Position numbers and translations under genes: made by a program. Positions 1 to 64,000 of a DNA stretch of 64,000 nucleotides are shown one piece after another. The stretch is from Thecamonas trahens ATCC 50062 (taxonomy: Eukaryota; Protista; Apusomonadida): contig NW_013657657.1 of assembly GCF_000142905.1 (NCBI RefSeq), positions 1-64,000 of the forward strand, read 5' to 3'. How positions within the stretch are numbered: the stretch's first letter is position 1; every line of letters begins with the position of its first letter. Below the pieces are notes generated by a model, which made no database searches, was not told the DNA's origin, and saw only the letters and a list, made by a program, of their open reading frames with translations.

Positions 1-864
1 CCTAACCCTGGGGGGGAACCCCTAACCCTAACCCTAACCCTAACCGGGGGGCCGGGGGCCTAACCCTAACCCTAACCCTAACCCTAACCCTAACCCTAAC
101 CCTAACCGGAACCCTAACCCTAACCCTAACCCTAACCCTAACCCTAACCCTAACCCTTTTTCTAACCCTAACCCTAACCCTAACCCTAACCCTAACCCTA
201 ACCCTAACCCTAACCCTAACCCTAACCCTATTCCTAACCCTAACCCTAACCCTAACCCTAACCCTAACCCTAAGGGGCCCTAACCCTAACCCTAACCCTA
301 ACCCTAACCCTAACCCTAACCCTAACCCTAACCCTAACCCTAACCCTAACCCTAACCCTAACCCTAACCCTAACCCTAACCCTAACCCTAACCCTAACCC
401 TAACCCTAACCCTAACCCTAACCCTAACCCTAACCCTAACCCTAACCCTAACCCTAACCCTAACCCTAACCCTAACCCTAACCCTAACCCTAACCCTAAC
501 CCTAACCCTAACCCTAACCCTATTTCCTAACCCTAACCCTAACCCTAACCCTAACCCTAACCCTAACCCTAACCCTAACCCTAACCCTAACCCTAACCCT
601 AACCCTAACCCTAACCCTAACCCTAACCCTAACCCTAACCCTAACCCTAACCCTAACCCTAACCCTAACCCTAACCCTAACCCTAACCCTAACCCTAACC
701 CTAACCCTAACCCTAACCCTAACCCTAACCCTAACCCTAACCCTAACCCTAACCCTAACCCTAACCCTAACCCTAACCCTAACCCTAACCCTAACCCTAA
801 CCCTAACCCTAACCCTAACCCTAACCCTAACCCTAACCCTAACCCTAACCCTAACCCTAACCCT
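1..864. repeat. Telomeric repeat array (CCCTAA)n / (TTAGGG)n; chromosome end
   Basis: Near-continuous CCCTAA hexamers from position 1, with a few interruptions mostly in the first ~280 bp and one at ~522. Confidence 0.99.
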
Positions 865-930
865 AGCTGATGCCTCGTCAACCCTAGCTGATGCCTCGTC
901 AACCCTAGCTGATGCCTCATCAAGCCTAGC
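860..930. repeat. 21-bp tandem repeat (ACCCTAGCTGATGCCTCGTCA x3 plus partial) at the telomere/subtelomere junction
   Basis: Units at 860-880, 881-901 and 902-922 (one mismatch), partial unit at 923-930. Confidence 0.95.
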
Positions 931-3900
931 CCCACTCCATTTCTCCCCACCCACCACCACTCACTCCACTTGCCACTCACTGCCCTCTTGCCACTCCTAC
1001 CTATCCCATCCACCCCACCATACTCTTCCTCCACCCCACCACGCGCATGGCTGTGCATGGGCGTGAATTGATTGTTTGATGCTGATTCACTATCGACATC
1101 CTTCCATTGACACTTGCCCGTGTCACTCGTTCGGGTTCGCATGTGCGGGTTGTTGTTTGACATGAATGTCATTCAACATTTTTATGATTCGCCACTCGTC
1201 ACTCGTTCGATTGTTTGACATTCAATTGATTGTTGTTGATCATTGTCAATTGATCATTCGATTCTTTCTGCTTCTTTTGTTGTTGGCTATCCATGTTCCT
1301 TGTTCTTTGCCGTTTATTGTCTCACATGCTTGTTGTTGCTATTGTCTGGCTTCATGTTCTGCTTCGGTTGCTTTTGCCTGTGATGGTTGACCATAATCGA
1401 CATGCATCCCCATTTATCATTCCTTTCGCCCTTGTTGTTGCTTTGTATTATTATTCGTCATGCTTCATTTGTTCTTGACTCCCCTGGTTTCATCGTCCTT
1501 GACTTCCACATCCATGATCGACCGTTGCTCACTACACCATCGATTCTCATCTTTGTTGTCGTCAGTCATGGTCAATAGTTGTGCATGCAATGTATTCTGT
1601 GTTGACTCTGTTGTATCTTGGTAGTGGTTGATCTGCAGATCTGATCGATCAACCGCGCCCTACCTCATCGACCTGAACGTCACCCGAGTTCATCCCATTG
1701 CCTGCTAGCTTTGTCCAGTCCCTGTTGGCTCACTCATATGTGTGCTGTGCAAGCTATGTATGATCTTTGGTTGTTGTTGTTGACGTCATTGCCTCGTTTG
1801 ATGCTGGTTCCAGCTTTTCTTCAATTAATTCAATGTTGAACTCAATTTATGTCCGCCGCCTTCCCTCTGCCGGCCAAGTACCCGCCGCCCCTATCGCCCA
1901 CACCCCACACACACCCATCAGCCGTATCATACCCACCTTCATCAATGCTCAAGCCCAATCGCCATACCTACTACCATTTCGCCCGTCACGACCCCACGTC
2001 ACGACCCTCCTCATCCCCCCTATCATACTCATTACCACCCGTCACCACAAACGACCACCCCACCCCTACCCCACCACCATCACTATCATCCTAGCCACAA
2101 GCACCACCGCCTTGCCTTGGCCATGCCTACCATCCCATCGCGCACTCTGCTTCCTCCTCTTCTTCCTCCTCCTCCTCTCCTCGCTCCAGCTCACCCTCAT
2201 CCTCATTCCCGACCTCGACACCGCCATCCGTCAACCATCACATGCTATACTGCCCAATCTCCAACCAACAGCAATCTCGAGCCACCCCGCTCCGACCCAG
2301 CTCCCTCTGTTGTCCTTGCCTCGACGGCCACCAGCCGCCAGCCGCCGCCCGCTCGCCCGAACAGCCGACCCTCATCACCACCTAGCTCCCACCCACCACC
2401 AGCTACACAACCCGCGACCACGCCCAAGGTTTTTACTTGCCATGCACTAGCACCAGTATCAGTATCGCTGTCATTGACACCCATCTTCCTCGGCTCATTT
2501 CCGCGTCGACTTGTTTGCCTAGGTGGTTGAGCACGTCCTCGACCGCCCGACCCCGCACACGCCCCCCATCACACACATTGCAAGATATGGCCAATCGGAT
2601 TTCACTACTACTCTACTACATACACACATACCCCCTTGCACAGTCTCCAATCCACAGCTGCTGTATTCCGGAATCCGAGTTCCGCCGGCTCAGGCCCAAG
2701 TTGTTGGCCCTGTGTCCCTTCGAAGGTGCTGACCCCTCCTCCCCGGGCCCATATCCGACCCCCACTCCCCACCATCCGCACCCACAACCACCACAACCAC
2801 ACGACACATACGCACTACACCTGAAACATAGCCACCCACTTCCTGCCCGCCGATATACACATCAGCCGACGCCAACCCGTCAACAGCATCACTGCCGACC
2901 GCCGGCTGCTCGCTGCTGACCGCCGCCCGCCGCCGACCGACCACCGCCGGCACCACCAAGAGCAAGCTAGCCATCGACAGGACATTGAAAACAATACAAA
3001 GAGATAGCCACATTATTGGCAATGCCTATCAGGCTGCCCTCCGACCCATTTCTCCCCTCCTTTTCCCGGCCTTGCCCATCACAGCCCCCGCCGGCCTGCT
3101 CATCACCAGCCGCCCCTGCCGCCGACCACCGAGCCAGACGACGAGACCACCGGGCTGGCTAAGACAAGGAATAACAAGAGAGGGCCAGTGCAATCGATAG
3201 GCAATGCAGTGGTGGACTAGAGTGCAGTGGTCTGCCTCGTCTTCTATTCCCAAGCCCTCGTGCCCATCGACGTCCATCTCAATCCAATCCATCCGCCCTT
3301 CTCCCCCTCGCCGCCCAAGTTCCCGGCTCCCTCGTCGCCCACATCAATCCTTAACCCCAATCACCATTCCCAGCCCCTCCTCCGCCCGTCCCGACACCCA
3401 CGCCACGACCACCCTTATCCCCCCTACCATGCTCATCACGCCTCATTACTACCAACCACCACCCTCAACTTCTACTCCAGTTTTATCACTTTCATTCCAG
3501 CCACCCTCCTCACCCACATGCTATGGCCATACTCACCACCATACCATCGCATACCGCCTGCTCTGTCTCGTCCTCCTCCTCGTCTTCTCGCTTCAACTCA
3601 CCCCATCCCCATCCCCTACCTCGACACCCACACACTCTTCAACCATCACATGCCAGACTCTTCATCTTTCAATCATCACCAATCTCAAGTCTCCCACCCC
3701 CGACTCCACCCTCCCTGCTGACCCCGCCTCATCGCTTCTCTTCGGGCCCATCTCCGACCCCCACTCCCGACCATTCCCACCCACAACCACCACACCCATA
3801 TCACACATACTCTTCATTCCGGAAACATAGCCACCCACTTCACTTGTGCCGAATAGCAGCCTTCAGTCGAGGCGGCGACGGTAAGCGATTCCACGCTAAC

Positions 3901-3960
3901 CCTACGAGAACAAGTGATGACGAGGAGATGATGATGGAGTACGGGGATGGAGGATGACAA
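931..3960. other. Subtelomeric non-coding region with a T-rich block, a C/A-rich block and diverged internal duplications
   Basis: No recognisable protein in any frame; ~1975-2300 resembles ~3380-3710, and ~2730-2850 resembles ~3720-3850 (shared GAAACATAGCCACCCACTTC and TCAACCATCACATGC). Confidence 0.75.
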
Positions 3961-3965
3961 TGGCT

Positions 3966-6900
3966 TTACACGTGAAAGCGGAAGAACTTCCATTCATCCT
4001 GGAACTGGTGCGCGCGATAGACATGCGAGATGAGTCCAAACGCAAACATGTGCTTGGCGTGGATGACAGCAGTCGAGCGCGACGCTGCAAACCCGCTGTC
4101 GACAAACCAGCTCACGAGCTCGCTTGCCACAAACACGCCCTGGTACTTTCGGAACCACCACCGCCGTGTGCGCACAAGGTCTGTGCGAAGTCGGGGAATG
4201 ATGTGCAAGTATGCGAGCACGTCCCACCGGCCCTGCATCAAAGTGTTGCTGTCCCTCGTATCGTCAACGTCTTGCCGGCCGACATCGGCGAGGCGGTGGA
4301 CCTGCAACGCTGCAAAGCCGTGGATCAAGCCGCCAACTCCGGGTGAAGGTGTCGTCTCGGTCACTCCGTCGGCCAGCTCTTGTCCGCGCGCAAGCACATC
4401 TGCCGCCACAAGCGTCGCTGCAATCAGCGCAGCCTGCCTGACTTGACTACACGCCCGGACACCAGCATGTGGATTGCTCGTGGTCGCCACCGCCTGGATG
4501 CGGCTCGAGATCGCTCGCGACCGAACAACAGCAAGCTCGAGCGAGCCATACCCGTACAGCGCCCTCATCATAGCTGTCCGACACACCTCATGTGTGTGCG
4601 GGAGTTTGTACGGCGTAGAGGTCGTCGCCTCCATTGCCGGGCCCCGCATCAGCAGCACCCGCTGCATCTCAAACACCGCCACGAGCATCAGTGCGTCTGC
4701 TATTGTCGCGCGCGACTTGGTCTCGGAAAGAACGGTGGCGAAAGCGATGTCAAAAGCCTTGTCGTCGTGGCGCAGCACTGCAATCTCCATGAGCGTCACC
4801 AGCGCCTTGTCCACTGCTGACGGGATGCGACAGTGCGCAAAGACCTCGTGACAGAGTTCTGCAGCCATCTCAGTCTCACCGCGCCCGAGATGCACGCCCA
4901 TAAGCGCGTTCTCAATGTGTGCGGTCCATGGTGCGTTGCCAAGCCACTGTGCTAGCCGACGCGCCTGCTGCAGCCGCGAGCCTGCCACGCGCATTCGCCC
5001 GAGGTCTCGCTCAGCAAACCCGAGGCCAGCCAGTGCATACGACTCTTGGACAGGGTTTTGCAGCATGTGCGCAACCTGGAACGCACGCTTGTGCCAGGTC
5101 CGTGCATGCGCGTAGTCAGCAATCGACCAGAGGATCCATCCGCCCACGTCGAGCAGCTCCTGGATGGCTGGCGTGGCTGAGCGCGCAAGCTTGTGCTTCC
5201 GCGCGTGCCGTGCGCCGCTGACGACCGCGTCGCGCGCCGCCCGTATATCGCCGCGCACCAGCTCGACCTTTGCCCGCAGCGCATCGACGGCAATTTGCGA
5301 CTCCGGATCAGTTATGTACTGCTCCAGGATAACAAGCATGTCGTCGACCTGCTCCGACTCGTGCGAGGCGTCAAAGAGCGTGTCAGACGGGTCACGGAGG
5401 AGCTCAGTCATGTAAGCCCTCAGTGCTTCACGTCGGTCCTCAAAGCTCACGTGAACGTCCACCGACTCGAGAAAGTACCGTTCAGGGAACGAGCTCACCG
5501 ACGGGGAGTACTTGGCGGGCATGCTCGCCAGCTTGTGATCAAGATGCGGCGTGAGGATTCGGGGCACCTCGGCGCTGCCGGCCCCACGCTCGATCTCGTG
5601 CGTAGCCGCGTCCGAGGCCAGGAGCCACTCACGCCGCTGTGCCATTTCAGCTGGAAGTGGCGTGTCGCCGGCCGCGGTGTCGTTGCGGTTGATGAGAAAG
5701 AGTAGCTCGCGCGTGGCGTCGAGCGTCCGAGTTCCTTCGTGCCTGATGAGCTCAAAGTGCGCCTTGATAAGGAGCTGTACGTCCCATGCCCGCACCGCGT
5801 ACGGCATATACGCCAGCGGATGGCTGTGCAGGACATGGGTCGATTCGTCCAGCGCGTGCCCAACCTGATACGCAAAATGCTGGTAGGCGTCAGGCACCAG
5901 CGTCGCAAGCAGAGCGTTGTGTTCCGACGCATGGCAAAACGAGAAACGCGCACTTGCGTCCACACCAGCCACCACCACAATGCCAACCTCGATCGCGAGG
6001 CCAAACGCATCGCCGAAGCAGACGGACTCAATAGCATACACCCGTGCACATGCTGCTGCATCCGCGAGCATGACCGGCTCCGCCTGCATTCGCTCGTACG
6101 CGAGCTCGAGCACTGTCACGTACTGGCTGCGACCAACAACGGCCGCCAGCTCGAGCAGGCACATCACGGCATCGATTTTGTGGCCATGGCCAAGATCGTC
6201 GACCTTGCACTCGACGACAGACACAACCACCTGGCGTAGTGTCGAAACACAATAGTCTCCCGGGATGTGATGCAGAGATCGATGCCGGAGCAGCTGCTGG
6301 ACCGACTCGGTGCCGGGGGCTATCTGGCTGACGAGCGAAACCGACGAAACCATGCTACTGTCAAAGCCAAGCGACGCCTCCGACCTGATCGTTGACAGTT
6401 CAGGTGCAATCCGCCGTGATGCTCGACGTCCGTGTCTGCGCGAGGCTGCCTGGTCTTTCCACGACAGCCTGCGTCGCTTCTGCGACAGGGACATCTGCAA
6501 CCGTTTCGTCGATGTCGGCTCCCCGGGACTCTCGGCCACATCTGTGTCAACAGTGGCGACACCGTCGGGTCTGGGCGGAGCCTCGGCGATGATATCGAGC
6601 GTGCCAAACGAGTTGTCACCGTCATCACTCTCTCCCGAGTCGCTACTAAGCATCGAGCGGATGCCTGTGCTGCGGCTATGCGCGACCTGGGCGTCGTGGG
6701 TGTAGCCCATGTCTTCCAGCAGTCGTGTCGACGACGCCACAGAGTGTCCGCCGTCCGACTCGTGCCACACGCTGGGCTCGGCGCCCATAATCTGCCACTC
6801 ACTCGGTCGGACCAACATTCCGGTACAGCAGATGGTGCAGACCGGGACCGCCGAGCTCCCGAGCGAGACCTGGAACGGAATGCCGGCAAACGCCGCAGTC

Positions 6901-9900
6901 GTCGACGCATCGTTGACCTTCAGCCGTATCACCTCAATGTTCTCCACCTGCGCGACCTGCGGCAGCGAGTTCGAAAACTCGTACTTGCGGCAGAGCGTGG
7001 ACACCGGCGTCGCCCGCGATCCGATCACCAAGCTCCACGATTGGGCCAGGTCGTCTAGCACACACCCTCCAACGCCCGACTCAGCTTCGGTCACCACAAT
7101 CACAGGCAATGCTGCAGCAAGCTTGACCAGTTTGCGAAGTACAACATGGCTCGCAGGATCGACCTCGTTGTAGTGCTCGACCATGAGCACTGCCACAGAC
7201 ACCGACCGCCCGGCCCAAGTCATCGCCTGCAGAAAGTCGCACAGCGCTTTCGAGAGAACTGACGAGAGGCTGTCGTCCCCATCCGTGCTTCCCGACCGCC
7301 ACAAACGAGAAGAGCTCGATGAGGCGCCTGACGATGGCGATGGCGATGGCACCTCACTCTCGGGGACAGTCCCTAGCCGCTCGCGCGACGTCTGCCACGT
7401 TCCGGACCGACGGCGCAGCGTCGAGCTAAACGTACTGCCTCCGCCTGGTGTGCGGTCGTCCTCCCAAATGTCGACCATGCCTGCAACCTCGGTTGCAAGA
7501 GGCGTCATAATTGCCGGTGACGTCGCCGCTGCCTCTGCCACACGTTCTTCGCCGAGCTGGCGCCACTCGGTCGGCCGCGTCAACGCCGCGCCAAGCGGCG
7601 AGTGCCGCGAGATCGACGTTGGGCCGCGGATGACGTCGGCAAGCAGCTCGACCGATGCGTCGGGCATGCTGCGGTGATCGCGTGCAAACTGGTGGAGCTT
7701 GGCAACAACGTACTGCGAGTCGTGCCCGAGCTGCGAAAGCCGCTCGCCGCCCAGCCACGAGCGAAGGAGCTGTTGGATGGTGAGTGGAAAGTTGGGGTGG
7801 AGAAGCAGATGCGACTCCATCTCGGCCGCATGAACCCGTGCCGACAGTACGGCCACATCGGCGTGCTCGCGCAGCAGCCGCCGCAGGTGCAGAAACGTCA
7901 TCCGTGTTGCGTGCTCGCTGGCGAGTTTGGTCGATGTACATATTGTCATGACCACCAATCGCCGCTCCGCCGCCGAGCGCAGTGCAAGCTCCATGTGTGC
8001 GGTGGCAACCGTGGACTCGGCTCCTAGCCGTGCGTGCCAAACCGAGGTGTCGATGACGTGCGAACCAGGCACACCTGTTGCTAGCGCCGCTTCAAACAGC
8101 TCATCCGCCTCGTCGTACTCTTTGAGTGTCTCGACCAGATACGTGCCGTAGAGCCCCATCCGCTGCGGCGACGCGATCAACCGCTCCAAATGATACCGGT
8201 AAACGTCGGCGGCAACGTAGCCGAGCTCGAGTGGGCTCAGCATCCATGATACGTGGTACGAGACAAGCATCGATTTGAACGACGGTCGCATGCCTACAAA
8301 GCCGAGTCCAAATCCGACCGGGAGCGCGAGCAGAATCACTGCCGACGCCACCGTGCCCGCCTCTTCTGGTGCTGCATATGACGAGTACATCACCAAAGAG
8401 GCCAAGAAAAACGAAACTGCGCTAAAGAAGCCGACCCGCACCCGGTTCATCGCCATCCAGTGATACGGTTGGAGCGCAATCGCCATGACGGCAAGGAATG
8501 CCACGCTCGTAAGCATAAAGTAAAGCGAGGCCTGCTTTCCAAGAGGCGAAGATGATACTGCGTCAAAAACAATCATCGTCTTGACCACAAGTGCCACTAA
8601 ATCAAGCCACGTATGCGCCCGCCGCGCATAGTCGCGCGACTCGGGATCGGCCGAGTACGTGTTTGCCACCATGAGCGTGGCAAAGAGCAAATGGACAACA
8701 AGCGCGGCAAAGGCGCCAAGCGCGTGAAGTGGGCCGACATCTTCAAGGCACTTGTCGTGCGTCATGGCTTGGCAGAGGAGCGGGTTAAGAAGCGCATGGA
8801 TCGACGGCACGTACAGAATGGTCGACATGACTCTGCAGAGGTTCGAGACCGACGAGACCAGTGTCGCAGGAGGCGCAGGCGCCCCGGTGTACATGTAGCC
8901 AAACATGACACCGGATCCGAGTAGCACACACCCGTTGAGCGCCCCGTAGACGATGAGGAGCGAGTACGAGATCTCTTGCTGGTGGTCAACGAACATGTTG
9001 AGTGACAAGAGCGCGAGCGACGTCGATGCCGGAGATGGCAACCGTAGTCTGCTCACCAGTACCGCAAGCCCCACCAGCTGGATGAACTCGATGACAATGG
9101 CCAAAGCCGGAAAGAACCGGAATGCGGCCTGGAAAGCTGTGTTCGACTTGGAAGACGCGTCGACAAGCCCGATGACCATTCCGCGAATCCCGCGCTGAAA
9201 GCCACGGGTCCGCGTCGTCGGTCTCCGCCGCTTGTGCATCGTGTTAGGCACGTCTTCGGCATTGCGATCGCCGCGCAGCTTGAACAGCACCTCATCGTCG
9301 TTGTCAGTACATGTGATGCTGCTGGCCACCTGGCCAGACACCTCACGGTCAACCATGACTTCGAGAAATGTCGTCGACGGCTCGACGTTGAGCCCGCCGA
9401 GCGACCGGATCGATGAGTCCAGCTGCTCGTTCTGCTGCATGACCGCTTTCGCCGTCGCGAGTGTCGACGATTCCATGTACTCGGGCTTCTCGTTGCTGAG
9501 CAGGGACGACCGCGAGGCCGTCAGGCTGTCTTTCAAAGGTCTGCAACCATCCGGCGAGGCTGCTTCGGATGCCGGTACCACATCAGCTCCCCCTGGTCCA
9601 GCCGGGGAGTACTTGCGGACTCGCTTGTACGGGGGACAGATGGTTGCATCTGGTGAGTCGAGGGCCATCGACGTCGATGCCGATAAAGACGTTCCTGACG
9701 AGGACGACAAGGAGGAGGTGGAGAAAGAAGATGATGCCGCCACTCCCGCTACGAACGATGACGACGATGATGACACCAGCGACGACCCCGACGACGATGC
9801 TCCCCGCCGCGTCGAGCTAGTGACTTGCCTGCCTGCTGCCGGTGTCGTCGACGGGTGGAAGAGCGGTATAGGACAAGCGATTCCAGTCCCCAAAGCAGCG

Positions 9901-10136
9901 ATGGGCATGCCCGGCGTGGCGTTGCTCATCGGAGTGTTGGCAAGGCCAGAGACGGTTTCTGGCGTGAGGGCGTCGCGTGGTGCTGACGAGGCTTCGGTGA
10001 GCTGGTTGGCGACCCTCTCCGCCGGCCGTGATTGGCTCAAAAATCGATCCGAGGAGGGAGCCACAGGAATCTCCACACGAGACGAGGGCGTGTTACCACC
10101 TCCTTGGTGGATGGACTCCCTTGCTCCGGTTGTCAT
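3966..10136 (-). CDS. Large signalling protein: multi-TM TmcB/TmcC-like region, degenerate STAND-NTPase-like/winged-helix region, TPR-like repeats and C-terminal DEP domain
   Basis: ORF of ~2050 aa (first ATG at 10136). About 8 hydrophobic helices (IVIEFIQLVGL...TILYVPSIHALL...LQPYHWMAMN). VLMVEHYNEVDPAS and LLELAAVVGR...FSFCH resemble sAC-type STAND motifs. C-terminus VRTRRWWFRKYQGVFVASELVSWF...FGLISHV...FQDEWKFFRF is a clear DEP domain. Confidence 0.8.
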   Translation of the reverse strand: MTTGARESIHQGGGNTPSSRVEIPVAPSSDRFLSQSRPAERVANQLTEASSAPRDALTPETVSGLANTPMSNATPGMPIAALGTGIACPIPLFHPSTTPAAGRQVTSSTRRGASSSGSSLVSSSSSSFVAGVAASSSFSTSSLSSSSGTSLSASTSMALDSPDATICPPYKRVRKYSPAGPGGADVVPASEAASPDGCRPLKDSLTASRSSLLSNEKPEYMESSTLATAKAVMQQNEQLDSSIRSLGGLNVEPSTTFLEVMVDREVSGQVASSITCTDNDDEVLFKLRGDRNAEDVPNTMHKRRRPTTRTRGFQRGIRGMVIGLVDASSKSNTAFQAAFRFFPALAIVIEFIQLVGLAVLVSRLRLPSPASTSLALLSLNMFVDHQQEISYSLLIVYGALNGCVLLGSGVMFGYMYTGAPAPPATLVSSVSNLCRVMSTILYVPSIHALLNPLLCQAMTHDKCLEDVGPLHALGAFAALVVHLLFATLMVANTYSADPESRDYARRAHTWLDLVALVVKTMIVFDAVSSSPLGKQASLYFMLTSVAFLAVMAIALQPYHWMAMNRVRVGFFSAVSFFLASLVMYSSYAAPEEAGTVASAVILLALPVGFGLGFVGMRPSFKSMLVSYHVSWMLSPLELGYVAADVYRYHLERLIASPQRMGLYGTYLVETLKEYDEADELFEAALATGVPGSHVIDTSVWHARLGAESTVATAHMELALRSAAERRLVVMTICTSTKLASEHATRMTFLHLRRLLREHADVAVLSARVHAAEMESHLLLHPNFPLTIQQLLRSWLGGERLSQLGHDSQYVVAKLHQFARDHRSMPDASVELLADVIRGPTSISRHSPLGAALTRPTEWRQLGEERVAEAAATSPAIMTPLATEVAGMVDIWEDDRTPGGGSTFSSTLRRRSGTWQTSRERLGTVPESEVPSPSPSSGASSSSSRLWRSGSTDGDDSLSSVLSKALCDFLQAMTWAGRSVSVAVLMVEHYNEVDPASHVVLRKLVKLAAALPVIVVTEAESGVGGCVLDDLAQSWSLVIGSRATPVSTLCRKYEFSNSLPQVAQVENIEVIRLKVNDASTTAAFAGIPFQVSLGSSAVPVCTICCTGMLVRPSEWQIMGAEPSVWHESDGGHSVASSTRLLEDMGYTHDAQVAHSRSTGIRSMLSSDSGESDDGDNSFGTLDIIAEAPPRPDGVATVDTDVAESPGEPTSTKRLQMSLSQKRRRLSWKDQAASRRHGRRASRRIAPELSTIRSEASLGFDSSMVSSVSLVSQIAPGTESVQQLLRHRSLHHIPGDYCVSTLRQVVVSVVECKVDDLGHGHKIDAVMCLLELAAVVGRSQYVTVLELAYERMQAEPVMLADAAACARVYAIESVCFGDAFGLAIEVGIVVVAGVDASARFSFCHASEHNALLATLVPDAYQHFAYQVGHALDESTHVLHSHPLAYMPYAVRAWDVQLLIKAHFELIRHEGTRTLDATRELLFLINRNDTAAGDTPLPAEMAQRREWLLASDAATHEIERGAGSAEVPRILTPHLDHKLASMPAKYSPSVSSFPERYFLESVDVHVSFEDRREALRAYMTELLRDPSDTLFDASHESEQVDDMLVILEQYITDPESQIAVDALRAKVELVRGDIRAARDAVVSGARHARKHKLARSATPAIQELLDVGGWILWSIADYAHARTWHKRAFQVAHMLQNPVQESYALAGLGFAERDLGRMRVAGSRLQQARRLAQWLGNAPWTAHIENALMGVHLGRGETEMAAELCHEVFAHCRIPSAVDKALVTLMEIAVLRHDDKAFDIAFATVLSETKSRATIADALMLVAVFEMQRVLLMRGPAMEATTSTPYKLPHTHEVCRTAMMRALYGYGSLELAVVRSRAISSRIQAVATTSNPHAGVRACSQVRQAALIAATLVAADVLARGQELADGVTETTPSPGVGGLIHGFAALQVHRLADVGRQDVDDTRDSNTLMQGRWDVLAYLHIIPRLRTDLVRTRRWWFRKYQGVFVASELVSWFVDSGFAASRSTAVIHAKHMFAFGLISHVYRAHQFQDEWKFFRFHV

Positions 10137-10537
10137 GACGAGTGTTACGTGCCCAGAGTGTACAGCACGACAGAACGCTACCTTTGCTGTTGGTGCGGGC
10201 CCGGTCGTCGTCGAGCGTTTGTCACTCAACAACTGGTCGAGATCTGACCTTACCCACGGAACCAATTTAGCCACGTGGTCCGCATGCCACTTTCAGCCAA
10301 TGTCACCGGCGCCATCCTATCTCTCGAGAATGTCTGCGATAATACAGTATATTCAGCCGTCACACTGCCGGGACATTGGCCATTTCCTGGCCTCCACACA
10401 TCGTGCTCGCGCTGGCGCCAAAACAGCTCGACCGTCCCCGCCAGCCCCCTCTCCCCACACACACTTCCACACTCCACCACACTACGCACTACACACCACA
10501 CTCGCTCACACACATCACATACTCCTGCTCCATAGCC

Positions 10538-11892
10538 ATGGGCGCACCCGTAGCACCATCACGACAGGGGGAGGCAGAGCGGGCGACGGCGGCCATTGCC
10601 GAGGCCGAGTTTGAGGAGTTGCGCATGAAGCTGCTCGCGCTGGGCTACTCGGCTCCTCTCGGCATCGAGAGCGCGCGGCTCGCCAAAGCGCTGGTCGACG
10701 ATCTGGTCGCCGCTACCGCCGCTCTACATCAGCTAGGACAAGAGGCCGCCAGTCGAGGCAACGACGCACACTCGGAGGTTATGTTCGGCAAGCTGGCGCG
10801 AGAGGCGCTGGTGGCGGAGAACTCGCGGATCTTGCGCGAGAACAACGACCTTCATCTCGCACTGGTCAGACTCAAGGACGAGGCTGCCGAGCGGGCGGTT
10901 CTCTCGGGTGCGACCCGTGACTCGGCCCGGGCGCTCACCGCCGCACACGCCCGTATCGAAGAGCTCGAGTTTGTTAACAAGGAGCTCCGGGCCCGCCTTG
11001 TCCGCCTCGAGGCTGCCCGCAATGACGCCATCCGCCAGCTCCAGCTCATTGCCGACGCCGACGCTGACGGCGTTCCGCGCTCGCCGCCATCGATCTCGCT
11101 CTCCGCGCCTGTGCCCGAGCCGCGGCTGGGCTCGAGCAAGCTTCCAACGCCCCGCGTGGAACAATCGATCTTGTGCGCGCGTCACAGGTGGCTGCTGCTG
11201 CTGCACACGCCCGCGCGGATCTGCTGGTACAAGAGCGCGATGAGGCGCATGCCCGCATTACCCAGCAGAATACCCAGCTTGCCGCCCTCCGTGGCGAGCT
11301 GGAGCGGCTCTCGGCCGAGCTGGACCAGCGCCTGGTTGCGGTTCAGTCTGGCGATGCCCCGCCTGCTCTCCAGCCACGAGCCACCCTTGAGCTTGTCTCG
11401 CTCCAACACCTCAATGCCACTAACGAGGCCGTCATCGAGCAGCTCGCGGGTCAGATTGCGCTCCTCGAGCGGCACATTTTCGGCCTCGAGCGGGAGAAGA
11501 AGCAGCGCGTCGCAGCCCGCAAGCGTGCCAAAGCCGCCGCCGCCGCCCGCGCACACTCGCGCGCTATTGTCCGTGCTCGCGCCTCGCCCACGCCGCAGGC
11601 AAAGACGAAGAAGACGAGGGCAAAGCCCAAGGCTGTATCCAAGGCCCGATCCAAGACAAAGCCCAAGTCCCGGCTGAGGACAAAGAAGAACAAGAAGAAG
11701 ACCCGCAAGCCGAGTCGCACATCGACCAAGCCTGTGGTTAAGCAAGTTCTGGACGAGAACAAGGCTGTCCTCGACGAGCTCGCCGCCATGAAAGAGGCGC
11801 AATCGATGGTCCTCATGTCGTCCGAACCGCTTGAGCCACACGAGGCTGCCCGTGCTTACGCCGAAATGACCATGTCGCGGTCGATGGCTTGA
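10538..11892 (+). CDS. CEP135: CEP135/BLD10 N-terminal homolog, short, with Lys-rich tail; frame break near 11110-11187
   Basis: EFEELRMKLLALGYSAPLGIES, ENSRILRENNDLHLALVRLKDE and SLQHLNATNEAVIEQLAGQIALLE match the CEP135 N-terminal motifs. The two ORFs join via one missing base or a 32-nt GT-AG intron (11156-11187). Confidence 0.75.
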
Positions 11893-12106
11893 CGCCCCCG
11901 GTCGCCTCCGGATCACTGTTGTGCTCCCCACGCTAACACTCGATCGGCCGCTGGCAACCATCGCAGCCGACCTGCTGACGACCCCAGCAGACGACCACAG
12001 CCCGTTCCCCACCCACTCATGCTCGCCCTAACCACCCCACTCCACACACGCACACACAGCCCTCACCCACACCCCTCCCTTTCCCACACCCACACACCTC
12101 CACACC

Positions 12107-13329
12107 ATGGTACGCTTGCCCTGCACCCACACCCCCCCCCTACCCTCCCCTCCCCCCTACCTCCCACTCACCACACACGCCCTCCTCTCCCCCCCCCCCC
12201 CTCCTTCCGCGCAGTTCGTGCTGCTTGTGGGCGACTTCCACATCCCGCACAGGGCCTTTGACATCCACCCGAAGTTCCGTGAGCTTCTGGTACGTACTCT
12301 GTGTCCCCTTTCCCTCCCCTGCCTGTGGTAGCAGAAGTGGTGCATGTCGGTACGAGGCACGCGTGTGACCCATAGTCGCCCCCGCCCTTCCCTCTCGCCG
12401 CCTGTCGCTGTTTTTTTGCCCCCTCCCCCCCGTCCCCCCCGTCCCCCCGCCACCACCACCACCACCACGCCCACGCCCACGCCCACACCCATGGTAGCTA
12501 CAGTCGTGTACTTGCCCATACATTGCTACATTACCACGCTTATACGTGTGGGCGGTGGTCGTTGGTCGGTGGTCGGTGGTCGGTGGTCAGTGGTCGGTGG
12601 TCGCCGGTGGGGAGTGGCTGTGGTGCGGCTCGTCGGCTGGATATAGGCAGAGTAGCCACTGCCTTGCTTGGTCGTCGGCTGGTCCGACTCGGTCGTCATC
12701 TGGCTATCGACGCTCCTGGTCACCTGCTCGCCCGACACTGGCCCAAATCACTCACTTACACACTCCTCTTCTTCGCCCACGCCGCAGGTGCCCGGCAAGA
12801 TCCAGCACGTCATCTCGACGGGCAACCTCACATCGCGCGACACATACGACTACCTCCGGCATCTGGCATCAGACGTGACGGTGGTCAAGGGCGAGTTTGA
12901 CGACAACGCGTCGTTTCCGGACCACAAGGTCGTCACCGTCGGCAACTTTAACATCGGCGTTGTCCACGGTCACGCGGTCGTGCCTTGGGGGACCATGAGG
13001 CGCTTGCCGCCCTGCAGCGCAAGCTCGACGTCGACATCCTTGTCTCCGGCCACACCCACGAGCATGAGGCCTGGGAGTACGAGGGCGCCCTGTTCATCAA
13101 CCCGGGCTCGGTCACCGGTGCGTACTCGCCCATCACCGACGAGGTCACCCCCTCGTTTGTCCTCATGAACCTCTCCGGCTCGACCGCCACCTGCTACATC
13201 TACCAGATCGTCGACGACAAGGTCAAGATCGACCGCGTCATCCACCGCAAGGACGGCGCCGCCGACGATGATGACGACGACGACGAGTACGACGAGTATG
13301 ACGAGGACGATGACGACGCCGAGGACGAT

Positions 13330-13361
<32 letters not shown>

Positions 13362-13395
13362 CGACGCCGAGGAGGAGGACGCTGATGACGAGTAA
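12107..13395 (+). CDS. VPS29: Retromer subunit VPS29 with acidic C-terminal tail
   Basis: Exons 12107-12109, 12215-12289 and 12788-13395 with GT-AG introns. Motifs LLVGDFHIPHR, VPGKIQHVISTGNL, VVKGEFD, HGHAVVPWG, DVDILVSGHTH, FINPGSVTGAY. One G is missing in the G-run at 12987-12991. Confidence 0.96.
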
Positions 13396-13551
13396 AGCTC
13401 ACTCTTGACCACTCGCTCTCGTCTGCCAGTCAGCCAGAAAACGACCTAGACTTGTCCACTCAGCCTCGACCACGTTGGCCCGGGCTCTCGGCCGGTCGTC
13501 CAGCCCGAAACGCGTCAGCTCGCCACCCACTCAACTTACGCCGCAGCACCC

Positions 13552-14742
13552 ATGCTCCGCTCGCTCCATCTGTGTCGAATGGGCGCACTTGGCCGCGGCT
13601 TCCAATGGTCGCTTACTCGCTCATCCTCCGCCTCGTCATCTGACGACAAGCTACGCGCCTTCTACGAGGCCTTTGACCCGTCAGCCGAGGTCTCGCCGAG
13701 TACCGGCCATGCCGCCGCGCCGCACTCGCACTCGCACGCCACTGATCCGCCAGCGCTTTCGCCAGCTGTCTCGGACGTCATGGGCAAGGTTGTCGAGGCT
13801 TCGCTCGGCGATCCTCCTGCAGAGCTGTGTGATCTGGACATGTCCCTGGAAGCAATGTCGACCGGCGAGGCGGCCGAGCTCGGCGCTGCGCTGGTGGCGC
13901 ATGTCACGCCGCCGCCGCCGGTCGACCCGCCGATGGCCCGGGTTGTGCTCACGCAGGCGGTTACGGTCCTTGAGCATGCTCTGGAGGACGCGAATGCATC
14001 GGATGATGCAGCGTATCTGGCCGGGCTTCTTCACGCTGGCGCCCATCCGGCCGTGGCGGCCAACGCTGGCGATGTGCCCGGCCTGCGGCCCGGCCGCGGT
14101 GCCGCCCTGCTCAAGTCGCTGGCCACGCGCGGGCACCCGTGGGCCCAGTTTGGCCTCGCTCAGCTGCTGCGCGAGGGCAAAGGCGTCAAGGTCAATCCGG
14201 CTGCTGCGCTCGCTCTGCTTGAGCTGGCGGCCAAGGCTGGCGTCGCTCCCGCGCTTCACAACCTCGCCACCATGCACGCTGCCGGCGAAGGCACACCGGC
14301 CGCACCTCAGAGAGCCAAGGAGTTGTGGGAAGAGGCGGTTGAGGCCGGCGACCCACTCGCAGCCTTTGCGCTCTCGCAGGCACTCGATGCCGAGACCGAG
14401 ACCAACGACGGGATCCATCCGCGGACGCCTGCGCTTCTGCGCGCCGCCGCCGACGCCGGCCTCGCCCGCGCCGCACACAACCTCGGCACGCTGCACTTTA
14501 TGGGCAAGGGCGGCGTGCCGCACTCGTTCAAAACTGCGTTCCAGCTGTTCGAGGCAGCAGCCTCGGGTGGCGTCGTCGGTGCCATGGTCAACGCCGGCCA
14601 CATGCTCGCCGAGGGCAAAGGCGTCCCCCGAGACACCGCCGCCGCCCGCGCTTGGTACCTCCGCGCTGCGCCGAGCTCGGACATCGCCGCCGCCGCTCTT
14701 GCTGAGCTCGACGGCGCTACGCCGAGCTCGGTGCAGCAATGA
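13552..14742 (+). CDS. SEL1-like repeat protein, probably mitochondrial
   Basis: Repeats such as AQFGLAQLLREGKGVKVN, ALHNLATMHAAGEG, AAHNLGTLHFMGKGG and AMVNAGHMLAEGKGVPRD. The Arg/Ser-rich N-terminus lacks acidic residues, like a mitochondrial presequence. Confidence 0.88.
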   Translation: MLRSLHLCRMGALGRGFQWSLTRSSSASSSDDKLRAFYEAFDPSAEVSPSTGHAAAPHSHSHATDPPALSPAVSDVMGKVVEASLGDPPAELCDLDMSLEAMSTGEAAELGAALVAHVTPPPPVDPPMARVVLTQAVTVLEHALEDANASDDAAYLAGLLHAGAHPAVAANAGDVPGLRPGRGAALLKSLATRGHPWAQFGLAQLLREGKGVKVNPAAALALLELAAKAGVAPALHNLATMHAAGEGTPAAPQRAKELWEEAVEAGDPLAAFALSQALDAETETNDGIHPRTPALLRAAADAGLARAAHNLGTLHFMGKGGVPHSFKTAFQLFEAAASGGVVGAMVNAGHMLAEGKGVPRDTAAARAWYLRAAPSSDIAAAALAELDGATPSSVQQ

Positions 14743-16879
14743 CCCGCCCGCGGAGGCCTTTGACCAGCGAGCCGAGCATGACGCCGATGGCCTTGCGGAC
14801 GGCGTCGCCGCCGGCAATCCGCGACGGGTGCGGCCAGCGCGAGACGACTGCGTCGGTCAGCAGTCGCCGCGCGAGCTGGTACGCCACCGTCAGGTTGCCG
14901 ATTCGGATCCGGAGCGTGGTTGCAGGCGTGACAAGTTGCGCCGGGAGCGCCGCACCGACGCCGAGCGAGAGAAGGTAGACGAGGCCGACGCCCGTCGCCA
15001 CGCCGTCATCCGTCGTCATGGTGACTCGCGCCGGGCACCCGACAGACTTGAGGACGGCGTTGATCCAGGGCAGGGTGATACCCTCGAGCTTGCTCGCCGA
15101 CGCCACTTGCTGCGAGCTGAGCGACGGCTCCCACCCAAACGGCTCATCGACTGTGACGGCGACAGCCGTGTCTGTGCTCGGCGCCGAGACCGAGAGCCGC
15201 CGCGCCTGCCCAGGCACCGCCCGCTGGACGTCAGCGACATACGACGAGCGCAGCGCACGCTTCTTTCCGCTGCCGCTGCTGCTGCCGCTGTTGCTAGACG
15301 CACGCCCGCTGCCTGACGCCCCTCCTGACGCTTGCGGCACTATTGCTCTGGCAAGGTACTCGGGCCCGCCGTCGGCGAGGTCGACGTTGTACCGGTCGGC
15401 AACCGCAGAGAGTGCGCGAAGAATCGGGCGAGTCGAGCAGCCGACAACGTCGTCGACCTGCCAGCCCTCAACGTCGATGCCGAGGAGGCTCATCCACTCG
15501 CGTGCGAGTGAGAGGTTTGTCCGGCACGCCGCAATCGAGTTGACGTCGATGGTGTGCTCGGGCGCCCGCTCGTGTGCATAGTCTGTCACCATCTCAAAGA
15601 AGAGCCATCCGCAGGCGGCAGCCTTCTCCATGTTGAACTGCCCAATCGGGGTATTTCCCGACGGGTGCCGCTTGGCGAGCACGGCCTGGCACCACTTGCG
15701 CGTCCGAGCTGCTTGCTCCTTCACCGAGAGCGGGACCTTGGACGCCAGCGCATTCATCCGCGCCACTTTGGACAGCGACGGCGACTTGGTCTTGGCACCG
15801 CCACCGCCCGATGCCGGCGCGGCGAGCAGCTCTTCCGAGACAAAGTGGTCGCCCGAGGCTGGGCGCGCCGACGCTGCCGCGGCGGCCTCGGCCTCGAGAG
15901 CCCGCTGAATGGCCTTTTGCTTGCGCTCGTCGTTGACGTCGGCAAACTGCGAGTGGAACGATGGCGGGCGGATCTTGGCGTCTTCGGGCGGCGGCGGCGC
16001 GAGAAGGTACTCGTAGAAGAGCGTGCCCTCGACATCGTCGCGGATCGAGTCCCACTGCGCCTGGCCGGTCTTGCCCTTGGCGACGAGGGCGCGGACCCAC
16101 GCGCGCTGCTTGTCGGCCGACGACACGTTGGCCCACACTACGCCCTCGGCCTTAGTCCCGGTCACGTCCTTGGGTGCAAGAAAGATGCAGTTAGGCGCAG
16201 CTTCGGCAAAGTGCTTGATGCCGACGTTGTACTCGCGGGTGTCCAGCTGTGCCACTAGCTTGGCCGGGAGTCGCGGCGAAGTGTACACCGAGAGCGTGCC
16301 CGGCGTGAGCACAAAGTACCGCGAGACCATCTTGACCCGCGGCTTCCTTGACTGGATGTCGACGAGAACCGCCATGGTCATTGCCGACGAGATCACGGAC
16401 TGGATGGCGTTGGGCGGGACAATGGCATCCGTCCATCCGCTGTCACCGCTCCCGCTCTCGTCGTCGCCGCCGCCGCCGCCGCCAACCTTGCTCGAACTGG
16501 GGCCCTCATCGTAGCCACCGACCATGACATCGCTCGTCGCGGGCAGATCGTCCACCACGCCGACGTAGGTGGCGCCCGCGGCGATGAGGGCTGAGAGCCA
16601 CGCCTTGAGAACAGCGGGCTCGTGAGCGGCAAAGACGTGGGTGACACCGCACCCTCCGCCGAGCTGGATGTAAAAGGCATACGCCTGGCCAGCAAGCCCG
16701 CCGCGGATGACCCCAGTCGCCGTCTCGCACAATGGGCCGAGCGCAAAGAGCGCCAGTGCGTCAGTGAGGTCCGAGGAAAAGCCGCGGACTTCGCTTCCTT
16801 CCACCGCCACAAACCTCGTCGAGAAGAGCGAGCTGAGCGGTGACCGGTACTGCAGCCATGAGCCATGGGTCCGCATCAT
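14717..16879 (-). CDS. Tandem PH-PH plus calponin-homology (CH-CH) cytoskeletal adaptor
   Basis: PH motifs GSWLQYRS..FSTRFVAV...LKAWLSAL and SRYFVLTPGTLSVY...QRAWVRAL. CH-like motifs RKWCQAVL...NLSLAREWMSLLGID..QVDDVVG and LPWINAVL...TGVGLVYLL. Confidence 0.72.
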   Translation of the reverse strand: MMRTHGSWLQYRSPLSSLFSTRFVAVEGSEVRGFSSDLTDALALFALGPLCETATGVIRGGLAGQAYAFYIQLGGGCGVTHVFAAHEPAVLKAWLSALIAAGATYVGVVDDLPATSDVMVGGYDEGPSSSKVGGGGGGDDESGSGDSGWTDAIVPPNAIQSVISSAMTMAVLVDIQSRKPRVKMVSRYFVLTPGTLSVYTSPRLPAKLVAQLDTREYNVGIKHFAEAAPNCIFLAPKDVTGTKAEGVVWANVSSADKQRAWVRALVAKGKTGQAQWDSIRDDVEGTLFYEYLLAPPPPEDAKIRPPSFHSQFADVNDERKQKAIQRALEAEAAAAASARPASGDHFVSEELLAAPASGGGGAKTKSPSLSKVARMNALASKVPLSVKEQAARTRKWCQAVLAKRHPSGNTPIGQFNMEKAAACGWLFFEMVTDYAHERAPEHTIDVNSIAACRTNLSLAREWMSLLGIDVEGWQVDDVVGCSTRPILRALSAVADRYNVDLADGGPEYLARAIVPQASGGASGSGRASSNSGSSSGSGKKRALRSSYVADVQRAVPGQARRLSVSAPSTDTAVAVTVDEPFGWEPSLSSQQVASASKLEGITLPWINAVLKSVGCPARVTMTTDDGVATGVGLVYLLSLGVGAALPAQLVTPATTLRIRIGNLTVAYQLARRLLTDAVVSRWPHPSRIAGGDAVRKAIGVMLGSLVKGLRGRVIAAPSSA

Positions 16880-17596
16880 GGGTGTGCGAACAGGTGTCGA
16901 GTGTATGCCGTGGTCTCTCTCCCCCCGCCTCCTCACCCTGTTGCTACAGGTGCACGCGGATTTCGCACGAACTCCCTGCGCTGCGAGGAGGCCGAAAGCA
17001 GAAGTGCAGAGCGGCGCTCGCTTCTATATTTTCCTACGTGTCTGCCAGGTCTGTGCCGAGACTCTTCTCCAGCGGAAACCCTGCTCTGCCAGCTCCAGAT
17101 CACCAACTGACTCTACTGGCGAGACCGTGCTCGCTACTGCAGCTGCGTCGGTGGACAGGCATGCGCAGCAATGGGCGATGGCGGTGCGTGGCAAGGCAAA
17201 GAGGCACAGAAGAGACGCCATATTCGAAACGAACATTCGACGAGTGCGGCCCATTATTCGGCACAGGCTATCAGAGCGGGCTTTTTCCAAAACCCAAGCA
17301 GCACACGCTTGCCCCACATACAACTTCACCATCCCTCTCTCTCTCTCTCTCCTCCTCCATCGCAGCTAGCTATGCCTCACCAGTTCTTCCTGCCATGTGG
17401 AAGAGCGAGAGAACACACATGGCGGGGGGTGACGAGTGTTTGGCGCCAAAAACGGGAGAGAAAATTGAAGTTAATGCCCGCAGCCACGTGCCACGTCAAC
17501 AGCTGTCGAGTGTGTTGACAAAGCAACGATAAACTGTTGAGACAGTATTCGAGAGCTGTGGCAGTACGCTTCACTCCAACGAAACAAGTTCCGAAC

Positions 17597-18703
17597 ATGG
17601 CGACCATCTCCCGCACGGCGGTGGAGACGACGACGACGACGACGACTGTGTCGTCCTTCCGACTTCCTGAGCGACTTGCAAGCCTCACGGCTTCGTCGCC
17701 GCTCCTGACCAAGCTCAGCAGCTCTACGGCTACGCTGTATGCTTCTTCGCCTCTTGCCCAGTCGCTGACGTCCAAGGTGGTGGCTGCCGCCTCGCCGTAT
17801 GTCCCGCAGCTGGCCAAGCTCGACGCCTTTGCGGTGGATTCGCTCGACTCGGTCTCGGCCAAGGTGACCAACATGTCCGAGACGGTCTCGGCCAAGGTGA
17901 CCGATGTCTCTGCGAGTGTGTCGGCCAAGGTCGACGAGGTCAACACGACGACGGCTGCCATCCGCACCAAGGTGGCCGGCAAGACGACCCAGATCCGCTC
18001 GTCGGTGGCGACTGTCCTTGCCGATCCAGTCGAGGTGACTCTCGCCACGCTCGAGGCGCTGCTCGAGGTCGACCCTGAGGCTGCCGAGCTTCCGGTGGTC
18101 GATGGCGAGACGGAGCCGAAGGAAGCCGAGACGGAGGCTGCGGCTGCCAAGCCGGCTGCGCTCGCGCGGGCCAAGGTCATTGCTGCCAAGGCAAGTGTTC
18201 TGACTGCGGATGCGCTGACGGCGCAGACGAACGAGCTGAAGACCAAGATGGCGGCGTCGCTGGCGTCTGTGGCTGCGGCAACGGCGCCGCGGGCCCGCTC
18301 GGTCTTTGCTGCCATTCCGTACTCTGAGAACATTGCTGCTGCCGTAGCCTCGATCTACGGCTCGCTGGTGGTGCCTGCTTCTGCCAAGGTCGGTGTCGAT
18401 GCCGACGCCATTGTTGCTACTCTTGTGAACTTGCTGAACGTGCCTGCCGACGCTACCGCCGGCGCCAACGCTGACGCTGACGATGGTCCCGGTGTGCCTG
18501 CCGCGTCACCCATCCACAACACCTCGCTTAACTCGACGCTCGACGTGACCCAGCATACACTCGACGCCGACGACGAGGCGCCGGCCGACGACGGCTGCGA
18601 CGATGACGACGGCTCGGTCTCTTCTGACGGCGGCGCACTCGATCCGGACGACTCGGCCTTTTCAGAGCTCGAGCCCTCGCGCATCATCGAGACACTCTTC
18701 TGA
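17597..18703 (+). CDS. Perilipin-like lipid droplet protein
   Basis: PAT-like segment (ERLASL...PYVPQLAKLDAFAVDSLDSVSAKV) followed by 11-mer repeats DSVSAKVTNMS/ETVSAKVTDVS/ASVSAKVDEVN and an acidic tail. Confidence 0.6.
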   Translation: MATISRTAVETTTTTTTVSSFRLPERLASLTASSPLLTKLSSSTATLYASSPLAQSLTSKVVAAASPYVPQLAKLDAFAVDSLDSVSAKVTNMSETVSAKVTDVSASVSAKVDEVNTTTAAIRTKVAGKTTQIRSSVATVLADPVEVTLATLEALLEVDPEAAELPVVDGETEPKEAETEAAAAKPAALARAKVIAAKASVLTADALTAQTNELKTKMAASLASVAAATAPRARSVFAAIPYSENIAAAVASIYGSLVVPASAKVGVDADAIVATLVNLLNVPADATAGANADADDGPGVPAASPIHNTSLNSTLDVTQHTLDADDEAPADDGCDDDDGSVSSDGGALDPDDSAFSELEPSRIIETLF

Positions 18704-18819
18704 TTCTGAAGGCCTGGCCTACCCCCCTTTCCCCCCCAACAAACGCAGCTCATGTTCCTCCGGTCGATCATCGGCTGGAGGGGCATGGTGCGCGCTCACT
18801 ACCAATCACCGTGTGGCCT

Positions 18820-19443
18820 TTATTCTGTGTGCGGCAGCGCGTAGCGGGGTGTCATCACATCGTCGGAGAGGACGACAAGCGAGCATAGACAGCATGCCGA
18901 GAAAAGCACAATACACATGAGAACGCGCCAGCCGATGCTCCAATCGGCCGGCGACTCGTCCTTGGGGGCGCCGGGATCGCGCTTGGGTGCGAGGACAAAG
19001 AACAGAATGAGCAGCGTGTACAGGACGAGCGTGGAGATCACCACCACGCTATCGACCGGCGGAATGACCATCAACCGACATCACCACCACCATCACCATC
19101 GCCAACCAGTTCCCAGTCATAACCACCATCAGCAACCCCCCGTCCACCGCCACCAACCCATTGGCGCCACCAAGCCACCCACAACCACCATACCAACCTC
19201 TCCACCGACATGAGTCCCACACACACACACACACACACGCACATACACACACACACACACACACACAACACCTTGGGAACATACGTCTTGTACTTTGTGT
19301 ACCAGGCAAAGCAGCAGAGGAGGAGAGGAGGAGGAAGACGGCACCGATGAAGAGAGCAGCAAAGAGACCTGCGCCTATGCCTCCCACTCGCGGTGATCGG
19401 CAGCTGCTACTCCCGCCAGACACACCAATCCATACAACAGCAT
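18820..19443 (-). CDS. TMEM218: TMEM218-like ciliary transition zone membrane protein (spliced; start and exon edges uncertain)
   Basis: Exon VGGIGAGLFAALFIGAVFLLL and exon SVVVISTLVLYTLLILFFVLAPK...IGWRVLMCIV...VMTPRYALP resemble TMEM218 (VLGVGAGVF...LLLFPR...IGRYVL...VLEPIYAKP). A low-complexity intron lies at ~19050-19280. Confidence 0.7.
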
Positions 19444-19805
19444 GACAATGCGTCTCTCCCGCTGCTGGCTACCTGAATTGGATCAGAGATGAGTCTGTGT
19501 CACCCTTGCTCCTCCTGCTCAAACCCTCTCTGGCCCCCCCCCCCCCCCCTTGCCGCCACTCGCCCGCCATCCTACGCTATCTCGACACGGCTCGCGCGCT
19601 CGCACACCGGCACCGCTCGCCTTCCAGCCGACGATCATGCACATCTTACGCGTTTACACTCTCGCCGCGCCGCACACTTCTATGAGCAATGAGATTGAGC
19701 GCGGGCGCCCAGCAGGGACTCAAGCGCCCGCGGCTGCGGCGTCGACGATCGCGACGGGGACTCGGCCTCGCCGCACTCGGAAGACACTTGCCATGAGTAT
19801 GGCAT

Positions 19806-21524
19806 TCAGCCATTGTGGACGGTGCTACTGCGCTCAGAATCGGCACGAGGCCGCGTGACGCGACTCGGCTTGGGCGGGCCTGCAGAGACTCCTCGGGTAC
19901 GGGCCGGCTTGGCCGGCGCCGGTCCGCCGGGAATCGGCGATGCTGTCCGCGACACCGCTGGCGAGGCTGCTGGCGAGAGGCCTGGCAACGGCGAAAGCGA
20001 CGGCGACGGCGCCCCGACGCGTGCCGGCACCGCACCTTCCGGTGAAATGCTCGGCGAGACGCTTGCACGCCTGGCCACGTTCGGCACCGACGCCTTGCGC
20101 TTGGGCTTGGGCGGCGGTAGGCCTGCACCGCCGAGTGACATCTTGCGGTTGCTCCGCGTCGCCGGCATTCTCCGCGCGCGGGGGGAGGTCGGTGCTGACT
20201 TGGAGCTCTCGTCAGGAGCCGCCCTGTTGTCGTCGCCATCATCGTCGGCCTCGGGAATCGAGACTGTCGCCGACCGCTGCTTAGTCCGCCCACGCTGCGG
20301 CGGCAGCGACGGCAGCGGCCGGTTCTGCGGGATCGAGACAGACGGCCGCCGCCGCCGCGTCCGCGATCCGCCGCGCGGCGAGACCAGCAGCACGTCCGGC
20401 TTGGGCCCGCTCTCACCTGCAGGCTCCCGCCCTACCGGCGAGTCAAACACGCCCCGCGCCCGCAGCCGCGCCGCCCGCGCCGCCCGCCGCGCAGCCTTCT
20501 CCTCGGCAAACGGCTTGCCAGCGTACGCCTCAAACTTACGCTCAAAGTCAGCCGAGGCGTGGACAATGCCGCCACTGCTCTCGTCCTTGAACACGTCCTT
20601 GGCCAGCGGCGGCGGCGCCATGCCCTCATAGCCGCACGCCACGAGCATGTTCCGCACATCTCGCTCGCCGTCCAAAAACTCCGCCAGTACTCCGAGCTGC
20701 TGTCGCGACCGGTCGTGCGGACACGGTTGCGGATACTGAGCTTCGATCAGCGCGTCCACCGTTCTCTTGGTCTCTGCCGCACGCACCGTCGCCGCCGCCC
20801 CGAGCTCGTCGAGCCGTGCCATCCGCCGCCGCCCCACAACCTCGTCCAAAAACGCGTTGTACCCCGCCAGCGCCGCGTCGTACGACGCCTCGGCCTCCTC
20901 GGCCCGTCGCTGCGCCTTGTCGGCCTTGCGCTCCAGCGCCGCATACTTGTCCGCCGTCACCTGTGGATCGCCCGTCGCTGCCTCCACCGCCCGCCGCGCC
21001 TCGGCTGCCGCCTCGCATCGCTCATGGTAGCTCTTGCGCGTGCTCTCGGCGTCGGCCTCGCGGCTCTCGAGCTCCGCAACATCCTTCCGCACCGCACGCT
21101 GCAACTCGCTCACGGCCCTCGACTGCGACTTGACTAGTGTGCTCAAATCCTCCGCCCGCTCCGACAGCACCTGCGCTGCGTCGGCATGGAACGCCGCCCA
21201 AAACCCGGTCTGCGCGTTGAGGACCCGGAAGACCGCCCGCTGCGTCGCCGGCCCGCTGTACGCAGCCTGCTCGTCGGCCAGCATCTCGTCCATTGCCACC
21301 ATCTGCAGCATCGCCTCGCTCATCTCGCTCGCCGTCTCCATCGGCGTCAGCTTGGACAGCTTGGTCTTGCCATACTTGGACATGGCCTTGCCAGCATCCT
21401 CGTGCACATCCGCCATTTTGCTCAGATATCCCACCAGCTCCCGCAGCCGCAGTATCCCATTCTCGCTCTTGGTCATCGCCGTCTCCAGGCCTTCCGTGAG
21501 GCCATGCCACGAGCTACGATTCAT
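19806..21524 (-). CDS. F-BAR (FCH) domain protein with Pro/Arg-rich tail
   Basis: N-terminal SWHGLTEGLETAMTKSENGILRLRELVGYLSKMADVHEDAGKAMSK, then long helices (RKSYHERCE...AEEAEASY) and a PxxP-rich C-terminus. Confidence 0.78.
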   Translation of the reverse strand: MNRSSWHGLTEGLETAMTKSENGILRLRELVGYLSKMADVHEDAGKAMSKYGKTKLSKLTPMETASEMSEAMLQMVAMDEMLADEQAAYSGPATQRAVFRVLNAQTGFWAAFHADAAQVLSERAEDLSTLVKSQSRAVSELQRAVRKDVAELESREADAESTRKSYHERCEAAAEARRAVEAATGDPQVTADKYAALERKADKAQRRAEEAEASYDAALAGYNAFLDEVVGRRRMARLDELGAAATVRAAETKRTVDALIEAQYPQPCPHDRSRQQLGVLAEFLDGERDVRNMLVACGYEGMAPPPLAKDVFKDESSGGIVHASADFERKFEAYAGKPFAEEKAARRAARAARLRARGVFDSPVGREPAGESGPKPDVLLVSPRGGSRTRRRRPSVSIPQNRPLPSLPPQRGRTKQRSATVSIPEADDDGDDNRAAPDESSKSAPTSPRARRMPATRSNRKMSLGGAGLPPPKPKRKASVPNVARRASVSPSISPEGAVPARVGAPSPSLSPLPGLSPAASPAVSRTASPIPGGPAPAKPARTRGVSAGPPKPSRVTRPRADSERSSTVHNG

Positions 21525-22310
21525 ATTGTCGCTTTGCCGTCACACCCAATCCGTCGTCGCACCCGTGCTGACTGACTACCCACAACGCTCGGCTTGCCTC
21601 TCCTTGTTCCACGACCTCTCGGCGAGCGCAAGTGACTCAAAAGGCTAACCCGCGACGAGGGGGACCAAGACCACGCGCTGCTGCTTCTGCTTGTGCTCTT
21701 CTTGCCCGCCTTGTCCGACCTCGTTCACCTGAACGCCTGTCGTCGTCCAAGCCAAGTGTGACTCTACTTCCCCCTTTGAGCTCGGCCAACCGCAACCACC
21801 ACCACCTCGCTGTCTGCCTCGGCCTCGGTCTGTCTCGGCCTCGAGCGGCGGCGGTGGTGGTGGAGCGCCGCAGCGAATATTTTTCGCCCTATCCTTCCTT
21901 TCTGCCCATGACGCTCACGTGATGCCACGTGTTCGACACGGCCGGCGCTTGGTGCTGATATCATTTTTTTGTGTCCACCACCCCCACCCCCCACCCCCCC
22001 TCACCCACCCCCCTCCACCCTCCGCACCCCCCACCCACCACCACCACTACCACCACACACACACACATATATATGCACTATCGATCAACAACAACGCCAC
22101 CCCACCCCATCCCCATCCCCATCGCCTACCCCATCACCGAAATCCTGCTCAACATAGCATCGCTCCGCGAGTCGGCCCGACTCGCCGCCGCACGCACCTA
22201 GTCACGCGCAGCACTACGAGGTACCAAGGTATACACACGCCTCTTGGCACGCCCACTCGTCGAAGTCACGCTTCTGGGCTGGACCTTGGCTTGTTTCGGC
22301 AGAACTCGAA

Positions 22311-23147
22311 ATGAGTGACAGCAGCGAGGGCGTAAACGTGGGGGCATGGGGCGAGCCGACTTCGTCCATCGACTGGTGCGAGGACAACTACGCCGTCTCG
22401 TACTACGTTGCCGAGTGGTGGAACACTCTCTCCAACATACCCATCGTCATTCTCTGCATCCTTGCTTGGCACAAGGCCCACCATCGCTCCACCTTTCTCC
22501 CGCCGCACCTCCGATCGGCCTACCTCTGGCTCCTGCTCGTCTTTTGCGGCTCGACCGTCTTCCACGCCACCCTCTCGTACGCCGGCCAACTCCTCGACGA
22601 GCTTCCCATGATCGCTGGCGTCTGCGCCTACCACGTGGCGCTCTCATCGCGCGACAGCGTGGGCGCCTTTGCCGGACGGACATCGACCCGTATCGCCACC
22701 GCAACCACGCTCGCCATCGGCCTCCTCATGTACCTGCTCCGCGACTCGCCGCTTCCGCTCCAGCTCTCGTACGGGTCCCTTACCGTTGCTCTCGTTGTCC
22801 GCTCAGTCATGCTTTATCGATCCGTCGAAGTCCCGGCCCGCCGCTCTCTCTTTCTCGCCATGCTTGTCTACGGCTCCGCGTTCCTCCTCTGGATCACCGA
22901 GTGCGCCATCTGCGGCCTTGTCAAGCCCTTTGCCTTTCATGCGTGGTGGCACCTGCTCTCGGGCACCGGCACTCTCATCTGGATCCAATTCCTTGCCGCA
23001 TACGTCCTCGGCTCGTCCCGCACCGTAGCCCTCGTCCATCACCCGCGCGGCCTCGCACACATCCTCCCCTTTATCGCCATCGACAAGACTGTCCCAAGTA
23101 CAGAGTCTCACACCCCGCACCCGAGTCTATCGGCCGTGCGGCAATAA
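22311..23147 (+). CDS. ACER3: Alkaline ceramidase (ACER3-like)
   Basis: WGEPTSSIDWCEDNY...AEWWNTLSN, GSTVFHATL..GQLLDELPM and FHAWWHLLSG. Confidence 0.95.
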   Translation: MSDSSEGVNVGAWGEPTSSIDWCEDNYAVSYYVAEWWNTLSNIPIVILCILAWHKAHHRSTFLPPHLRSAYLWLLLVFCGSTVFHATLSYAGQLLDELPMIAGVCAYHVALSSRDSVGAFAGRTSTRIATATTLAIGLLMYLLRDSPLPLQLSYGSLTVALVVRSVMLYRSVEVPARRSLFLAMLVYGSAFLLWITECAICGLVKPFAFHAWWHLLSGTGTLIWIQFLAAYVLGSSRTVALVHHPRGLAHILPFIAIDKTVPSTESHTPHPSLSAVRQ

Positions 23148-23293
23148 GATCCACTTTATGTCTGACGCGTCACGTCAACACAACCATCACCACCACCACC
23201 ACCACCCCCCGCTCCGAGTCCTGCTCATAGGCGAGCGTGGAAGATCAGACGTCAAAAATCGAGAGATCGTTTCATTTTTCACACCCAACTCGA

Positions 23294-25219
23294 CTACCGG
23301 TGTGAAGAAGCCCGCCATGAACTCCCACGCCCTCGATCACGCCCACCATACTGGCGTGCTGACTGCGCGCGCCCACGTCCCGACTGCGGCGGCGTATGAT
23401 ATCCGCGCCGGGCTGACGAAGCCACCGCGCGCTCGAGGAGCGGGCCGAGCTCGTCAAGAGGTAGCGGCGGCGCGCCGATGCAGGTAAAGTACTCGTTCCA
23501 CGAGCTGATGGCGGCAATCCGCTTGGACGCCGCACTGAGCGCAGCAGCTGCCTCTGTGGCGGCCGCTCCGCTCCGGGCGTTGTACTGATGCAGCGCGGTA
23601 GCGAGCGGATCGGCCGAGTCCTCGCTTAACGACCCGCTCTCGTCGCCCACTCGGGCGCTCGCCGGATGCAGGAGGTGCAGAAAGTAGACTTGGAAGGCGA
23701 TGAGCCGAATCCCAGTCTCGGCGGCGTTAAACGTGAGCTGTGCACGCTGCTTCCATCCAAGCCGATCCTCACCGGCGATGCAGTGGAGCTGAGCGTACGT
23801 GCGGGTTGCCCAGAGGACCTGCCTGTCCAGCGACTCGAGGAGGACCAGCTTCCAGATCCGGACTCGCCACTTGTGCTTTCGCGAGAGGAGGAGCTTGACG
23901 ATAAACTCACCGAGCGAGCGGGTGTAGCGCTTGTGCCGGTACTGCGGTGCGGTGACAAAGTCCTCGATCTCGGCCTCGATCGCATCTACAAGCTCTGGAT
24001 GCCGCGCCACCAGCGCAAGCATGAGATGATGGGCCCAGCAAAAGCCGCGCAGCGCCTTGTCCGACACCCCGCGCGGAACCGCATCGTCGTTGGTCTTGCT
24101 AGTTGCGTTTGTCATGAGCCCCACAATGAGCGACGCCGCAAAGGTGATGAGTGACCGGAGCGCCGCTGCTGGCACCCGATCGTCGCGCTCGCCGGTCAGC
24201 TCGCTCATTTCCGAGAGGAGGACCGGGTACGCGTCGTCGAACCGCAGCGCGTCGATGGCCAGCGGAAGAAAGTACTGAAAGTGACCACCCCACGCGCTTG
24301 TCCGCAGCCCATCCTCGGAGAACGCGGTCCACGAGATGACGTCCAGCGTCGAGGTGATCTCGCGGATGGCGCCCGAGCGATGCCGCGCCACCGCGAGCGG
24401 AATACCCATAACGTCCTCTGCCACTGTGAGCTTGGTGTGGAAGCAGACAAGATCGCTCCGCGCCAGCAGGCCAAAGTCGTTGATGAACGCACTCGTCCGC
24501 CGCGAGCACACTGCAAGCCGGACAAGCGATGCCCGGTCGACCTTGCAAAGGATGGCCACAATAAGCTCGGCTGGAAGCGCAAACAGATCAAACCTGTCCG
24601 CCACGTCACCGCACACGCCGCTATCAGTGGCAGGATGTGCGGCACTGGCTCCAGGCTCGGAACCGCAGAGCGGAGGCCACGGCGCACTTCCGCTGTGCCC
24701 GCACGAGCACACCGCACTCGCCGCCGATGTCAGTGTCTTGGCCAACTGCTCCGGCCGGACGTAGTCGTTAAAGTCAACAACCGTTCCGTCGTCCTGCGGA
24801 ATGCGCTCCGCAAGGAGAAACGACTGTAGCTGCCGAACAAGCGCCGCGATCGAGTACGCTGACGACCAGCCGGCAAACGGCGCCGACGATGAGTAGTGTT
24901 TGAGCATGTCGAGGCAGACGTAGTAGCCCGGCCGGCCGCGGTTGCGAAACACGTTTGGGTGCCACACCAGCGACGCGAGGTTGATCGCCGGCGGTCGCGA
25001 CGGATAATCGACAGGAAAGTCGAGCACGAGATGGATGACCGCGCCGGCGTACGGGCCCGAGTCGGTGGTGATGTTGGCGTGCCACTCGAGCATGTTCTGT
25101 TCAGATGGCGCAATGCTCGCGCCCTCAAACTCTTCACCAGCAATTTCCTTCCACTCGCGCATCAGCCGCCGCACAGCTGACGTGGCCGACGGGTGCGCAT
25201 GCGTGGGACGATGAAACAT
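23294..25219 (-). CDS. Ubiquitin-conjugating enzyme (E2) fused to an F-box and an uncharacterised helical C-terminal domain
   Basis: RRLMREWKEI...EWHANI..GPYAG..FPVDYPSRPP..WHPNV..VCLDML..WSSAYSI; F-box LFALPAELIVAILCKVDRASLVRLAVCSRR; first ATG at 25219. Confidence 0.88.
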   Translation of the reverse strand: MFHRPTHAHPSATSAVRRLMREWKEIAGEEFEGASIAPSEQNMLEWHANITTDSGPYAGAVIHLVLDFPVDYPSRPPAINLASLVWHPNVFRNRGRPGYYVCLDMLKHYSSSAPFAGWSSAYSIAALVRQLQSFLLAERIPQDDGTVVDFNDYVRPEQLAKTLTSAASAVCSCGHSGSAPWPPLCGSEPGASAAHPATDSGVCGDVADRFDLFALPAELIVAILCKVDRASLVRLAVCSRRTSAFINDFGLLARSDLVCFHTKLTVAEDVMGIPLAVARHRSGAIREITSTLDVISWTAFSEDGLRTSAWGGHFQYFLPLAIDALRFDDAYPVLLSEMSELTGERDDRVPAAALRSLITFAASLIVGLMTNATSKTNDDAVPRGVSDKALRGFCWAHHLMLALVARHPELVDAIEAEIEDFVTAPQYRHKRYTRSLGEFIVKLLLSRKHKWRVRIWKLVLLESLDRQVLWATRTYAQLHCIAGEDRLGWKQRAQLTFNAAETGIRLIAFQVYFLHLLHPASARVGDESGSLSEDSADPLATALHQYNARSGAAATEAAAALSAASKRIAAISSWNEYFTCIGAPPLPLDELGPLLERAVASSARRGYHTPPQSGRGRAQSARQYGGRDRGRGSSWRASSHR

Positions 25220-25406
25220 GGCTGTAAAGCGTGCGCAAAGATGGATGGAAGCAAGACAAATGGTACTTGCTCTCGCCTTCTTTCCATCGCCCCACACGTT
25301 TTTAATGGCAGTTTTTCTGCTGAGGTCACCGCCGATGCGAGCTCTTCGAACGAGGCCATTCTGGGACACAGCCGAGCTCGTCACCGACACACAACCTCAG
25401 TGCACA

Positions 25407-26411
25407 TCAGCTGCGACTTGGCCCTCCATTCACCACCTCGAGATCAAGGACCAGGCCGAGGTGATCCGAGGCGGTCAAGCCCAGCTCGGCTGCCGCCCCG
25501 ACGAGTTCGAGGGAGACGACGGCACCGGCATGCTCTGGCGAGACGAAGATGCGATCGATGCGACGAGGCGGCTCGGGCGGATGGATGGTAGAGGAGAACG
25601 TGGCGCCGGCCGCGTCGTAGGTATCGACCAGCGGTGCGAGTGCGCTACACAATGCCGCGTTCTCCTCCGACCTGGCCATCACGTTGGTGTCGCCGGCAAA
25701 GACATGGATCGCAGCGCAAGACCCTTCGTCGGCAAGGTACGCCGCGATTGCCGCCGCCTGCGCTGCGCGATACTCGGGTGAGTTCTTGGACTCGAGATGT
25801 GCGGTGACAACGAATGCCGCTGGCGCTACCGTCTTGACTGCCAGCGCGCGCCGGCCCATGTTGGACGGGAGTGGAATGAACTCGAGGCTCTGCAACCCGA
25901 CCTCGGCTTTGACAAGCATCACCACCCCGTACGGCACTATCGACGAGCCGCGACCATCCGTCACCACATACTGCTCGCGCACAAAGTCCTGCTCAAGCAG
26001 AAGATCCAAGAACGGCTGGGTCACCTCTTGCAAGCATATCAAATCTGCGTCGAGACACTCCAGCTCGCCCATCGCCACCTCGGCGCGCGCCAGCTGATCA
26101 CGCTCGGCAAACCAGACGTTGTACGTGACAATGCGGAGAAGGCGACGACATGCACCAGCCTCATCAAGGCAGCCATCGTCGTCGCGTTCCTGCTGCTGTT
26201 CCACCCATCGCTCGCTGTGACCATGCCACGAAAAGCCAAACCGGAGCGAGAGGCTCGCCAGCGAGGTTGAGCCGACCCGCGTCGTAGTCACCACGCCTTC
26301 GGCATCCCGCTCCTCCACAAGCACCTCGCCGGCACGGGTTGTCACCCGTGTGGTTGTCGAGCGCAGCGCGTGCGGACGAGCTAGCTGAGCGAGGAGAGAT
26401 TCTACGTCCAT
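25407..26411 (-). CDS. TDP2: TDP2-like endonuclease/exonuclease/phosphatase (tyrosyl-DNA phosphodiesterase 2)
   Basis: IVTYNVWF, DLICLQEVT, SNMGRRAL, TAHLES, FAGDTN, RIDRIF and SDHLGL. Confidence 0.85.
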   Translation of the reverse strand: MDVESLLAQLARPHALRSTTTRVTTRAGEVLVEERDAEGVVTTTRVGSTSLASLSLRFGFSWHGHSERWVEQQQERDDDGCLDEAGACRRLLRIVTYNVWFAERDQLARAEVAMGELECLDADLICLQEVTQPFLDLLLEQDFVREQYVVTDGRGSSIVPYGVVMLVKAEVGLQSLEFIPLPSNMGRRALAVKTVAPAAFVVTAHLESKNSPEYRAAQAAAIAAYLADEGSCAAIHVFAGDTNVMARSEENAALCSALAPLVDTYDAAGATFSSTIHPPEPPRRIDRIFVSPEHAGAVVSLELVGAAAELGLTASDHLGLVLDLEVVNGGPSRS

Positions 26412-26524
26412 CAATTGTGCGTGGAACGGGGCTTCTTCCGGCTACAACCGAGCGCGCGAGACAGGTGACGAGTTCATTGACGTGTGAGTCCATGGCCAGG
26501 CGAACCGACTCGGCGTTCAACCCG

Positions 26525-27484
26525 CTAGTCAAAAGCGTTGACACCCTGGTGCGACTTGGCCTCGCGGTAGAGAGTGAAGAGGACGTGGAGCGACTCGACG
26601 ACTGAATCGTGGACGGGGATGTCGAGAATGGCGCAGACAATGCGTGCGTAGGTGGCGAGATCGACGTCGAGTTCGGCAGTAGGGAGGGCACCGGCCTTGC
26701 TCAGCGCCTCCTCAAACTCAACCGGCCACTCCTGCATGAGAGCTTCGATGTCCGGCATCGGGCGCGAGTACGAGACAGACGGCAGCGGCTTGCGCGAGTG
26801 CATCTCCGAAATGTTCTCGATCCATGACGCGATGGCCTTGGGCTCCGCCACGGGGTCGACTGCCTTCACGGCCATCGGCGTCAAGTTAGACTTGCGCGAG
26901 TTGGCCCGCAGCTGTAGCGTCAGCACAGTCGGATCCGACTGCTTGGTGCATGGCTCGTCGACAACCGCCAGCGCCAGGCCGTCGTCCTTGCCGTCTGGCC
27001 GCGGCACCTTGAGGAAGCCGTCAATGTCGCCAATAGACGGAATGTACTCGGGAATAAACGGCTTGAGGCTCGTCTCGATGTCAAAGCTCGTCGGCATGTA
27101 CCGCTCGATGTAGCCAAACAGGTCGCGGATCTCCGCCGATACCTGCAGGTCGTCGTACTGGCTGGCGTCGTACTTGGCTGGGCCATCGACCCGATGTGCG
27201 CCCGATGCCGCCTCGTCGAGATTCCCAGCCGTGCCGGCCAGCCCGCGGGTCATTCCCAGCGCCCCGCCGGCCCCACCCTCGGTCCGCCCGCCCATGTGCG
27301 GTCCGAGGACCGATCCTGTCACAATGCCTGTCGCGCCATGACCTTCTTCCCTCTCATACCCAGCGCCAACATTGCCAGTATCCCCTCCGCCATACCCCGC
27401 CCCCTCCGACGACGACTCGAGTGAGAGCGCCTCATCGTAGTGCTGGTTCTCCACCACCTGTGACCGCATGTGGTGGTCCGACAT
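26525..27484 (-). CDS. IFT46: Intraflagellar transport protein 46
   Basis: ENQHYDEAL, LKPFIPEYIPSIGDIDGFLKVPRPDG, DEPCTKQSDPTVLTLQLR, MPDIEALMQEWP, CAILDIPV and ESLHVLFTLY. Confidence 0.97.
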   Translation of the reverse strand: MSDHHMRSQVVENQHYDEALSLESSSEGAGYGGGDTGNVGAGYEREEGHGATGIVTGSVLGPHMGGRTEGGAGGALGMTRGLAGTAGNLDEAASGAHRVDGPAKYDASQYDDLQVSAEIRDLFGYIERYMPTSFDIETSLKPFIPEYIPSIGDIDGFLKVPRPDGKDDGLALAVVDEPCTKQSDPTVLTLQLRANSRKSNLTPMAVKAVDPVAEPKAIASWIENISEMHSRKPLPSVSYSRPMPDIEALMQEWPVEFEEALSKAGALPTAELDVDLATYARIVCAILDIPVHDSVVESLHVLFTLYREAKSHQGVNAFD

Positions 27485-27496
27485 GATGGGTCTCTA

Positions 27497-27812
27497 CACC
27501 CGTGCACCCGTGCACCCATACACCCATGCACCCATGCACCCACACACCCGTACAACCCGTACAACCCGTACAACCAATCTTGTGAGCCCCTTGCCTTTCC
27601 CAATGCATGTGCCCATCCCTCTGCCCAGGGAGAGCCTGCCCACACAACAGAGAGGCTACCGCCTCCACTGCCCGCCTTCCCTGCGCGCCCTTTCGGCACA
27701 CCCCGACGCCCACCCACCATGCACCCACCAAGCGCCCACCAAGCACCCACCCACCAAGCACCCACCCACCAAGCACCGCCCAAGCACCCATCAAGCACCC
27801 ACCAAGCACCCA
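27497..27812. repeat. Low-complexity minisatellite cluster (8-mer CACCC[GA]T[GA], 9-mer ACCCGTACA, 15-mer CACCAAGCACCCACC)
   Basis: Short tandem arrays visible directly between the IFT46 start codon and the gap. Confidence 0.8.
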
Positions 27813-27833
27813 ACAGTGCCACCGAAACAATCA

Positions 27834-27933
27834 NNNNNNNNNNNNNNNNNNNNNNNNNNNNNNNNNNNNNNNNNNNNNNNNNNNNNNNNNNNNNNNNNNN
27901 NNNNNNNNNNNNNNNNNNNNNNNNNNNNNNNNN
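27834..27933. other. Assembly gap (100 N)
   Basis: Run of N. Confidence 1.
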
Positions 27934-28151
27934 GATACACGTCGACCACAGGGCCTTCTACCCCCCCTACCCCCTCCTCCGTTCTCCTTCCCACCTCCCC
28001 TACCCCCCTCCCCCACGCTACCACAACCCTCCACTCCTCACCCCTTCCCCTCACCCTCCCCCTCCTCCCCCCCTCCCCCCCCCCCCCACACACAAACGTA
28101 CTTGCCGTACAAGTTTGTAACTTGTTCGTCTTCAACCAAGTCGTGGAGTGT

Positions 28152-29543
28152 TTACCTGTACTGAGCCGGCTCCGTCCCAGTGCGAGTCCGCAGGTCGGCG
28201 GTTGCTGACGGCGCGTCGACGTTCTCGATGAGCTCCTCTAGCCGCTCAGTGGGAATGTGGTAGGTATCGATGGCAATGGCAATGAGGGTCTCGAGGAGCC
28301 GCCCAAGCAGCTCGTCGCCGAGAACAGACTGCGAGATGGGAAGCGCCGGCGAGGCATTTGCTCGCCGCTCAACTTGGTTGACATCGGCGAGGAGCTGGAC
28401 CGCCGACGACGCGTCGAGCATCGCGTAGTCGTCGAGCCGCCGCCCGCGCCGCGCCAGTAGCACATCTGCGAGTGCAGAGCTGCGCGCCTTTTGGCTCACT
28501 GTGCTCGACATAACAACCGAGAGCTCGCGCCATGCAATGGTGCCCTGCTGCTCGCCAGGTTCCATGCCCGCAATCTGATCGCCCTCCTCAGGCTTGAGAC
28601 ACGGAAGGCTGCCTGCCACCCGAATGGCGTAGCTTGTCCGGAGCGCTTTCTTGACTCGTGCCAGCGACGCACCTACAGCGAGTGAGACGGCGAGCGTCGT
28701 CGGCATCCACGTCACCTGCGCCGCCCGCTCCTTCAGATCCCCAAGCGCTGCCGCCGGCACCGCTACCACCACAACTTCGGCCACCTTGGCCGCCGCGTGC
28801 ATGTCGTCGGTGAGCGTCACGTCGCGACGCGCGAGCGAAGCATGTCTACTCGCGTCGGGCTCGCGGACAACCACAAGTAGCGATGACGCCGCAGCGATCG
28901 TGCCCGAGTCAAGCAGCGCAGCGACTACAGCCTTGGCCATGGCTCCGGATCCGATGATCGCCACCCTCAGTGGGCGCCACGCCAGGACCCGCGCGACCGT
29001 CACCCCGATGCCTTGGCCTCCTCCTCTGCGCTCGGACGCGCTCTCTCGCGCAACAGCGTTGGCGAGCTTGATGGCCTCATAGCGAAAGTGCATGAAGATC
29101 TGAACAAGCTGGACAACACACGCGCCTGCGCGGGCCAACCGCAGCGACCGGATCTTGCCTGCCGTGCTCGACCTCGGCAGCGCCGATGCCGGCAGCCCGA
29201 GCGAGCAAACCAACTGCAGCGCGTTGTGCGCGGCTACTTTCTGTCGATCCGCCAGCTCTTCAGCCTCGGACCCGTCGACCACCTCGCCGTCTCGCCCGAG
29301 TCGGCCTTCACGCCTCGCTCGTCCGCCACCCCCGTTCTCCCAGGCAGAGACGAGTACCAGCTCAGTCCCGAGTCCATCGTGCTGGTGAAGCTCGTCCAGC
29401 TCGACAACGGGTCTGCCATCCTCTTCGCCCTCTCTAAGAAGTCTTCGAGTGAGGTGTGCGGCAAGTGAGCGCCAGGCCGCCCCACCCGCCCACGGCCGCT
29501 CGCTCGTTTGACATCGCCACACCCCTCTCCCCTCTCGCGCCAT
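28152..29543 (-). CDS. NOXRED1 / pyrroline-5-carboxylate reductase-like NADP-binding oxidoreductase (start uncertain)
   Basis: Rossmann motif LRVAIIGSGAMAKAVVAALLDSG, then AEVVVVAVP and AVSLAVGASLARVK; no recognisable P5CR dimerisation domain. Confidence 0.65.
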   Translation of the reverse strand: MAREGRGVWRCQTSERPWAGGAAWRSLAAHLTRRLLREGEEDGRPVVELDELHQHDGLGTELVLVSAWENGGGGRARREGRLGRDGEVVDGSEAEELADRQKVAAHNALQLVCSLGLPASALPRSSTAGKIRSLRLARAGACVVQLVQIFMHFRYEAIKLANAVARESASERRGGGQGIGVTVARVLAWRPLRVAIIGSGAMAKAVVAALLDSGTIAAASSLLVVVREPDASRHASLARRDVTLTDDMHAAAKVAEVVVVAVPAAALGDLKERAAQVTWMPTTLAVSLAVGASLARVKKALRTSYAIRVAGSLPCLKPEEGDQIAGMEPGEQQGTIAWRELSVVMSSTVSQKARSSALADVLLARRGRRLDDYAMLDASSAVQLLADVNQVERRANASPALPISQSVLGDELLGRLLETLIAIAIDTYHIPTERLEELIENVDAPSATADLRTRTGTEPAQYR

Positions 29544-32261
29544 GCAGGTGCTGTCCAAAGCCACGCAGGTGTCCCTGTCTGCTGGACAGGTCATCACTTC
29601 CCCGGTTGACGTTGTCCGTGAGCTGGTGGAAAACGCTCTTGATGCAGGTGCCTCGGCCATTACCGTCCGCATCGGCCCCGACTTTGCCTCGATCTCGGTC
29701 ACCGACGACGGCTCGGGCATTCCGCCCGACTCTCGCTCCTTGGTCGGCCTCCGCTACACAACCTCAAAGATCACAGACTACGCAGACCTGGCCAATGTTG
29801 CCTCCCTTGGCTTCCGTGGCGAAGTACGACCACCCCCTCCCCCCCCTACCCCCCCTCCCCTACCCCCCTCTCCTACCCACAGGCCGTCAACTCTATGGCC
29901 ACCCTCGGCAAGGTGGAGATCACAACAAAGTGCGCAGACGAGGACATGGGTACGGTGCTTGTTCTCGACAGTGGAGGCGCTGTGGCGTCGTCGAAACCGG
30001 CTGCCTTTCCGACCTCAAGCGGGACCCAGGTCGCGGTCTCGAACCTCTTTGCAAGCTACCCGGTCCGCAAGCGGGTGATGAAACAGCGCCGCAAGGCGTA
30101 CAACAAGTACATTCATGCTCTCATTTCCGCCCATGCCATGGCCCGCCCGGACGTCCGCTGGCACTACACCTCGAGCCCGGCCTCGGCCTCGCGCGCCCTG
30201 GCCTCGCTCAACGCTCCGGCCTCTTCCTCGGTTGCCGACGCCATCGGCCGCATTCTTGGCCCTGCGCTGGGCAAGGGCCTTGTTCACATTGTTTGGCCGC
30301 CACCGCCGTCCGAGCCATCCGACGCAGCCTCGCCAGACCTCTCGCTCGAGCTGTACGTGCCGAACCCGGACGCGTCGCCGGCCGCGATCAAGGCGCTCAC
30401 CCGGTCCTCATCGGACAAGGTCTTCATGTACTGCAACCTGCGGCCCTTTGATTCGCCAACTCTGCTCAAGCTCCTCGCCTCGGCCTACCGTACCTTCTTT
30501 GACGGCCGCGTCTCGTCCTCGGCCTTTCCCGTTGCCCTCGTATTCGTCTCGGTCGCCCGTTCCGCCCTCGACATCAACGTCACGCCCGACAAGCGGACTG
30601 TCATGTTCCACGCTGCCGACGCCGTCACCAGCGCGCTCGATGCGGCGCTTGACACCGTCTACACCCGCTCAATTATCGACGTCCTCACCTCGCAGCCTAC
30701 ACCGCTCGATTCAGTCGCCGCACCCGCCCGCCGCCACGACCCGGCCCCTTCGTCTCGTCCGCCGCCGCACGAGCTCCCGCCACCAACCCGTCAGACCCAG
30801 ATCACGCTCTCGCCGGCCCTTCCGCCCATCTCGTCGCCCGAGAGCCTCAAGCGGAAGCGGACCGAGGCCGAGCCGGCACCCTCCTCAGCCGCAGCTCCCG
30901 CTCGAGTCCCCGAACCCGTGACGGTCACCAATTGCGACGCCATCGTCGATGACGACGACGCCCCGCTCGCCAAGCGCCCTAGACCCCTTGCCCACCCTCC
31001 AGCCGAGTCACCGGCGCCGGCCGCGCCCACCCGATCGTCGTCGGGCGATGAGCCTGCACCTCCGGCCCCGGCTCCGACCCAGCCGACACAGGCTGTGACT
31101 CAGTTTGAGCCGATGGACATCGCTCCTGCCGACAACGGCCCCTCCGCCGACGACGGCGAGGAGCTCATCGACGTACTCATCTCGTTTGAACGGATGTTCA
31201 CGCCGTCGGTGCCGTCGCCTGACCGCTCGCTTCTCTTTACCTCGTCGGCCCCGCAGCTGGTGGGCACGTTCAGCGGCAATGACGGCGGTGCTTTTGCCAT
31301 CGTTGCCGCCTTCCCAGCCCTCTACGCCATCTCCATCAAGGCGTGGATGGAGGAGACGCTGCTAGCCAAACTGCTCGAGACCTTTGCGCTCCCGCCGTCG
31401 CCGCTCCCGCTGCCGGTTGTAGTCTCGGACCCGACGACTCTCGGCGGCGAGCGCAACTTTGCAGCCGTCATCGCCGCCACTTCCACCCCGCTCCTTGCCA
31501 AGTGCGGCTTTGACGTCAAGTCCGGCTCGACAAACGGCAAGGCGTCGCTGCAGGTTGCCGGCATCGCCACCCAGCTCATCCCCGAGTATGGCCTCGTCCA
31601 CCTTCGCGAAATTGCCGAGTCGCTCGTCGCTGCCGACGACGACGGCATCGCCCTGGCCGACCTCTCACCCTCGGCCATCCGGCCGCGCGCCGTCGTCGCC
31701 TTTCTCCGCACCGAGGCTGCCCGCATGGCCGCCGCCCAGCTCGCCTCGGACTCCACCGCCATGGATCTTGTCGAACCATCAGCTCGCGCCAGCATGCTCG
31801 CCCCACACCTCGCTCTTGCCTGGATCCGCAAGCTCGAGGCCTCGCCGACCTCCTCGCCCAAGCGCAAGCTCCCCATCCGCCGCCTCTACTCGTTCGACCG
31901 CCTCCCTGAGCTATCGTCGCAAGTCATCGCCGCCATGACCAACCCTCTCCGCGCTGTTCATGCCCGCGAACTCCCTCCAGTCGCGCCCCTTCCGAAGCCA
32001 CCTCTACCTGTTGATCGCCCGCACCCGTGCTCGGTGCAAGTAAACTCTGCCATCCTTGCCGTTCTGCCGTCCGTACGTGCCAGCGTGGCCTGCCCGGACG
32101 AGATGCTACCGAGCCCACACCCCACCCTCCCCCCTCCCCACCACACACCCATGTGGGAGCTCGCCATCTCTGCCCGTGACCCACAGAACTACACCGGCAC
32201 CCGTAGTACGCCCTCCCCTCACCCCTACCTCTCCCCGTTCCCCACATGCCCCCCCCTGTGA
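29542..32261 (+). CDS. PMS1: MutL-family mismatch repair protein, human PMS1-like (3' end uncertain)
   Basis: Exon 1 is 29542-29823, with intron 29824-29882. GHKL motifs VVRELVENALDAG, DDGSGI, TTSKI, LGFRGEA and DINVTPDKR. C-terminal EETLLAKLLETFALP and RPRAVVAFLRTEAARM resemble human PMS1. No DQHA endonuclease motif. Confidence 0.9.
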
Positions 32262-34257
32262 TCACGACCTTTTTCCGCCACCCCCTCACCCCTCCCCCCT
32301 CCCACACACAGCACGGACGGTACACCTCCTTGCTGGTCGCGAGTACACGGTGGGGAGGAAGAACATGGACATTACTATTGCCGACTCGTCTGTCTCCCGA
32401 ATGCACGGGAGGTTGGTTCTGGAAGTGCCGGGCAAGAGCTGCGATGGTCCTGGCCGAAGGCCTGGTGGCGACTCGGGCACTACGTCGTCGTCCTCGACTT
32501 CTGTTGCTCTGCCAAGGGGATCGCTGGCGACCATCTCGTTTCATGATGCCTCTCGGTTTGGCTCGCTTCACAACGATCGTAAGATGACTCAAGGCGAGAC
32601 GGTGCGGCTGTCATCGGGCTCAATCCTTGGTCTCGGCCTCAACGGCTCGACTGCCACTCTGCGGTACAACGCCATGGTCATTGCGACCTCGTCGCTGCCG
32701 TCGGAGAAGCGTGCGGGCCTTGGTCCGCTCCTTCGCCAGCTCGATGCTGGCTTTACTCCGGTCTGGTCGTCGAGTGTCACACATCTGGTCATGGAGAGCA
32801 TTGTGGTGACGCAAAAGGTTGTCCTCGCCTTGGTCTACGGCGTGCCCATCGTGACTCCTGACTTTCTGGAAGCTCTGGTGGCATCGGCATCTGCAGGCCG
32901 ATCTGAACTTCCGAGCCCAGCCGAGTACATGCCGCGCGTGGTCGACGACATGGTCGACATGTCGGTGGCGAGCTTTGACCCGCGCCCGCTCCGCCGCAGC
33001 CTCTTTGCCGGCCTCACCTTTGTCTTTTTCGCCGCCAACGAGTCCGATCCGTCGCGGGAGGTCATCGAGGCTGCCGGTGGCTCCTGCATCCTTGCTGCCG
33101 CGCCAACCAAGGCGGTTGTGGCCACCCACGGCGCTGACGCCCGGTTTGTGGCCAACATGGACGATCCCGACGAGCCGCAAGCAGCTGCGCTCGCTTCCGC
33201 CATGGCTGCCGCTCTCGGCCCCCACCCGCCACGAATCGTCCACGTGAGCGAAATTGCGCTTGCCATCCTCGCCACCTCGACCGAGCGGTACTGCAATCCG
33301 TGGATGACCGTCGAAGGCGTGCCTCTTCCGCGCAGCGACTCCACCGCCCAAGCAAGCAGAAAGCGCAAGACCTCGCCTGACGCCAGTACCGAGGCTGCGC
33401 AGCCGTCTGCCAAAAAGGCCAAGACCAAAGCCGCGCCTAGTGCCAGGTCCAAGCCCAAGAAGCGGCGCGGCTTGCTAGCGGTCGACGTGCCGCTGGTGCC
33501 GGACACGCCCATATCGCGCGGCCTCGGTGGAGCGGAAGCCAGAGCGGCGCCTACGGGTGTGGTGCCCGAGACGCCGCTTGGTGTGCCGCTATCTGCACCA
33601 TCGCCCGCGGCGGCTCCCACGAGCTCTACCGGCGGAGGTAGCGCAGTACGTGCGCCAGCGCGGCAGGGGGCGCCGCTGGCCGCCACCACTGCCGCCGCCG
33701 CCACGCCACTCTCGCCCTCGCTCGCCCGCGCCGCCACCGCCGCTGCCACCGCCGGCGCTAGCCACAGTGGGAGTGCAAGCCAGACCGCCGACGACGGCAT
33801 CGAGTGGATCTCGACGCGGACCATGTCGCCACCGGCGCGGCCGGCCAAGCCGAAGAAAATGGCCGGCGCCGCGACGCCTGCCCCGCCAGCCGAGTCTCTT
33901 GTGCCCAAGATGATGGCGCTCGTCGACTCGGCCAAGATCTCGCGCGGCAAGCGGAGTAAGGGCAGAGGTAAGCATAGTAAGGTGCTCGACGACCTCGACG
34001 ACCTCGGCGTGGTCAAAGGCGATGTCCACGAGCTTACTCCGCTCGACGATCGCACCTTTGATGCCGAACACGCCACCCTCATTGTCGAGATGGCCCCGCT
34101 GGTGGTCGCTCCCGATGCCGCGACTCGCCCATCCGGCTGGTACGCCGAAGCACCCCTGGTGACGCCTGCCCGCCCTCCCGCTTCTGCTGCCGCCGCTGCC
34201 ACCGTCATCAGTGCTAGCGATCTCGAGCCGTACCATGATCCAGCCAGACTCTGGTGA
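32151..34257 (+). CDS. NBN: Nibrin/NBS1 (FHA plus tandem BRCT)
   Basis: Exon 1 MWELAIS.. at 32151-32205 and phase-consistent intron 32206-32311. FHA EYTVGRKN..DSSVSRMHG..SRFGS; BRCT WSSSVTHLVM..VTQKVVLAL..PIVTPDF; RRSLFAGLTFVF; C-terminal LIVEMAPLVV and VISASDL. Confidence 0.9.
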
Positions 34258-34366
34258 GTAAACATCACAGTGCATCCCCTCGCGCCTGCCGCAGATGCGT
34301 GCAGGCGGACCGCTTTCGGCGCCGTTGATCTGTAGCCGCCGCCACTCCTCGCTCGACTCGCATGCC

Positions 34367-35245
34367 ATGGCGGCGTCAACCCCTCCCCCAGCCGACGGAG
34401 CGAGTCAAAGCCAGCTCGCGACCAACTGGCATGGCTCTGTAGGCTCCGTCCTTACCCGAAACAAGCTCCGGTTGGTGGTGGAGAGCTCGGAGAGCCTTGC
34501 AAGGCTGGGCGAGGAGGCCGTCACCACCCTGCCCACCCTCGAGCACCTCGCTCGGGAAGCCTTTGTGGAGGACGATTTTGACGGCGAGCTGCATGCCATC
34601 TCGCTCCGTGCCAGCGACGAGAACGACAAGATCGTGGCTTTGCTCTTTTGGCGAGGCGTGCCGGTCGATGAGATGCGCGAGTGGATCGCCGCAGCCCAGG
34701 CCATCGAGTCGCGACTGTCTGTCGCTCCCATCGGGCTGCCCACGACGCCGCAGCTCGCGCTTGGCAGCGGCGGCGAGCGCGGCGAGCTCGCCATGGTTCC
34801 GCTGCGTGTGGTGAGTGATGGGCAAGTGGCGTTTGCTGATGGCGCAGTTGCGCCGGCAGCATGGGGTGACTCGCCGTTTGACGGGTGGATGAAGATCGAG
34901 ATCATGGGCACCCGGCCCGGGTACGGTCGGAAGGGGTATGGGCGGCTGCTGCTGGCAACGGCGCTGTTTATGGCTGCCGTGCGCGACGGGCGGCGGCATG
35001 CGGTGCTGCAGGTGGCCGGCGGGGTGGACAACGTGGGCGCCCAGCGGCTGTACGCATCGTTTGGCTTTGAGAAGCCGCCCGACGGCGTCTTTGCCTACCC
35101 CAACGACTCGATCCTTGTCCTGTATGACATTCCGGGCGCACTGCGGGCAATGGCCAGCGCCAGCGGCGCCATGCGCAGCCGGCTATCCGAGCCAGAGAGT
35201 CACCGAATCACCGAGGGCAAAGACGAGCAAGTCGGAAAAGAATAG
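34367..35245 (+). CDS. GNAT-family acetyltransferase
   Basis: Motif A IEIMGTRPGYGRKGYGRLLL and motif B LQVAGGVDNVGAQRLYASFGF. Confidence 0.85.
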   Translation: MAASTPPPADGASQSQLATNWHGSVGSVLTRNKLRLVVESSESLARLGEEAVTTLPTLEHLAREAFVEDDFDGELHAISLRASDENDKIVALLFWRGVPVDEMREWIAAAQAIESRLSVAPIGLPTTPQLALGSGGERGELAMVPLRVVSDGQVAFADGAVAPAAWGDSPFDGWMKIEIMGTRPGYGRKGYGRLLLATALFMAAVRDGRRHAVLQVAGGVDNVGAQRLYASFGFEKPPDGVFAYPNDSILVLYDIPGALRAMASASGAMRSRLSEPESHRITEGKDEQVGKE

Positions 35246-36097
35246 ATAAAAGGCGATGTTGTAGGCGACGTGCCAGAGTTGGTGAGAGTTGCCGAACAGG
35301 TCGAGGACTCGCGACTGAAAGCAGATCCATCGCTCCGGAATCTTGGCCAGGTACAGCGTCATGCCTGCAAGGAGGAGGACGACTGTGGCCACGGCTCGGC
35401 GTGACGAGCCGCCGCGGAGCGAGACAAAGGCCGGGAGGGTGACAAAGATGCCGACACCGACGTTGGCCACCAGGAGCGCCACCGGCGACTCGCGTGCAAT
35501 GTGCACCCGATACCGCGCCACAGCCATGCCCATCACCAGGCAGACTGCCGTGAGGATCATCGCCGCATGGTGCGCCGGCCGCGGGAGGAATGGATACGGG
35601 TAGTCGACAGCGATGAGGCCGAGCGCGTAGGCGATGAGCGCGACGGCAATGCCAAACAAATCGACAGCTGACCAAAAGTGATACCACATCGGGATCTGGC
35701 AGAAGAGGTGGTATGTGATGGTGGCGAGGCAATTGACAAGCGCGAGGCAAACGCCTGCTACAAACACGCCCGGATGGAGACTAGCAGTGGTGTAGAAGGC
35801 CGGCGTCGCCGCAGCGTTGGCCAGCAGCACCAACAGCGGCACGATGCCAAAGATCACCACCGTGTACACGTTGAGCGTCTCATTGTTGACTTTGATCAGG
35901 GTTTGCAAGCAGCTTGCATGGGTGCGGAAGACGGAAAAGCCTGTCTTGATATGGATGTTCTTCAAAAAATGCGGTGCCGCCGTCCTGCCCAACCGTCGTG
36001 CTCCTCCTCCTCCGTCTCCGTCACCGTCTCCGCCACCCCCCACATCCACCACAACCTCGTCTGCCGCCTTGCTTCCATTCCGTTCACGCAGCGTCAT
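35183..36097 (-). CDS. PAQR / hemolysin-III (adiponectin receptor family) 7-TM protein
   Basis: FLKNIHIKTGF, NNETLNVYT, TYHLF...VDLFGI and KIPERW...DLFGNSHQLWHV. Confidence 0.92.
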   Translation of the reverse strand: MTLRERNGSKAADEVVVDVGGGGDGDGDGGGGARRLGRTAAPHFLKNIHIKTGFSVFRTHASCLQTLIKVNNETLNVYTVVIFGIVPLLVLLANAAATPAFYTTASLHPGVFVAGVCLALVNCLATITYHLFCQIPMWYHFWSAVDLFGIAVALIAYALGLIAVDYPYPFLPRPAHHAAMILTAVCLVMGMAVARYRVHIARESPVALLVANVGVGIFVTLPAFVSLRGGSSRRAVATVVLLLAGMTLYLAKIPERWICFQSRVLDLFGNSHQLWHVAYNIAFYLFFSDLLVFALGDSVTLWLG

Positions 36098-37020
36098 TCC
36101 TGCTCACCACGCCCCACCTCTTTCTCTATTGCGCGTCGAGTACCCTTCTCCTTCTCCCCCGCTCCCTCCTCGACCCCCAACCCCCTCACCCTCCCCTCTT
36201 TCCCGCAGCCACGGCAAGCAACACCTTACCCTCCCCCCCCCCTCAACCTCTCCACCGTGACTGACTACTTTTCCCCCACCGTGACCAGCTTCCACCGTGA
36301 CACTCGATCCGTCTCCCTCATTGGCGCAATTCAATCCGTCACCCGACTCAGTTCTTTTTTAGCTGACCACATTCGGCTCGGGCGGTAAGTGGCTGGAGGG
36401 GGGAGGTTTTGATTGGTGAGAAATATATGATGATAATGGGCAACAACGTTTGGTTTGCGGGAGAGTGGCTGGGTGAATTGGGTTGAGGGGGTGGGGGCAG
36501 GGGGCCAAGGGGGCAGGGGGCAGGGGCAGGGCAGGGTATGGGGAGGGTTGTGAATGGGAGGAGTGATTATGGTGTGTAGCGGGTCGTTGGCTTTACCTGG
36601 TGGTTGCCCTTGCCTTGTTCTCCTTCCCCCCCCCCCCCCCCCTTCCCCCCTCCTGCGCCCAACGTCAACCGGCTTGCAGATCTGTGCAAAGGGTGGAGAA
36701 GGGTCAGGGAAGGGAAGGAGAAGGAGAAGGGTGAGAGATTGAAGCACCACCACCGCAGGCATAGGGTGCCAGACTACATACACCCGGGAGTGTGTGTGCG
36801 TGTGTGTGTGTTTGTGTGTGTCTGTGTGGGGGGGATGTATGTCGCGTTCTTCACATGCCCTTGTCTTGGTATGGCTCGTAGTACTCACCACTTGGTCGTA
36901 TGCTGGCAATAGGGCCGTCTGCACTCGTCACACTTCGTCCATACTTCGTCCCCTCCCCTCCTCCCCCCATTCAAGCCACATTCCTTCTCCACTTTGCCAT
37001 CACATACATCCTTCAGCTCA

Positions 37021-37908
37021 ATGTCGTGCTGTAAGAGTGTGCCTGTTCATGACGATGAGCTGGAGATGTCTATGTCGGAGATCTCGGCTACTGAGGACAA
37101 TGACGTCTCGGGCTACAAGCGCATTACAGAGGCCGGCGAGCTGGTGAGGTTTGCGTTTGGAGAGATGATTGGAGCAGCGCAAGACGTCAACTCGCAGTTT
37201 CGAACAGAGATGCAAGACGTGATTGTCATTGATGATGCTTTTGGTCCGGATGGCCTCCGTACACTCTGTTGTGTATTCGATGGCCATGGCGGAGCCAGAG
37301 CGTCGGAGATTGCCGCCGAGTTTCTCCCGCGAGTCCTAGCGCAAGAAGTGGGCCAGCGCGATCCCAAGGACATTTTCCAGGACGCGTTTCTGGCATCAGA
37401 CACAGTGTTTGAAAACGAGGGCATTTTGTATCATGGCACTACGGCCATGTGCGTCATGCTCGAGAAGTACGGCTCGACCATGCTGCTGCACCTCGGATCG
37501 GTTGGCGACTCGCGCGCTGTGCTCTCGTCGCGTGGCCGTGCCATCGATCTTGCTCCTGTCCACACGCCGGCATCTGAAGACGAAGTCACCCGCATCCAGC
37601 GCGAGGGTGGGTTCCTCGCCCGTGGTAAGGTCAACGGCATGGTCGCGGTCACACGCTCGCTCGGCGACCTCGTCATGAAGTCCATCATCATTTCGGATCC
37701 ATTTACCCGCACCGAAGTCCTCACCGCCGACAATGACTGCATCGTTATTGCCTGCGACGGCGTGTGGGACGTCATCCATCCTCAGTCAGCCATCGATACC
37801 TGCATCCGCTCGCCCGATGCAAAGTCGGCCGCGCAAGCCATCCTCAAGGCTGCTCTCGAGCTCGGTTCCACCGACAACCTCTCGGTCATCTGCGTCAAGC
37901 TAACTTGA
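37021..37908 (+). CDS. Protein phosphatase 2C (PPM family)
   Basis: RTEMQD, VFDGHGG, GTTA, VGDSRAVL, VTRSLGD, IACDGVWDV and GSTDNLSVI. Confidence 0.95.
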   Translation: MSCCKSVPVHDDELEMSMSEISATEDNDVSGYKRITEAGELVRFAFGEMIGAAQDVNSQFRTEMQDVIVIDDAFGPDGLRTLCCVFDGHGGARASEIAAEFLPRVLAQEVGQRDPKDIFQDAFLASDTVFENEGILYHGTTAMCVMLEKYGSTMLLHLGSVGDSRAVLSSRGRAIDLAPVHTPASEDEVTRIQREGGFLARGKVNGMVAVTRSLGDLVMKSIIISDPFTRTEVLTADNDCIVIACDGVWDVIHPQSAIDTCIRSPDAKSAAQAILKAALELGSTDNLSVICVKLT

Positions 37909-37956
37909 CAACCGCTGCAATGAAGGATACTCGCGAGGGCTCACGTCGCGTGGCCA

Positions 37957-40795
37957 TCAGCCAAACGTAGCGTTGAGCTTGGACGCGTTGCCGGACGAGG
38001 CCCGGACCCGCCGCTGGGCGACGACTTTGCGGGCGGCAAAGCACATGTCGCACGACCGGACCGGCTGCGGATGCGACGGGAGCGCGACCCGGTTCGACGA
38101 GCAGTCGGCGCAGTAGATGTGTCCACAGAGTCGGCAATGGTGCTTCCGGCGGAAGAGCGAGAACGGAGCATCGCACGAGTTGCACGACGACATGTCAGCG
38201 TCGGGCACCCACGTCTCCTTGTTGAGCTCGGCGTACTCTTTCTCCTGCAGCACATTTTCCAGCTGCGCCACCTCGGCGACAAGCACCGAGACCGAGGCTG
38301 AGAGCTCAGCGACCTTGTCCTTCTCGGCTGCCAGCGCTTCTTCGGCTACGTTGCGCGCCCGGAGCGAGGCCTTGGCCGCCTCTTGCGCATTGCGCAGCTT
38401 GCGCGCCAGTCGTTCCTCGGCGCCACGGCCCTTGGCCAACACACCCTTCAGCTCGGTCTGCAGCATCTGGTTGAGCATTTTCTCCTTCTGCACCTGCCGC
38501 TCCGCCACAGCCGTCTGCTCCTCGGCCGCCGTCTTCTCGCTCAGCGCCTCAGCGAGCGCGTGCTTGATCGACTGCACCTCGTAATGGTGCTGCGCCTCGA
38601 GACGCGCCGTCGTCGCTGCCACAGCCCTGGCCCGAGACTCGGACTCGACCGCCGCAGCGGGAGGCGAACCGCGGCTGTCACCGTCGTCGTCGTCGCCGCC
38701 GCCGCCGCCGGCATCGGCTCTGGTGAACTCTTCTCCGCATGTGCTAGCCTGTGCCAGCTGCGCATTCTCCTCCTCCAACGCGGCGTATGCCAGCTCGAGC
38801 GCAAGCAGCTTTTCGGCGTGCGCCTTGCGGGTCTTGCCCATCGCCTCTTGCAGCGCCGCCAGCGCATGAGAGGTTCTGGAGAGCTCGGTCGTGGCGTCGT
38901 CGCGCTCGGCAGCGGCACTTGCGGCAGCGGTCTTTGCCGCGGCCAGCGCTGCCTCGAGCTCGACGATCCGCGCCTCGAGCGGTTTGACGGCTGTTGCGGC
39001 TGCAGCGGCAGCGGTCTGGCTCTCTTGCAGTGAGTGGTGCTCGAGAATGAGGTCTTCGAGCTCACTGCGGGTCCGAGTAAGAGCAGCCTCGAGCGCGGCG
39101 TGCTTGGCGCCTGCAGCATCGAGCGCCTGGGCGAGTTCAGTAGCCCGGGCCGCGTCGGCAGCGGCGGCGTTGCGGCACTCGTCGGCGTCAGCACGTGCAG
39201 CGTCGGCCTCTTCCGACAGCGAGGCAATCTGCTCGCAGAACAAGTCACAGCGCGCCTTGAGCTCGTTGAGCAGGTCGGCGTCGATGGCGCGGCCTTCGGT
39301 GAGTTCGCCGACTCGGACCTCGAGCTCGGCGACCTGGTCGCGGAGGAGCAAGTTTGCGCGCATCACTCCCGACGGATCCGATGAGACGAGCTGGCTCTTG
39401 AGGGCAGATATCTCGTCGCGAAGCTGCTCGTTCTCAGCAGCAAGCGCAGCCTCGGCGAGGGCTGCCTTTTGCCGAGCCCGTGCGAGCGCTCGCTCGCTCT
39501 CGGCGCGAACCGTTGCGAGCTCGCGGGCGAGGGCGGCCTCGGCCGACTCGTGCAAAGGTGGTGACGCTTGTGGTGGATCGGGTGAGCCCGACATGCTGCC
39601 GCGACTACCTCGGCCGGGCGACGACGCTGGTGGCGATGCCGACGGCGACGCCGTGGCAGGCCCGCCCATGCCGGACATCCACGGCAGAACGTCAGACGAG
39701 GCAAGCGGCGGGTGGCGGGCGCAATAGTTCCGGAGCGCCACAGCGTCGGCGTCGTCGCCGGTGAGCGAGAGCGAGGTCGGAGTGAGCGTGCCAACAAACG
39801 AGACAACCGAGCACGCTTGCATGACAAAGTAGCCCGGGCCGATGAGCGCTCGGCCGGGTGAAGGAAAAGTGCAGGAGCTGAAGGTGTTGCGGGAGGTTGA
39901 CAGCGCCGTAGTGGACGGCGACGTAGATGAGGCACGGAAGAAAGTCGTCGGCCGAGATCGAGTTGGGCATGTCGGGCTCAGCGCCTCCGGCGGCGGTAGC
40001 AGGGCTGCTCGGAGGCGTCAGCGCGGCAAACACAGCGTTGCACGCGTTGAGTAGGACAAGGATCTTGTCATGGGGCAGCGGATAGTCGTCGAGCGCCAAA
40101 AGCTGCGCGCCAGCAGCATCAAGCGCACTGCAGGCCTCGGGCCCGAGTAACGGCAGGTCGAGGTGCTCCGGCTTGAGCACACTGCTGAGATCGGCCACTC
40201 GCTTGGCAAACTCGTCACCGCCAGACGATGGCGCCAGCCGCTCCCACACTTCGTCGAGGAGCGGAGCAAGGACCATTCGCTCGAGCATAGCCGGAAGTGA
40301 GAAGAGCGTGCGGGTCACGGCGCCCGTGCCGGTCCCGATGGTTCCTGCGCGGCGAGCGCGACGGACGGCCGATGCTCCACGGTTTGTCACATCGGCCGCT
40401 CCCGCCGCATCCGCTTGCTCTGCCTCTGCCCCTGCCTCTGCCTCTGATAGCGGCGTTAGATGCCGAGCCGGAGCGGTGAGGAGATCGACGTCTTCGGGTT
40501 GCCAGGCAAAGAGCGGTTCCGACTGGAGGGCAGCAGCAGCTTTGGGAGCATACTCATGGAGTGCAGCGATAGCTTGTTCTAGATCACAAACATCCGAGTC
40601 TCGAGTCAGAGGAAGAATGGGTTTGAGTCGTTTGTGAAGAGTCGATGTGGCCGACGTCAGCGCAGACGCATGCTTGGCCAGCGACCATTGACCGAGCGCC
40701 GCCGCCAGTCTTCGGCATGACCCGTCGGCGGCTTCCAGAACGTCTCTGTCGAGCACCACACCTTTGCTTGCTTGGCTAGTCACAGGCGTAGACAT
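37957..40795 (-). CDS. VPS9 (Rab5 GEF) domain, long coiled coil and C-terminal FYVE finger; frame break at ~39835-39870
   Basis: VPS9 motifs PLPHDKILVLLNAC and SADDFLPCLIYV, completed by GYFVMQACSVVSFV in the next frame. FYVE WVPDADMSSCNSCDAPFSLFRRKHHCRLCGHIYCADCS. Confidence 0.85.
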
Positions 40796-41154
40796 AGGGA
40801 GTCTGCTCGTCCAACTTGCTCCTGCAAACCTTTCTGCCCGCCCTTGCGTTGGTCGACGCGAGCGAGAGGTGTGGGCGTGCGAGGTGGTGACGGCCAGCGG
40901 CCGGCGCTCTTGCCATTGGCAGCCACGACCGGAAGTGATGAGGATAAGCTTGGGAGTGATTGTAGGGGAATCGCAAGTTTAATAGTGCGGCGGGTGACGG
41001 AAATGACAACAGTGTCCACATCGCAAGTCGCGTGGCGATCGGAGGTTGGCATGAGGGCGCTGATTCGATCGCGCAGCAAGGACGGGCAGGGCGGGTCATG
41101 GGAGGCGTGTAGTCGCACGTAGGATGCATCGCAAGCCACACGGCACGCTACTGA

Positions 41155-42009
41155 CTATTGACCGTGGCGTGGCCGACGACAAATCTCACAGATCGGCAAC
41201 GTGTCGTGGTTGACAAAGGTGCAGTCGGGACATATCCATGTGCTCGGTGCCGAGTCTGGAGCTGGATCTGACACAGAGCCTGTGTGTGCTGTCGATGACA
41301 GCGAGAGCGCGAGGGCGAGAGCGAGCTCATCACCTCTGCCGGAAGCATCGCCGCTGCCGGCGGGTGCGTCGGTAGCGCTGCCGATGACAAAAAGCGTGGC
41401 TTGCCGATGCAGCAGCGCATCGACAGCCCACTCTTGCAGGTTGGCACGAATACTGGCGCCATCGAGCTCGTCGACCAGCCGACGGCGACCGATGCGGCGC
41501 GGGTAGCTCTTCTCCGAGTCGAGTAGGTAGAAGCAGCCATCGTCGAGCATGCGGACAGCCATCCAATGGCCGCCCGCCCATGATGCCACGTGAACGAGTA
41601 TGCCCATGGGCATGGCGACTTGGTCGAGTCCGACCATCGTCCGTACCAGCTTTTCAGCCTCTGCCTCTGCCGCAGCCTCGCGACTTGCGTTGCCTCGGGA
41701 GTCGACGGCGGCATGCGAGACGAGGAGCCATGGGACGAGATCACGGGTTTGGAGGGCAGCCAAGAGCACGGCAGCGTCATACTGACCAAGCCACCGCGTG
41801 CCGTACTCTCCCAACGAGCCACTCGGGTCGGTCGCGAGTCCTGATCCGCCTGCGGCGAGAGTGGCAGCCGCCGAGTCGAGCAGCTCGGTCGTGGCCCACG
41901 GCTCGCCGCAGAGGTTGTTGATGGCATGTGCGCCACAGCGGAGGCGGCTTTGTTGCTCGTGGTAGTACTCCACGGATGGCGGTGGGCGACGAGAGTTGGA
42001 CGCCCCCAT
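41155..42009 (-). CDS. Josephin-domain deubiquitinase with UIM-like motif and NZF zinc finger
   Basis: YHEQQSRLRCGAHAINNL, GGHWMAVR..FYLLDS; DELALALALSLS; WICPDCTFVNHDTLPICEIC; N-terminal MGASNS. Confidence 0.9.
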   Translation of the reverse strand: MGASNSRRPPPSVEYYHEQQSRLRCGAHAINNLCGEPWATTELLDSAAATLAAGGSGLATDPSGSLGEYGTRWLGQYDAAVLLAALQTRDLVPWLLVSHAAVDSRGNASREAAAEAEAEKLVRTMVGLDQVAMPMGILVHVASWAGGHWMAVRMLDDGCFYLLDSEKSYPRRIGRRRLVDELDGASIRANLQEWAVDALLHRQATLFVIGSATDAPAGSGDASGRGDELALALALSLSSTAHTGSVSDPAPDSAPSTWICPDCTFVNHDTLPICEICRRPRHGQ

Positions 42010-42148
42010 GGTGGCTACGGCCGTGGTAGGTGGCGTGGCGTCGAGTGGCGTGGTTGGGCGAGGTGCGCGGGATAGACAGGTTACTCCTCCTCCCCCCTCT
42101 TACCCCTCCGGGCATGTGTATTGCAATCGGAGCGCACAAGTCGCGCGG

Positions 42149-43564
42149 CTAGTTGAACAGTATGATGGCAACGGTGACAAGAAGTGTACCAAAGAGCCGA
42201 AAAGCGAGGTTAAGCGGATGGAGGGTGCGGCGGGTCTCGCGTCGGGCAAGATGGATAAAGGTGGCGGCCCACTTGCAGACAATAGCCGAGGCGAGGAAGG
42301 AGAGAACGATGCGGATGAGGGTCATCTCGAGATAAACGAGATTGAGATCAAACGAGGTGGCGAGGTAGAAGAAGAGGAACTCGCGTCCAAACATGAGGCC
42401 GCGGAAGACCGCCATGTCGAGGAGCGCAGTCTCGCGCCACGTCCGCTTGGCAAGTGCCACAAACGACTCTTCGGCCGAGTGTGCCGGCTCGAGAACCTGC
42501 CGCGCGGCAGGCATGAGGTTGACACAGATGAGGAACGGAATGGTGGTGAACGGGAGGAGGATTTGGTCGACCGCAGCGTAGCCAAACATGTTGAGCCCGG
42601 CCTCCTTTTCAAAGTACGTGGTGATGACGATACCGAATGCGGTAGTGGCGACGAGAAAGACCCACGCAATGAGAATGCCAACAAACGGCGCGACCGAGCC
42701 GATCCGCCGAATGTCGCCACCGGCAGCGACAACATCTTCTCTACGCTCCCCGAGCCCGAGAAGCGGGTGCGCGGCAGCCTCGACGTCGGCATGCTGCTCT
42801 TCGAGCATCGGGCTATCTGCATCGTCGCCCCCGTCTCGGTCGGTGTCGGACTCGGCCGACGACATGGAGTGCGAGGCGCCGCCGGCACTCTGCGGCAGTG
42901 CATGGTTGATGACCAACGGCGGCCCGCGGGCGACAACAGCGTCGTCCTGGGCGGGCGTGGACCAGCCGGCCGGCAGACGGATGCCGAAAGCCGCGGCGAC
43001 AGCCGCCAGCAGCTCTGGTGAAGCCTCGTAGATGCATGCCACCGCCCCAAGATAGCCGAGCGCGGTCGGCAGCGCCGCCAGCGGCTTGGACACCTCCATG
43101 CCGAACATCACCTGCACGGGTGCGAGGACAAAGGTGGCTGTGAGAAAGCCGACCACAATGATGAGAACGCCAAACGGTTCGCGGAGCAGGTACGCCTGTG
43201 CCGTCCAGTACACGGTGTTGTTGACCGCGTTCGTCCACAGCACTGATCTCAGCCAAGTCCCGTGTGAGTGCCTTGGTCTCGCCCCTCCATCCCCATCCTC
43301 ACATCACAGTCACTTACATGGATGGGCCCACAAGTACGACCACAAGCCAAGCGTGCCCTGTCCCTCGGTGACTGAATGCGGGAGCAGGATCTCTGTCAGG
43401 AGCAGGACTATCGCAGCCTGGACGGCAGAGTACACCACTGTGGCGAGGAGGAACCGGAGGTTCGAGTGCGAGTGCCGGACACGGGAGACTCTCTGGCCAA
43501 ACACCTCGCCAACGACAGAGAGCAACTGCGTTGGCACAAGCACGAGCAAAGACGGCCGACCCAT
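42149..43564 (-). CDS. Multi-pass membrane protein, possibly an EamA/DMT-like transporter
   Basis: Exons 43564-43318 and 43242-42149 joined in frame by a GTAAGT..CAG intron (43317-43243); two hydrophobic halves separated by an acidic loop. Confidence 0.6.
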
Positions 43565-43876
43565 TCCTCTCGCTCTTGTTCTCTCTACCCCCTGTCTTCC
43601 CTTCCTCTCGAAGAGTCAAGTGGTCCCCACCGCTGCCACCACCACCACCCACACTCGCTCCGCACACGCTCCGCACTTGCGCAGCCTTCCACCGCCAACC
43701 CCCCCCCCCCCCTCCCACCCCACCAAAAAATATTTCCCCCCACCCCCCACCCCCACCCCCCTCTCCTCACCCCCCTCTCCTCCCCCCCTCCCTCTCCCCT
43801 CCCGCTTAACCTCGCACTCACGGTTACTCTCTCCACCACCCACTCCACCCGCCCGCCCACCCACTCACCCACTCTC

Positions 43877-46800
43877 ATGGAAACTACCGACGCGCGTGTA
43901 GAGTGGCTCTCGTCACGGCTGCGGCTGCTGCTGCCGGGCTTGACGCAAGCACACATAGCTGTAGCACTGACGCCGGCGCGGTTTGCAGAGCCTGTGGCGG
44001 CCTTCCTCGACCGAGCCGACCTCTCGACGGCTCGGCTCTTTGCCTGGCTCGACACACCGGCTGTGGCCGATGCTGTAGTCTCTGCCAACACCTCGGCGCT
44101 GAAAGAGTCGTATGGTGCTGACGAGCCCGAGCCCGACCGGGTCGTCGCGAGCGGTACAGCGTCTACCATCGTCCGCAAGCCGGTCCGCCTTGCATCGTCG
44201 GCCACCTCGGCCTCGTCCACCTTTGAGCTTGTCCTCTCGCCGCTCCCGCGGTCTTCGTATGCCTCGACCGCGGTATTCTTTCTCAAGATGCACCCCAACA
44301 CTAAGCTCAAGCACTACAACATGGCGTCCGAGGTGGCGAGCGGCACGCTCGGCGACGACTCGCTTGTTCAGATGTCTGCACTCGCCCACGAGGTCCTCAT
44401 GCCCATCCTCACCAACTCGGCCCACCAGGAGGCCTGGTCTGATGTCAAGGGCAAGCTTGAAGAGACCATGCACGCCTTTCTCGGCCAGACTTACGTGACT
44501 GTCGGCCAGACGCATGGCCAGACCCTCCTCCCACTCCCGCCCATCGACATGTCGTCCATCCGCATCGAGAAGGAGAAGCTGCACATGCTCGAGACCGCCA
44601 TTGTCATGTGGTCGAAGCAAATCAAAGGCGTTCTCCGCGCCTCGCCGCAGGACCTCCTCCGCCGCGAGGGCATGCCCGGCCCGCTCGCCGAAGTCACGTT
44701 CTGGAAGGGCAAGCTCCGCGACCTAGTCTCGATCGACGAGCAGCTTAACGGAGTCAAGATTCGCAAGGTCCTCCGCATCCTCGAGGCCACGCGCTCCACC
44801 TTTGGCTCCGCATTCACCTCCAAGGTGTACAAAGAGGTCGAGCTCGCCCGTCGCGAGGCTGCGGACAACGCCAAGTTCCTCACTCCGCTCGAGCCGTGGT
44901 TCGCCCGTCTCGACGCCGTCGCTGAGTTTGACTCGATCATGCGAGTCATCATCCCCATCCTCCACCTTCTCGTCCTCATTTGGAAGCACTCCAAGTACTA
45001 CCACGACCCCGACGCCAACTGGGCCGTCATGATCCGCCTCCTCGCCAACACCATCATCACCAAGGGCACCGCCCACCTCAAGGCCGCACGCCTCTTTGCC
45101 AAGCCGCCCGACGCCGCCGTCGCCGCCATCAAAACCGTCCTTGTCGTCGCGCAGCGGTTCAAGACGCTCCAGCGCGAGTATGCGCTCAAGGCCCAGGCCG
45201 TTGCTCCTGCAGAGGCGTGGAAGTCGATCACCACCACCATCTTTCGCCGTCTCGACGCCTTTATTGCCCGCGTCTACGATGTCCACGCCATGTTCTCTAC
45301 CGCCGTCCAGTTTGGCTCCATCGCCTCGATCGAGATGGGCGGCATCCACGGGAGGAGCCACACCCAGTCGGTTCACCAGATCTATGCAGACTTTGTCCAC
45401 GCCCTCCGCTTCTTCGAGACCATTCCCTATGATCTGTTTGACCTCGACGCTACCGCCTTTGATCGCGACTTTTATGTCTTTCGCACTACAGTCAAGGAAC
45501 TTGAGCGCCGGACCGCCACCGTCATCCTCAAGGGTTTTGACTCGCTCTCTACCATCCACGACGCGTTCAAGCTCCTGCACCTCTTTGACGGCGTCCTCCC
45601 GCGCGAGCTTATCCAGATCGAGCTCACTGCCAAGCACGACGCCATGCTCGACTGGACCATGCTCGACATCCAGACCGTCTCGCAAGAGTTTATGCGCCGC
45701 CGCGACATGCGAAACCCGGCGCCGCACCTCAAGAACATGGTTTCGCTCGCCGCCAAGCTCTTCTGGGTCAAGGGCCTCATGTCGCGCGTCCGCCTCCCCA
45801 TCGAGTACTTTAACAACTACTCGAAGGACTTGCTCGCAGACTCGGACAAGGGCAAGACCATCCTCTCCATGTACACCAACCTCGTCCGCTCGCTCAACGA
45901 GTACCAGCTCCAAGTCCACTCGGCCTGGTTTGACTCGTTTGCTGTCTCCTCGCTCGCGCTCAAGGCTCCGCTCCTCACCCGCCTCTCCGAAGATGCCCAC
46001 TCCACCATGTACACCCACGTCCGCGCTCTTCCAGCGCTCAAGGCCATGCACGCAGACTTCAACTCGTCAGCAGCCACCGCCCTCCTTGCCTCGGCCGCCT
46101 CGCCTGGACCGTCGTCGCCAGCACCAACCTTGGCAGGCTCTGCGCACATCTCAGTCGAGCACGCGACAGCTTCGCCCGGCCTGCTTCTCTCGCTCCCGCA
46201 TAAGGTCGCTCCGCCGCTTCCGGACACTACTCCGCTCCCTCTCAGACACCGCCGCCCCTCGCTCGGCTCTAACGCGAGCTCGCCCCGTGCAAAGTCTTCT
46301 GCCGCCTCGCCATGGGCTATCCCACCACCGGCCCTTCTTCGCGTCAACTTTCCCATCGAGCTCGTTCGCGCTCTTGCTGAGACCCGCGCGTGCATTCTGC
46401 TCGGCGCCGCCGTCCCCGACGCCGCCTTTGGTCTCGCCGACAAAGCTCACGAGCTCGTCGCCCACAAGACAAATCTCGAGATTATTGTCCGCAAGTACAA
46501 TACCATTCTGCTCGACCTCGAAGCCGTCGAAGTCCCACTGTTTGCCTTTCACATCGAGCGCCTCAACCAGTTCCTCTCCGACGCCGAAGTTGTCCTCAAC
46601 TGGAAGTCGTACGGCATCCTTGAGTTTGTCTCCTCCGCCCGCACCTACCTCGAGGAGCTCTCCGAGTCGCTCTCACAGGTCAAGGCTCTTTCGGCCTACG
46701 TCGAAGAGTCTGTCGCGGCGTGGCGTGCAAACCCGCTCTTCCACCGCGTCGCCAAAACCTACCACGTCCTCGACTTCCTCGACCAGTACTCTGTCCTCCG

Positions 46801-49800
46801 TGCAACCGTCTGCAACATCATTGCGTCATCGGCAGACTCGATCCACTCGCGACTTGTTCAGGCTAATGCTGCTCTCGGCCTCTCGCGCGGCGATCCGGCC
46901 TGGAAAGCGTACATTGCGCACCTCTCTGCAAAGGTCGAGGCCGGCCTCCACGACACTGTCGTCGCCTCGCTCGACTACCTCCTCACCCAGCTCATTGCCG
47001 CTGACATCGACTCGGACGATGAAGCTCCTGCGGTGCGCAGCTCCGAGGCTAGCCGTGGAACTCCGGGGGCTGAACGCCAGACGCATGTCTCCGGCGACGG
47101 CCGCCACCCGCAGTCGCGCTTCGCCGCCGCCGCCGCAGCAGCAGCCTCGGCTGCAACGTCCATCATGGGCAGGGTTGGCGCCGGCCCGTCTGACGACCTC
47201 CGCCTCATTCGCGCAGGTGGCAAGGCTGGCAGTGCCAAGTTAGCCGGCATCGTCACCGACCGCTCTGGGGCCACTGCAGTCGCTTACCTCCCGCTCCTCG
47301 AAATCAAGCTCGAGCTCGTCGGTACCAACGTGTTGTTCAATCCTGCTGTCGCCGACAACGGTGTCGACGGGACCACCACCATGGTTCGCGGCTGGATCCG
47401 CGACTTTATCGCCATCGGTGATCTCATCCCACGTCTGGACAACCCAAGTACCACGTACGCTCCGGCCATCGCCGCCTCGCCGCACGTCCGCGAGCTCTCG
47501 GAAGCCATCCTCGCCACTGCGATTGAGACCGAGTCGCAAGCAGCAGACGTCGCCACCGACTTTCACTCGTACTCTTACTTGTGGGAAGACGACATCGAGG
47601 CCGAGTGCACCCGGTTCACCTCTTCCACTGCAGCCGGCGAGTTGGCGGTCTCGGCTCTCGCCATAGGCGCCGCCGGCGCCGAGCTTCCCTGGCTTACCAA
47701 GCGCATCCGTCACGACGAGGCCTTTGCCGCCCTCACGGACTTTGTCACCGCCATCGACCGGCTTCACGTCCACCCCAACGGCCGCTCGCCAACCCTTCCC
47801 GAGTTTGAGGCTCTCATTCTCAAGTACCGTGATGTGCAGGACTCCATCTCGGAGCTGCCCAACTCGACCCGCGTCTCCTGGCTTCGCATCGATTTTAAGC
47901 CGTTCAAGCAAGCGCTCATCACTTGGGTCATGAAGTGGACCTTCTCCTACACCAACTACCTCACCTCATCGCTCTCGCTCGCCACCCGCTCGCTCAAGCA
48001 CTTTTGCTCTCTCGCAAGTGGCCAGCTCGCCACCCAGGTCGTGCCAGGAGAGACTCAATCCGAGTCCCTCCAGTCTGTCCTTCTCTTTGTCCGCGTCATC
48101 AAGAAGAACGCACCCCGCGTCGATGCCTCCTTCCGACCCATGACTGAGACCATCCAGCTCCTTGACCGCAACGGCATCCGCCTCTCCGCAGACGTCACCC
48201 GCCTCGTAGAGCGCCTTGACACCTCGTGGAAGGAGCTCAAGTCACAAGCCAACGCTGCGCGTCTCCGCTCCGAGCCGTTCATGCCTTCGGAGGCCGACAA
48301 GGTCAAGCTCGCCGTCCGCGCCTTTACGCAGGAAGAGCGTAACTTTCGCAGAACTTACCTCTCCGAGGCACCTTTTTCCCACGAGGTCTCTTCCTCAGCA
48401 GCCTTTCGGGTCCTGCATTCGCTCAACGCGACGCTCTCTGTCCTCGAGGCCCGCTCCGAGCGTCTATCCGAGCTGCAGGTCCTCTTTGAGCTTCTCCCGT
48501 CCGAGTACAAGAAGCTCGCCTGGTGCCGGACCGAGCTCACTCGTCTCAAAACCCTGTGGGACATCATTTTCATGGCTGAGGCTCGCTTCCGCCACTGGCA
48601 CGCCATTCCGTGGGACAAGGCCCGCGCCAAGCTCAGCGACATGGCGACACAGACCCGGGCGCTCAAGGACCAGCTCGTTACTCTCGCCGCCCCATTTGGC
48701 CGCTGGGATGCGTTTATCCACCTCGAGACTCGCGTCCGGGCCATGGACGTCGACCTGGATCTCATCTCCACCCTCGCCGTCCCGGCCATCCGCGACCGCC
48801 ACTGGAAGGCTGTCTCGCGTATTACGGGCTGTGTCATCGATATCTCGCCCTACACCCCGCTCCGCTCCCTCTTCAACCTCAACCTCCACGAGCACGCGCC
48901 CACCATCCGCGCTCTTGTCGACCGTGCCACCAAAGAGCTTGCTATTGAGTCGTCGCTCTCGCGCATCGCCTCGTCGTGGACGTCCACACTTGTCGCGACG
49001 CATCCGATGCCGCGAACGCCAGAGCCCTCACTCGCTCTTGTTTTTGACTCGGTTGTCGCCTACTTTAACGCGCTTCGTGACGCCCAACGCCTTGTTGTCC
49101 TTTGGCTCATCACGTCACCGTCCGCTGCTGCCGCAGCTGCAGACGTCGTACTCGCCACCGCCTCGGCACTCGGGCCAACTCCACCACCCGATGCGCCCTC
49201 GGCTCGCGTCTCGGTCGTCCCACACACCCCGATCTCACCAATGGCCCCATCGTCGCCCATATCGCCCATGGTCATCTCCTCGCTTCGTGGCGGCCCGCGC
49301 CAACTCCAGCCGCAGCCCCGGGCTCAGCCGCCCTCGGACTCGCTCAACCTCTCGTCGTCGTCAAGCAACATCCTCGCCCCAGCCCACTACCGACTTGGCT
49401 ACCCGACCCGCGCCGCGGTGGCCGCCGCTACCGAACTGTCCTCGGCCGGCGCCGACGCCGCTGCCAATGCTGGTCACGCTCGCTCAAGCTCGGGCGGCGG
49501 CCACCTCCACGCACCATCTGCCGGCCGCCACGGGCCGCTCGGCTCGTTTGTATCCGGCTCTGCACCGGGTCAGAACCAGGGCTCGGTCATGAATCGCGCG
49601 CTCCAGTTTATGATGGGCGGCCCAGCGGCCGCTGGCCGCGATGACATCCCTGAGCACGTGCCCAGGACTCAGCGGAGCCTTGGGCGAACGGCGTCTTCCG
49701 ACGCGCTCCAGCGAAACAGTGGCGTGCGCTCGTCGCGTACGCCGCGAACGCCGCGAACGCCGCGGACGCCGACCTCGCCGCTCACCCGCGTTGCAAACAC

Positions 49801-52800
49801 CAAGACAGCGTCGTCGCGTCACGTCGAGTTTGACCTCCCGGCCGAATCTGACGAGTCTGACGCTGGCGCTACCGATCCCGACGACGATGACGATATTTTC
49901 GTCACCACTCATCTCTCCGACGCCGACGCCGAGAGCGACGTCGATGACGACCAGTTTTTTGCCCTCCTTGAGTCTTCGAACCCGCGCCTCGCCGAGTCGC
50001 TCACATCAATGATCTCCACCGTGACTGCCGAGGGCGGGCTCGACGGTAGCAACGACTCGGATGACGACAATGTAGCCGGCGGCAATTTTGGTGACCATGT
50101 GCGTCACGAGCAGCTGCCGCCGCCACCGAGCCTCACCGTCACTCCAGGCAAGCTCACGCCCGAACTGCGCGAAGCCCTCGTCGACGTACGCAAGCTCGTC
50201 GAGGCTCTGGTGCCGGACGCAGCCTCGCGTGCTCGCATCCTCCGGCTTCGTCGCAAGGTCCGATCCGTAGCGTCGCCGGCGCCATCGGCGGTTCTTGCGC
50301 CACTCGGCTCGGTCTTCTCCTCGCTCAACGAGCACCTTGTCGAGCTCGAGCGTGTCCTCGCCTCGCCGCACGTCTCCATCTTTGCCATCGAGGTTGCCAA
50401 GTGGCAAGACAAGCTCAAGCAGGCGACAAAGGCCCTCGCGTCGATGCTGGCTGTCCAGGACATGTACCTCGCCAACTCATTTTGCTTCCTCCGCCTCGCC
50501 TCGGTCGCCACCCTCGAGTCGACCCTTTTACGTGCAGACTCGATCCAAAGCGCGCTCATGGGCTTCCTCTCTACCATTGCCACCGAGCTCAACACTCCGC
50601 TCGACGAGCTCCGCGCCAGCTCGCCGCACCTCAAGCGCGCGCTCGCTCTCCTCAAGCGGCCAAAGCCCTCGCTCGACTCGCTCGCCCGTTCCAACCCGGG
50701 TGGTTTTGACATCGAGATTGCTCGCTTCACAGGCATCGACAGCGAGTGGTCTTCGCTGATGTCGCTGGTCTCAAGCAAGACGACCAACGCGCTCGACCTC
50801 ACTACCCGTCCCGGCGTCCACGCCCACCTCGAGAACATGACAACCCAGCTCGAGCTCTGCCGCCACTCGCTCAACCTCTTTGCCGCCGCCAAGCAGTCAA
50901 TCTTCCCGCGGCTCTATCTTCTTGCGCCGGGTGAACTCCTTCAGCTTCTTGCTGCGTCGACCGTGCCGTACCTGCAGACTCGGCTTGTAGTCCCGCGGCT
51001 CTTCCCCGGTGTCCGCTACCTCGACTTTAACTTTCCGCTCGAACAGACCGCACCCATCACTGCCCGCTCGCCGTCGTCATTCTCACTCGCCTCCAAGTAT
51101 CGCAACATCATCGGCGTCTACGCCTGGTCGCAGCAGCGGGTCCCGTTTGGCACGGCTGTTCCCTCGGACGGCAACGTTGAAGACTGGCTCGCGGCCGTCG
51201 AGCACGCGCTCACCGCCACCGTCGCTGGCGGCATCTCGACAGCGCTCTCGTCGCTCCTGGCTTCGCCACTTGGTGCATCCTTTGGTGACGCGCTCGCTGC
51301 CGCCGGTCTCGCTCGCCCGCCCTCAGCACCGGCACCACCCCCGCGTTCTGGTCCGTCTTCAGGCGCTGCTACCGCCGCTGCCTCGTATGCCTGGCTCAAT
51401 CCGTGGGTCCAGAACCACACCACCCAGGCCGCCATCCTCGCGCTCTCCATTCTCTTCACCGCCCTCGTCGAGCAGTTCCTAGTGAGCTCGTCGCCGAACG
51501 CCCGGGCGCGGCCGCGGCTCCAGGCTCTCGGCCGCGAGCTCACTGCTGCGTCGGCTGCGCTCACCTCGATGCCACACCGAGTCTCGCGCCTTGATGCGCT
51601 CAAGATCTCGATGTTTCTTACCCGCGTTGTCGGCTTCCGTGACCTTCTCGAGCATCTCATCCTCAAGCACGTCGAGGCACCCAGTGACTTTCACTGGGCC
51701 TCGCAGCTGCGGTACTACGTTGAGGAAGGCACGCTCGTCGCCCGGATGTTCAACTCCGGGTTTACGTTTAAGAACGAGTTTGTCGATCTCGAGCGGCCCT
51801 TTATCTACACTCCGCAGACGCTCAAAGTCTTCCACGGCCTGGTCATGTCCATCGAGTCACGTCATCCGGCTGCCATCGTCGGCCCACACGATACCGGAAA
51901 GACCCAGACCATCACTGCCTTTGCCAACGCACTCGGCATGCCGATCTTCAAGGCCGTCGCCCTCCGCTCCACCTCGTACCTGCATCTTACCTCGCTGTTC
52001 AAGGCAACTGCTGCCTCTGGAGCCTGGCTTCTCATCGACTCGCTTGAAGTGGTGCCAGCCTCGATCCTCTCGCTTGTCTCTACCCTCCTCATGTCCATGT
52101 ACGCTGCGCTCCGAGCCAACGTCAGCGTCCTCGACTTTGATCCGGTCGTCGACCCCGACGCCCATACCGGGCCAAAGCGGGGGCCGGTCGGTGGCAAGAA
52201 TGCGGGCTCGGGCGCCAAGCCACCGGTCCATCCCGCGCTCTCGCGCCTTGGTCTGGAGTGGTCTGTGGCGCCTGAGCGCCGCTCGCTGCAAGTTCCGCTC
52301 CTCCCCTCGGCCAATGTCTTCATCACCTCACGCCCGATGCAGTCGGCTTCGGAGGCCTCCGAATCGTCGGCCACGCTCTCAGGCTCGTCTATCGCGTCGA
52401 CGCTCGGCGGCTCCACCTCCAACGGCGCCCGCGCCCGCGCCTCAACTGCAGGCTACGGCAACTTTGCGTCGGAGCTCGATGAGCTCGAAGCGCATGCCGC
52501 TGGCGAGACAAGTACTCGTGGTGGCGACGGCGATGGTGATGGCGGGAATGGACGCGAAAGCCGCGGTTCGCGCCAGCTCGACGCCTTTATCGGCACGTCA
52601 GCTCTTCTTCGCCCGGGCATCGGCCGGCAGGGCTCGGACGAGTCGAATCCAGCAGCGGCGACACTGTTGTCGCTGCCGGGTCTCCCACTCACCCTCTCGG
52701 CACAGTTCCGACCCATCGGCCTTGTCCAGCCCGATCACGAGATCATTTGCCGAGTCATTCTCGCCTCCAAAGGCTTTGTCAAGGCCGAAACTCTCGCCAA

Positions 52801-55800
52801 AAAGACGCTGGCCCTCTTCCGGCTTGCTCGCGAGCACATCTCACCCCAGGCGCACTACTGGTGGGGCCTCCGGCCGATGCTCTCGGTCGTCGAGCTTGCT
52901 GGCAGACTTCGGCACGCCGAGCCGGACCTCTCCGAGCTGCCTATTCTCATGCGAGCGCTTCGCGATTACAACACGCCCAAGGTGCTCTCTGGCGACACGG
53001 CACTCTTCCAGTCGGTTATCGAGGACCTGTTTCCATTCCTCGACCAGGAGCGCCAGCACGACATGCTCTTTGAGCGTGTCGCATCCGAGGTGCTCAACGA
53101 GTGCGGCCTGCAGCCGACCGAGGCCTTTCTCAACAAGCTCTATCAGCTGTATCAGAGCCTCTCGCTCTCGCGGATGGTACTTGTTCTCGGGCCGACCGGC
53201 GTCGGCAAGACCACGCTGTGGAAGGTGCTCGCCCGAATTGTCCCTCGCCTTGCCGCCGAGCTGGGTGGCGACATGGCTGCCAAGGCCTCTGCTTACGCGG
53301 CAGCCTCGGGCGTCTCGCTCAACGATACATCCCTAGCCTCGCTCCACGTCACTTTTGGCCTGCCCGGCGAAGATGGGACAACAGCTTCGGACGACGGCTC
53401 TGACATGGGCTCGTCCGTCGCCACCGCTTGCGACCGTGAGCATGAGCCAGCAGGAGACCCCTTCGCCAGCTTCCTCGACTCGTCGATGGTGCCGGGCGGG
53501 ACCGGCATGAGCGCCTCGTTCTCTGGTACCGGAGGCGGCAAGGCTCATGTCCCCACCTCCGGCTCCAACGCCGAGCTCCGTGACAACATTCTTGGTATCG
53601 ACTACGCGCACCAGACCTTAGACAATGGCGACGAGGCCGGCCTCCCGGGCCTCGCGTGGATCCACAACATCGCGCTCTTCACCAAAGTCCGGACCACGCT
53701 CATCTGTCCAAATGCGCTCCCGCTCAAGTATCTCATGGGCCACGAGGTCATTGATACCGCATCCAAGCAGCGGCCGCTGCCTGCCGGGTGGACAGACGAC
53801 GCCCACAACCCACCGCCCAACGTGGCCATCAATGCGTCACGGTACTCGGACGGTGTGCTCCCGCTGGCCGTCCGCCGCGCACTAACCCGCTGCTCGTCGC
53901 ATGTGTACGAGTCCCTCGCTCGCGCCCGTGCCAACGCCGCACGCGGTGCCGGCGCTGTCGACTCGGCGTCAGCCCCCGACCCGACCGGCCGGCCGTCCAC
54001 CGCCGGCACTCGTCCGAGCTCAGCCGCGTCGGCTGCGTCGGCGGCCTCGGTCACGCTGTCCGACATTGTCGCCGACGTTCTTGGCGGTGTTGCCGTCTCC
54101 AACGGGCGTGGCTTCCGGCTGGTACCGATGGACGTGGCCGGCGAGTGGATTGTGCTCGACGGCGACATTGCGCCCGAGTGGGCCGACGTCCTCAGCTCGG
54201 CCTTTGACGAGGCCCGCGCCGTTCCGCTGTCGTCGAACGAGCGGCTGGTGGTCGACCCGGAGCATGTGCACTTTGTCATCGAGTCGAACCATCTCGTGCA
54301 CGCCTCGCCGTCGACCATTGCGCGTGGTGCAACGGTGTATGTCAACGGGACCGACGTCGACTGGAAGGCGTATGTGCGGGCCTGGCTCCGCCGCCGTCGG
54401 TCGCGCGAGGAAGAGGCCATTCTCTCGTCACTCTTCCAGTTCTACATCGACGACGTCCTCACCTTTGTCTGTTCGCCACGGTTCGTCCCGCAAATGACAC
54501 CCATGGCCGCGGTCGAGCGCTTCTGCCGCATGCTCGAGGCACTTCTCGTCCCGCAGCACTGCCCGCTGGGCTCGCCCAAAACCGACTATGAGGCCTACTT
54601 TCAGTTTGCCTGCATCTGGGGCCTCGGCGCGTCGCTTGTCAACACCCGGACCTCCGACTATCAGCACGAGTTCTCCGAGTGGTGGAAAACCGTCTTTCGC
54701 GAGGTTCGCTTCGAGGACGGCGGCTCGGTCTTTGACTATTACGTCCACGAGTCAAAGAAGCTCATGGTGCCGTGGGAGGAGGCGACGCCGTCGTGTGTTC
54801 TCGAGCTCATCGACTCACAGGATCTGTTTGTACCCACCAGCGAGGCCATCAAGGCCGCGTACATGCTCAAGCTCACCATGGACGCCGGCATCCCCACGTT
54901 GGTGGTCGGTGAGCCCGGTGTCGGCAAGTCGACTGTCATCCGCTCGTACATCCGTTCCATTGAGGACTCGCGGGTTAGCTCCAAGTTTGCAACATGGAGC
55001 GCAGCAACGTCCGTCGAGGATGTGGAGGCCTTTGTCACGTCGGCGCTGCAGTTTTCGTCCGGCAGAGTCCTGGGCCCGCCGGCGACCAAGTCGATGATTC
55101 TTTACATTGACGACATGAACATGCCGAGTTCGAGCCATGTCTATGAGCTTCTCCGCCAGATTCTCGACCACAAGACCATGTATGCCTCCTCCGAACTGGC
55201 TGCTCGGAGTCCAGTGGCGTCGGCGCAGCTCCATCCGTGGCACGTCCGCGGCGTCCAGGTTGTTGCCGCCATGGACCACCTCATGTCGCCCATGTCTGCG
55301 CTCTCAGCCCGCCTCCTCCGGCATTTTTCGCTCGTCACCTTTCCCTACCCGGAGGAGGCCTCGCTCCGCGAGCTGGCGTCCATCTTTCTGGGCAAGGCCT
55401 CGCCGGTAACCTTTGCGTCGGGCCTCGACGGCATGCGCCTTGGCCTTGTCAACGCCACGGTCGAGGCTCACGAGACGCTCCGTCGCCGGTTTGTGGCGCG
55501 CGGCACACGCGCACACTACCTGTTCAAGGTCAACGACATTGGCGATGTCTTTCGTGGCATGGGCCTCGTTCTCGCCGACGACATTCTTGCCGACCCGACT
55601 TCGCTCGTTCGCCTCTGGGCCTACGAGCTCGCGCGAGTCTATGGCGATCGCCTCATCTCGGCCGCCGACCGCAATCTCTTTGAGCACCTCCGTCGCAACC
55701 TTGTTTCCAAGTACTTTGAGGTGGTGACCCCGGCGGCGGTCTTTGCCCACGAACCTGTTTACGCCCACGCGTCGCTCTCGGCTGCTGTCGATCTCGACAT

Positions 55801-58800
55801 GGCCCAAGGCCAGGGCGATGACAGCGCCAGCCTGCCCGGCTCTGCGCTCGAAGGCCAAGGTCTCGGCGACCGCACCCCTGGCCAGTCCACGAGCTTTGGC
55901 CTTTCGATGTCACTGGGAAACCCCGGCCTTCTCATCCCGCACCAAGGTGTAGGTGGTGGTGCAGGTGGTGGCGGCTTTGCGCTTGCTCACCCAGGACGTG
56001 TCAACTCGATGATGCTCGCCACCTTTGCTACCACCCCGCAAGCGATGACTGCCCGTGGCGGGCTCTCGTTTCTGCCGCCTTCCGGCGAGAGCAGCGGCGA
56101 CATGGCGTCCAACGTGCTCACCGCCATTCTTGCACGGTCGTTCTCGCCGGTTCTGCCGGGCATGTGGATGCTCGTCGGCGGCGGCGCGACCGGAGTAAGC
56201 GGCAGCCTAGCTGGTAGCGGCGGTGAGGCCGCACTGGGGGTACAGCAGGCGACGCCGATGGATTTGCTGGTGACAGGCCTCGCATGGCCGAGGCCGAGCT
56301 CAGCCGGAGCGCAGGCGCCGGTTCCAGTTCGCCGTCCAAGGCACCGACCGCGTCGCGCGTTAGCAGCCTGGTGGGGCATGATGACGGCGACGCGAGCTCG
56401 GTGGGCCAGAGCCCATCGCTCCTTGCCGGAATTGAGTCTGCCGGCCTCCTTATGTCGCCGTGGACGGCGTCGGGAGCCTCGCGCAGCTCGGAAGGTCAAG
56501 TGGGGAGCAGCTCGCAGTTTGTCGCCATGCATTCGGGCGGCTACTTTCGAGAACTGCTGCTCGGCTCAATGCTCTCGGATCGTGGTCTGGCGATCAAGCT
56601 GCAGGAGCTCTCGTATGCTGGCTCATTGGTTTTTGAATCGTTTGTCATTGCACCGCTCCGCGGCTCGTTTGCGGCCCACAGTACGTCGAGCACGCGTGGT
56701 GTCGACGCCCGTCACCCGCCGCAACGACCAAGCCCGCGGCCGGTGCGCCAGTTTGAGCATGCAAGTGGGGAAAGGACTCGCCTGCAGCGGGACACACTCG
56801 GGCGCGGCCTGCAAATGGGTCGCGTCCCGCCGCCGGACCCCGTCTCCACCCTCCACGAGCCGCTGGCGTCTCTCTTTCGCCTGTTGTACCTCGATGTTGA
56901 GGCCGCCGTCGGTGGCTCGACGCCAAGGCGGGAAGGGGGACGGGCAACACCAGAATGGGCCTGCCCTCCAGCCGCTATGGTGGAACCAAGGCCGATCACG
57001 CGATAGATGAGCTGTTGGCGCGAGCTGGAGCTATGCTTCGCAAGTCGCAGTCATTCTGTGGCCTACTGGCCGATTCATGGCGGCAGCTCCAGGTGCCAAC
57101 CCAAGCGCCGGAGCCGGCCATCACCGCGTTGCGGACGCCACTGCGGCTGCTCGGCGTGGCGCGTCCGCGATCGGTCTTCCACAACATGCCCCACATCGAG
57201 GCTGCGATTGCGTCCGGCATGCTGTATCCCAAGCTTGCGGAGCACCTCTCGCACTTGCTTCGGATTGTGGAGCTCAACCTGAGCCATGCCATTGTGGTGG
57301 GCGAGCAAGCCGGGTTTGTCACCTCGATGGCTGCGGTGGTTGCCGGGACGCGGCTTGTCCGCTTTCCACAGACCGTCGACTACGAGGCCTTTGTCACTGT
57401 CTTTTCCGAGGCGCTGCTTGAGGCTGGCGTCCACGGCGTGCCGCAAGTGGTGCAAATCGACATCGAGCATGTGCTTACCGGTGCGGCGTGGGAGCGGCGG
57501 AGGCGGCCGTTTGGCGAGTCAGGCTCGTCATCGACGCCCTCGGGCGAAGCAGCCACCACGCCGGATGGTAGAAGCGCGTCGGCGGGCGAAGGATTTGCCG
57601 GTGACGGCAACAGTGACAGCGGCGGTGCACTTCCGATGGACGTCGACGTGCTAGCGCGGCTCAACGAATTTGTCTCGACCGGCAACGTGGCATCGCTGTT
57701 CTCGGGCGACGATCGCGGGCACATCACCCGGGCGCTGCGGTCGCAGGCAAAGTCGCGGGGCATGGTCGACTCTGTGGAGGTCTGCTGGGAGTTTTTCCTC
57801 GCCAACATTGCAGAGAATCTCACTCTTGTGCTGTGCGTCACCGACTCGTCCGGCAAGTCGCTCGGCTCGCTGATGCGCCAGTTCCCGACACTGGTGCACT
57901 CGATGTCGCTCATGTGGATGTCGCCGCTGCGGCGGGCGGACTTGACGGCCATTGCGCTCGAGTCGCTGGCTGACTTTGACATGGGCAGCCACATGTCTGC
58001 TGCTGACCGCGAGAACGTGGCGCATCACCTGGCGATGGTCTTTGAATCCGTCCGCGCCAAGCAAGCCGAGCTCGGAGCGTACGAAGAACTCATGCAGAGC
58101 CGGCGGTCCGACGGCGGTGGGGTGCGGTCGAGTGGACGGCGCGCGCGGTCGACAGCAGCACGCGGCGGGCTCGCGGGCTCAAGCTCGGGCGCCGGGCCGG
58201 CCGGCGGCTCGGGGGGCGGAGGGTCAGGACCTGGCCTCGGTCTCTCGTACCCGGTGGCGCCGATGCGATCGTTCTTTGTCCTCCTCTCCAACTTTAAGGC
58301 CATTTTCACGGAGCAACGACTGCAGCTCTGGTATGCAGCTGACAAGCAGGCTGTGGCGCAGAGCAAGGTGGAAGAGCTCGACGCGTTTGTAGCGTGGCTC
58401 GACGCCTCGCTCAAGCGCGAAGAGTCAGTCTTTGCCATCAAAACGGCGGCGACTGACAAGCTGCTCTCGCAGGTTGGGCGTGACCGCGGCCTCAAAGAGC
58501 AGCAAGTGGCCAAGGCTGCCAGCGAGCAGGAGCTTGTGGCCGAGCTCAAGTTCCGCCTCTCGGAGCTAAGCTCCGAGCTCAACGAGGCGCGTGCCTTTGC
58601 GCGGCCGCGCTACGAGGCGGCGCTGACGGCACTGGAGAGTCTCAACAAGGTCAACGTCACCGAGCTGCGAACAATGGTGAATCCGCCGCGGGAGGTCCGC
58701 GCCGTTGTTGCCGCCGCCGTCGTTCTCGCCTCCAACTCGGGGGCGGAGACCGATGTGCGGTGGTCACTGTGCAAGCGGATGATGGCGCAGGTCGACGCGT

Positions 58801-61800
58801 TTGTGGCACGACTGACCAGGCTTGATCCGCATGTCATCTCGGGTGAGTGCGCTGCCGAGGTGATGCGGTACACCGACATGCCTTTCTTCTCAAAGGAGGG
58901 TCTCCGGCTGGCCGGAACGGCAGTGGCGGCGCTCGCCGACTGGGTTGTCTCCATCATGTCGTACCACCACGCGTATCAGGAGGTACTTCCGGTGGAGAAC
59001 GAGCTTAACAAGGTCCGCGCGAGCCTCGAGATGGCGCAGACACGGGTGCTCTCGCTTCGGGAGCGGGTCGATGAGCTCGGAGGGCGCATCCAGGTGCTTA
59101 CGGCCTCGTTTGAGGTCGCATCGTCGGAGAAGATCACCCAATCGCAAAAGGTAGTCGAGATCCGCGACCAGCTCGAGAAGGCCCGCCGTGTACATAGTGT
59201 CCTCGCGCCGCTCTCGTCCGAGTGGAGGCTTGGCGTACTGGACATCGGCTCGCGCATCTACGCGCTCGTTGCCGACGCGCTTCTCGCGGCGTCATTTGTC
59301 ACGTTTGCTGGCCAGTTTGACGAGACCACACGTGCCGAGCTGATGGACTCGGTGTGGAAGCACGACTTGCAGCAGCGGGCGTTCCCGGTCTCTGAGCACG
59401 TACCTGGCGTGGCGCTGCTGACGAGCATGGAGGATGTGCTCCGGTGGCAAACGCTCGAGCTCGACGACAACATGATGCTGACCCAAAACGTGACCATTTT
59501 GCTCAACGCAGTTCGAACTGTGGTCCTCATCGATCCAGCACACTCGCTAGTCGCCTTTCTCAAGCGGCTGTACGACGACCTCGGCATGCGGCGCAAGGCT
59601 GCAGCGGCAACGCTTCAATCGTGGGTCATGAACGTGGTTGCCGGCCAAGCCGCCGCCGGGCGAAAGAGGAGCTCGACAACCAACGCCGGAGCCAAGGCCG
59701 AGATGACCAATGCGCGTGGCTCGCAACGGACACGCAATCGCATGGCGCGTCTGAGACGGATGAACTCGACGACACCAGGGGCATCGATCTCAAACTCGGT
59801 GTCCCCATCGGTCTCGCGGTCGCGATCTCGGTCGCGGTCACGGTCGCGCTCGCGGTCGCGGTCGCGGTCGCACACACGGGCACAGCACCGGGTGAGGCAA
59901 CGCGCGGCAAAGCAGTCGCACACGAGCGAGTCGAGCTCGACAAGCTCGAGCTCGATCAGCAGCGATGGCAGCGATGGCAGCGATGGTTCCGAGAGCGAGA
60001 CGGACGGGTCGTCGGACTCGTCTCATGGTCACTTTTTGCGATCGATCCACAATTCGGCGGCATCGCTGCTGGCCTCGGTCTCGTCGGGCGTGTTGGCTGA
60101 CGCTGCCGATGCTTCGCAGACTATTGTGGAGGCTGTTGAGGCGGCACTGCTCGCGCTTGCGACGCCGAGTCGGGAGTTGAGCTCGGTGTTGAAGGAGCTC
60201 GCCAATGAGGGGCCGGCGGCTGTAGCTCAGTTTGTCGATGCGCTGCTGCCACCTGCACAGAGTGTGACGATTCTCAACTGGGAGACCAAGTCGCGCGGCC
60301 TCCTCCGAACCCAACTGGAGAACGCGGTGACGCATGGCTCGCTTGCTCTGTTCCTTGTCTCGGATGCGTCGCTAGTGCCAGCCGAGCTGGAGGCGCTGGT
60401 GGCGCGCCGAACGGTGACTGAAGGCGGGACCAAGTACGTGTCACTGGGCGAGGGGACCAAGGTTGAGTTTAACGACGCGTTCCGGCTGGTGGTGGTGGTG
60501 ACCGAGTGGTGCTTGCCGCTGGAGCCTGCGTGGCTCCGGCCGCACGTCAACGTAATCAACGGCGTTCCGCTTGAGGTTGCCCTCGAGTCGCGACTTTTTA
60601 TGTCGTCGTGTACCGCGCTGATGCCTGGGGTGCTTGCTGACGAGCGGATGCTCGCGGGTGCGTGGCTGGATCTTTCTGCGGCCAGCGAGCGGCTGGCGAA
60701 CGCGCTGCTCCACCATGTGGCGTACACGCCGCTGGTCTCAGCCGACTTTCACGCTGAGCACTTGTTCAACTTGCCTCCTGGAGCCGGGCCGCCGCGGCCA
60801 GCGCGCGGGGATCGTACAGTCCGGCCTGTGCGCGGAAGCAATGACGATGGTGGAGGCGAAGATAGGAGCGGGAGAGGACTGGCAGCCGGACCGGCGGAGC
60901 GGCGGCGGCGGATGCTGCGGCGTGGCGAGTCGATTGCGCGGCTGGGCGCGGGGCGGGCGTCCAGCTCGGAGCTTTCGCGGCGGGGCACGGCGTCGATGAC
61001 ATCGCTCGGTGAGAGCGGCGAGTTCCCGCTCCGGTACAACTCGATCTTTTCGACAACTGACTATGTGCGTGCGGCCGAGGCTGCCGACATGGCGGCTGGG
61101 CCGTTTGAGTCGCTTGTGGAAGGATTTTCCAAGCTCTCGCACCTGGTCAAGCTCAAGCTGACGGTGGAGGAGACAGTGGAGGAGGTGGAGAACGCCAACT
61201 CGATGCGGCAGATGGAGCTCGAGGCGCTGCGGCCGCTTGCGGCGCGCGGGCGGCTGGTGCACTCTGTCTTTACCCGGTTTGCGCGCCTCGACGAGCTGCA
61301 GGACTACGATGTCCGGCTCTACCTTCGGGTGTACTCGTCGATTGTGGACGAGTTTGCGCGCGAGTCGGGGCTGCTTAGCTCGGACCGAGTCGGTGAGCTT
61401 GTGGGCCAAGTCACGCTCTCGCTGTTCCGGATGTATCTTCGCGGCCTCTCGCGCGAGACCAAGGACGTGGCCGGTCCTGTCCTCTGTTTCTCGATCATGC
61501 TTGCCGAAGGCAGCCTCACCGACACGCAGATGGCGTTGCTTGTGGCACCTGAAGGCGGCGAGGACGGATCGGTGCGCAGCGGAAGCGGCAGGAGCGGGGG
61601 CGTGGAGAACAACCCGCTCTCGCCGTACTTTTCGCTCGAGCAGTGGCGTGCGCTTCACGCGCTCTCGAACACACACGAGGGCGACCTGTCGCAGCTCTCG
61701 CTGGTGGTGCTCGGCGCGCCGGAGGTGTGGTCGCGATGGGCGGTGCAAGACGCGCCCGAGGCGGTGCCGCTGCCGGGCGAGTTTGGGCGGGTGTCGGACT

Positions 61801-64000
61801 TTGACAAGCTGCTTGTGATCCGTGCGCTGCGGCCGGACCGGCTGCAGCGGGCAATGGTCCGGTTCACGCGGCGGAACCTCGGAGCGGCGTTTGTAGCCGA
61901 GACCGAGTTTATGGCCGAGTTTATGGCAACGGTGGAAGGCGCGTCGCCAACGGTCCCGATTCTGTACGAGAGCGAGGCGCGGCTGACGCTGACCGAGCTA
62001 GTGTCGATGGCTGCGCGGAAGTCGGACATGCCGTTGTCGCAAGTCCGCGTTGTGCACTTTGGCGCCGCGTTGCCGCAGCAAGAGTTTGGCGCTGCTGGCG
62101 ACGAAGATCTGCTGGATGCGGTGCGAAAGGCGGTGCGCAAGGCGCATCGGCGCGGGCACTGGCTGGTGCTGGAAAACGCACACGCGATGAACGCCTCGTG
62201 GTTTGCACACCTCCAACAGTGGCTCGCCAAGGGGCCACGCACCGGCCGGGCGCGTGTTTTTATCTCGTTTGAGCCCGTGGTCCGCCCGGGCGGCTCGCCG
62301 CGGATCCCGCTGCCCAAATGGCTTGTGCGTGAGGCGTTCAAGTTTGTGGCGCGCGAGGTCGGCTCGCTCCCGCAAGTGCTCGATCGGACGGTTGCGGCGG
62401 TGACGGCTTCGCAGTGGCAGGCTACCCCTGTGGTCATCGGCCTTGCGTACATCCACGCGGTGTTTGTCATGCGCGAGCGGTACTTGGCAGTGGGGTGGAA
62501 CGATGAGCACGCCTTTGCGCTCCGTGACTTTGTGTACGGTCTCTCGCTGCTACGAGCGGTGATGGAGTCGTCCGAAGCCGCTGACGTGCCGTACAAGCTG
62601 GTGCGGTATCTGGTGACGGAGATCGGGTACGGTGGGCTCATGCTCGACGAGCGCGACGAGCGGACGGTCAACGTGTACGCCGGGCGGGTACTCAAGGCCG
62701 ACCTCGATCCGACCTCGCTGCTAGTCACGGCGTCGGGGCTGGACGCCGAGACGGTGGCGAGTGCGGCGGCGAGCATGCCGATGCTCAGCCTCGAGTGGGC
62801 TCAGTTGTGGCGCGACGGGCAGCAAGCGCAGTGGTCGAGGCTCGCGAGGCCGAAGCCGAGCTGGAGCCCGGTACGAGCGAGAGCGGCGAGGCACAGCTGA
62901 GCCTTGTCTCGCGGGCCGGGCTCGAGCTCGGTGAGCTGGCCGAGATGGACGAGACGGTGCGGCGGCAGGCAGACGCGGCCGAGGCGCGGCAGCGGATCGA
63001 AACGATGCGGGTGCTGATGGAGTCACCGTCGGTGATGCGGTGGCGACTGTCGCAGACGGCGACGGTGGAGAACATGGTGCAGGACTTTCTCGAGCGGCTG
63101 CCGGGCCTGTTTGACCTGGCGGATGTGCTGGAGCGGCTGGAGGGCAAGCAGTCGCCGTTTGTCGACGCGTTTGTGCAAGAAGTCGACCGCGCCAACGGGG
63201 TCATCACCTCGCTCCGCTCATTCCTCGTTCTCCTCGACGCCGGCCTCCGGGCCGAAGTCGCGGTCTCGCCGGGCATGCAGTCGATGATGGAGGCACTGAC
63301 GGCCGGGAGCGTACCTGCGCTCTGGCAGGAGCTGTACATCTCGTCGCTGCGGCCGGTCAAGGGCTGGTTCGCCAACCTCCTCGCCCGCATTGCCATGCTC
63401 CGCGAGTGGGTGACGACGCTCACGCTTCCGGACGTGGTCGACCTCTCGCTCCTCTTTGCGCCGTGGTCGTACCTCTCTGCCATCAAGCAAGTGACGGCGC
63501 GGAAGAACCACTGGGACTATGACAAGCTGACGCTCAAGACCCGAGTCACCGGCCTCGCTGTCGACGGCATGATCCGTCTTCCCAAGGACGGCGTGCTCGT
63601 GACCGGCATGTGGCTCGAAGGCTGCGTGTGGGAGGAAGGCCGCGGCCTGGTGCTCTCGCGGAACCAGCCTGACTACGCGGCGCAGCTCTACACCTCGCAG
63701 TCGAAGCTCTCGGTTGTCCACGTGGTGGCGGTGCAGGAGGCCAAGCGCGGCCCTGCCCGCCGTGGCAAGCGCCACTTTCAGGCCTCTGGCGGCCCGGCGT
63801 GGGGCGAGATCGGCCCGGGCATGGCATCGGTCTTTGACGCCGACCACGACGTCGACGCCGAGGTCCTCGGCCCCGCCAAGCAGCAGGAAGTCGCCGACAA
63901 GCAGTACGAGTGCCCAGTCTACATCTCGCAAGAGCGCGGGACCTCGTACCTCTTCACCTCGCTCCTCGAGACCGACGAGAGCGTGCACGAGTGTGTCGAG
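43877..64000 (+). CDS. Divergent giant axonemal dynein heavy chain (outer-arm beta-derived), incomplete at window end; frame breaks near 56236, 56935 and 62735-62820
   Basis: Tail GQTLLPLP, LETAIVMWSKQIKGVL, IRDRHWK; linker FPRLYLL; AAA1 GPHDTGKT; AAA2 GPTGVGKT and WIVLDGDI; AAA3 GEPGVGKS and YIDDMNMP; stalk/MTBD TELRTMVNPP; AAA6 GHWLVLENAH; C-terminal SPFVDAFVQEVDR and YECPVY in the unlisted frame after 62820. Confidence 0.93.

What the first reader, a model, noticed from the sequence alone, without database searches (positions are those of the whole stretch)
51860..52900. Dynein heavy chain with an apparently dead AAA1 site: candidate pseudo-motor
Seen: the AAA1 Walker A reads GPHDTGKT (canonical GPAGTGKT). 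The Walker B reads GAWLLIDSLE (canonical GAWGCFDEFN), so the catalytic Glu is replaced by Ser at ~52040. Sensor I reads FITSRP (canonical FITMNP). The AAA4 P-loop is lost (HAIVVGEQAGFVT). AAA2/AAA3 P-loops, stalk, MTBD and C-terminal domain are retained over ~20 kb of reading frame. Established: AAA1 hydrolysis is essential for dynein motility. Inference: a non-motile dynein kept as a microtubule tether, brake or scaffold, derived from the outer-arm beta (DNAH9/11/17) class as judged from AAA2/AAA3 signatures.
Basis: partly seen in the sequence, partly recalled or inferred. Interest (0 to 1): 0.8.

Follow-up and report, generated by a model that had tools for sequence, protein, structure and literature searches.

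The report
Outer-arm-type dynein with dead ATPase site
This is an intact, giant dynein heavy-chain gene of the gliding flagellate Thecamonas that keeps an outer-arm-type tail and a normal microtubule-binding stalk but lacks the residues needed to burn ATP at its main motor site. It belongs to an old, little-studied family of such "non-motor" dyneins that is also found in many aquatic animals.

Summary
AAA1 reads GPHDTGKT (51881-51904), GAWLLIDSLE (52019-52048, Ser at 52037-52039) and FITSRP (52319-52336). The AAA4 P-loop is lost. The AAA2 and AAA3 P-loops, the stalk/MTBD and the C-terminal domain are kept.

- The roughly 20.6 kb gene lies in three frame pieces and runs off the window.
- It carries about 2,500 residues of open, low-complexity insertions.
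- The genome (Thecamonas trahens, per an earlier scan note) has a separate canonical outer-arm beta gene.

The frame changes are probably assembly indels, because the canonical beta gene shows the same defect.

The tail keeps 88% of the near-invariant outer-arm-beta positions. AAA1's large domain keeps 34%.

Tail and motor trees place the gene with an ichthyosporean protein and a 5,200-6,100-residue family of aquatic animals. Every member examined lacks the AAA1 Walker-B Asp-Glu. A recent duplication from the canonical gene is rejected (p-AU 3e-17).

A second Thecamonas gene has a gamma/DNAH5-type tail, a similarly dead AAA1 and no recognisable stalk.

Prior art exists. Kollmar (2016) listed Thecamonas "orphan" dyneins next to his classes 12 and 13. 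Chai et al. (2025) showed that sea-urchin DNAHX is non-motile.

Verdict: a real gene and a new member of a known kind. The scan also flagged a degenerate dynein elsewhere in this genome.

The parts
43376..57007 (+). Frame piece 1 (4544 codons): N-terminal extension, tail (DHC_N1), linker (DHC_N2), AAA1, AAA2, AAA3 and part of a long insertion
   Evidence: ORF list. Pfam hits DHC_N1 386 bits, AAA_6, DHC_N2, AAA_7 and lids. No in-frame stop, against 48 and 88 stops in the other two frames.
44237..45982 (+). Tail region of outer-arm beta type, the region that in canonical arms carries dimerisation and intermediate/light-chain contacts
   Evidence: tblastn HSP to Allomyces beta. PDB search with the tail alone gives Chlamydomonas beta 480 bits, Tetrahymena beta 407 and the next class 172. 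88% of near-invariant beta columns are kept, the same as canonical controls.
49076..50722 (+). About 490-residue low-complexity insertion inside the linker
   Evidence: Gap between HSPs. Open in frame. Rich in Ala, Ser, Leu and Pro.
51881..51904 (+). AAA1 Walker A, GPHDTGKT. It still fits GxxxxGK[ST], with His-Asp where canonical chains have Ala-Gly
52019..52048 (+). AAA1 Walker B, GAWLLIDSLE. Asp is kept and the catalytic Glu is replaced by Ser (52037-52039)
52118..52681 (+). Divergent, insertion-bearing stretch between the Walker B and the AAA1 small domain. It holds the sensor-I remnant FITSRP (52319-52336); the GYAGR arginine is absent
52682..53236 (+). AAA1 small (lid) domain, well conserved. 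Includes FRPIGLV at 52706-52726 and WWGLRP, carrying the sensor-II-position Arg, at 52859-52876
   Evidence: 152-bit stretch to PDB dyneins. 68% of near-invariant columns kept. Coordinates.
53189..53212 (+). AAA2 Walker A, GPTGVGKT, intact
54311..54331 (+). AAA2 segment STIARGA. It keeps the Arg that aligns with the canonical 'VSRAG' arginine facing the AAA1 site
   Evidence: The role of this residue is from general dynein knowledge and was not tested.
54908..54931 (+). AAA3 Walker A, GEPGVGKS, intact. The Walker B LYIDDMNMP at 55100-55126 matches canonical beta chains. Sensor I is changed (AAMDH at 55265-55279, where canonical chains read MNP)
55769..57638 (+). About 500-residue insertion between AAA3 and AAA4 that contains the first frame change (must lie within 56901-57007)
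56955..62897 (+). Frame piece 2 (1981 codons): AAA4, stalk/MTBD, AAA5 and AAA6
   Evidence: ORF list. Pfam hits MT 145 bits, AAA_8, AAA_9, AAA_lid_11 and Dynein_heavy.
57285..57323 (+). AAA4 P-loop remnant, HAIVVGEQAGFVT; the Gly-Lys is lost
58266..59564 (+). Stalk coiled coils and microtubule-binding domain of canonical length
   Evidence: Pfam PF12777, profile positions 13-341 of 344. Indel-free alignment with conserved VTELRTMVNPP and W..CKRMM..VDAF motifs.
59565..61220 (+). About 360-residue extra insertion in AAA5. It includes the RS/acidic-Ser tract that another first-stage note flagged
62585..62897 (+). Zone in which the second frame change must lie
   Evidence: Stop maps of the three frames. 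Homology ends at 62705 in one frame and resumes at 63047 in the other.
63047..64000 (+). C-terminal domain (frame of piece 1). The gene runs off the window end
   Evidence: tblastn HSP to reference residues 4265-4521 of 4537 at 63047-63982.

Best explanation
The locus is an intact gene of about 6,900 codons for a dynein heavy chain. It descends from the outer-arm beta lineage and has given up ATP hydrolysis at AAA1.

It is not the organism's working outer-arm beta chain, which is encoded elsewhere. It is the apusomonad member of an old paralogue family shared with Ichthyosporea and many aquatic animals. That family very probably corresponds to the neighbourhood of Kollmar's class 13.

Shown here:
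- The tail is under beta-type constraint.
- The AAA1 catalytic residues are gone, while the P-loop Lys/Thr, the Walker-B Asp, the sensor-II-position Arg and the AAA2 arginine remain.
- The AAA2 and AAA3 P-loops are intact and the AAA4 loop is lost.
- The stalk and MTBD have canonical length.

Inferred:
- The protein assembles through its tail with the usual intermediate and light chains. Its heavy-chain partner is probably the gamma/DNAH5-derived, equally AAA1-dead chain at C47:111609-132033.
- AAA1 may hold nucleotide without turning it over, so the head is fixed in one state and produces no power stroke.
- It therefore acts as a non-force-generating subunit that can still bind microtubules. 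Its role would be structural or regulatory, either on the axoneme or during dynein delivery.
- Whether the fixed state binds microtubules strongly (a tether or brake) or weakly cannot be told from sequence.
For: Motifs and their canonical counterparts.

Open frame:
- 4544 + 1981 + about 390 codons with no in-frame stop.
- The inter-HSP stretches of ORF1 total 1606 codons with 0 in-frame stops, against 24-30 in the other frames.
- GC3 is 0.76-0.78 against GC2 of about 0.50, like neighbouring genes.

Domain-wise retention of near-invariant beta columns:
- Tail N-terminal part 88%, AAA1 large domain 34%, AAA4 33%, AAA5 37%.
- Canonical controls keep about 69-100%.

Class assignment.

Canonical beta elsewhere in the genome: C17 is 53-63% identical to a chytrid DNAH9.

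Family placement:
- Tail tree clade with Chromosphaera, Owenia, Ostrea and Crassostrea at 97/94.
- Motor tree gives the same clade at 99.
- The AU test rejects pairing with the canonical Thecamonas beta, p = 3e-17.
- None of the 37 further metazoan family members nor Chromosphaera has the Walker-B Asp-Glu.

Candidate partner (C47b):
- Gamma-type tail, 603 bits.
- Walker A GPPSSGKS, Walker B LDGIH, sensor I lost.
- No PF12777 stalk hit.

Literature:
- Kollmar 2016 (PMC5100056) reports Thecamonas orphans basal to classes 12 and 13, with tails like outer-arm classes 3 and 4, and proposes a heterodimer at the outer-arm position.
- Chai et al. 2025 (PMC11785096) show by cryo-EM that sea-urchin DNAHX has an ATP-locked, non-conserved AAA1. 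It pairs with a second heavy chain that has a normal stalk.
Against: - There is no expression, proteomic or biochemical evidence for this gene.
- No close orthologue was found: at most 37% identity among 1.84 billion representatives. dN/dS therefore cannot be computed.
- The two frame changes could be real lesions.
- Ours, Chromosphaera and C47b have long branches and deviant composition, so some attraction in the trees is possible (warnings).
The same applies to equating C47b with DNAHX/class 12.
- The P-loop still fits GxxxxGKT and a Glu lies three residues after the Asp (IDSLE), so residual hydrolysis is not excluded.
Confidence: 0.7

Rival explanations
1. The protein is still an ATP-driven motor. 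AAA1 hydrolyses ATP with substitute residues, for example the Glu in IDSLE, or another site such as AAA3 drives a modified cycle. On this view the sequence changes tune motility rather than abolish it.
For: - Walker A keeps GK-T and the Walker-B Asp is kept. A Glu lies three residues downstream. The sensor-II-position Arg and the AAA2 Arg are kept.
- The AAA2 and AAA3 P-loops are intact, and the AAA3 Walker B is identical in type to canonical beta.
- The stalk/MTBD is conserved in length.
- Kollmar 2016 assumed that the divergent heads give 'different bending characteristics'.
Against: - The Walker-B Glu, the sensor-I Asn and the GYAGR Arg are all lost at once.
- Only 34% of near-invariant AAA1-large-domain columns survive.
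- The whole family lacks Asp-Glu, and in echinoderms even the P-loop Lys is gone. This argues that hydrolysis at AAA1 is dispensable for the family's function.
- The only member of a comparable class examined by cryo-EM (DNAHX) showed no post-power-stroke state (PMC11785096).
Confidence: 0.12
2. It is a decaying pseudogene. The degenerate motifs, the insertions and the two frame changes would be relics of a duplicated outer-arm beta gene that is no longer used.
For: - Two frame changes.
- Motor branch about 4.5 times the median length.
- GC3 lower than in the canonical dynein genes: 0.76-0.78 against 0.86-0.89.
- Three insertion stretches have a flat GC1/2/3 profile.
Against: - About 6,900 codons carry no in-frame stop apart from the two frame switches. 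The expectation from the other frames is about one stop per 60-90 codons, so the chance of zero stops in the 1606 inter-HSP codons is about e^-27.
- The canonical, clearly functional beta gene at C17 has two frame changes of the same kind with uninterrupted homology. Assembly indels therefore explain them.
- The tail keeps 88% of invariant positions.
- The same degenerate state is conserved in relatives across Obazoa.
- A recent duplication is rejected.
Confidence: 0.05
3. It is non-motile, as in the best explanation, but its place of work is not the axoneme. Together with the gamma-derived chain it would form a 'dynein-X'-like phi particle that keeps other axonemal dyneins inactive and carries them on IFT trains during flagellar assembly, as Chai et al. 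proposed for DNAHX.
For: - The Thecamonas pair mirrors the cryo-EM description of dynein-X. One chain is derived from the outer-arm alpha/gamma class and has an abnormal stalk: C47b has no PF12777 hit. The other chain has a normal extended stalk (ours).
- The listed taxa of the beta-derived family are aquatic invertebrates, cnidarians and frogs, with no reptile or mammal among the hits. This resembles what the preprint reports for DNAHX.
Against: - The transport role is itself only a proposal in a preprint.
- The second chain of dynein-X was not identified there. Mass spectrometry pointed to DNAH6/7, or could not exclude outer-arm chains.
- Our chain keeps beta-type tail positions as well as canonical axonemal betas do, and it keeps a conserved MTBD. 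These fit docking on doublets at least as well.
- The orthology of C47b with DNAHX was not tested, because no DNAHX sequence was in hand.
Confidence: 0.25

Closest known systems
Beta-derived giant dynein heavy chains of aquatic animals, annotated 'dynein beta chain, flagellar outer arm-like' or 'uncharacterized protein' (e.g. Owenia, Crassostrea, Asterias, Strongylocentrotus, Branchiostoma, corals, frogs), plus the Chromosphaera perkinsii protein. Very probably Kollmar's class 13 (DHC13) and the 'Thecamonas orphan' basal to it (PMC5100056)
   Same: - Outer-arm-beta-type tail.
- Clade in both the tail and the motor trees.
- AAA1 Walker-B Glu lost and sensor I and GYAGR lost.
- AAA2 and AAA3 P-loops kept in the five members aligned.
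- AAA4 P-loop lost in ours and in the three animal members aligned.
- Recognisable MT stalk (Pfam lists).
- Extra length, with insertions in AAA5 and the linker.
   Different: - Identity is only about 25-33%.
- The insertions are at different positions and are much larger in ours: about 2,500 residues, for about 6,900 codons in total.
- Ours keeps the most canonical P-loop (GK-T), the Walker-B Asp, the sensor-II Arg and the AAA2 Arg. The animal members have lost most of these.
- The C-terminal low-complexity extension typical of class 13 could not be checked, because the gene runs off the window.
DNAHX and the dynein-X complex of sea-urchin sperm (Chai et al., bioRxiv 2025, PMC11785096)
   Same: - An outer-arm-derived heavy chain with many disordered insertions.
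- A non-conserved AAA1 that keeps features compatible with nucleotide binding.
- Proposed to be non-motile and part of a two-headed complex.
   Different: - DNAHX derives from the outer-arm alpha (DNAH5/8) lineage and ours from beta.
- DNAHX keeps a Walker B and has a disrupted stalk/MTBD. Ours has lost the Walker-B Glu and has a normal stalk/MTBD.
- The DNAHX-like chain in Thecamonas is the other gene (C47b).
- The preprint states that DNAHX is absent from protists.
Canonical outer-arm beta heavy chains (Chlamydomonas ODA4/beta, DNAH9/11/17; Thecamonas copy at C17:273877-287443)
   Same: - Best-matching class over the whole length and in the tail.
- Same domain order.
- Same 'DD' Walker B at AAA3.
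- Same stalk length.
   Different: - Canonical chains have GPAGTGKT, DEFNR and TMNPGYAGR at AAA1 and GVGGSGKQ at AAA4.
- They are about 4,450-4,650 residues long.
- Their motor evolves more slowly than their tail. In ours the motor branch is 1.73 against a tail branch of 1.23.
DNHD1 (human 'orphan' dynein heavy chain; Kollmar's class 11)
   Same: A dynein heavy chain with a poorly conserved AAA1 that lacks catalytic Walker-B residues and carries disordered insertions, according to PMC11785096.
   Different: It is a different lineage. No specific relationship was seen or tested here, and ours has a clear outer-arm beta tail.

Membership tests
Dynein heavy chain (general) | Tail (DHC_N1), linker (DHC_N2), six AAA modules in order, a stalk/MTBD between AAA4 and AAA5, and a C-terminal domain | tested here: met
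   Pfam hits on both ORF pieces. A C-terminal HSP at 63047-63982. Collinear with Allomyces beta from residue 83 to 4521.
Canonical outer-arm beta class (DNAH9/11/17, Chlamydomonas beta; Kollmar class 4) | Beta-type N-terminal tail | tested here: met
   The tail alone scores 480 bits to Chlamydomonas beta against 172 to the next class. 88% of near-invariant columns are kept.
Canonical outer-arm beta class (DNAH9/11/17, Chlamydomonas beta; Kollmar class 4) | Catalytically competent AAA1: GPAGTGKT, Walker-B DE, sensor-I N, GYAGR | tested here: not met
   The sequence reads GPHDTGKT, IDSLE and FITSRP, and no GYAGR arginine is present.
Canonical outer-arm beta class (DNAH9/11/17, Chlamydomonas beta; Kollmar class 4) | Groups with the species' canonical beta and with opisthokont betas in phylogeny | tested here: not met
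   It is inside the wider beta family (100/100) but in a separate clade. Pairing with the Thecamonas canonical beta is rejected, p-AU 3e-17.
Beta-derived AAA1-degenerate family (taken to be Kollmar's class 13 plus basal orphans) | Beta-type tail combined with a divergent motor, and a phylogenetic grouping | tested here: met
   The clade has 97/94 support in the tail tree and 99 in the motor tree. Kollmar reports the same placement for Thecamonas orphans.
Beta-derived AAA1-degenerate family (taken to be Kollmar's class 13 plus basal orphans) | Loss of the AAA1 Walker-B Asp-Glu | tested here: met
   Ours reads DS. The 37 further animal members and Chromosphaera read NN, NK, DN, ND, KE and similar.
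Beta-derived AAA1-degenerate family (taken to be Kollmar's class 13 plus basal orphans) | Longer AAA5 domain (Kollmar 2016) | tested here: met
   There is an excess of about 357 residues between reference positions 3529 and 3725. The animal members have AAA5 insertions at other positions.
Beta-derived AAA1-degenerate family (taken to be Kollmar's class 13 plus basal orphans) | Low-complexity C-terminal extension (Kollmar 2016) | not testable with these tools
Beta-derived AAA1-degenerate family (taken to be Kollmar's class 13 plus basal orphans) | Identity of the proteins found here with Kollmar's DHC13 set | not testable with these tools
   No supplementary files are held for the paper, so the equation rests on matching descriptions.
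DNAHX subfamily (Chai et al. 2025) | Derivation from outer-arm alpha (DNAH5/8) | tested here: not met
   Ours is beta-derived. The gamma/DNAH5-derived chain is the separate gene C47b.
DNAHX subfamily (Chai et al. 2025) | Insertions that disrupt the stalk and MTBD | tested here: not met
   The stalk/MTBD aligns without indels.
DNAHX subfamily (Chai et al. 2025) | Pre-sensor-II insert in the AAA4 small domain that contacts the C-terminal cap | not tested
   No structure was predicted and no DNAHX sequence was available.

The most novel reading that the evidence does not exclude
Thecamonas carries a complete pair of 'dead-headed' outer-arm-type heavy chains. One is this beta-derived gene with a normal stalk. 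The other is the gamma/DNAH5-derived C47b, which has no recognisable stalk. They would be orthologous to the animal beta-derived giant family and to DNAHX respectively.

If so, the non-motile 'dynein-X' complex predates animals and goes back at least to the common ancestor of apusomonads and opisthokonts. The unidentified second chain of sea-urchin dynein-X would then be the beta-derived family member.

Together with two AAA1-degenerate inner-arm-type genes (C35, C24), this would be a shadow set of non-motor axonemal dyneins. It might be used in only one of the cell's two dissimilar flagella.
Probability: 0.35. Interest if true: 0.7.

Novelty: new member of a known kind. Interest (0 to 1): 0.5.

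Why it matters
Dynein heavy chains that have given up their motor site are only now being recognised: DNHD1 in human sperm and nodal cilia, and DNAHX in sea-urchin sperm.

This locus shows a beta-derived counterpart in a protist sister lineage of opisthokonts, beside a gamma-derived one. Every relative examined lacks the AAA1 Walker-B Asp-Glu. This suggests the loss is old and maintained rather than a recent decay.

That runs against the preprint's view that such chains arose within animals. It also nominates a concrete candidate for the unidentified partner chain of dynein-X.

Thecamonas has one beating and one gliding flagellum and can be cultured. It could therefore serve to test what a non-motor dynein arm is for.

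Tried and rejected
- **Trypanosomatid origin.** This was my first guess from the GC content and the intronless look. I dropped it once the earlier scan note named Thecamonas, and PDB scores favoured Chlamydomonas over trypanosomatid beta.
- **Frame changes as pseudogene evidence.** Rejected, because the canonical beta gene at C17 has two such changes with continuous homology.
- **Frame changes as introns.** Not resolved. Homology does not cross either zone. The 'gaps' I inspected in other Thecamonas dynein genes turned out to be in-frame low-complexity insertions, not introns. I therefore had no verified splice consensus to apply.
- **Close orthologues for dN/dS.** None found. The word-indexed search of 5.8 billion proteins gave at most 33% identity. 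The exhaustive HMMER search of 1.84 billion representatives gave at most 37%. The gene's own annotated product did not appear in either.
- **Complex prediction.** I tried it for the N-terminal tails of this chain and C47b. It was unavailable, so nothing was folded.
- **DNAHX in the PDB copy.** Not found by name among hits to the C47b motor.
- **Kollmar's supplementary data.** Not held.
- **C20 mixture-model tree.** It did not finish in time, so LG+G4 was used instead.
- **C14a.** This locus could not be assigned to a class.
- **Joined gene model.** No joined gene model was handed to any search tool. All tool queries used single-frame references. The three frame pieces were joined only inside scripts, with X at the two switches, for alignment and trees.

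Full report
**What is at the locus**

The window starts in a telomere, with CCCTAA repeats at 1-870. An earlier scan note attributes the genome to the gliding flagellate Thecamonas trahens. The genome is G+C-rich and the dynein genes I looked at contain few or no interruptions.

The finding lies in ORF 43376-57010, which has 4544 codons. Pfam finds DHC_N1, DHC_N2, AAA_6 (AAA1), AAA_7 (AAA3) and lid domains in it. The next ORF, 56955-62900, is in another frame and carries AAA_8 (AAA4), the MT stalk, AAA_9, AAA_lid_11 and Dynein_heavy.

A tblastn search with a canonical outer-arm beta chain (Allomyces, P0004) shows one collinear gene. It runs from reference residue 83 at 44237 to residue 4521 of 4537 at 63982, and the last piece is back in the first frame.

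So the gene spans about 20.6 kb and about 6,900 codons, and it runs off the window. It has two frame changes, which must lie within 56901-57007 and 62585-62897.

**Check of the observation**

- AAA1 Walker A: GPHDTGKT at 51881-51904.
- AAA1 Walker B: GAWLLIDSLE at 52019-52048, with Ser at 52037-52039.
- AAA1 sensor I: FITSRP at 52319-52336.
- AAA4: HAIVVGEQAGFVT at 57285-57323.

In an alignment with 12 canonical beta chains the counterparts are invariant: GPAGTGKTETTKDL, WGCFDEFNR, FITMNPGYAGR and GVGGSGKQS. All twelve canonical dynein AAA1 loci in the same genome carry the canonical motifs, so the changes are specific to this gene.

Several residues survive:
- The P-loop Gly-Lys-Thr and the Walker-B Asp.
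- The Arg of WWGLRP, at the position usually called sensor II.
- The Arg of the AAA2 'SRAG' segment.
- The AAA2 P-loop (GPTGVGKT) and the AAA3 P-loop (GEPGVGKS).
- The AAA3 Walker B of the canonical beta type (IDDMNMP).

**Real gene or wreck?**

Apart from the two switches, no piece has an in-frame stop.
- Over ORF1 the other two frames hold 48 and 88 stops.
- The stretches between homology blocks in ORF1, which are largely insertions, total 1606 codons. They have 0 in-frame stops against 24-30 in the other frames.
- Codon-position G+C is coding-like. GC3 is 0.76-0.78 and GC2 about 0.50, as in neighbouring genes, although GC3 is lower than the 0.86-0.89 of the canonical dynein genes.

The canonical outer-arm beta gene of this genome lies at C17:273877-287443. 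It is 46-51% identical to Allomyces beta. It also shows two frame changes, with uninterrupted homology across them. This assembly therefore contains frame-shifting indels in genes that must be functional. The two switches here are not evidence of decay.

I could not decide between an indel and an intron at either site.

**Anatomy relative to canonical beta chains**

I counted how many columns that are near-invariant among twelve canonical betas are kept by this protein.

| Region | Kept |
|---|---|
| Tail, N-terminal part | 88% |
| Tail, C-terminal part | 78% |
| Linker | 55% |
| AAA1 large domain | 34% |
| AAA1 small domain | 68% |
| AAA2 large domain | 51% |
| AAA3 large domain | 48% |
| AAA4 | 33% |
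| Stalk/MTBD | 54% |
| AAA5 | 37% |
| AAA6 | 42% |
| C-terminal domain | 55% |

The 88% in the N-terminal tail equals the leave-one-out canonical controls. Across all regions those controls keep about 69-100%.

So the part that in canonical arms makes the heavy-chain, intermediate-chain and docking contacts is conserved as in a working arm. The ring is not, and it is least conserved at AAA1-large and AAA4.

The stalk and MTBD align without indels and keep recognisable motifs.

Eight inter-block stretches total about 2,500 residues, about 2,000 more than the matching reference segments. They are rich in Ala, Ser, Gly, Arg and Pro. They lie in the tail, the linker, AAA1 (between the Walker B and the lid), AAA2, between AAA3 and AAA4, AAA4 and AAA5. 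Low-complexity insertions also occur in canonical Thecamonas dyneins, including at the same AAA1 position in C14b. Insertions as such are therefore a habit of this genome.

**Class and relatives**

Against solved structures the whole piece scores as follows:
- Chlamydomonas beta 1090 bits, DNAH17 943 and DNAH9 908.
- I1-beta 569 and outer-arm gamma or alpha about 460-490.

With the tail alone, beta scores 480 against 172 for the next class. The 120 best of 5.8 billion proteins are all beta-class, at 33% identity or less. An exhaustive HMMER search of 1.84 billion representatives gives nothing above 37%.

The genome has about 17 dynein AAA1 loci, twelve canonical and five degenerate. A canonical beta sits at C17, 53-63% identical to a chytrid DNAH9. 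This gene is therefore a paralogue.

Among the database hits I found other beta-like proteins with degenerate AAA1. One is from the ichthyosporean Chromosphaera perkinsii (P0245). The others are 5,200-6,100-residue proteins of annelids, brachiopods, molluscs, nemerteans, echinoderms, amphioxus, corals, a tunicate and frogs.

The trees give a consistent placement:
- A maximum-likelihood tree of tails (31 rows, LG+G4) puts our gene with Chromosphaera, Owenia, Ostrea and Crassostrea at 97/94 support, inside the beta family at 100/100.
- A FastTree of the motors gives the same clade at 99, with a long-branch warning.
- The AU test rejects a tree that pairs our gene with the canonical Thecamonas beta (ΔlnL 92, p = 3e-17).

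Every member of the family that I examined lacks the Walker-B Asp-Glu. That covers 37 further animal sequences, Chromosphaera and ours. Most have also lost sensor I, and echinoderms have lost even the P-loop Lys. The AAA2 and AAA3 P-loops are kept in the five members I aligned.

The dead AAA1 is therefore shared across the family and looks like an old, maintained state.

**A likely partner**

A second degenerate locus, C47:111609-132033, has these properties:
- Its tail is of the outer-arm gamma/DNAH5 class: 603 bits against 190 for the next class.
- In both trees it pairs with an unnamed degenerate protein (P0261), sister to the canonical DNAH5 class.
- Its AAA1 shows the same pattern as ours. 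Walker A is GPPSSGKS. Walker B is LDGIH, with Glu replaced by Gly. Sensor I and the GYAGR Arg are lost, and the AAA2 arginine is kept.
- It has no Pfam MT-stalk match.

Two further degenerate loci are of inner-arm type. C35 is DNAH1-like and C24 is DNAH6-like. C14a could not be assigned to a class.

**Literature**

Kollmar (2016, PMC5100056) surveyed dyneins of 636 species.
- The tails of those classes resemble outer-arm classes 3 and 4. Class 12 has an aberrant stalk and class 13 a longer AAA5.
- He proposes that the two may form an outer-arm-like heterodimer.
- He states that the ATP sites were not analysed.

Chai et al. (bioRxiv 2025, PMC11785096) purified 'DNAHX' from sea-urchin sperm.
- It is an outer-arm-alpha(DNAH5/8)-derived chain with many insertions and a disrupted stalk/MTBD.
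- Its AAA1 is non-conserved and holds ATP, and only the pre-power-stroke state was seen.
- It forms 'dynein-X' with an unidentified second heavy chain that has a normal stalk.
- They consider DNAHX absent from protists, and they liken it to DNHD1.

Our gene fits the beta-derived counterpart (class-13-like) and C47b the DNAHX/class-12-like chain. I could not confirm these equations with the authors' own sequences.

**How it most likely works**

Shown:
- A beta-type tail under normal constraint.
- A ring that has lost the hydrolytic residues of AAA1 and the AAA4 P-loop.
- Retained nucleotide-binding-type residues at AAA1, AAA2 and AAA3.
- A normal-length stalk and MTBD.

Inferred:
- The chain joins an outer-arm-type complex through its tail, probably with the gamma-derived dead chain.
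- AAA1 binds but does not turn over ATP, so no power stroke is produced.
- The head acts as a fixed-state, microtubule-facing element.

If AAA1 is ATP-locked as in DNAHX, the canonical coupling predicts weak microtubule affinity. If the site is empty, the opposite holds. Sequence cannot decide between these.

A role in keeping other dyneins inactive during delivery, as Chai et al. proposed, is a live alternative. A link to the non-beating, gliding posterior flagellum is my own speculation.

**Verdict**

It is not a lineage-specific pseudo-motor. It is the apusomonad member of an old outer-arm-beta-derived family in which every examined member lacks the AAA1 Walker-B Asp-Glu.

The existence of such Thecamonas orphans (2016) and of non-motile dynein heavy chains (2025) is already published. 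Three points are added here:
- The residue-level state of this gene.
- The family-wide loss of the Walker-B Glu.
- The presence of both a beta-derived and a gamma-derived dead chain in a protist.

Procedural note: all database and structure-bank queries used single-frame references.

Noticed in passing
G000:C47:111609-132033 (loci L027-L029): A second AAA1-degenerate heavy chain. Its tail is of the outer-arm gamma/DNAH5 class (603 bits). Walker A is GPPSSGKS, Walker B is LDGIH and sensor I is lost. There is about 800 nt of extra sequence between the Walker B and sensor I. It has no Pfam MT-stalk hit and at least two frame changes around AAA1. It is a candidate DNAHX/class-12-like chain in a protist.
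   Followed up: partly
G000:C35:7637-22262 (L033-L035) and G000:C24:61006-75528 (L030-L032): Two inner-arm-type heavy chains with degenerate AAA1. C35 is DNAH1-like, with GEHSTGKT and INDVD. C24 is DNAH6-like, with no recognisable Walker A. With C14:86657-102475 (GPAATGKT, LDEVD, class unclear), five of about 17 dynein genes in this genome have a non-canonical AAA1.
   Followed up: partly
G000:C17:281166-281175 and 286424 (L022-L023): The canonical outer-arm beta gene changes frame twice with uninterrupted homology to reference proteins. This indicates frame-shifting indel errors in the assembly, and it matters for any pseudogene call in this genome.
   Followed up: yes
window 1-930: A telomeric CCCTAA array with scattered G-runs and T-runs that look like sequencing errors. 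It is followed by three copies of a 21-nt unit (CCCTAGCTGATGCCTC(G/A)TCAA) at about 866-925.
   Followed up: no
Proteins P0270/P0220 (Diplonema papillatum 'Dynein beta chain') and P0149: A separate beta-family clade has a changed AAA1 (Walker B reads FEDIN in the Diplonema protein; sensor I reads FATLNREYA). It exists alongside a canonical Diplonema beta (P0119). This looks like an independent case of a degenerate beta paralogue in a euglenozoan.
   Followed up: partly
Proteins P0391-P0423: The beta-derived giant family is found in annelids, brachiopods, molluscs, nemerteans, echinoderms, amphioxus, corals, a tunicate and frogs. No reptile or mammal member appeared among the hits listed. The preprint reports a similar distribution for DNAHX, which fits the idea that the two chains work together.
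   Followed up: partly
G000:C14:326847-327073 (L012/L013, L039), window 52118-52681, C47:118173-118987: A low-complexity insertion sits at the same place in three Thecamonas dyneins, between the AAA1 Walker B and sensor I. One of the three is a canonical gene (a Gly/Ser-rich in-frame stretch in C14b).
   Followed up: no
Proteins P0308, P0311, P0314, P0322, P0174: A group of environmental dynein sequences keeps the Walker A but has FIT(M/L)(Y/H)QDY(D/E) in place of FITMNPGYA at sensor I. One of them has Walker B LDQFN. Their origin and class are unknown.
   Followed up: no
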